A stretch of 43,823 nucleotides of DNA from Nemertoderma westbladi (GCA_032718475.1 JAUCBJ010003988.1:1-43823), one strand, 5' to 3'; shown: positions 1 through 43,823, counted from the first letter of the stretch. Translations and numbers: made by a program. Notes: generated by a model from the letters alone, not told the origin.

Positions 1-190
1 GTACCCCACTATCCCACCACCCACCCGTACTTCACTACCGTACCCCACTACCGTACCCCACTACCGTACCCCACTATCCCACCCACCCGTACTTCACTAC
101 CGTACCCCACTATCCCACCCACCCGTACTTCACTACCGTACCCCACTGCCACTACCGTACCCCACTATCCCACCCACCCGTACTTCACTC
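1..190. repeat. Intronic tandem/low-complexity repeat (ccgtaccccacta / cccacccgtacttcacta units) next to the PAN2 exon 5 donor
   Basis: Directly visible repeated 13-mer and longer composite units; runs off the window edge. Confidence 0.85.
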
Positions 191-197
191 GACCAAC

Positions 198-479
198 CTG
201 TTGGTTTATATTTAATCGGTAATCGTCAAGGTAATCTCTACGGGAGTAAATCAACATACACGGAAGCATCCATTGTAGATCGATATGGTTAGCTTGGTTC
301 TCTTCTAGAGGGCTCACACAGAGGGAGTTGAACAGATACCAGCCGTTGCAACTCACGCCCTCCTTCATCTTATGGTAGTTGGAACCGATAAAGATGTGGC
401 TGACGGTGTTAATAGTCTGGCAGTTGGTATCCTGGACGAGGGCGGTAACGTTAACCAGATCGTAAATAATATCCGACTC
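198..479 (-). CDS. PAN2: PAN2 coding exon 5 (end of pseudo-USP domain); gene continues left of the window, so the nuclease domain is not seen
   Basis: ESDIIYDLVNVT..SHIFIGSNYHKMKEGVSCNGWYLFN..WMLPCMLIY matches PAN2 VYDL..HIKVGETYHQRKEGV..WYLFNDF..WKVPAILYY; acceptor tttgtcctccag, donor cag|gttggt, phase 0/0. Confidence 0.9.
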
Positions 480-1467
480 CTGGAGGACAAAAAGCAATAA
501 ATCGCGTTAGTAGAACTAATTAAATATATCGGGGCTAGCAGGAACGACGTTTGGATGCGTGAGTCACTCATTATGGCACACGGGCACACGGACTGCGACA
601 CTGGATAATTGTAGCTGTTCATTTCAAGTACTAATTAGAATTTATCAAAAATGAAATGGTATTTAAAATTGAAACATTACTGAGAAACATTTATTTATCA
701 ACAACGTAAATACAAATACAAATTATTTTTAGTAGGAGCAGACTCATTCACTTTATCTTACAATTTTAAAATATTAGTAAGATAAAGTTCTATTAATATT
801 ATTTTGGAATTGATTACTGGATGGTTTACTGACATAAAAATTATATATAATCACAACTGCTGGAACTATTTATGAGATATTCAACAAACTTACTTCACTA
901 TATTTATACTTCGGGATCCCGGTGCAAAAAAGTCGGGATCGGGACCGGGATTGTATTTTTCGCCGGGATCCCGGATTTTCGGGATCGGGATCCCGTTTAA
1001 ACACTAAACATACAAGGTCGTAGCCGTGTAAGAAAGTATGTCGTGGTCATTCACTTAAACAAGTTAATGACCACACCATGGTCTCTAGGTTAAAGTGCTG
1101 AGGTCAATCTCGTCACTTTATCAATTCAATCGGATGTTAAAGTGGTTTCATACTCTAAATCGTCACCGCCAACATTATAAGCTGTTGGTTTGGCTTGTCT
1201 TGAAAGATTTAGTGGCAATAAAATACGTTCTGGTCATCAGTGAGCATTTCAAAAACAAGGAAACCTTTTACATCCACACAGTTTGCTCTAATAACATTTC
1301 TTTCCATACATCAAATCGCCCGCAAGAAAGTATGACAGCGGAATTTGCTGCACACCGACACTGACTATAGTGACAATACCATCTGGACATTCAAGGGCAA
1401 TAACTTGTTGAAACCAACATGAACTACGACATAGTACACGACACGTAGTGGTCATGGTTACACTAAC

Positions 1468-3263
1468 ATTGACTATCTCCTTGGAGTCTAAGAATCCCTG
1501 GTTCTCTCTCCAAGCCATCGTCATGGGCAACCATGGCGCCCCTCCAGACTCTACGGTGTCGCCAACCGGGGACTCTTCACCCGGATGGTAGAACTTACAA
1601 CCGGCGCGGTTGCAATCGTTAGCGTAACGACACGTCTTTACGCCGACGCGCACGGGCGCGGCTGCGACGGCAGTGGCTATCCGAGTCGTCTGCGAGCGCC
1701 AGAAGGGGAGCGTGGACGCGCAGGCGGCGTTCGCGTCGAGGAGGAACACGTCCGGGGGCGGCGGGGACGCGCGAACACGATGTTCCGTCGCCTTCGCGCA
1801 GCCGGCGCAGTGCCGCGTCGCGCCGGCGAGACTCCGGTTGACGACCGCGGCGAAGTCGACCAACACGGAGGCGTCCTCGGGGTAGTCGAGTCGGCACAAC
1901 TCCTCGGTCGCCTCAGCCCCGCAGTCGCCGCACGCCAGCGCGCCCTGCCGCGCGAGCAGCCGCGCGGTCAGCGCGCCCACAACGCCCTCGTCGTCCGGGA
2001 GACTCGGACCCAACTCCCGGAGCACCGTCGCCATGGCGCCTGGAAGGTCCACTGTTGCCATGGTAGCCGGGGGCCCCTGGAGAATCCCTACAAGCGACTG
2101 TACGAGGTCCTCAGAGTCCAGGAACTCCTTCTTTACCACGGAGAGGTTGTGGAACATCATGGAGAGAGCGCATAGGAAGCAACCACGCTGCTCGCAGTAA
2201 TGGCCGCGCACAGCGACCTCAAGCGGCTCAACGTAGAACAACGTCTGCAGAAGGCAGTTGTACGAGTTGCCGCTGGGGTTGTACATCCCAGCGAAGTTGG
2301 TCTTATTGTTGGTGTTAACGTCGAGTGCGAAACCTTCCGCCTCCACGATCTGGTAGTTCTTGTAGATATTAGGGGTAGTCGTGTAGTAGGCGAGCGGTTC
2401 TATCTTGGAAGTTTTCGTACGGACCGCGGGCTCTTTGCTCGGGACTGCTTGGCTACTAGCCGGTGGTTTGGCGTCGTCGTTCAGTTTATACGGGCATACG
2501 TTGCGTTTAATCTTCATAGAGTTGTGTCCACAGGCGATGAACCCTTTGTGGTTCCCGGACTGGGGTTCCATTATCTTCATTGACTCGATGAGCGAGGGGT
2601 CTATTGGCTCGGGGTTTCGGGGATGCGACTCGGTCATCCGGGGCGGCATGTCGCTGAACAGCGGCCCGTTGGGATGGGCCGGCATGGGGACCACCGAGTA
2701 GGGCGTGCGGACGTCGTCCACCCCGATGTACTGGTACTGGGGGGCGCGATCCGGGAACTCGGTGGGCCGCGCGAACGGGTTCATCTGGAAGTCGTGCCGG
2801 TCCGCTAGTAGATGGAGAACCCCGGCCGAGTCACCCACCCCCATGCACTGGTAGCCCTGGGAGACCTCGAGACTCGAGACGGTATCCGAGTGCGCCAACG
2901 TGGGGAGTTGGTTGACGACGCCGCCCCCGCCCAGAGCGAGGTCCACCATCTGGTAGTGGCCAGATTGCGCGACGGCCGTGACGCGCGTCCCACCGTGGTA
3001 CGGCCCTCCCCCAGGCTGCGACAACGCGAACCTTAGGAACGCTGGCTCAATGACCAACTGTACGGGATTCATCGCGTGTAAGTACCGTAAATCGTAGAGC
3101 ATAAGGTACCGGTCCGGGGTTAGGTGGCCCATACGATGACTCATTCCGCACGTGACTAACTGATGCCCGTGGATATTAACGTCGAAGTCGCTAAGCATAC
3201 CAGAATGCGCGTCTATTACATGTTGGGTGTCTAAACTATTAGGGTCCCTGAGGGTTATTTTAC
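1468..3263 (-). CDS. PAN2: PAN2 coding exon 4 (end of WD40 propeller, PAN3-binding linker, pseudo-USP domain)
   Basis: GKITLRDP..HSGMLSDFDV..CGMSHR..DRYLMLYDLR..GDSAGVLHL..NPFARPTEF..LFSDMP..NKTNFAG..LLQTLFYVEP..WLPM matches PAN2; acceptor tttgtag at 3264-3270; donor aat|gttagt is inferred and less certain. Confidence 0.9.
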
Positions 3264-3371
3264 CTACAAAAACAACAAGTCAATTTATAGAAAAATTGGC
3301 GTGGAGTCGAGGTTTTAAGTTAATCTTTACCCACCGGTGGTATCTCCACAGCAAATAGAAGCCTCAATAAT

Positions 3372-3927
3372 CACTACTACTACTACTACGATCGGCATGC
3401 TGCATTGCAGCTGCATCATATATATATTACATATATAAGAATGCTGCACGTGCCGGATTGTCGACAAAATTGCCTGTCCACCATGCTTATTCGCTCCATG
3501 AGGGCGCCAAAGCACAAGATTATGCACTGGCTGGTCCTCACGGCGAAAGCAATGTCCTGCAAAGCGGAAGCGTTTCCATTCAAGTGTCAAGCTAGGGGAG
3601 ATTAATGGAACACCTCCAATGTTGTGATTGGAGACTGTACTTGACACAATGAACCCGGCGCAGCATTCTTGTGAAAGTGCCATCCAGAGTTTTGGTATCC
3701 TCTGCAGTTAGAGCCCTGCCCATGCCTCCCCCTACCGTATCCGAAGGTCTTCACCTGACTTTCAGATCCATGATAGCAAATAGCAGAAGTCATCCACGTG
3801 CTCAAGAAAGCCATCCTTAGACCTTATGCCCTTCGATCAGACATTTCTTGAGGGCTGTCTAGGTTGACTGTCATGATTTTGGTCTTCTTGGAATTTACAA
3901 AAAGACCAACACTAGAAGCAACCTGCT
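3372..3927 (-). mobile_element. Degraded 3' fragment of an RTE-type LINE with (TAG)n tail
   Basis: RFAGHCFRREDQPVHNLVLW..HGGQ and 3' end tgcagctgcaatgcagcatgccgatc(gta)n shared with the copies at 17975-19607 and 35545-36550. Confidence 0.85.
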
Positions 3928-5357
3928 GTATCTTAGAATCTATCTATACCTACCACCCGTGGTATCTCTACAGCAAATAGAAGTCCCACTGTATCTTAGG
4001 ATATATACCTAGCCGTGGTATCTCCACAGCAAATAGAAGTCCCACTATATCTTAGGATCTATACCTACCCGTGGTATCTCCACAGCAAATAGAAGTCCCA
4101 CTATATCTTAGGATCTATACCTACCCGTGGTATCTCCACAGCAAATAGAAGTCCCACTATATCTTAGGATCTATACCTAGCCGTGGTATCTCCACAGCAA
4201 ATAGAAGTCCCACTGTATCTTACCTTAGGACCTATACCTAGCCGTGGTATCTCTACAGCAAATAGAAGTCCCACTATATCTTAGGATCTATACCTACCCG
4301 TGGTATCTCCACAGCAAATAAAAGTCCCGCTGTATCTTACCTTAGGACCTATACCTAGCCGTGGTATCTCCACAGCAAATAGAAGTCCCACTGTATCTTA
4401 CCTTAGGACCGATACATAGCTGTGGTATCTCCACAGCAAATATAAGTCCCACTGTATCTTAGGATCTATACCTACCCGTGGTATCTCCACAGCAAATAGA
4501 AGTCCCACTATATCTTAGGATCTATACCTACCCGTGGTATCTCCACAGCAAATAGAAGTCCCACTATATCTTAGGATCTATACCTACCCGTGGTATCTCC
4601 ACAGCAAATAGAAGTCCCACTATATCTTAGGATCTATACCTAGTACCTACCCGTGGTATCTCCACAGCAAATAGAAGTCCCACTATATCTTAGGATCTAT
4701 AACTAGCCGTGGTATCTCCACAGCAAATAGAAGTCCCACTGTATATTAGGATCGATACCAACCCGTGGTATCTCCACAGCAAATAGAAGCCACACTGTAT
4801 ATTAGGATCGATACCAACCCGTGGTATCTCCACAGCAAATAGAAGCCACACTATATCTTAGGATCTATACCTACGCGTGGTATCTCCACAGCAAATAGAA
4901 GTCCCACTATATCTTAGGATCTATACCTAGCCGTGGTATCTCCACAGCAAATAGAAGTCCCACTATATCTTAGGATCTATACCTAGCCGTAGTATCTCCA
5001 CAGCAAATAGAAGTCCCACTATATCTTAGGATATATACCTAGCCGTAGTATCTCCACAGCAAATCGAAGTCCCACTATATCTTAGGATCTATACCTAGCC
5101 GTAGTATCTCCACAGCAAATAGAAGTCCCACTATATCTTAGGATATATACCTAGCCGTGGTATCTCCACAGCAAATAGAAGTCCCACTATATCTTAGGAT
5201 CTATACCTACACGTTGTATCTCCACAGCAAATAGAAGTCCCACTGTATCTTAGGATCTATACCTACCCGTGGTATCTCCGCAGCAAATATAAGTCCCACT
5301 ATATCTTAGGATCTATACCTACCCGTGGTATCTCCACAGCAAATAGAAGTCCCACTG
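3926..5357. repeat. 56-bp minisatellite (~25 copies) built from the PAN2 exon 3 end plus its 5' splice site
   Basis: Unit atcttaggatctatacctacccgtggtatctccacagcaaatagaagtcccactat; the last copy is the true exon/intron junction. Confidence 0.95.
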
Positions 5358-5632
5358 TGTCTAAGAATAGCGACCCCATTATCTCCAATATCAATAGCTC
5401 CCAGTTCTCGACCCGTTGCCAGGTCAACCTCGATCATGGTAGACTGGTGACCCCCTAATAACAAGGTGTTCCTTCGCGTTAGCATCATTGCCTGCATGTC
5501 CTCCATATTGGGACTGGTAAAGTCGAAGAGACGCACGCCGCCCCTGCCGCTACATCGCAGGTAGTTCTTCGTGAGAAATAATATCCCGCTGTCCAGAGTG
5601 AGAATCTGGCGGATATCGTTACAGTTATGGAT
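5323..5632 (-). CDS. PAN2: PAN2 coding exon 3 (WD40 region)
   Basis: IHNCNDIRQILTLDSGILFLTKNYLRCSGRGGVRLFDF..TLLLGGHQ..CCGDTTG matches DIRQIQSLENGILFLTKNNL..RGG..CGHTSG; acceptor ttatag, phase-1 donor G|gtaggt joins in frame to exon 4. Confidence 0.92.
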
Positions 5633-5921
5633 CTATAAGTAGGTAGGTAAGTGAGTTAGTAAAGTGGAATGTTCAACTTGAAATAACACTGAAAAACCGT
5701 TAACTATAGTACAAAATGGAATAAATGATTAATTTTAATAATAAATTACATATATTATAATAAACGTCTGATCCCATTCAAGAAGTATTACATATATCCC
5801 ATAATTTTTGTTTAATGACTTTATCAGTGGAATGCAAGTGCCAGCGTAAAACCAAATTACTTTACCACGTGTTGTAGATGAACCTCTGTTACAATTTAAT
5901 TTTATTACGAAACATATATAG

Positions 5922-7387
5922 TAGGGTGGTTCAAAATTTTTTTTTTCGAATTTTCCATGTCTTACAAGCTAAAAGTATACCTTTGGGTTAAATATTGGTA
6001 ATTGGAAAGTTTAAATCGATTTGAAGGATGTCTAGAGGTGTCACATCACGCCTGAAGTTCCTATATTGGCATTGCATTTGGCGCGACTACCCTATATCTA
6101 CCATTTTTGTCATGACCAACTTCTGCTATGCCTATTTCAATGATGTAGTGCTCATTCGAACCGGAATTAGCGATTTAGTGGGGGTAGAAATGTTCAAAAC
6201 AAGAATAGAGTTATTCCTTCTTCAGATAATGTTCAGTAAGTATTGGATCATGGAATTCAAAATTGGTGCATCATTTCTCGATTTGTGTTTCAATAAAAAT
6301 CATACTTCCAATGACTTCACAGACTTGTGCTTAGCATCAATCGAACCACAATCATCGATTTAGTGGGTGTAGAAACCTTCAAAACATCAGTAGAGTAATT
6401 AGTTTTCATGAGGTTGCACAAAAGGTGCAGCTCGGCTCAACTCAACATTAGCGTATGGTTGCGATGTAGCATTGTCATAAAATGTTTGCTTCCAGTGACC
6501 TCACTGAGTAAAACATAGTTAAATTACCATGAATTACTGTATTATCATATACGCCTTACACATTATTGTTTAGAATGGTCTTGATTGAAGCTTACATTCA
6601 TTTATATGAACAGGGCACACCATACCATGGGCCTACCTACACTGTCATTTTACATAGGAGTAATATAAATGAACTGATGAATGTAAGCTTTAATCAAGAC
6701 CAATATTCTAAACAATAATAAGTATGGCAGTATGGCTTATGTGATAATACAGTAATTTATCGTAATCTAACTAGGTTTTATTCAGTGAGGTCACTGGAAG
6801 CACACATTTTATGACAATCCTACATCGCAACCATATGCTAATGTTGAGTTGAGCCGAGCTGCACCTTTTGTGCAAACTCATGAAAACTAATTACTCTACT
6901 GATGTTTTGAAGGTTTCTACACCCACTAAATCGATGATTGCGGTTCGATTGACTCTAAGCACAAGTCTGTAAAGTCATTCGTCATTGGAAGTATGATTTT
7001 TATTGAAACACAAATCGAGAAGCGACGCGCCAATTTTGAATTCCATGATCCAATACTTACCGTACATTATCTCGAGAAGGAATAACTCTATTCTTGTTTT
7101 GAACGTTTCTACCCCCACTAAATCGATAATTCCGGTTTGAATGAGCCCTACATCATTGAAATAGGCATAGCAGAAGTTGGTCATGACAAAAATGGTAGAT
7201 ATAGGGTAGTCGCGCCAAATGCGATGCCAATATAGGAACTTCAGGCGTGATGTGACACCTCTAGACATCCTTCAAATCTATTTAAACTTTCCAATTACTA
7301 ATATTTGCCCCAAATTCACATTTTTAGCCGGTAAGACATGGAAATTTCGAATGTTTAATTTTTTTAAGTTTAATTTGAACCACCCTA
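5922..7387. mobile_element. Non-autonomous hAT-type (hATm-like) foldback element with ~700-bp inverted arms in PAN2 intron 2
   Basis: Termini tagggtggttcaaa / tttgaaccacccta; perfect 8-bp TSD atatatag at 5914-5921 and 7388-7395; mirrored ORFs 6028+ and 7268- reflect the inverted arms. Confidence 0.9.
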
Positions 7388-7425
7388 ATATATAGTCAGT
7401 AGACAGTAATAATAACAATACATAC

Positions 7426-7542
7426 CTGAAACGATGTGTATTTCTGTAGATTGTGGCTGAAGTATGACGTTGTATGGCCAACCTGATTCCCTGACCATAT
7501 TAGCTCTTCAAATGCGTCAAACGCAACAGCACAGGAACCAAC
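7426..7542 (-). CDS. PAN2: PAN2 coding exon 2
   Basis: [39 protein letters not shown] matches FDLHEEMLWVGSHGGHATSFFGPALERYSSFQ; acceptor ttctcag, donor cag|gtatgt, 117 nt, phase 0/0. Confidence 0.92.
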
Positions 7543-8219
7543 CTGAGAAAGAAGTAACGATTTAAGTGAAATCGAAAAATAATCACCTATCACCCTATAC
7601 CCGCATATTATACAATTTTAAATGGATGACAGTGATGAGGAAGTTATTGAAACTGTCTCTACATTCATGTTGTCAGTTGTGGTGTGGCAACAAACTAACA
7701 GTTTTTCACGAGAGCATTGGATAATATTGTAATATTTTGAATTCCAAAACGCGCAGTTCTAGCCTACTGTTCTAACAGTCTAACGTGCAAATTACTGAAA
7801 AGCCTAACAAAACAACCCTAACTCAAATTTGAAAAATGTATTTAATAAGAAGCACGCCATCAAAATTTATAGGGATTTGCCAATAGATTACTGGATTAGG
7901 ATAGGCTATCTGCTGATATGATATGATCTGACCAAGAACAGTCTGACAGTGACAGGACAGTAGACAGGTAGCTGGATAGAAGAACCATTTTGTCTGTTTG
8001 TAAGAACTAACAGACCCCAAAACGCTAATAGCAGATCAGCTAAGAGTAAATAGGGGCCTACTGCTGTACCCACCGCATGTAAAATTACCAACTACTGGAA
8101 GTGAGATTGAGATTGTTTATTGCGCAATAGTCAAATATATGGTTATGGTTAATTATGACATAAACACCAATTAATTAAATATCATCCATAAATATATATC
8201 CATATATATTGCGATGTAC

Positions 8220-8392
8220 AATGTAGGATTGTCATAAAATGTGTGCTTCCAGTGACCTCACTGAGTAAAACCTAGTTAAATTACGATAAATTACTGTATT
8301 ATCACATAAGCCATACTGCCATACTTATTATTGTTTAGAATATTGGTCTTGATTAAAGCTTACATTCATCAGTTCATTTATATTACTCCTAT
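8220..8392. mobile_element. Isolated fragment of the same hAT foldback family
   Basis: Near-exact reverse complement of ~6655-6825. Confidence 0.8.
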
Positions 8393-8419
8393 GGAAGACC
8401 GGACACCCGGAATACTCAC

Positions 8420-8581
8420 CTTTGTTCCAATGTGCTGCGACCCAGTGTCTGTCAACACAGAGCAAACTTCCCTGTATTCAGTACTACCGGTATCCATTCC
8501 TTGATGTTGATGTAAAGGTGGAGGTTGTGCAGGATGATGGTTGCCGTGTGGAACTGCCGATAGTGCATTGTAATTCATCAT
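8420..8581 (-). CDS. PAN2: PAN2 coding exon 1
   Basis: MMNYNAL..EYREVCSVLTDTG resembles MNFEGL..VYSELHSVVAEVG; donor aag|gtgagt, phase 0, compatible with exon 2. Confidence 0.8.
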
Positions 8582-11359
8582 GTTGGTGTCTGGCTGTCTG
8601 GTCCTGTCTTGCAGTCTTGTATCCCTTCTGGCGTTCTTGTATTTATTTAAATTTTCGATAATTTTAATGTTTGATTATAATGGAGGCCTAATATTCAATA
8701 CTACAGTACTGGAATATGTCTAAATATAGCCTAGGCCTACGGCTGTACGGTCCGGTCGCGGTCAGACGGTACTGCAGATATTTAGGCCTACTGCTGTACA
8801 GCTGTACTGTTGACACTTGTACCAGGCAGCCAGGGCACAGGGTGTAGGTAGGCTTACTTGGCAGGTCAGCAAGTTGCTCGCCTGAAAGTTATAGAGCATC
8901 ATTGTCCAGCTAGTGCCTTGCCTACAGGCAGACAGGCCTCGGTGATCATCAGTGTTAAGCCTAATTCTGTAGTCTGGTAGTTACCGACCGGTGGCGGTGG
9001 TGCCTGCGATAGTCTGGCAGTCTGGTAGTGGTAGTGCAGTAGTGCATAGTCAGATAGTGCAGTACAGCAGTAGTGGTAGTCAAGTCAGAACCAGAAGTCA
9101 AGTAGCTCTGTCAGTCTGTAGTTAGGCAGTCAGGTCTTATTCTGGTCTCTGGGTCTGGCTATATAAGATAGACAGACATAGACTGATAGACCAGGCTGCC
9201 AGTAGTGCCAGGGATGGTTAAAACCTAATTTTTAAAAAAGCAAAATTAGGTGTTTTCCATAATTGAATAAAACCTTATAAAACCTATTAAAAATTTCATA
9301 CAAAAATTAAGAAATATTTCTATAACATTGCAGCATTGACATAATCTGATAATCTTAGAATCTGATAAATCTTAGGGCCTATAAAGTATCCACTTTGCGA
9401 CATTAGGCATACTGTACATACTCTAGTTTAGACCTATACTGTATTTATCTGTGTTTGACTTGTATCAATAAAACATCTCCAATATATCCAATGTGCAGTA
9501 TATTCCTGATGGGTCCCACTAGCTAGCAACTATTTCATAAACATGCTTTTTACATTCCGAGCACCTAAATTATCTACTTTCGAATCTATCGAGTAACACC
9601 CCCCCTCTCATCCTGATCAGTCAACTAAACCTTTCACAGTCATACACCAGTGAGTGGAAATCTATACTACTGTAGCTTTGCTACAGCTGACCACTGGCTG
9701 CACCCCAACACCCCACGGCTACGACATATTATCATTAGGCCTATCATATCACCCACATTCATGAATAAATACTGATCAACCTTAAACATTTTATGGTGAC
9801 CTTTGGTGTTGGGTTTTTTGCTTTTGCTATATAACGATATCGAAAGGTGAACTTCCGAAATTAAAGGCCCGAGCCTATCCCGGATTGAAATTGAAATTAA
9901 TTGCAGTTTTGAAGGTTCTAACACCCACTACACAGCACTAAATCAACCAATACGGTTTCATTGCGCCTATTCTCAAGCAGTCAAGTCTGTGAAGCAATTG
10001 CAAGCATGATTTATTGACTTCTATAATAAACTTCACCAAATGGCACCACTGACTGCATTATAACGACACCACAGTTTACATTCGATATCTCGTGTGGTTG
10101 ACAGGTTGATAATAGACGTGTGGCTATGTCTGTATGTAGGCAGGTAAGTAAATGAGTACAGTAGTTTACCTGTTTACAGAGGCGAGTTGGGGGAACCAAA
10201 ACAACAAACGAATGTTAAAACTTGTTACCTGATTATGAACACCATACTGCCATAGGCCTATAAAAGTGCTGGGGTGTCGTTATAATTGAACCTTTAGTTG
10301 AATACTGTATCCCCGTTTGGTGTCCCTTTTCTGAAGTACTCAATAGACCTGATAGAGAGCATACAGCGATATTTTACAGTCATTGGTGCGTGCTGTTGAT
10401 TTAATGAGGTACACAGTCCCCACATGGGCCAGGGCAGTTTTCGTTTGGGCACGAATGCTTTAAAGGGACCAGCCAGGGCGCATCTCTGCCTTGCATCCTT
10501 AAGTGGTAGCTAAATGAGTGTAGTTTCCTCTGGGGAGTGAAGTTCTGGGGGGACCGCACTGGAAATAAGTCGTCAGACTTTGTGCGTAATCCCTGGCCTA
10601 GCGGCCGAAGAAAATTTACTTTACTTTTACTTACAATGTTTAGTCGAACTATGTATTAGTTATGTATCTATTATTTGCAATAAATATATCAAAAACTATT
10701 TAATCATTTATATTTTTAGGTTAATATACAGTATAATGTTCCGATGCATTCAAATTAATTTTTGGTTTACTAATTAATTGTTTACATTGTCTGTTTTTTT
10801 TTCATATTAAGACATTTCATTTTTTTCATATTACATCCCCTAAATTGATCATTGCAGGTATGTGTAAATTGTGGATGCCTTGAGATAATTACAAGTATCA
10901 TTTTTAGTGTATTTTACAATATCGCATCAAGGCGCTGCGGCGTTTGCACAATAAGTGGCCAAATGCAAGGTTAAAAAAAAAATTTTCGCCAACCCTCTCA
11001 AATCTTACATATTTCGAAAGCCCTTAGCGTGCTGATTTCAAATTTCATAGTGGTTCATTTTTTCTACCAATAGTAAAAAAGTTATGGACGAAAAACTTTT
11101 GTCTTGTGGTTAACGCTTTGTCTCATATAAATCTTTCGGAAAAATCTTTCTTTTTTATCTTTCGGAAAATACTTACCTTGTAACAAACACATTTCACAAT
11201 AAAAAGTTATGTTTCAAAAACGAGTGTTACAACACCTAAAAAATTAAAAAAAACGAACATGTAGCATTTCTCATTCCTCAAAAAACAAAACTATAAAGAA
11301 GTGTAACGCAGTAACAACTAGTACTGGATTGTAGATCATGAAATAAGCTTTTAGTGATA

Positions 11360-12352
11360 TAGTCGAGTCAATCTAGCAAAAAACCCATAAGTATTTCGCA
11401 ATCAATCCGAACCACAGATTTTGGATTCTATATTACCTTATTAATGACCAAAAAAAGTCTATAAAATTTTATTTTGCGGATCATATGTTTATTCATGGAA
11501 ATTCTGCGTAAATTTGCATAACACAGGCCAAACAAAAGGAAGAGCAGGGAAAAGTAAGTAGCAAATTGGTGATGTTCCAGAATAATTTAATTAATTTCAC
11601 AATAAGCTGTGATTCAATGTGAAATTAGTAATATTTACACAGGCGTGTTACACATTAATTGCTATATCTCGGAAACTAGAAGTCGCATCGAATTTTTAAA
11701 TATATCAAAAATTTTACGATATATTAAGGTAACTGTTGTAAAAAAATTATACAATTACACTGCAAGGAAATTTCATAGTTTCCATTAATGTTAGTGAAGA
11801 TTTTTCACATAATTAAATTGTGATTGCTCTATTGATTTTAGGTGTAATTTATTTATTTGTTTTAGATTGAAAACCGCAATAGTTTATCATATAACAAATA
11901 AATTTTTTTGGGATAAGGGTTTTTGAGGTCGATAATTCCGATGGGCGAGGTTACATCCACCCGTTTAGTAGAGAAGTTGTGTATATAAGATCCTTATATT
12001 GTACCAGCAAAATTGGTATTAAAAATGGTTAAATTATTACACAAATTTCCGTTGCTCTGGAAATTAAATTTGTAATTATATAGAAGTGCATACTTCTGTC
12101 AATCGATAGTCATTAGAGTAAAGTTTGTCTGTACAAATTTGGAGAAAATCCCACCAATAGACACCTTGTTGCTATGTAAAATCCATGTTGCTAAGGAAAG
12201 AAACAGGAAATTGAAGGTGATCCGCATAATATATTTTTATAGACTTTTTTGGGGGTATTAACAAGGTAATGTAGAATAAAAAAAATTTGGTTTGGATGAA
12301 TTGCTAATTTGTTATGGGTTGACCCCCTTTTTCGGCTAGATTGACTCGCCTA
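11360..12352. mobile_element. Probable ~1-kb non-autonomous DNA transposon (MITE)
   Basis: Terminal inverted repeats tagtcgagtcaatctagc / gctagattgactcgccta; no convincing TSD. Confidence 0.55.
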
Positions 12353-13475
12353 ATATATAGTTTACTGGAAGTATCTCTTACTGACATTTGGTTATGATCT
12401 TGTGTGATTTGGATAACTTTATAGAAGTAAATGTGACTGATATAGATAGATAGATTTATTTGTACATTATGTAAAAAACAATAACAAATACACCAAACAA
12501 TAATGTACCGGTATAAAGGTATTGTCCAACATAAAATATAGGATTACCCCTAAAGCTTTGCAGCTTATTTCCAAGGGGGTCCTTTATGTTACTGGGTTAC
12601 TAATACAATATTACACTACGCTAATCTAAAACCAATATAAAACGTAATTACATTATGTACATGTACAACTTTACCGAGAGCGTGACAATGTCCGACTCAA
12701 CGTATGTAAAGATGTAATGTACAGAACAATTTATTATAAAACGTAATTACAGTATAAATAGTAAATAATTAATAAACTAATAACTTACTGTAGGACTATT
12801 GTACCTAAGTAGTAGGGTCTTGGGCGGCTCTGCGACAGTTAGACCCAACTGACACCCATTGGGTGTCATATGACACCCAATTATCACCCTATGGGTGTCA
12901 TTGGGTGTCATTGGCGCCAGACTGTCTGGGTGACAACTCCTAATTAGGCTAATTAGACCCTAATTGACAGGTGTCATCAATTAATTAGTACAAATAAACC
13001 CTAACAGGTGTCATATGACTCCTAATTAGGGTTTAATTGATTATCCTAATTAATCAGACTGATTAGCGCCCTGACACACAATGGGTCATCAGTGTTGTCT
13101 AACTGTCGCAGAGCCGGCTCAAGAGGGTGTCATAAGTGACACCGCAGCTCTTTTATTCTTTAATACTTATTTATATTTAATTTTAATTAATTAATTGTAT
13201 TCTATTTTACTTTATTTATTCATTTGTACTTTATTTAATTTTAATTAATTGTATTACTTTTACTTTATACATTGATTTCTATTTTTAGATAAATTAGTTT
13301 TTATATTACCAATGAGATCACTATGACATAATGTCTATATTTAGCTCTATGGTTTATAGATCCCTTATCGTTAACTTTATAATCTTTCCTCTCGCGGCCC
13401 CTTTGTCTTCGTTATTCAATGGCGCCACTCTGGCTACCATTGAATAACATTGGGCAATCATTATCTCGCCTGATG

Positions 13476-13600
13476 TGACGTCATCAAAGCTGCTCTCTGA
13501 TTGGTTTAATTATACAGTCTTTTCTCCCTCCTGTTCCCTGATTGGCTAACCCATTCTAGCCCCCTCTATAATAACCCCCGTTCAACGCATTCCCAGTCAT
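13476..13600 (+). promoter_or_regulatory. Putative Pol II promoter of the element ORF
   Basis: CRE tgacgtca 13476-13483, inverted CCAAT boxes (attgg) at 13500 and 13541, TATA tataataa at 13567, cagt initiator at 13594 (27 nt after TATA), ATG at 13715. Confidence 0.6.
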
Positions 13601-13714
13601 TATCTAAGTTTTATATTAAAAAGTTTTATTTATTTTCATAAAAGTTTAATTTATTTAAAATTTTGTAAAATCATTTAGCTAAAATTCAATATTATCAATT
13701 GACATTGCTATATA

Positions 13715-14767
13715 ATGCATAGACATGAAAGTTGTTTGGTTTGTAATAAAGAAATGAGACAAGACAATTTATCTCGTCATATGGAAACACATAGAAAGGA
13801 AAAACTAATGGCTCCATTACCAAAAAAATTTAAAAAATCCGAAGATATTTTTAGTAAAGATGAAAAGAAAAAGAGAGATGAGCGTAATATATTAAATATA
13901 AAACAGACAATGGAAAGTAAATTTCATAAAGTTATGAATATTTTGAAAGGGATACAAAAACAGTTACCCCTAGAAAATGAGGAAAATTTGAGTGAGAAAG
14001 ATGGAGAAGAAGAGGATGATGAGATGGAGAATGAAAATAGTGAGGGTCAGGATGAAGTTGAAGAGAGTGAAGTTGAGAACGAAGAAAGTGAAGATCAGGA
14101 AGAGGATGAAGAAAGTGAAGGTCAAGAAGAGGGTGAAGATAGCGAAGGTCAGGAAGAGAATGAAGAAAGTGAAGAACAGGAAGAGGATGAAGAAAGTGAA
14201 GAACAGGAAGAGGATGACGAAAGTGAAGGCGGGGAAGAGGATGAAGAAAGTGAAGGTCAGAATGAGGGTGAAGAAAGTGAAGATCAGGAAAGTGGAGAAG
14301 AGGATGAAAATGATGATAATGAGGAAATAAAGAGGCAATTACTTGGAAATAAGAATCAATTGCGGAAAATTATTAAACATTTGAAGGAAAATGAAGAAAA
14401 TAAAGAGGCGACATTGACCCAAGTCCTAGGAAGTAAAATTAAATTACAGAAATTTATTAAACATTTAGAAGAGAATGATGAAAATAAAGAAGAGATATTG
14501 AGACAAATATTAGGAAACAAAAATCAAATGCGGAAATTTATTAAACAAATGGAAGAAAATGAGGAAAATAGAGAAGAGATATTAAGACAGGTTCTGGGAA
14601 ATAAAAGTAAATTACTGAAAATTAATGAACAATTGAATAAAATTAAGAAACAGTTGGGTAATGAGGAAGATGAAAGTAAAGTAAATCAACCAGCTTTTAC
14701 TAATTTTCGAAGACCTATGATAAAAAACTCTCGTTCAGTAAATGCCCGCGCAGGACGACGCTATTGA
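13715..14767 (+). CDS. 350-aa element-encoded protein: N-terminal C2H2-like zinc finger, basic NLS-like patch, acidic 10-aa repeats, ~29-aa helical repeats
   Basis: Uninterrupted ORF; CLVC-x11-HMETH; PLPKKFKK; (EESEGQEEDE)-like repeats; EEIxRQxLGNKxxLxKxIKxLxENxENK about 4 times. Confidence 0.75.
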   Translation: MHRHESCLVCNKEMRQDNLSRHMETHRKEKLMAPLPKKFKKSEDIFSKDEKKKRDERNILNIKQTMESKFHKVMNILKGIQKQLPLENEENLSEKDGEEEDDEMENENSEGQDEVEESEVENEESEDQEEDEESEGQEEGEDSEGQEENEESEEQEEDEESEEQEEDDESEGGEEDEESEGQNEGEESEDQESGEEDENDDNEEIKRQLLGNKNQLRKIIKHLKENEENKEATLTQVLGSKIKLQKFIKHLEENDENKEEILRQILGNKNQMRKFIKQMEENEENREEILRQVLGNKSKLLKINEQLNKIKKQLGNEEDESKVNQPAFTNFRRPMIKNSRSVNARAGRRY

Positions 14768-14799
14768 CATTTGTTTGTTTGAATTCCTTTCATAATAGT

Positions 14800-14960
14800 A
14801 GGGCTATTTATCCAAAACAATTATATTAGTATTAGGACTATTTATCCATAACAATTATATTAGTATTAGGACTATTTATCCATAATAATTATATTAGTAT
14901 TATAAATGTATTTACCCCACAATATTTATTACTATTAGGTCTATTTATTCAAGAAATTAT
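14800..14960. repeat. ~35-bp AT-rich tandem repeat downstream of the ORF
   Basis: ggactatttatccataacaattatattagtatta x3 plus degenerate copies. Confidence 0.8.
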
Positions 14961-15183
14961 ATGTTTTTATAATATACTTTGGAAAATTGGTCGACTAAGT
15001 CATAATTTTTAAAACTTTAAATAAGGGTTGAGTTATTTTATAAAGTTAAGAAGAATGAACCAATAGAGGCAACCTGAAGTCTAATCTCTTGGCCTTTACT
15101 CACATTAACTCCCAAGGTTGCATACTATCACTATAGCTGGGAGAGTCAAAGCTAGTGTATACTACAGTTAGCCGAGAGCTAGG

Positions 15184-15285
15184 AAAAAGAATAATGCTCT
15201 TCTAGGGTTCGAACTCACGACCTTCTAATTCGAAAACTAAGCAAATGATCAGCTTGAAGGCCTTAGACCCTTAATCGGAGGCATC
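15184..15285 (-). ncRNA. tRNA-like / Pol III-type unit pointing away from the palindrome array
   Basis: Minus strand reads ..gggtctaaggc (D-arm/A-box-like) ..agaaggtcgtgagttcgaaccc (T-arm/B-box) ..ttttt terminator; no clean cloverleaf. Confidence 0.4.
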
Positions 15286-15336
15286 GAGCAGCCAATGAGA
15301 GAGCAGATGCGAGTACAGTGGTAAGGCCCATCCATG

Positions 15337-16598
15337 GTGAGGCATAGTCTATGCCTCAGTGGGGCATAGTCTATGCCTCAGTGAGTCATAGTCTATGCCT
15401 CAGTGCCTCAGTGAGGCATAGTCTATGCCTCAGTGAGGCATAGTCTATGCCTCAGTGCCTCAGTAAGGCATAGTCTATGCCTCAGTGAGGCATAGTCTAT
15501 CCCTCAGTGAGTCATAGTCTATGCCTCAGTGAGTCATAGTCTATGCCTCAGTGAGGCATAGTCTATGCCTCAGTGCCTCAGTGAGGCATAGTCTATGCCT
15601 CAGTGAGGCATAGCCTATGCCTCAGTGAGTCATAGTCAATGCCTCAGTGAGGCATAGTCTATACCTCAGTGAGTCATAGTCTATGCCTCAGTGAGGCATA
15701 GTCTATGCCTCAGTGCCTCAGTAAGGCATAGTCTATGCCTCAGTGAGGCATAGTCTATCCCTCAGTGAGTCATAGTCTATGCCTCAGTGCCTCAGTGAGG
15801 CATAGTCTATGCCTCAGTGAGGCATAGCCTATGCCTCAGTGAGTCATAGTCTATGCCTCAGTGAGGCATAGTCTATGCCTCAGTGAGTCATAGTCTATGC
15901 CTCAGTGAGGCATAGTCTATGCCTCAGTGCCTCAGTGAGGCATAGTCTATGCCTCAGTGAGGCATAGTCTATGCCTCAGTGCCTCAGTGAGGCATAGTCT
16001 ATGCCTCAGTGAGGCATAGTCTATGCCTCAGTGCCTCAGTAAGGCATAGTCTATGCCTCAGTGAGGCATAGTCTATCCCTCAGTGAGTCATAGTCTATGC
16101 CTCAGTGAGTCATAGTCTATGCGTCAGTGAGGCATAGTCTATGCCTCAGTGCCTCAGTGAGGCATAGTCTATGCCTCAGTGCCTCAGTGAGGCATAGTCT
16201 ATGCCTCAGTGAGTCATAGTCAATGCCTCAGTGAGGCATAGTCTATCCCTCAGTGAGTCATAGTCTATGCCTCAGTGCCTCAGTGAGGCATATTCTATGC
16301 CTCAGTGAGGCATAGCCTATGCCTCAGTGAGTCATAGTCTATGCCTCAGTGAGGCATAGTCTATGCCTCAGTGAGTCATAGTCTATGCCTCAGTGAGGCA
16401 TAGTCTATGCCTCAGTGAGTCATAGTCTATGCCTCAGTGAGGCATAGTCTATGCCTCAGTGAGGCCTAGTCTATGCCTCAGTGAGTCATAGTCTATGCCT
16501 CAGTGAGGCATAGTCTATGCCTCAGTGCCTCAGTGAGTCATAGTCTATGCCTCAGTGAGGCATAGTCTATGCCTCAGTGTCTCAGTGAGGCATAGTCT
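15337..16598. repeat. Tandem array of a 22-bp palindromic unit g-tgaggcatag-t-ctatgcctca (>50 units, with 8-bp gtgcctca partial duplications)
   Basis: Directly visible; the 10-bp arms are exact reverse complements. Confidence 0.97.
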
Positions 16599-16661
16599 GT
16601 GTCAGGTCTTAAATGAGAGTCTTACAAATTCGAACGTCAACGAACAAATTCGAAGGTTACT

Positions 16662-16744
16662 GTTCCACCTTGGTGTAGTGGTTGCGTTGAATTCACATCT
16701 CCCGTATGTCATGGGTTCGATCCCCGCATGAACCAGTCAGTTTT
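16662..16744 (+). ncRNA. tRNA-like / Pol III-type small RNA unit
   Basis: A-box tggtgtagtgg 16671-16681, B-box ggttcgatccc 16714-16724, tttt at 16741-16744; tRNA-like spacing but no clear anticodon arm. Confidence 0.55.
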
Positions 16745-16819
16745 CGTTTGGTTAGCAATAGGGCTAACGTTGCAAAATGCAGTATTATTGCCTAGTAACC
16801 AATTCATGGCTATCGTATG

Positions 16820-17250
16820 GTTTTCACTTTAAGACATTTCGCCCTCTAGCAGCAGACTGGGGAACTTCAGACTACTCTGTGACTCCGCAAAAGATATAGC
16901 CTATGCCGTAGTAGATGCCGATTGGGGGGTCAAATTAAGTAATAATATATCTAAATAAGCCTCAAACATCTTGCCTCATGGCTCGCCCCTTAGAACCCTT
17001 AAGCAATATAACTTCATAGTTTTGCGGATTGTAAATAACAAAGCTAGAGAAGATGTTAATTTTTAAATAATACGCCCTCTAGCGGTAGACAGGGGAACTT
17101 CATACTACTCTATGGCTCCGCAAAAGATATGGCCTAAGCCGTAGTAGATGCCTACCGAGTTTAAACCCATTCGGAATGAAAATAGCAAAGTTAGAGAAGA
17201 TGTTAATTTCAGATCATACGCCCTCTAGCGGCAGACTATGGAACTGCAGA
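16820..17250. repeat. Three dispersed direct repeats (cgccctctagcggcagactggggaacttcaga..) with CTCF-like core
   Basis: Copies at ~16840, ~17073, ~17219; reverse complement related to 43529-43577. Confidence 0.75.
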
Positions 17251-17974
17251 CGGCTGGATATAGGTAAGAGTAATTAGTAATCAGAGCTGTCACGGGGTGG
17301 GGGGCGGGGCGCTTGGATACAAATATTATTAATAAGCTGTTGCTTGGTTAAAGCTAATTGGGGTCAAAGGTCAAAGGTCAACGATAAAGCTGTCTGGAGT
17401 AATTAGTTACCAGTAAGGGAGCTGTATACCCTATGTCTAAGTATAACGAGATGAAAGTCCATGAGGTCATATAGAAACCAATATATAAAACTAATTATTG
17501 GTAAATCTAAAATAAAGTACAATTAATTAATTAAAATTAAATATAAATAAATAGGTATTAATTAATAAAAGAGCTGCGGTGTCACTTATGACACCCTCTT
17601 GAGCCGGCTCTGCGACAGTTAGACAACACTGATGACCCATTGTGTGTCAGGGCGCTAATCAATCTGATTAATTAGGATAATCAATTAAACCCTAATTAGG
17701 AGACATATGACACCTGTTAGGGTTTAATTGTGCTAATTAATTGATGACACCTGTCAATTAGGGTCTAATTAGCCTAATTGGGAGGTGTCACCCAGACAGT
17801 CTGGCGCCAATGACACCCAATGACACCCATAGGGTGATAATTGGGTGTCATATGACACCCAATGGGTGTCAGTGTGGTCTAACTGTCGCAGAGCCGCCCA
17901 AGACCCTACTACTTACCTATTTTTACATTGCACACGGAGGTGAGATTTAACTGCAGATTTAAAAGAATGTTGAA

Positions 17975-19607
17975 TGTCTGAGTCAGTACTCCCAGATATT
18001 CCCATTGGCGATATCTTCTTTGCAGAAGTGAAGGCTGCTGCAAAGAGCATTAAGACCAATCGTGCCAGTGGAGTAGATGGTGTTCCCCCTGAGGTCTTTA
18101 AAATACCTGAGTGTTCAAAGCTCATCTATCCCATCATAGTAGACATGTACCGAACATCAAGAGTCCACAAGAAATGAAAACAAATAAGTTGGTACCAGTT
18201 CCCAAGAAGGGCAACCTAACACTCTATGCTTCTTTTCGGGGAATCTCATTGATCTCGATTGCTGCAAAGCTATACAATAGAATTCCATTAAATCGCATCA
18301 AGGATCCCATTGAGAGACTGCTCCGTGGAAATCAGAATGGGTTCCGTAAAGGTCGTGGGACCATGGAGCCCATTTTGGCACTGAAGAATAATTGAAGAGT
18401 TATCAAAAAAGAAAGACAGGCATCTCTGGAAGTTATCTTTGTTGACTTCTTCAAGAAGGCCTTTGATTCAGTCTCTCGCTCACGTATGTTCAGCATTCTT
18501 TCTTTATATGGGATTCCTGATGAAATTATTGCAGCAATCAGATCAGTATACGATGGTTCGACAACATTTGTGTCTACTGTTGATGGTGACACAGAACCAT
18601 TTGAAGTGTTATGGGGCGTCCTCCAGGGAGACACACTTGCACCATTCTTGTTCATAGTTGTGGTTGCCTATGTTCTACGCATGTCCTTAGATCATCATAA
18701 TGATGATGGGGTGATGATAACTCCACCTACTGACTCCAGAAGTCGAGGAAATCCTGCCAAGTACCTAACTGATCTAGACTTTGCTGATGACTTAGGAGTA
18801 CTCTCAGAATCACTAGAGGGAGCCCAACGGTTTCTCAGCTCATTAGAACATGCTGCTTCTAGTGTTGGTCTGTCTTTTTAATAACTCCAGAAAGACCAAA
18901 ATTTTGACAGTTAACTTTGAAAGTCCTCAGCAAGTCTCTGATCGGATGAGCATAAGCTCAAAGGATGGTATGCTTGAGCATGTGGACGACTTCTGTTACC
19001 TGGGATCATGGATCCGGAAGTCAGGTGAGGACCTTCGAATACGTAAGGGAAAGGCATGGGCAGCCTTGAATAGGCTTTCTAGAATTTGGAAGTCACCGAG
19101 AATTAATCGAAAACTTAAGGTCCGATTATTTAGAGCAGCAGTAGTTCCAGTACTCCTCTATGGGAGTCCATGCTTGGCTCTAACTGCTGAGGACACCAAA
19201 TCTCTGGATTGCACATTCACAAGAATGCTACGCCGGGTTCATTGTGTCAAGTACAATGCACACATCTCCAACCAGACACTATATAACATTGGAGGTGTCT
19301 CATTGGTTCCCCCAAGCTTGACACTAGAACAAAATCGCCTCCGCTTTGCAGGACATTGCTTTCGCCGTGTGGACCAGCCAGTGCATAATCTTGTACTTTG
19401 GCAGCCTCATGGAGTGAATAAGCATGGTGGACAGCCCATGACTTTCTTGAGACACATCTTAAAGGACACTGGCCTTGAAGATGCGGATGATCTAGCAAAT
19501 GTCATGGGTGATAGGGAGTTGTGGTGGTGCGATTTTGTTTTGTTGACAAGCCGGCACAGCATTCTTAAAAATACAGCTGCAATGCAGCATGCCGATCCTA
19601 GTAGTAG
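17975..19607 (+). mobile_element. 5'-truncated, frameshifted RTE-type non-LTR retrotransposon (RT pseudogene)
   Basis: RASGVDGVPPE, VPVPKKGNL..RGISL, QNGFRKGR, GVLQGDTLAPFLF, DLDFADD, FCYLGSWI, RLRFAGHCFR; stops and frameshifts; (tag)3 tail. Confidence 0.92.
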
Positions 19608-19635
19608 CGTAATCGACCCCGCTAATGTCAATGTT

Positions 19636-19981
19636 GACTTTGTGCCGGACTTCACATTTTCTGCAATATCTCAAAAACTATTCGCTCTATGATTGTTTTA
19701 AAGGTGTCTACACCAACTAAATCGGTCATTGCGGTTCTAATGAGAATAAAATATCAATGCAGTGTGAATACTAGAAGTTGATCATCACAAAAACTGTGAT
19801 TATGACTCATTTGCACCAGGGGTGGGAACTGGCCATCTGGCCTGGCCATGTGCCTGTGGGAATATTTCATGTCATCCCCAAATCAAAATTTTGGTATCTA
19901 TCGAAGTTTGGGCCCATTTGATGACATCTGATGTGCGAACTGAGATGAAATTCGGAAAGAAGTTTTTTTTGGACCACCCTA
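19636..19981. mobile_element. Right-end fragment of an hATm-like non-autonomous element; related direct copy at ~22000-22285
   Basis: Ends in ggaccacccta like the 5922-7387 terminus; gacttcacattttctgcaatatctcaa shared with ~22011. Confidence 0.6.
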
Positions 19982-20291
19982 GTCTAGCAGTCACAAACCA
20001 ATAGTCACAAGCTATACAGTAATAAAATTACGAAATCATCAAGATCAAGTCCCATAGTAACCAAACAACTAAACCCTTCTTGAGAACCGTATACTGTAAT
20101 ACCTGTAGGTGCAAAGAACTTTCAGCTACATGGGACAGCAGCTCTAGAACAAGCTGCCTGACTATGACTAATGACAATATAATAATTAAAAGCGCCTTCG
20201 GTTGTATCATTATCGGTTTTAAGAAATATAAAATATCGCCTACCGAACTGAATAAAAAAAAACCCCTCATTCATTCCCTGACCATATCAGA

Positions 20292-20659
20292 CTATGGTAG
20301 CCATGAGCGGCCGGTTTTGTCAGTTTTGTATTATATTTTTTGTTTCCCCGACTTTTGCAAACCGTTCGAACGACTTTACACCAGCCAATTGGATTTTGTC
20401 CGAGCTTTGTAAAGTCGTTAGAAAGAGTTTGCAAAAGTCGGGAGAACAAAAAAAGATAACAAAAAACTAAGTTTTGTTTTCTTAAGTTTTGTAAAGTCGT
20501 TCGAAAGAGTTTGCAAAGTCGGGAAAATAAAAAAATAAATGCCAACAAAAAAACCTTTTGTTTTCCTGGGTTGTAGGCTATAGTCGTTCGAACATTATTG
20601 CAAAAGTCGGGGAAACAAAATAAAAAGATTACAAAACTGGTCGCTCAGGGCCACAATAG
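20292..20659. mobile_element. Small MITE with ~29-bp TIRs and internal repeats
   Basis: ctatggtagccatgagcggccggttttgt / acaaaactggtcgctcagggccacaatag; degenerate 8-bp flanks atatcaga / ataacaca. Confidence 0.6.
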
Positions 20660-20822
20660 ATAACACAATATAACATGATTTGACACCAAATAGAATTAAA
20701 TTAATTTATTATTAAATATTACTTTACTGCTAAACATGACTACTTAAATACATGAAATAAAATAAAGTTAACCCTTTCAATCCTATGTCTCAACAGTTGA
20801 GACATGAGTTCCTATCGTTTCC

Positions 20823-21995
20823 TACCGCCTTGATGCGATATGGACAAATCCTCAAAAAATTATATTTTGAATTATCTCAAGGAATCAAGAATAGACACAT
20901 CACAGAAATGATCGATGTAGTGGGTGTAGACACCTTTAAAATAAGAGTAGAGTCATTAGTTCTTGAGTTATTTTACAAAATGTCAAGACTATATCCACCA
21001 ATTAATACTTGATATTGAGTTGACCCATTCCACACATTTTTACAAAAACTATAATGAATTAATCACTACTCTTTAATTTTGAAGGTGTCTGTATACACTA
21101 AATCAATTTGTTGCAGCGATGTGTCTATTCTTGATTCCTTGAGATAATTCAAAATAATATTTTTTGAGGATTTGTCCATATCGTATCAAGGCGGTAACGA
21201 TGAGTACAACGAGGATTATAATGAAGACGAGTAATGCATTGACTGTACTCCTATAAAACACCTGGCTTCGCTATTGAACGCATCGATAGTTATAAAGATC
21301 GAAAGTCTGCGTTTAGGAAAAAAATTTAAATACAAATAAGGACAAGCGCAACAAGGCTTATAATGAAGACGAGTACTGCTTTTATTATATTCTACATTTT
21401 AATTTGTGTCTCATAACTAAGCCTCGTGCTGCGCGAAGTCCCCACGAACGTGTAACTAAACGTAAGTCAAAATTACTACAGGAATTACCAATAGATCTGA
21501 AATTCATACAACAATTCCAATCGATATTCACAAAAGTTTAAGTTCTCCTAAGAAACGGATACAGGGTTTAACTGATTTAACTAAGTAGTAAGCAATGAGC
21601 AAAAGTACAGTAATGAACTTTGATTGTAACATTATATGTAACATTATATTACACACAGGTGATTAAATTGCACTAAAGTTTCAACTATGTAACTTTGTGT
21701 ATTAAACGGTAGTTTGAAAATTATAGTCTGACATTTAATACATACAGTACAAGCCTGAACAAGAAAATATATCCCATAAGTTACAACATAAGTTCAACTC
21801 AATATCAAGTATTAATTGGTGGATATAGTCTTGACATTAAGTAAAATAACTCAAGAACTAATGACTCTACTCTTATTTTAAAGGTGTCTTCACCCACTAT
21901 ATCGATCATTTCTGTGATGTGTCTATTCTTGGTTCCTTGAGATAATTCAAAATATAATTTTTTGAGGATTTGTCCATATCGCATCAAGGCGGTAA
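20823..21995. repeat. ~200-bp inverted repeat pair (20823-21022 vs 21793-21995) with an extra internal inverted copy; foldback/MITE relic
   Basis: Mirrored ORFs 20785+ and 21987- encode the same peptide; a third partial copy ends at ~21197. Confidence 0.75.
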
Positions 21996-22486
21996 TGTAG
22001 ACTTGTGCCGGACTTCACATTTTCTGCAATATCTCAAGAACTATTCGCTCTACGTTTGTTTTGAAGTTGTCTACCCCCACTAAATCGGACATTGCGGTTC
22101 TAATGAGCATAATATGAATACAGTAGGAGAACTCAAAGTTGGCCATCGCGAAAGTTTTGAATTATCATCACTTGTGCCAAATGGTAGGTTCTGGTCATGT
22201 GCCTGTGGCACTAGTTCCCTTGATCCAAAAATTAAAATTTTGGTATCTAGCAAAGTTTGGACCCATTTGATGACATTTGATGCATGTAGGAAGTTCTTTC
22301 TTGAGTCATTGATCTTTCAATAATGTGTTATATTGCTATAAATTTAATTATGGCGCATCGCAATGGCTCAAAATTTCAACCCTCTTGGGATCCGTGAAGA
22401 TTGCCTTATTTTTTTACCATTTGGCAACTTTTGTGCACCGGTAGAACAATGAAATCGAAAAAAAAGAAAAAACGCACCGCCCTATT

Positions 22487-23152
22487 GTGCAAGTGTGTCT
22501 CCCTGGATGACGCCCCATAACACTTCAAATGGTTCTGTGTCACCGTCAACAGTAGACAGAAATGTTGTCAAACCATCGTATACTGATCTGATTGCTGCAA
22601 TAATTTCATCAGGAATCCCATATAATCAAAATATGCTGAACATACGTGAGCGAGAGACTAAATCAAAGGCCTTGAAGAAGTCAACAAAGATAATAGCCAG
22701 ATGCCTGTCTTTCTTTTTTGATAACTCTTCAATTATTCTTCAGTGCCAAAAGGGGCTCCATGGTCCCACGACCTTTACGGAACCCAATCTGATTTCCACG
22801 GAGCAGTCTCTCAATGGGATCCCTGATGCGATTTAATAGAATCCTATTGTATAGCTTTGCAGCAATCGAGATCAATGAGATTCCCCGAAAAGGACCATAG
22901 AGTGTTAGGTTGCCTTTCTTGGGAACTGGCACCAACTTATTTATTTTCATTTCATGTGGGGCTCTTGTTGTACGGTACATGTCTACTATGATGGGATAGA
23001 TGATCTTTAAACACTCAGGTATTTTAAAGACCTCAGGGGGAACTCCATCTACTCCACTGGCACGATTGGTCTTAATGCTCTTTGCAGCAGCTTTCACTTC
23101 TGCAAAGGAGATATCGCCAATGGGAATATCTGGGAGTATAGACTCAGACACT
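22487..23152 (-). mobile_element. RTE-type LINE internal fragment, inverted copy of ~17975-18642
   Basis: SESILPDIPIGD..RASGVDGVPPE..VPVPKKGNL..GFRKGRGTMEP near-identical to the plus-strand copy. Confidence 0.9.
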
Positions 23153-24584
23153 TTTACTTCTATAAAGTTATCCAAATCACACAAGATCATAACCAAATGT
23201 CAGTAAGAGTAAAATGTCATTTTTTTTTCAAAAAATGAAAAATGCCGATATCTCGAAAACCAATCGACAGAAAATTATAAAAATACTATTTTTGGGTTTT
23301 TCTTGACCCGACTTTTACTTTTGAATAACACTTGGACATGGTGATTGAATTTTATCAGGCTCATAATTTTGAATAGTGCCGGTTTTAAAAAAAAAAATGA
23401 AAAATTCCGATATCTCGAAAACCAAACTACAGAATATTTTCAAAATAACATTTTTGGGTTTATCTTTTTATCTTTATCTTTTTATCTTGACCTAGTGAAT
23501 AACCATGCAAAACATGGTCCATGTTGATTTTCCAAAGTGGATTTTCAATTTTGGCACGGGGTGCTTGAAGAAGTCAACAAAGTGAATAGCCAGATGTCGG
23601 TCTTTCTTTATTGATAACTCTTCAATCATCCTTCTACTGTAAGTGCCAAAGTACCACATATGTAGGGGAGACGAGGGAGATTTGGCACGTTAGTGCTACT
23701 TAAATTTTATTATAATCATTATCATAAACATTAGTCAATTCGCATTAGCCTCAACTTTTTTTTAAATCGAATCCGATTCGTTACTAACTAACGAACTAAA
23801 TTCGTTATTCTATGCTACGAATTTAATAAGAATCCAGTTGAACATGAACACTCCCCACATAACACACCCAGCCTACGGTAAACAGTAACGGAAAGGAACA
23901 TCAACGGCCTGGGGGATTCCTTGAATTACGCAAAAAATAAACCCTGAAGTTAAACTTGTAAACTTGGAGAAGATTAACATAATAAAGTAAATGGTGCTTG
24001 TCTGCTGATAGTTACTGCATAAATATTGCAAATTAGGCTGTAAATGTATGTAGAACATGGTGTTTAAATTAGGATGCCAAATATCCCTGTTCTCTCTGCC
24101 AAATGTCCTCACGTGTTGGGAGAATCGGCACGTTTGACCTCCGTCTACAAAATCGATCCTAGCGTTTCGAAATCTATTTACAATCAATACAAACTATGAT
24201 TGAAAGATAGCCCATTCAAATCTGAACAAAATGAGAACTCGTATTAAAGAAATGAGTAAACAGATTGGAAGATATTAGCGTATTAGACAAAAACATGCCA
24301 AAATTTTAAATTCAGGTGAGAGAGAGTCGTAAGGGTTGATCCATGAGGAGGGGTGAATCAGAGCCTACATGCTGTTTTGCTATGAATGAAAGTATACTTT
24401 TGCCACCTGTTTTCTAGAACTGATACGACTGTTTAGGAAACCTCCCATTTATTGATTTGACAATTCACCAATAAATATGATGCTTTTCTGGTTGAGAAAT
24501 TATTCAGTTTCCAATTTCGGTATGGATGATTACGTCACTAGTTGGCACTTTTCGTACACAAGCAATTTTAAAAAAAATGGAGTA

Positions 24585-24765
24585 GAGTAGGAGGCTTGAA
24601 TCAAAGGAGGGGTAGGAGGGTTGAATCAAAGGAGGGGTAGGAGGGTTGAATCAAAGGAGGGGTAGGAGGGTTGAATCAAAGGAGGGGTAGGATGGTTGAA
24701 CCATTTCGGATGGATGGGTAGGAGGGTTGAACCACTTCGGATGGATGGGTAGGAGGGTTGAACTA
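24585..24765. repeat. G-rich 25-29-bp tandem repeat (ggaggggtaggagggttgaatcaaa)
   Basis: Directly visible; related inverted motif at ~25260-25300. Confidence 0.8.
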
Positions 24766-26436
24766 CTTTTCTTTTGGTTGTTCTGGATATTTAACTACAG
24801 GTATGGATGGTATTTGGTAGGACTAATCGACTACGCTTGTTTCATTGTTAATTTCTTGTCAACCCGTGGTGGCAGGTAGTAGATAACGGAAGAGGCAGAG
24901 TCGGAAGATGTTCATAGTGAGTCCGAACCATAGCCACAGGCTGGCTATAGTCACTCGAGGGGGGAGAATAATAAACGCACCGGATTACCTATAATTGAAT
25001 TAAATAAACAATAATTAACTCAATGTGAATTTGGCCTATACTCAATTAATCCTCTTCTAATGCATGTGCATGCAATGATATATTTCACTGGTATAGTTGT
25101 AGAATTAAAAAACGACAGTTTTTAATGGAAATAGAGAGTTTATTTGACAAAAGTGTACTACATGTCACTGGCAGACAAACAATAAAAAATTACAGACAAA
25201 CAGACAAAAAGACTAATTTTCATTCATATTTTTATTTTGATAACATTGCTTCTATGGGAGGTTCATCCCTCCTAACCCCCCTGATTCAAGCCTCCTATAT
25301 GGGGTAGGGGGCATGAACCAGAAAACTCGGCTCGGGTAAAGGCTTATTTCTCATATAATACACCATTTTAGAACCTTGTTTATGTTGTATTTCAATAGAT
25401 GCGGAATATATTATTTTAGGTATATTTGTGCAATTTCAGCCTGAAGCTACGATGTGGAACAGAATAAAGCATTTTTTTTTAATAAATTTTCGTTCATCCC
25501 TTCTTGTTCTACCGAACTCCACTGTAGGAAGGACGGACGCTAGACTAGTGATGTGTCAGTGAGTTTGATAGTGAAGTAGAAAATACAAGAAAATATTAAT
25601 AGTAAAGCAAATTACAAGTAAAGCGAAATACAGAAAGTTATCTTACTGTACAGATAATATTCGCGACGTCTAAATAACAATAGTAAATAAATTAATATGC
25701 AAAAACTTTAAAAATATCGGTCAAATAATTTGAAATAAAGTTTATTTACTGTAAATATTTCTGATCATCACCTCCCTTTTATAAAATTTTTTTTCGATTT
25801 CAGAAAGAAATTCAAATGGCAGGGAATATAGTGAGATCCATTCCAAGACGACTGTTTAGAGGCCGCGGCGGTACGCCTACACTTTTCTAAAGTATGCTGA
25901 TTCTTCTCTTCATACATCTACACATGTTGAAGATCTCATGGACACTACTGCCGTTATAGAGGCCTTGAGTAACAATTAGTTATTTCTTTGGAAACATATA
26001 TTCTGTCTTGAAGTTATCTTACTTCTTAGAAATACAGTAGATTAATATGCAATTGTTCCATGCGCAGCATATACTGTATACTGTAAGATATGCGGATATG
26101 GAAAGTAAAGAATGTGCTCGTATTAATTAACTGAATACGAGGGAGTATCTAACAGCCCACCACTATCGCTTCTGCGTCAACCTGCGGTATCTCTATACTG
26201 ACGCATTGATTCACCTCCCAGTATACAGTATCTCTACTGACGCATTGACTCACCTTCCAGTATCTCTCTAACCTTCCACATTCCCATCTTCCTACATACC
26301 AATCTTCCCACATTCCCCTCCCCTTCCTGCATTCCCATCTTCCTACATTCCCATCTTCCTACAATCCCACCGACCTACCCATCAACCCACCAACCGACCG
26401 ACCAACCAACCGGGCCACCCGCACCCACCCATCTAA

Positions 26437-26808
26437 AGCCCTTTTCCGCGCTGCTTTTCTATGTGAGGTTTTTTTGAGCTGTATTTCTAGCTTTTTTTCT
26501 AGCATTTTTCAAGCTTTTTATTGAGCTCTTTTCAAGCTTTTATTTGATTTTTTCAAGCTTGTTATGCTTTTTTCTAACGTTCAGTTAAAATTAAGATAAT
26601 ATGAATGTTCTAGAATTAGATAATTATGATATTCTACCCAGCTTTTTTTGAGCTGTTTTTCAAGCTTTTTTTGGAGCTTTATTCTATATTTTAGGTTTTA
26701 CATCGAAAATTCTCAGATTCATCTTGAAGTAATTAATTTCTAGAAATTGTTTCAACTAAAAAAAAGCTTGGAATAAAGGTCATAAAATAGCAGCGCGGAA
26801 ACGGGCCT
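26437..26808. mobile_element. PIF/Harbinger-like MITE
   Basis: TIRs agcccttttccgcgctgcttttctatg / cataaaatagcagcgcggaaacgggcct; TWA flanks (taa / tta). Confidence 0.6.
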
Positions 26809-26899
26809 TTACCCTAACCACCCCTTTAAATTAACTAACGTTGACTCATTTTGGCTTTCCTGGGCGCTCTGCTCATGCTCTGGGATTGTTCACATGGGG

Positions 26900-29800
26900 C
26901 CAGCAGGGTAGGTGTCTGTGTCTGCTCCAGTTAACCCGCTGGTCTCTGTGTCTGCTCCAGTTAACCCGCTGGTCTCTGTGTATGCTCCAGTTAACCCACT
27001 GGTCTCTGTGTCTGCTCCTGTGAATACACTGGTTTCTGCAGCTGCGTCTGAAACAGTCTCAGCTACTGTGCCTCCCAGTGCACCTGTCACGAACGACTTA
27101 ATCAATATATGCGTATTAAATGCTCAATCTGTCAACAACAAGGCAGCTTTTATTAAGGACTATATGGTGGACAACAAGATTGATATTATGGCAATAACAG
27201 AATCGTGGTTAAAAGGAACTGCAGATGACAATAAGGTGGTTGGTGAAATATGTCCCACGGGTTACACACTACGAGACGAGCCAAGAACCCGATCTAGGGG
27301 TGGAGGCGTGGCCTGCATATATAGATTATGTCTGAAATTGAAACGCTGTCCGTGTGATCTAGTATACGCCAGCTTTGAGTACATTGAGTTCACAATGACA
27401 CACAGTTACACACTTACTCGGATCATCATCATATATCGTACATATCCCTCCCGTGAAAATGGGCTTACAGCTAATTTATTATTTGAACAATTTGCTGACT
27501 TCATGCAACATACAATTACAAAACCGGGAGTAATTGCTATTGTTGGGGATTTTAATTTCCATGTTAGACGTTTCGTCTGATATGGACGCCATAGAATTTA
27601 ATAATATCCTTAGTTGTTTTGGTCTAGTTCAGTTAGTTAACGGGCCGACCCATAGACACGGCCATACGTTGGATTTAGTAGTTACACATAATGATGAGTC
27701 TCACATGTACAGTAGAAGAATGTGTATGCGCGGGACATTGGCCTGTCCGACCACTACGCAGTTCATTTCAATCTGAATCTTTCGAAGCCTGTGGTGACCA
27801 CAGAATCTTTCACATATAGAAATATTAAAAATATCAAGTTAGATGATTTCACAAATGATTTGCGCAATTCTTTGTGTTGCCAGCCACAATTTAGTAACAA
27901 TATTGAGGATGTTGTGCAACTATATAATGATACCCTTACAACCATCATGGATATACATGCCCCGGAGAAATGTAAGACTGTACGTACAGAAATCAAGGCT
28001 GCCTGGTATAGTGTGGACATAGCTAAGGAAAAGAGGAAGCGCCGGCGGTTGGAACGGAAATACCATAAAACTAGACTTACAGTGGATTGTATTGCTTTTA
28101 GAACTCAGTGCAAAGTGGTTTCAGATGCTATTGTTTTTGCAAAGGAATCCTACTATGGGGATATAATCAGAAATAATTCAGGTAACCAAAAGATGCTATA
28201 TTCTGTAATCAATAAACTATTATATCGCAAGAAGAATTGTCTACCGGAACGAGAATCTGATGAGGAGTTAGCTAACGTATTCGGAGAATATTTCGACAAA
28301 AAGATTGAAGGTATACGGAGAGATATATTACACCCTCAACAAGGCTCTCGGCCATCGATTGGGCCCACTGTTCTGACCGAAATAAACGCCCAATCGATTG
28401 GGCCGGTTGCTCATACAGAAACAATTCCTATACTAGTTCGTCCGACATTGGCGGTCTATGGGTACAGTTCCATCTCTGTTTAAGGAGGCAGTGTTAACAC
28501 CAGTTCTTAAGAAGATCAAATTGGACCCAGAAATTCTTAAAAACTTCAGGCCGGTCTCCAACTTGCTTTACATTTCGAAATTAACAGAAAAGGTCGTCGT
28601 AAGCCAGCTGATTCAATATATGAATCTTCACAACCTACATGCGCCGATGCAAAGCGCATACAGGCACCACCACGGAACAGAAACAGCACTTCTTTCAGTA
28701 AATGATTCTATTCTCCGCAGCATCGACTCAGGTTCAGCAGTGCTAGTTGTTCTCTTGGATTTATCTGCAGCATTCGACACGGTTGAACATGATAAACTCT
28801 TAGAAATAACTGGAAATGCACTCAAATGGTTCAAATCATATTTGTCTGATCGTAAACAGCAAGTTCGTGTTGGTAGTCATTATTCTACATACAGAGACCT
28901 AAAGTATGGATTGCCACAAGGTTCTGTGCTCGGGCCGCTACTATTTACAATTTATACACGCTCTTTATCTGCTGTAATAAAAAAGCATGGTTTATCATAC
29001 CATCTGTTTGCTGATGATACTCAAATATATATCAGTTTCAAATCTGTCGGCTTTACTATGGATCATTATATGACGTTCAGTAAACAAATATCTCTAATTG
29101 TTCGCAGTGCGTTTTTCCACATCCGAAATCTATCAAAAATACGGCGGTGTTTAGCAAAACATGACCTCGAAACGCTATTCCACGCATTTATCACCAGCTC
29201 TTTAGATAATAACAATTCGTTGTATTATGGATTGCCAGACAAATATATTAACAAACTACAATATGTCCAGAACTCTGCGGCGCGCCTACTAACAAGCACA
29301 AAGAAACGAGAACATATTAAACCTGTGCTCAAATATCTCCACTGGTTGCCTGTATTGCGACGCATTGACTTTAGGATTGTACTTATAGTATATAAGTGTA
29401 TCAATGGCTACGCTCCGAGCTATTTGCTGACCCGGTACATTCCTCATCGTTCTCTGCGTTCAGGTGATGATGAACTAACTCTGGTTGCGCCTCGTTATCG
29501 GCTAGAAAGTTACGGGAGGCGGGCTTTCTCAGTTGCCGGGCCCCGTTTTTGGAACGCTCTCCCTTATTCCGTCCGCAGTTCACACACCGTGGAATTGTTT
29601 AAGTCGCGGCTGAAAACACACTACTTTTCGTTAGAATACGGTCAATAGGCAAATATATATTTTAATTGTATCCAATACTTGCAACCCTGAATGGACCCCC
29701 CCCCCCCCCCCCCATATACCACTTGATGTGGATTTATCTTTTTATTGAGCTTTGTTTTAATGAGATATCTGCACAGTGTAATAAATAACTTTTTACTTAA

Positions 29801-30012
29801 TATTGTAATTATCAAATCATGACTTTTGTGTGTTCATTATATATTTTTTAATTATTACATACCGTAATTTTTAAACATTGTTGATTTTAAAGTATACAAT
29901 TATTGATTGTAATGTCATTATGTAGTAATTAACTAATTGTGTACGCGTACGTACGCCTTGATTTATTGCCCTCAAAAAGCGCGTTATAAATAAATTATTA
30001 TTATTATTATTA
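26900..30012 (+). mobile_element. L2/CR1-group LINE ORF2 relic (APE endonuclease + RT), frameshifted and internally deleted
   Basis: LNAQSVNNK, ITESWL, RGGGVA, GDFNFH, PTHRHGHTLDLV, SDH (APE); NFRPVSNL, QSAYRHHHGTETAL, LDLSAAFDTV, GLPQGSVLGPLLF, FADDTQIY, LHWLPV (RT); aataaa(tta)n tail; 30-bp tandem repeats at the 5' end. Confidence 0.93.
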
Positions 30013-31457
30013 GGTGCTAAAATGCACAACGAGCAACAATGACCAACAACGAGCAACAATGAGCAACAACGAGCAACAATAGCAACAACGAGCAACAATG
30101 AGCAACAACGAGCAACAATGAGCAACAACGAGCAACAATGAGCAACAACGAGCAACAATGAGCAACAATGAGCAACAACGAGCAATAATAAAGTACAACA
30201 ACGAGTAACAATGAGCAACAACGAGCAACAATGAGCAACAATGACCAACAACGAGCAACAATGAGCAACAACGATCAACAATGAGCAACAACGAGCAACA
30301 ATGAGCAACAACGAGCAACAATTAGCAACAACGAGCAACAACGAATAACAATGAGCAACATTACATTACGGGCATCCTCAAACGTTATAAACCAATAAGA
30401 TTTTACATTATTTCCTCTTGGCAAGTAGACACCATTATCATCAGATTTTGCTTAAGCAATTCAAATTACATCGCGATTCAGTGTGCGTGCATACAAAATC
30501 TTTACGTATTCTACTAGGTTTCGTTTTCAGTTCAAGTTCCTCAGGATTGCAAGGAAGCACATTTAAAATAGTTTTAGAATCCCATGATTGCTTGTCGCTG
30601 CTGGCAGTAACTGTTGCCATTTCATCCCAACCCTCCATTATAAGGGACAGGTAGTTTCAGATTTTATAAAATGGAAATTAGATAGCCCTACATTATACTA
30701 CACTACATTTCATAATACACTTATAACTTATGTTGGGCACAGCTTTTGTAAAGTCGGCGAGTTGTTGCTAATTGCGACTCGTTGTTGTACTTTATTATTG
30801 ATCGTTGTTGCTCATTGTTGCTCATTGTTGCTCATTTGTTGCTCGTTGTTGCTCATTGTTGGTCGTTGTTGCTCATTGTTGCTCGTTGTTGGTCATTGCT
30901 GCTCATTGTTAATCGTTGTTGAACTTTATTATAGCTCGTTGTTGCTCATTGTTGCTCGTTGTTGCTCGTTGTTGCTCATTGTTGCTCGTTGTTGCTCGTC
31001 GTTGCTCATTGTTGCTCATTGTTGCTCAGTGTTGCTCATTGTTGCTCGTTATTGGTCATTGTTGGTCATTGTTGCTCGTTGTTGTACTTTATTATTGCTC
31101 GTTGTTGCTCATTCTTGCTCGTTGTTGCTCGTTATTGCTCATTGTTGCTCGTTGTTGCTCATTGTTGCTCATTGTTGCTCGTTGTTGCTAATTGTTGCTC
31201 ATTGTTGCTCATTTGTTGCTCGTTGTTGCTCATTGTTGCTCGTTGTTGCTCATTGTTGCTCGTTGTTGGTCATTGCTGCTCATTGTTAATCGTTGTTGAA
31301 CTTTATTATAGCTCGTTGTTGCTCATTGTTGCTCGTTGTTGCTAATTGTTGCTCGTTGTTGCTCATTGTTGCTCGTTGTTGCTCATTGTTGCTCGATGTT
31401 GCTCATTGTTGCTCGTTGTTGGTCATTGTTGTTGTTGCCCGTTGTGCATTTAGCACC
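30013..31457. mobile_element. Foldback-type DNA element whose inverted arms are arrays of a 10-bp unit (gagcaacaay), around a ~400-bp unique core; possibly MULE-derived
   Basis: Termini ggtgctaaaatgcacaac / gttgtgcatttagcacc; arrays 30026-30360 and 30760-31440 in opposite orientation; no TSD seen (the L2 tail abuts the left end). Confidence 0.8.
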
Positions 31458-32028
31458 AACCGGCCAGCACATAGTACCGGTACAACTGTAGTATGGTAAT
31501 ACACAGTTACCAAGGACTACTGAAGTAGAGTACAGTACAGTACAGCACATTTTACATTGTACAGTACAGCAGTACAGCAGTACAGCAGTAGTAGGCCTAA
31601 AAAACAGAAACTGAATAAGTGAAATACAATTTTCCCGCGGACCCATTCGACAATTAAATCTGTACTCCATGGACCCGCTTGTCATTGTCAACTCCACTAT
31701 CAACAACAAACTATAAAATACTGAAATACATAAATATCTATACAGCTATATATCCACGGTGGGTGTAGTTCTCGGAAACTCCAACACATTTTGAAGTTAT
31801 CAAACTGTCAAACGTGTTTTTATGCACTTTGGAACAAATTAGAACATGAACCTAGCTGAAATTCGAAAATTTTTGAAATATGAACCACCCTACAGCCCTA
31901 ATGTACACGTAGGCCTACAGTACAACCCATGGTGACATGCGCGGCAGTACGGTACATTCGTCTGTTCGTACATTGCCTGATTGCTGCATTGTATTTTCGT
32001 ACCGGTCCTGAATTTATTTATTACCTGA

Positions 32029-32808
32029 ATGAATACTGATGGTTTCACTGTTGTTAGGCGAAGATTCTCTAACCGTAAACGCGTCTTGGTAAATCACCGC
32101 GGTTCTGGTAACTCTACTGCATCTCAAGCGGACATCGAATACACTGACCCTGTCAGTTTAATATCGACAATCACTCGATATAAACAGGAACTCAGTAGTT
32201 CAGAATACCTCAGAAATTTAAACTCGATTCTTATAGATACAGTCGCTCAACTTATTGTCGGACTTGGCATTGGCCGTCTTGACTGCCCAACTGCAAAATA
32301 TCACCTAGCGTTACTACTAGCAATTAGAGATCGCTTTCCTGGAGTTGAATGTCGAGTTTACGATCCTATTTGGTCGCACTACGACGCACAGGCATTGGCC
32401 GGGTTGAGATTTACTGTCCTAACAGTAAATCCCGCGGGTAAGTACACCGCCACCGTACCTACTCTGTATTTTATGCCGCACTGCGGCAAACCGTTATATA
32501 ATAATCTGCTGTGGAGTAATTGGACTACAGAAAAACTCACACTTTGCACAGTAATTGGCAATAGTTTTTCCGGAATGATTAATAGATCGCCGATCAAAGA
32601 AGTTGAGGAATTACATTTTATTTTAGAAACTACAAAATTTGCCTTGGAATACCCAATACCGAACTCGTTTCGTTTTAGCGATATATTCAACGATCTATCC
32701 TTGCATAAATTCCCCATAAATCAGGTTAATCACGTTATGGACAGTTTGAAACATATGGTTCTAATCAATCCAACATACTTACATTGTAAAGATGAAATTA
32801 TTTCGTAA
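32029..32808 (+). CDS. SRRD: SRR1-like protein, single ORF
   Basis: DGFTVVRRR, GLGIG, YHLALLL, VYDP, TLYFMPHCGKPLYNNLLWSNW, IGNSF, DIFNDLSLH are SRR1-domain motifs. Confidence 0.92.
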   Translation: MNTDGFTVVRRRFSNRKRVLVNHRGSGNSTASQADIEYTDPVSLISTITRYKQELSSSEYLRNLNSILIDTVAQLIVGLGIGRLDCPTAKYHLALLLAIRDRFPGVECRVYDPIWSHYDAQALAGLRFTVLTVNPAGKYTATVPTLYFMPHCGKPLYNNLLWSNWTTEKLTLCTVIGNSFSGMINRSPIKEVEELHFILETTKFALEYPIPNSFRFSDIFNDLSLHKFPINQVNHVMDSLKHMVLINPTYLHCKDEIIS

Positions 32809-33614
32809 TGGAATTATAGGCCTATTTACACAATATATTTGAGTAATGAAAAAATTATTTGTCTTTGCAATAAATATACCTTTGGTTGTAATTTTCTTTT
32901 AACCACGCGTTATTATTAAGAAATTATTAAGCACATATTCAGATAAGGACATGGTGGAGGGTGATGGACGCTATCAAAATTCAAAATCAACGCTAATAAC
33001 AACTGATTACGAGGAAAGTTTAAACTGTAACCGTAAAAATGCAAACACTCGGCCGAGTCCGTAGGCGACCCGAAGACTCCTCTTCCTATAGCTGCTACCC
33101 GAATGTAGGGGTTGGCGATATGAGTTGAATTTCATCTACTAATCTACTAATTTTATCGACTCCATGTAATGAAAGGCTATGGGGACCCTAGATACCAATA
33201 GATTGCAGGTGCTCAACCAAATGAGCTACCCCGTCGTATAAACTGTAACCTTAACCTGTGCTATAAACATTCTTTATTGTTTTGATTATAATAACGAACT
33301 TTATTACTTATATGCCTAAAGTGGTTACAAATATAGTTGTTAATTATAATTTGCACATCACATCACAATGCATTATTTATTATATAAGAGAGATACTTTA
33401 GAGACACTAAATCAAGTTTTCAAACCGGACTTTTAGGTTGTTTATGTTTGTTACGGGTGAACCTGAACAGAACTTACAATAAATTATTATGTAAACTACT
33501 TTAGTATCGTTTCGTTATAATATGTTATTGTTATGTTAGTATGTAGAAAGTTTAGCTAATTTAGTTCATGTTTATGTTATTTCCTATTTATTATCGTTGT
33601 TGAGACCTCCAAAC

Positions 33615-34508
33615 ATGCGACCTTTGATCCATTACCTACTGGCGTTCCGACCGTACTCGTTCGGTGCCAGCGCCACTCCCGTATTCCTGGGGGCGGCTCT
33701 GGCAACCCACTTCGTTACCGTGAGCCCGGCCATCCTCCTGCTAACAATCGCCTCCGTATTATCCGTCCACGGCGCGGGTAACCTGGTTAACACCTACTAC
33801 GACTATATGCGAGGAGTAGACACCAGTGAGCGGGACTGCGACAGAACCTTAGTCGACGACAAACTCACCCCGAACGACGTCGCTTCTCTCAGTTCGCTTT
33901 CCTATTCCCTCGGGTGTTTAACTTTCTTCGCGGCCGCCTCGCTATCTTCAGCTCCCATCGAACTCATTGCTTGTCTGTTCTTCGGGGGCCTCAGTGGCTC
34001 TTTCATATACACGGGGGGTATCGGTCTCAAATACACTGCCTTGGGGGACCTTGCTGCAATCACCCTATTCGGACCCACAGCTGTAACCTACTCCTTCGTG
34101 TTACAAACCGGTCGTTTCTCCTTCACTCCTCTTATATTCGCTATCCCGTTGTCATTGAACACCGAGTCGGTACTCCACGCGAAGAATATCCGTCGTATGG
34201 ATTCGGACACGCGTGTTGGCATTGTGAACTTAGCTATTATCCTCGGGAAGCCACTCTCGTGCGTTCTATACGCTGTACTATTGTTGTCGCCCTACGTGGG
34301 TTTATTTTATTTAACTCTAAACTATTCAGTCTATTTCGCGTTGCCTATAGTTACAATTCCTGTCGCGTTTCGGTTGGAAAAATTGTTGCGGGTCGGGAAT
34401 TTCGATAAGTTTATGTCGGCGATGTTGAATTGCGTTTTTGGTTTCTTATACGTTATAAGTGTATTAGGTTGTAAAAAAAATAATTTGCCGCTGATACAAT
34501 ACTTGTAA
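33615..34508 (+). CDS. UBIAD1: UbiA prenyltransferase domain-containing protein 1 homolog (heix-like)
   Basis: RPYSFGAS, VHGAGNLVNTYYDY..GVD..DRTLVD, FFGGLSGSFIYTGGIGLKY.ALGDL, PLSLNTE, GIVNLAIILG; first ATG at 33615; an upstream exon cannot be excluded. Confidence 0.93.
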   Translation: MRPLIHYLLAFRPYSFGASATPVFLGAALATHFVTVSPAILLLTIASVLSVHGAGNLVNTYYDYMRGVDTSERDCDRTLVDDKLTPNDVASLSSLSYSLGCLTFFAAASLSSAPIELIACLFFGGLSGSFIYTGGIGLKYTALGDLAAITLFGPTAVTYSFVLQTGRFSFTPLIFAIPLSLNTESVLHAKNIRRMDSDTRVGIVNLAIILGKPLSCVLYAVLLLSPYVGLFYLTLNYSVYFALPIVTIPVAFRLEKLLRVGNFDKFMSAMLNCVFGFLYVISVLGCKKNNLPLIQYL

Positions 34509-35544
34509 GTTTTTAATCGGCTCACAATTTTATTTGGCAAATTTACTTTGTTACATTATGTCAATTTATCAGTAGCGCTCTTGTGAAATCCTCATGTATA
34601 TCTCAACTGAATCCTATTTTCAAGCTGAAAAGTACAACTTTACTCCGTTGCGGCCTGGGGTTGGGCTGGAGCGATGAAAAATAAGCAATAAATTAGACAC
34701 AATAAACTTCTACACAATAATATTATCTTAGCATAGTTTTTAATTAGTGGTTATTGGTTAGCTTCCTTATTTTTGTATCACAAAACAGACAAGCATAAAA
34801 TGTATAAGATACAATGGTGCGAATTTGTTGAAGGAATTAAAACAAACAATCTTCCAGCCAATATATTTTGGGATGTTGGCTAGTGGAGAATTTCCGATTT
34901 TCGGATTTGAAATCGCCATATAATTTTCTGTCGGATCAGGCGGGAAAATTAATTATTTTTACTTTTCCAGTTGGTGTACCGTATCTGTCAGCCCACAACC
35001 CCTTCTTATTACAAATGGCTATTTATTTCATCAACATTCCCAAATATTGCAATATTTAGAATAACCAGAACGCCGCCGATAAGTTGATCTAATGTAACAA
35101 CATCCAGCGTTATAAGATCCTAGTTTATTTACTTTAATTTCCTCGCTGCGCTCCTTTAGTACATAAATTAACTCGGGGTCATAAATCTGAAAAGTACTAC
35201 TTTTCACACAATGCCGTAAATATTGTAATTTATTTCTAAGATAACTAGTTCGTTGTTTACAGTTGCCACCGCAATATGTATAACAGTAAGATTTATTTTG
35301 GAACCATTAGTGACATCAGATTAAATTTTTTCTTCAGCAAAACTGCATCCCATATTGTACCCCACCCAACCTACAATTAATTCATGTAATATCCATTACC
35401 TACAACAAACTCTTGCAGTAGGTTTTGAAACTTGGTCTTTTATAACATTTTTATGTGAAGTTTTGGGATTCAAGATTGAATATTAAATACCGGCGGGGAA
35501 AACAGCGGCGATACTGGACGGTAGAATAGAACTGCTATCAGATA

Positions 35545-36550
35545 CTACTACTAGGATCGGCATGCTGCATTGCAGCTGCATTTTTAAGAATGCTGTGCCG
35601 GCTTGTCAACAAAATTGCACCGCCACAACTCCCTATCACCCATGACATTTGCTAGATCATCCGCATCTTTAAGGCCAGTGTCCTTTAAGATGCGTCTCAA
35701 GAAAGTCATGGGCTGTCCACCATGCTTATTCACACCATGAGGCTGCCAAAGTACAAGATTATGCACTGGCTGGTCCTCACGGCGAAAGCAATGTCCTGCA
35801 AAGCGGAGGCGATTTTGTTCTAGTGTCAAGCTTGGGGGAGCCAATGAGACACCTCCAATGTTATATAGTGTCTGGTTGGAGATGTGTGCATTGTACTTGA
35901 CACAATGAACCCGGCGTAGCATTCTTGTGAATGTGCCATCCAGAGATTTGGTGTCCTCAGCAGTTAGAGCCCAGCATGGACTCCCGTAGAGGAGTACTGG
36001 AACTACTGCTGCTCTAAATAATCGGACCTTAAGTTTCCGATTAATTCTCGGTGACTTTCAAATCCTGGAAAGCCTATTCAAGGCTGCCCATGCCTTTCCC
36101 TTACGTATTCGAAGGTCCTCACCTGACTTCCGGATCCATGATCCCAGGTAACAGAAGTCGTCCACATGCTCAAGCATACCATCCTTTGAGCTTATGCTCA
36201 TCCGATCAAAGACTTGCTGAGGACTTTCAAAGTTAACTGTCAGAATTTTGGTCTTTCTAGAGTTAATAAAAAGACCAACACTAGAAGCAGCCTGTTCTAA
36301 TGAGATGAGGAGCCGTTGGGCTCCCTCTAATGATTCTGAGAGTACTCCTAAGTCATCAGCAAAGTCTAGATCAGTTAGGTACTTGGCAGGGTTTCCTCGA
36401 CTTCTGGAGCCAGTAGGTGGAGTTATCATCACCCCATCATCATTATAATGATCTAAGGACATGCGTAGAACATAGTCAACCACAATAATGAACAAGAATG
36501 GTGCAAGTGTGTCTCCCTGGAGGACGCCCCATAACACTTCAAATGGTTTC
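35545..36550 (-). mobile_element. 5'-truncated RTE-type LINE with (TAG)n tail and TSD
   Basis: GVLQGDTLAPFLF..DLDFADD..RLRFAGHCFRRE; 12-bp TSD tgctatcagata at 35533-35544 and 36557-36568. Confidence 0.92.
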
Positions 36551-36744
36551 AGATGTTGCTATCAGATAGCAACCCTACTATTACTACGTAACTGTAACTA
36601 TACGGTACCTTAGTCCCACGTTGCGGTCGGTAGAAGTTGTTCACATTCCTGTAAGTACTGTTTAATAATGTTTATCTGTCGAATTAAATTAACTTAATAT
36701 TGGTTGTATAATATATATTGGTATTATAATGTATTACAATATAT

Positions 36745-37405
36745 ATATTGGTTGTGAAACTGTTAAATATTTAGGCCACTTTATTACAGATACACTTATG
36801 ATGATAATGATATAGTTAGGCAAATTAGGAAATTAAACGCCCAAGGAAATAGTCTGAAACGCCGATTTTTTATGTGTTCACATAAAGTTAAGGTAACACT
36901 ATTTAGAGCTTTTTGTAGCAGCTTATATACTTGTCAATTATGGTGCAATTACAAAAAATTAACTATTAATAAATTGTCTGTAGCGTATAATAATAAATTT
37001 AGAATATTGATGAGCTATCCCAAATACTGTAGTGCTTCTCAAATGTGGGTCTCAAATTACTTAGGTACCGGATTGTGCAGCAGTTATGCGGAATTTTGTG
37101 TACAGTATTATGGTTCGGTTGCAAGCTAGTAAAAACTTAATAGTGAATAATATTATTAACTCTGATGTAACTTTTATATCTCCCTTGTGGCGTAGGTGGT
37201 TATCTGAACTTCACATAAATTTCAATCTCAATAAGAACATATTATTAAACGTGTTTGTAAATTAAGCTTTTGGTTATTAAATATTATGTTGGTAGGTAGT
37301 ATTTGTTGATCTATCTAGTTGTTGGGTTGGTGCAAGTGAACCGTGATATATGTTTATATATATTTCGTGTTAAATATACAAAGATGAATTGAATTGAAAT
37401 TGAAC
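36745..37405 (+). mobile_element. Degraded 3' fragment of a second LINE family (RTE-X-like C-terminus)
   Basis: VKYLGHFI..DDNDIVRQIRKLNAQGNSLKRRFFMCSHKVKVTLFRAFCSSLYTCQLW..VAYNN; (gaatt)n-like tail near 37385. Confidence 0.7.
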
Positions 37406-38078
37406 TGTACGTATTTCGCACATCGTAATGTAACACTCGGATAACAATATCAGTAAGTATAGATCCCTAATGGTAACAGATGTATTTTCGTGCAATGTGT
37501 TGATGAAGTTACCAAGCCAACGTACTGTATATAGATATATACAGTATATAGGATGATGGCATACTATTGCCGGGCATTTTGTATTACCAATATTGCGTGG
37601 TTGCTCACTATCTTGATAATATTTGTGAATGTACTGTATGTTCTTATCATATATTATTATTGCTTATAATTTGTTAGTAGTAAGCAAAATCGAAATTTAC
37701 ATAAAACTCTTTATTGTTAAATCAATTTTCGATTAAAATTACGTACATGTTCTCCAACCAATGCATACTATTTATTTATAACTATTTATGAACGCCCATG
37801 GTGTGTATTCCTATAAAGTGTTCGATTAGGGAGACATAATAAGTAAAGAGTTATCTATTTTATTTGAAATCTTATAGCTAATTACAGAATTACAAAGTAA
37901 TTGTTGCATTCCTGTTCATTTTTCTAAGACAATTTTTTCAAAATTCCCGAATTTAGGCCTCTACATGTATGCCTAATACCGGTACCTAAATGTTTACTAG
38001 ATGGACGATGCAGCGTAATCATATTAATTGAAATTATATCTGAAAATTTACTAATATTAAATATTGGCCATAAGATCG

Positions 38079-38293
38079 ATGAGAGATTCAATAATGGGTT
38101 GGAGAGATATCTTATTGGACGGTATTTCTGAGATTCCGTTCAATGGGTCTGTACCCGGTCGATTGGTCTGTGTAGGCCAAGAAGTTGAGCCAATCCTAAC
38201 GACCACCAATCACGTTCGAGATATTGTGTGGGCTGCATCCCGTTTTGGTAAAGGCGGTATACTGGTCACTTCACACGACTGCTTTGCCAAACA
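38079..38293 (+). CDS. TCAF: TCAF/FAM115-like protein, coding exon 1
   Basis: LLDGISE..VPGRLVCVG..PI..AASRFGKGGILVTSHD matches the TCAF N-terminus (AAS.YG.GR.VV..HE); phase-2 donor ca|gtaagt. Confidence 0.8.
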
Positions 38294-38970
38294 GTAAGTT
38301 TATTTGTGTGGAATGTGTAATTATTACCTTTCTGTAGCCGTACTTACGGTGTATCCGTCCGTGTATCATCAATTAATAATAATTAAGATTTGCTTTTCTT
38401 ACAGTATAATTTCTATAGAATTAAAAAAGCATAATTATCTGATGATGAAAACAATTTAGATTATAACACATTGAGTGAGGCTAAACAAATATTTTTCTAC
38501 ATTTTTGTAATTTTCTATGTGATTACTAAGATAAAAAATTTTATGAAAACAATGCGAACCTTTTTTCGTATTTCATATCGTATCGTGTATTTTTTCTATT
38601 GTTTCAAATGTTATAGAAATCATAATAGTATGATATCATGAGACACTATCAGTAGGAAACTGGTCAGTCGGTAGTATAGCAGAATCATGAATTACACGAT
38701 TTGACTGTTAGTTGTCCCCAGACAATTGACTTTACATGTGACTTGCCGACGATATGTGGTTGCGTAACTTGACAAAATTGCCATTCGGTTTGCGAACTAC
38801 TGTACTTTTATTAACAATAACAATGTCTGTGGGCATTTTTGACTAAGGTGTACTTTTTGTTTCACTGTGCCTGAGTGTTGATTGCGATTTTGGGTGTTGT
38901 CACACACAAATGCCACCTATCCCAATTAAATTAACGCGGCATAAATACTGCAATTATATTGTTATTGTAG

Positions 38971-41179
38971 ATTTAAATCGGATGTGGCTTCTGGTAACAA
39001 GTTATCAGCCAATATATTGTCCTGGTTATTCGACGTCGGATTCTCCAAGCATACCAACATTATCAGTTTGCATAACTTCATACACGGAGTCGCCGATATT
39101 AAAGGTGGTTTCCACAATGTGTTACTTGGTTCTACTCACAGTTTGGACAACTTAGTTTCACAAACTTCTTGTTTTGATGATAACGCGACACAAAGAATTC
39201 TAGCTGCTGTTAGTGAAGGTAGCGGTTTAGTTATCGGGGTGACGGCTTGGGGATGGTTACAGTTGACCCCGGGGAGTAGCCTAGAGAATCTACCATATGC
39301 CCCATTAATGAACAAAATTGGTATACGTTTCACTGATAAATGCGTCAAAGGTACATTGGCCTTATCTGCAGAAACGTCTAACTTAGTAAATTTCGGTAGA
39401 TTGTTGCGCCGATTGGCCGTATGTAGTGAGAGCGATGAATTTCTTACGACTCTAAATCCCGAGGAATATTATTGTTTGTGTTCTAGTCTATCAGATTTAT
39501 CGATCGATGCAGAAATATCCGATGCAATTAAACCCATCGCCGGCTATTGTTATAACAAAATAAAATGTAACTTATTTGATGAACCTGTTGTTGATGACAG
39601 AATTAAGGCGGCCACGATGTTGTACCTGTATTGGCACAATAGCCAACATGTAAACGATCGAATACAGCTTCCAGGTACCAAAGAAATACCAGGTGTTCTA
39701 GAAAACGAATTTTCGGAGTGTATTATTAACGACTTTGTTCTAGAATTACATTCAGAGAAAGAGGAGATATTCCCCACTGGTCTTTACTTGCCTGCTGATT
39801 GCATTTTAACTGTGGCTGCTAGTACAAGTGATAATAACATTGCTACATTGTCCACGTGGAGGGTTATCATTGGTGCTCAGGACTGCCATCTAGTAGATAA
39901 ACCAGCCTGGAAACGTTGGCCTAAAATCCAAGTAACCCAGAGATTTCGCAACTCCTTCCAGCTAATTTCACCTTTCGGGGGCTCAGTATATCTCGAACGG
40001 TGTAAGTCACGACGTCCTCTGTTAGACCCTCGTGTTACCGTGACACTTAGCGGCGCGATCCGCTCTCCACTCTTCGATATCGTCGCACCTGATCCCATTG
40101 TCGCATTCGAGGCGTCGAAACAGAACCGCGGTTTATGGAGCGATTTGATTGGGCGGCGGGTTATGTTTACGGTTCGTTCGGAGTTGGCGCGAAGTTTAAA
40201 GGATCCCACCGCTGTGTTGGACTACTGGGACGGTGTCATTGCCTTGTATGAGGAACTTTCTGGAAGAAGAATCCGCCGTCAGTGGGTGGTTCCTGACACA
40301 CAGCTGTGCACCGGTTGGATGCACGCCAACTACCCCGTTGTCGTACCCGAGTGCATATGTTGCCCGGGCAACCAGGAGTTCGCCTTCGACCCATGGGCAT
40401 CCGGGTTCAACGGATGGGGTTTCTACCACGAATTCGGACACAATTTCCAGGACGAGCGGTGGACTTTCCCCGCGGTCCGAGAGGTCACCTGTAATATATT
40501 CGCATTGTATGCGTGTTACAAACTCAGGGGCGAGGCGCCCTTGTCGTGTCGTTGGTTGCGTCACAAGGAACGTCACGATGACGTCATAAATTTGGTCGAA
40601 TCGCGTGGCTTTCAATACGGGAAGTTAGCGAAAGAATTCCCCTTCATCGGGTTGTACCTTTACGCCCAACTGGCTGAACATTTTGGATGGGACGCCTACA
40701 AGAGAGTATTTCGTAAATTCAATGGCTACAAGTCTAATCAACAAGCTGAAGTAAAATCGCACAGTTGTGACGTCAGAGATGAATTAAAAACGCGACATAA
40801 TTACGGAGATCATTGCGATTCACAATTACAAGGGAATAAACCAGTGGTAAATAAATTAGAACTAACCGTAGGTGAGTGGAGAGGAGGAGATCTGGATGAT
40901 CCATTGAATGCCATCAGTTTATCCGATGTAGTTTACGGAAATACTGGCGATTATAATCAATGGAAAATGGATTTCTGGGTGTACACATTCTCTCGTGTTG
41001 TCGGCTATAATCTCACTCCCTTGTTTGAGTTCTGGGGGTGGCCAGTCAGCCGTGACTCGGTTAAAGATAATCTCATCGACTTGCAGCCCTTTTTGCCCAA
41101 AGATCGTATCATTGACATGTTTCCAGGGCGAGAAACTACGGTGTTAGCCGATTACACAAGTATTGTAAGAGCCGTTTAA
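38971..41179 (+). CDS. TCAF: TCAF/FAM115-like peptidase M60-domain protein, coding exon 2
   Basis: Acceptor ttattgtag restores frame; TGLYLPA, WKRWPKI, SPFGGSVY, GWMHANYP, WGFYHEFGHNFQ..WTFP..EVTCNIF, LYAQL...FGW, NLTPLFEFWGWPVS. Confidence 0.88.
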
Positions 41180-41749
41180 TTGGTTATAATTATGTGGTTA
41201 TTATTTTATCGACTCAACTCATGTACACGTACTGTGTACAGAAATTATTGGTGTAAATAGTTACCATAAGATCATTTAATCCTTGTAGAAGTATATGCGC
41301 TTCCCCCTGCTGCAGTTTATATGCCACGTAACACTTTGTTTAAGGAGTTATAGAAGTCCATGATTTTGGTCAAAGATGTAAATTTTGAAACTTTTCTGTC
41401 ATTCAAGTACAGTCCCAATCCCAATAAACATTAACTTGGTCGTTTTGGCGGCCAAAATGACCAAAATCACCAAAAAAATGTAGTGTATTCCTATGGGCTA
41501 CTTGGTCGTTTTGGCGAAACGATTTAACTCGAATCAGCTCAATCCAGACAGTCTGTCTCCTTGGCCATCCATTTGGTGGATCTGACTAAATGTCGGCTCG
41601 CTTTCATTTTTATTATTGACAGATTGTTAACTTACCCGGCGCTGAGCCTTGCAGTACTGGAGTCCGCCCACTAAGGCATTGATAGAGTACACAGTCTTAT
41701 AAAAGGAGTTGAATGGGGCTTCGTTAAAGGAGGAGTATAATAATCTGTA

Positions 41750-41997
41750 CGTCCCGAAATTAATTTATGGACGTCCCGAAATTAACTCTATGGACTTCCC
41801 GAAATTAACTTATGGACGTCCCGAAATTAACTTATGGACGTCCCGAAATTAATTTATGGACGTCCCGAAATTAATTTATGGACGTCCCGAAATTAATTTA
41901 TGGACGTCCCGAAATTAATCTATCAACCAATCAGAATCGTAATGAAATAACTAATTAATGGACGTCCATAAATTAATTTCGGGATGTTAATTTCGGA
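41750..41997. repeat. 22-bp tandem repeat ggacgtcccgaaattaatttat (about 8 copies) followed by an inverted copy
   Basis: Directly visible. Confidence 0.85.
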
Positions 41998-42079
41998 AAT
42001 TAATTTAAATAATATTTTTTTTTTTATAATACAATTTTTTTTAATATTTTTTTACAATGTATAATTCGCGGACACTGCG

Positions 42080-42483
42080 GGGTGACTACAAAACAAAGAC
42101 CCAATTATAAAGACCTGCATAATCTTGTTACATGTGTTAACTTTCGTTAATTGTTTTGAATCCCCCCGTCACGCCTCTGTAACTTGCTCCTTTACCAACC
42201 TGCTCCTTTAAATAGCAATGGTACATAACGCTCATTGTGACCTGTACAAAACAAAAAGGTAAAGTCGCGTTACGTCCCAAAGAGCTTTAGGTTCCAAAGA
42301 GCTTTAGGTCCCATTGCCAGAGAACGTGAGGTCACATTGCCATTTAAAGGAGCAGGTTAGTAAAGAAGCAGGTTACAGAGGCGTGTTGGGGAACCAAAAC
42401 AATAAACGAGAGTTAACACATGTGTTTTGTATTTGTACAGGTCTTTATTATTTGGGTCGTTGGTCTTTGTTTTGTAGTCACCC
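42080..42483. mobile_element. Mutator-like MITE, 404 bp
   Basis: ~130-bp TIRs starting gggtgactacaaaacaaagacc; 9-bp TSD gacactgcg at 42071-42079 and 42484-42492. Confidence 0.88.
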
Positions 42484-43149
42484 GACACTGCGGTGTTGCG
42501 TGGGGGCCACCAATCCACCCACCCACACTCAACTCCCAACTTCCTGGAAACTAGAATACTGAGTGAAAGCTGAAAGCGTCTGGAACTACTACAGGAACTC
42601 CATGACATACTATGGGCTAGCGACTAGGGACTGGCGCCCTTGAACATTTAAACTGTAGTACCTACTGCACCACCTACCTTAAAGTGACCTGTGGGACCAG
42701 CCCATTATTAGTGAGGTCGGCATTTCTCTTTATCCTGCCGCTCTCTTTGTATTACAATAGCATACAGCTAACCAATGGCAATGGTCTACCCCCAGTGCGG
42801 GGAAGACAAGCTGGCTACCATTGAAATGGATAGGGGAAGGATAATATGGTGTGTTCGTGTTCCCATCCTAATGTCTGTCGTCTTGGCTCAGCTAAGCTTA
42901 AACAGAGCCACAGCCTACAATAGAGCTTTACCTAAATACACTTCCAGTGAGCCAAGCAATAGTGGCGGGTTAGCTCCAAAATGCCCATGTAGGATTTCTT
43001 CGAAAAAGGACCAATTGGTTGAGTTACGAATTACAGTGAAAAAGTATTCATGATTAGATTTTGCTTTGAACAGGAGAAACAGTACCTTCTTGTATAGTTC
43101 ATGTGTACATGTGTTAATTATTAGCGTTGGGCTTATTTCTATGTATTTT

Positions 43150-43790
43150 TGCCTGTGGGGCGAGCCACGAAGTTGGCGGAGCCTTAGCGAATTGACACTG
43201 TTAGGGGGTGGGTCAATTTATGCAAATAGTTGTCGTCGTCGTCGTCGTCGTTGTCGTCGTCGTCGTCGTCGTCGTTACGATTTTGACATGCTAATAACTT
43301 TGTCGGATTTAAAGCTGCCAAGTTGACAATTTGTAGGTATCAATATGAGCAAAAATTGAGATTTTTGAGAGACTTTCAGACACCATCAGTGCAATGGTCT
43401 CCCGCTAGAGGGCCACATGTCTAAACATTAAATGCCCTCCCATTTCTTTGCTTTTAATCCGTTTAAGCTGAAACTTGGCAGATATGTATTAGACCATTAG
43501 CTGTGACTTTCAAAGGAGGCGAATCCATCTGCAGTTCTCCAGTCTGCCGCTAGAGGGCCAAATGTCTGAAAGTGAAATCGTTGTCGTCGTTATGATATTG
43601 ACATGCTTATAACTTTGTCGAATTTAAAGCTGCCAAGTTGAAAATTTGTTTTGTTGAAAATCAGTTCAACAGTCACCCGCTATATGACTACTTTATGCCT
43701 GAAAGTGAATAGATTCTCCCGTCTCATTGATTTTAATCAGTTTAAGCTGAATCTTGCCATATATTCTGGACCACATGCTGCGTCTTAGTG
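43150..43790 (+). mobile_element. Non-autonomous interspersed repeat with (gtc)n microsatellite and internal duplications (Crypton-like architecture)
   Basis: Short GC-rich imperfect hairpin near 43160-43190, (gtc)n at 43231-43275, duplicated gacatgct..aactttgtcg..tttaaagctgccaagttga and ccgctagagggcc units; family assignment from general resemblance only. Confidence 0.45.
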
Positions 43791-43823
43791 GGGGGGGGGG
43801 GGGGGGGGGGGAGATTTAATCGG

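Follow-up and report, generated by a model that had tools for sequence, protein, structure and literature searches.

A core-less 5.1-kb element with Polinton-type ends in Nemertoderma westbladi, likely one of a multicopy non-autonomous family

What is a short, integrated stretch of DNA that has the ends of a Polinton and none of its genes, and how might it be moved? We analyzed such an element in a window of 43,823 nucleotides of Nemertoderma westbladi DNA (GCA_032718475.1, JAUCBJ010003988.1:1-43823; the window is this whole stretch). The window also carries SRR1- and UBIAD1-like genes, and its UBIAD1-like protein shares 46-53% identity with counterparts in many animal groups. The element spans 12808-17913 (5,106 bp), starts with AGTAGT, ends with ACTACT and is flanked by two copies of the 6-bp target site duplication (TSD) TACCTA (12802-12807 and 17914-17919). 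Its left terminal inverted repeat (TIR; 12808-13209, plus strand, beginning with AGTAGT) holds an inner inverted repeat of about 50 bp and many short sub-repeats, and is matched by the right TIR (17508-17913, minus strand, closing with ACTACT). The pair, about 405 bp long, is 96.1% identical over an alignment of 408 columns. Polintons are recognized by (AGT)2//(ACT)2 or (AG)3//(CT)3 ends, TIRs of hundreds of base pairs and a 6-bp TSD, and the original prediction that all of these are present could be placed at exact coordinates. Vertebrate Mavericks have the same (AGT)2//(ACT)2 ends, TIRs of 402+/-276 bp and a 6-bp TSD (PMC8097293). The element had also been called fairly young; its TIRs are indeed near-identical, yet with 8 differences over their initial 350 bp it is not brand new.

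An insertion of this kind predicts a single TACCTA at the empty site. This was found in public-run contigs of the target repeat that lack the insertion, although that target belongs to a high-copy repeat, so its uninterrupted contigs may be paralogues rather than the empty allele. One X5 contig (2,734 nt, depth 8.12; two matches of that depth taken as one record) joins 12442-12807 to 17914-17973, the two pieces overlapping by 6 letters, and a loose end at 12807 in X4 corresponds to window positions 17920-17949.

A frame scan and tblastn with distant proteins agree that the element holds no Polinton core genes, as had been claimed. Stop-to-stop frames of at least 60 aa are limited to a 350-aa ORF, frames overlapping it and three frames of 62-71 aa, none able to hold a polymerase, integrase, ATPase, protease or capsid; for a retroviral-like integrase no frame in the element is long enough. 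With 14 distant proteins as queries, tblastn detected neither pPolB nor capsid or ATPase remnants and matched a zinc finger alone. The polymerase-like ORF of locus L015 (see below), used as query for a protein-primed PolB, likewise matched the finger only. The length of 5,106 bp lies below the 13-25 kb of Polintons. Autonomous Mavericks/Polintons share the (AGT)2//(ACT)2 ends, TIRs of about 400 bp and the 6-bp TSD (PMC8097293; PMC3014272; PMC6431247), but are 12.7-24.6 kb long and carry core genes, whereas the 5.1-kb element is devoid of pPolB, integrase, ATPase, protease and capsids.

Long TIRs are found in several superfamilies, and the only genic tie to Polintons is a 25-residue finger, as would suit a non-autonomous element of some other, cut-and-paste superfamily with coincidental 6-bp duplications. 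We consider this highly improbable, since (AGT)2//(ACT)2 ends with a 6-bp TSD are the commonest Maverick signature (PMC8097293) and the finger type is itself present in polinton-like contigs.

Copy number was approached by matching contigs from public sequencing runs (X1, X3, X4 and X5) to the window. Two X3 contigs that show one difference from the window reach depths of 1040 and 1070, the former covering 13340-13505, and summed depth at places in the right half is 1443-1630. Relative to a median of 36 over 10 diverged single pieces, both halves lie 29-45-fold above single-piece depth, where contig depth is not copy number and single-copy depth is estimated from these diverged pieces. Depth is present in 30/30 bins of each half in X1, X3 and X4; no contig bridges the 1.26-kb palindrome array in the interior, so the halves are covered separately, and the contigs listed include no second insertion site with a TSD of its own. 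Because contig depth is raised about 30-45-fold with both interior halves covered, the element is likely a non-autonomous Polinton family of about 30-45 copies. TIR depth, at about 59 per end compared with 29-45 for the interior (contig depth), weakly hints at other bearers of the TIR; TIR patterns had 0 matches in viral and metagenome contigs, and no helper was encountered there.

Our main reading, to which we assign a probability of roughly 0.55, is that the element is one of a few dozen related copies moved by a full-size helper Polinton, and that its own protein is predicted to bind the array. From what is known of the family, replication would be initiated at the (AGT)2 ends by the helper's protein-primed polymerase and the 6-bp duplication made by the helper's integrase; these steps, together with a multicopy family, are probable. 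The satellite reading of the original prediction thus stands as regards Polinton-type ends and TSD, missing core genes and a multicopy interior, while its Pol III pair and CTCF parts are weakened by the results given below.

The depth data also bear on a post-insertion collapse, in which a longer Polinton lost core genes lying between two arrays and the depth would be contributed by the terminal regions of long elements. No contig can cross the 1.26-kb array, and equal depth on either side of it fits long elements too. Extra array edges could be missed, because the left array edge, which serves as positive control, does not figure among the loose ends listed (24 of 787). Single or few contigs depart from the interior at 15101, 15227, 15289 and 17404-17431, and erosion affects 96% of vertebrate Maverick loci (PMC8097293). 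Against this, the tblastn search described above met no core-gene remnant, none of the breaks listed is well supported in either half, and Mavericks are mostly low-copy, with a median of 8 (PMC8097293). Such a collapse is improbable on balance.

The predicted intact ORF is open over 350 aa (13715-14767, plus strand) and encodes a C2H2 finger (residues 7-26), a basic stretch followed by a helix (48-83), an acidic repeat tract (73 D/E in 117 aa), a helix of 28-aa repeats (199-323) with a hydrophobic period of 3.5 residues, and a basic tail. A 34-bp tandem repeat of 4.8 copies (14793-14962, plus strand) lies 3' of the stop codon. The upstream Pol II promoter was likewise recovered as a putative one at 13440-13600 (plus strand), with three CCAAT boxes (13449, 13500 and 13541), a perfect CRE palindrome (13476) and a TATA-like box (13567). 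Most of the ORF is built of 9/27-bp and 84-bp repeats, and the length variants listed from run contigs (3, 24 and 69 bp) are all in frame. Among the substitutions listed, 5/19 are silent and 0/19 are stops, compared with random expectations of 16% and 6%, and these give no clear sign of selection. Coverage in X5, a run whose RNA nature is only guessed, includes non-coding parts and is uninformative about expression.

Searches with the ORF gave no Pfam family at cut-off, no PHROG match and no homologue among 7,989 candidates; 25 representatives matched at finger level only, Atlas matches were all under 0.9, a structural model (pTM 0.25) had no Foldseek match at E 0.001, and no related viral locus was found. 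By a 25-residue match, the finger type is shared with a protein-primed polymerase and with polinton-like and virophage contigs. Polinton-supergroup hallmarks are present at 3 of the 24 loci fetched by the finger motif: L019 with a double jelly-roll (E 1.8e-10) and an A32 ATPase (E 3.2e-5), L021 with virophage capsids, and L015 with a 1,264-aa ORF, residues 400-1264 of which score 0.98 to clusters where 19-47% of members have DNA_pol_B_2. The remaining 21 loci lack hallmark context. A P-loop accompanies the finger in 12/18 ORFs bearing it. The finger profile scores 26.8 bits compared with a maximum of 17.6 for generic fingers, a circular comparison given that the loci were fetched with the motif.

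What this finger could read is suggested by its helix. RSDNLTR came out of a selection on GAG with a following G (PMC1920264, Table 1), and an Asp at +2 makes contact with A or C of the opposite strand (PMC7293014); the R-D-N-R helix is predicted to read GAG(G/T). The palindrome array, confirmed at 15337-16600 with 52 full 22-bp units and 13 spacers of 8 bp, is built of the palindromic unit GTGAG(G/T)CATAGTCTATGCCTCA and holds 112 GAG(G/T) sites on both strands combined. Position 6 is G in 35/52 units and T in 17/52, other positions depart in at most 5 of 52 units, and GAG(G/T) describes the array's two main variants. A random palindromic unit contains GAG(G/T) in 20.6% of draws. Because R-D-N-R is the default in this finger type (12/18), its match to the array demonstrates no co-evolution of the two. 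The T variant also creates an AP-1-type site (TGAGTCA; 17 in the array, 7 elsewhere in the window) and may stem from a single mutation. Rfam microRNA matches in the array scored far below gathering scores and were dismissed as reflecting the palindromes. In our main reading, the finger would read GAG(G/T), present twice and inverted in each unit; fingers would be paired through the long heptad helix, with nucleosomes kept off by the acidic tract, so that the array would become a protein-coated platform that could also attract helper proteins with the same finger type. This platform step is a tentative prediction that we regard as rather unlikely taken as a whole.

Two Pol III-like units flank the array. 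The plus unit (16662-16752, plus strand) has an A-box at 16671-16681 and a B-box at 16714-16724; the minus unit (15184-15290, minus strand) has a B-box (core 15214) and a T run and lacks a canonical A-box. Both assignments are by A- and B-box pattern. An A-box lies upstream of only one of the seven B-box cores in the window, that of the plus unit. Each unit points away from the array and has a T run 26 bp past its B-box, an arrangement which, together with the TGAGTCA sites in the array, might suggest that the units yield small RNAs blunting host defence, in the manner of adenovirus VA RNAs or EBV EBERs, and that the array serves as their common upstream enhancer. This is very unlikely, as folding z values are +0.26 and -0.09 and neither unit beats its shuffles, the two differ from each other in sequence (alignment score 26), the minus unit has an internal T4 in addition to its missing A-box, and the T run of the plus unit lies within its parent SINE, whose body extends beyond it. 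ARAGORN found no tRNA in either unit, at default settings or down to -ps90; at -ps85 it called 34 tRNAs across the window, which were discarded as noise. Rfam gave no match at gathering score. A loose end, a 32-bp match (E 0.002) and a spike in depth lead us to infer that the plus unit is the head of a host SINE of high copy number, ending soon after the B-box. A full-length alignment to the SINE-like repeat of the window (10250-10650) scored 46 compared with a null maximum of 51, and the minus unit shows no depth spike. The claim of paired Pol III units is weakened: one is a SINE head, the other is without a canonical A-box, neither has a significant fold, and they form no matched pair.

Three CTCF-like sites (16840-16870, 17073-17103 and 17219-17249, within 16822-17253, minus strand) all have the core, a 5-bp linker and the upstream motif of the insulator type. 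None occurred in 300 Markov-null sequences, and the chance level rests on this null, a second pattern having been partly modelled on the element's own site. Core plus 5 bp plus upstream motif marks insulator sites, but the upstream motif is reported not to be enriched in Drosophila (PMC12885311). The CTCF-like repeats of the original prediction were hence retained as sites that exceed the null, with the qualification that their unit is shared with another host repeat (90% like 43528-43577). In the main reading, the B-boxes flanking the array and the three CTCF-like sites would be acquisitions from host repeats, pared down to the motif, that act as DNA boundary elements rather than RNA genes; we hold this step to be doubtful.

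The interior might instead be neutral baggage, made up of a residual accessory gene expanded by tandem repeats, together with a minisatellite and host-repeat scraps, in an element that the helper moves by its ends like a MITE. Consistent with this, the plus unit is a SINE head, the CTCF unit is common to another host repeat, the Pol III-like units fold no better than shuffles, the 19 listed substitutions carry no selection signal, the ORF has no full-length homologue, and slippage of its 9/27-bp and 84-bp repeats stays in frame anyway. On the other hand, 350 codons are open behind an ordered promoter, the SINE piece retains both boxes and stops soon after, all three CTCF copies retain both motifs at 5-bp spacing while the repeats surrounding them are 80-85% alike, and contigs of other samples run across parts in this same order (pieces 16652-16867 and 16670-16996). 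We judge baggage to be unlikely. A more elaborate possibility is a Polinton parasite with an oriP-like control module built from scratch: it would keep solely a GAG-reading finger of the kind borne by polinton-type polymerases and P-loop proteins, have the enzyme swapped for an acidic coiled coil, and have the site amplified to 52 palindromes that capture or out-compete helper replication proteins, the array being fenced by host-derived TFIIIC and CTCF insulator parts. This is a long shot.

Functional analogy to a known module comes from EBER-oriP of EBV, where a repeat array lies beside Pol III-type units and CTCF sites and a candidate DNA-binding protein is self-encoded, as may be the case here (PMC3705264). 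There is no homology, the CTCF-like sites of the element lie on one side only and its Pol III-like units are unstructured. The likeness would be functional only, with binding, tethering and an episomal state of the element hypothetical. Transpovirons are about 7 kb, linear, TIR-bounded, capsid-less Polinton relatives that need another virus, and they carry a zinc-binding protein gene as the element's ORF has a zinc finger; their SF1 helicase comes with an inactive polymerase domain, and they travel with giant viruses (PMC5499653). The element, in contrast, has no frame for such a helicase and bears integrase-type insertion marks in an animal genome.

In repeat names such as Polinton-1N1_DR, N1 designates a non-autonomous member. 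That repeat is named in PMC9341505. Non-autonomous Polintons are already known, and the element is likely a variant among them. The mobile polB-less polintons of Pieris are likewise TIR-bounded, lack a polymerase and have apparently multiplied, but by description carry canonical polinton proteins and TE cargo (bioRxiv 2025.02.07.637071), whereas the element has no core gene and an ordered interior with orphan ORF, array and insulator-like motifs. The Polinton sequences described in bioRxiv 2024.01.15.575659 are remnants.

If the interior is baggage, the element is an ordinary non-autonomous Polinton. If the finger binds the array, this would provide the first concrete target for the finger type of polinton-type polymerases and P-loop proteins, and a virus-like element would, if our reading is true, have acquired host insulator parts in the form of the trimmed SINE head and the CTCF-like sites in triplicate. 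Replication and integration of Polintons are, as far as we know, not directly demonstrated. A true multicopy 5-kb family devoid of core genes would show that the ends alone suffice for mobilization in trans, and would delimit the cis signals that this requires.

The element at window 12808-17913 (5,106 bp) starts with AGTAGT, ends with ACTACT and is flanked on each side by TACCTA. Its terminal inverted repeats (TIRs) are 96.1% identical across 408 alignment columns, confirming the Polinton-type ends, near-identical TIRs of ca. 400 bp and 6-bp target site duplication of the original prediction. For vertebrate Mavericks, the available part of PMC8097293 gives 12.7-24.6 kb for intact elements, TIRs of 402 ± 276 bp, 6-bp duplications and (AGT)2//(ACT)2 as the commonest termini; the ends of our element agree with this description whereas its size and gene content do not. 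Left and right TIRs differ by 8 mismatches within the first 350 positions. Assuming that they were identical at insertion, this corresponds to ca. 1% change per copy and would make the insertion fairly young yet not fresh, as predicted. Three insertions are nested here (window 12375-17975), and the element is the youngest: it is hosted by a second, microsatellite-tailed repeat which itself splits a LINE-like RT sequence (12375-12440 and 17975 onward; another copy is intact at 22484-23209). Each TIR also contains an inner ~53-bp inverted repeat (85-89%; 12818-13124 and 17597-17903) as well as 9 GACACC and 7 TAATTA sub-repeats, far above window background. These sub-repeats and inner inverted repeats are candidate host-factor sites.

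Contigs from four of nine listed public sequencing runs were aligned to each half of the element region. One contig from run X5 (2,734 nt, depth 8.12) covers 12442-12807 and 17914-17973, with six letters in common, and a loose end in run X4 at 12807 equals window 17920-17949 when compared by eye. Because the former bridges both flanks and the latter continues at 17920-17949, TACCTA represents a true duplication. The expected single TACCTA at an uninterrupted target is seen in these contigs, which may be paralogues rather than the empty allele since the target is a high-copy repeat. Depth was present in 30/30 bins of both halves (X1, X3, X4). In X3, contigs one letter from the window reached depths of 1040 (13340-13505) and 1070 (14264-14483), depth sums in the right half were 1443-1630 at sparse places and the median across ten diverged single pieces was 36. 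The ratio of element to single-piece depth, 29-45, is an estimate, as contig depth does not equal copy number and the baseline consists of diverged single pieces rather than a single-copy gene. TIR depth of ~59 per end hints weakly at further elements that have the same ends. No array-spanning contig was found among the contigs of the four runs, and the listed loose ends (24 of 1,359 and 24 of 787) included neither the left array edge, used as a control, nor a second insertion flank, so a longer form of the element with its halves joined through the array may exist. A few contigs exit the interior at 15101, 15227, 15289 and 17404-17431 and then run into other sequence, while some fit the TIR only partly at 17699-17813 before diverging; related elements with different interiors may account for them.

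The sole long frame of the element, at 13715-14767 (+), is an intact 350-aa ORF. A tblastn search with 14 polinton-like and virophage-contig proteins, a set holding no integrase, returned matches confined to the zinc finger of this ORF. As originally predicted, no Polinton replication genes are visible, and the element falls outside the autonomous Polintons. The ORF product opens with a C2H2 finger at residues 7-26, followed by a basic stretch, an acidic tract in which 73 of 117 residues are D/E, 28-residue repeats with a hydrophobic period of 3.5 residues and a basic tail; residues 199-323 are modeled as one confident helix by AlphaFold2 without alignment. No full-length relative was found in Pfam, PHROG, 7,989 candidates, 25 representatives, the Atlas or Foldseek. 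Among 25 matches, 9 short proteins share this finger, which represents a distinct type, and their alignment was used to retrieve 24 metagenome loci. Of the 155 frames listed for these loci, 41 were scanned with Pfam. We also examined 18 finger ORFs from 17 loci (L004, L007, L011, L012, L014, L020 and L023 were excluded); 12 of these ORFs carry a P-loop without a Pfam name. Polinton-supergroup hallmarks occur at 3 of the 24 loci. L019 (1-7320), a polinton-like contig, encodes a double jelly-roll capsid, an A32 ATPase and a P-loop ORF headed by the finger; L021 carries virophage capsids, with the finger heading two ORFs (6445-7544). In L015 (322-4113), a finger-headed, protein-primed-polymerase-like ORF of 1,264 aa contains an endonuclease VII insert, and its C-terminal part scores 0.98 to clusters with DNA_pol_B_2 on 19-47% of members. 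The remaining loci are mostly short contigs without context. Based on 25 residues, the link between the finger and the Polinton supergroup is suggestive.

Besides 52 complete palindromic units, each 22 bp long, the predicted palindrome array (15337-16600) contains 13 8-bp spacers; the unit is absent from the rest of the window. The finger helix presents R, D, N and R at positions -1, +2, +3 and +6. In the available portions of two sources, RSDNLTR is listed on GAG followed by G (PMC1920264, Table 1), and a contact from Asp at +2 to A or C of the opposite strand is described (PMC7293014), which implies G or T after the GAG triplet. GAG(G/T) is found on both strands of each unit, where the base after GAG is the freely varying position (35 G, 17 T among 52 units) and every other position departs in at most 5 of 52. 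We therefore predict from sequence that the finger binds these sites. Against a specific match, 20.6% of random palindromic units contain a GAG(G/T) site, 12 of the 18 finger relatives have identical helix residues, and the T variant also forms an AP-1-type site. According to the main rival explanation, the interior is neutral baggage. No clear selection on the ORF is evident from 19 listed substitutions (in 40 of 269 rows), with 5 silent and 0 stops compared with 16% and 6% for random changes; each of the three listed length variants (3, 24 and 69 bp) is in frame.

The claim of paired Pol III units held in part. In the plus unit (16662-16752), an A-box at 16671 is followed by a B-box at 16714, while the minus unit (15184-15290) has a B-box and a T run with no match to the A-box pattern, and neither folds better than shuffled sequences. 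X4 depth over 16659-16711 is 12,143 vs 32-42 in bins at 16606 and 16765, and six X4 contigs join the plus unit at 16662 with varied flanks. One X5 contig exits at 16730, its onward letters matching window 10427-10456 at 29/30 by eye. We interpret the plus unit as a host SINE head, from a high-copy family, that was truncated soon past the B-box and is common to copies of the element (pieces 16652-16867 in X4, 16670-16996 in X5). A SINE-like repeat at 10330-10620 has a body continuing the plus unit's sequence and a diverged head of its own. The minus unit showed no contig-depth spike.

All three predicted CTCF-like sites consist of core, 5-bp linker and upstream motif, an arrangement found in 0/300 null sequences. 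As far as the available text of PMC12885311 goes, this architecture is tied to insulator activity in vertebrates and the upstream motif is not enriched in Drosophila. Over 50 bp, the first copy shares 90% identity with another repeat at 43528-43577, contig depth spikes over this copy, and 14 X1 contigs with a loose end at 17253 match that repeat's continuation at 28/30 by eye. The site was likely acquired from this repeat family and then triplicated. The repeat at 43260-43760 holds one full extended site (43529-43559) and a second core (~43400), and contigs suggest a high-copy family.

Elsewhere in the window, an intronless 636-aa PAN2-like frame with PAN2_N and UCH_1 domains (1288-3198, -) lies in a region of 55-60% GC vs ~38% in the remainder; foreign origin or a retrocopy is possible. 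Single-frame SRR1-like, UBIAD1-like and M60-peptidase-like genes lie at 32029-32808, 33615-34508 and 39308-41179. A 56-bp sequence is tandemly repeated 24.7 times at 3926-5368, and a fold-back element of 1.4 kb with 88% self-complementarity occupies 5945-7351. The UBIAD1-like protein has only 46-53% identity to each of the 120 relatives listed from various animals, a divergence that suggests an isolated lineage.

Non-autonomous Polintons were reportedly known to the founding Polinton papers. The accessible portions of later sources name one Polinton-1N1_DR (PMC9341505) and describe mobile butterfly polintons without polB (bioRxiv 2025.02.07.637071). By analogy only, the layout resembles the EBV EBER-oriP-CTCF region, as far as PMC3705264 could be accessed. 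In our proposed mechanism, the polymerase and integrase of a full-size helper Polinton would act on the element ends, with a probability of about 70%. That the element protein would coat the array via paired fingers is a tentative and rather unlikely prediction; equally doubtful is that the B-boxes and CTCF-like sites would serve as DNA boundaries. In the literature searched, which left out most subscription journals and Repbase reports, we found no description of a core-less Polinton that carries an array of this kind, Pol III boxes or CTCF sites. Within the literature searched, non-autonomous Polintons are thus known, and a core-less one combining array, Pol III boxes and CTCF-like sites is new.
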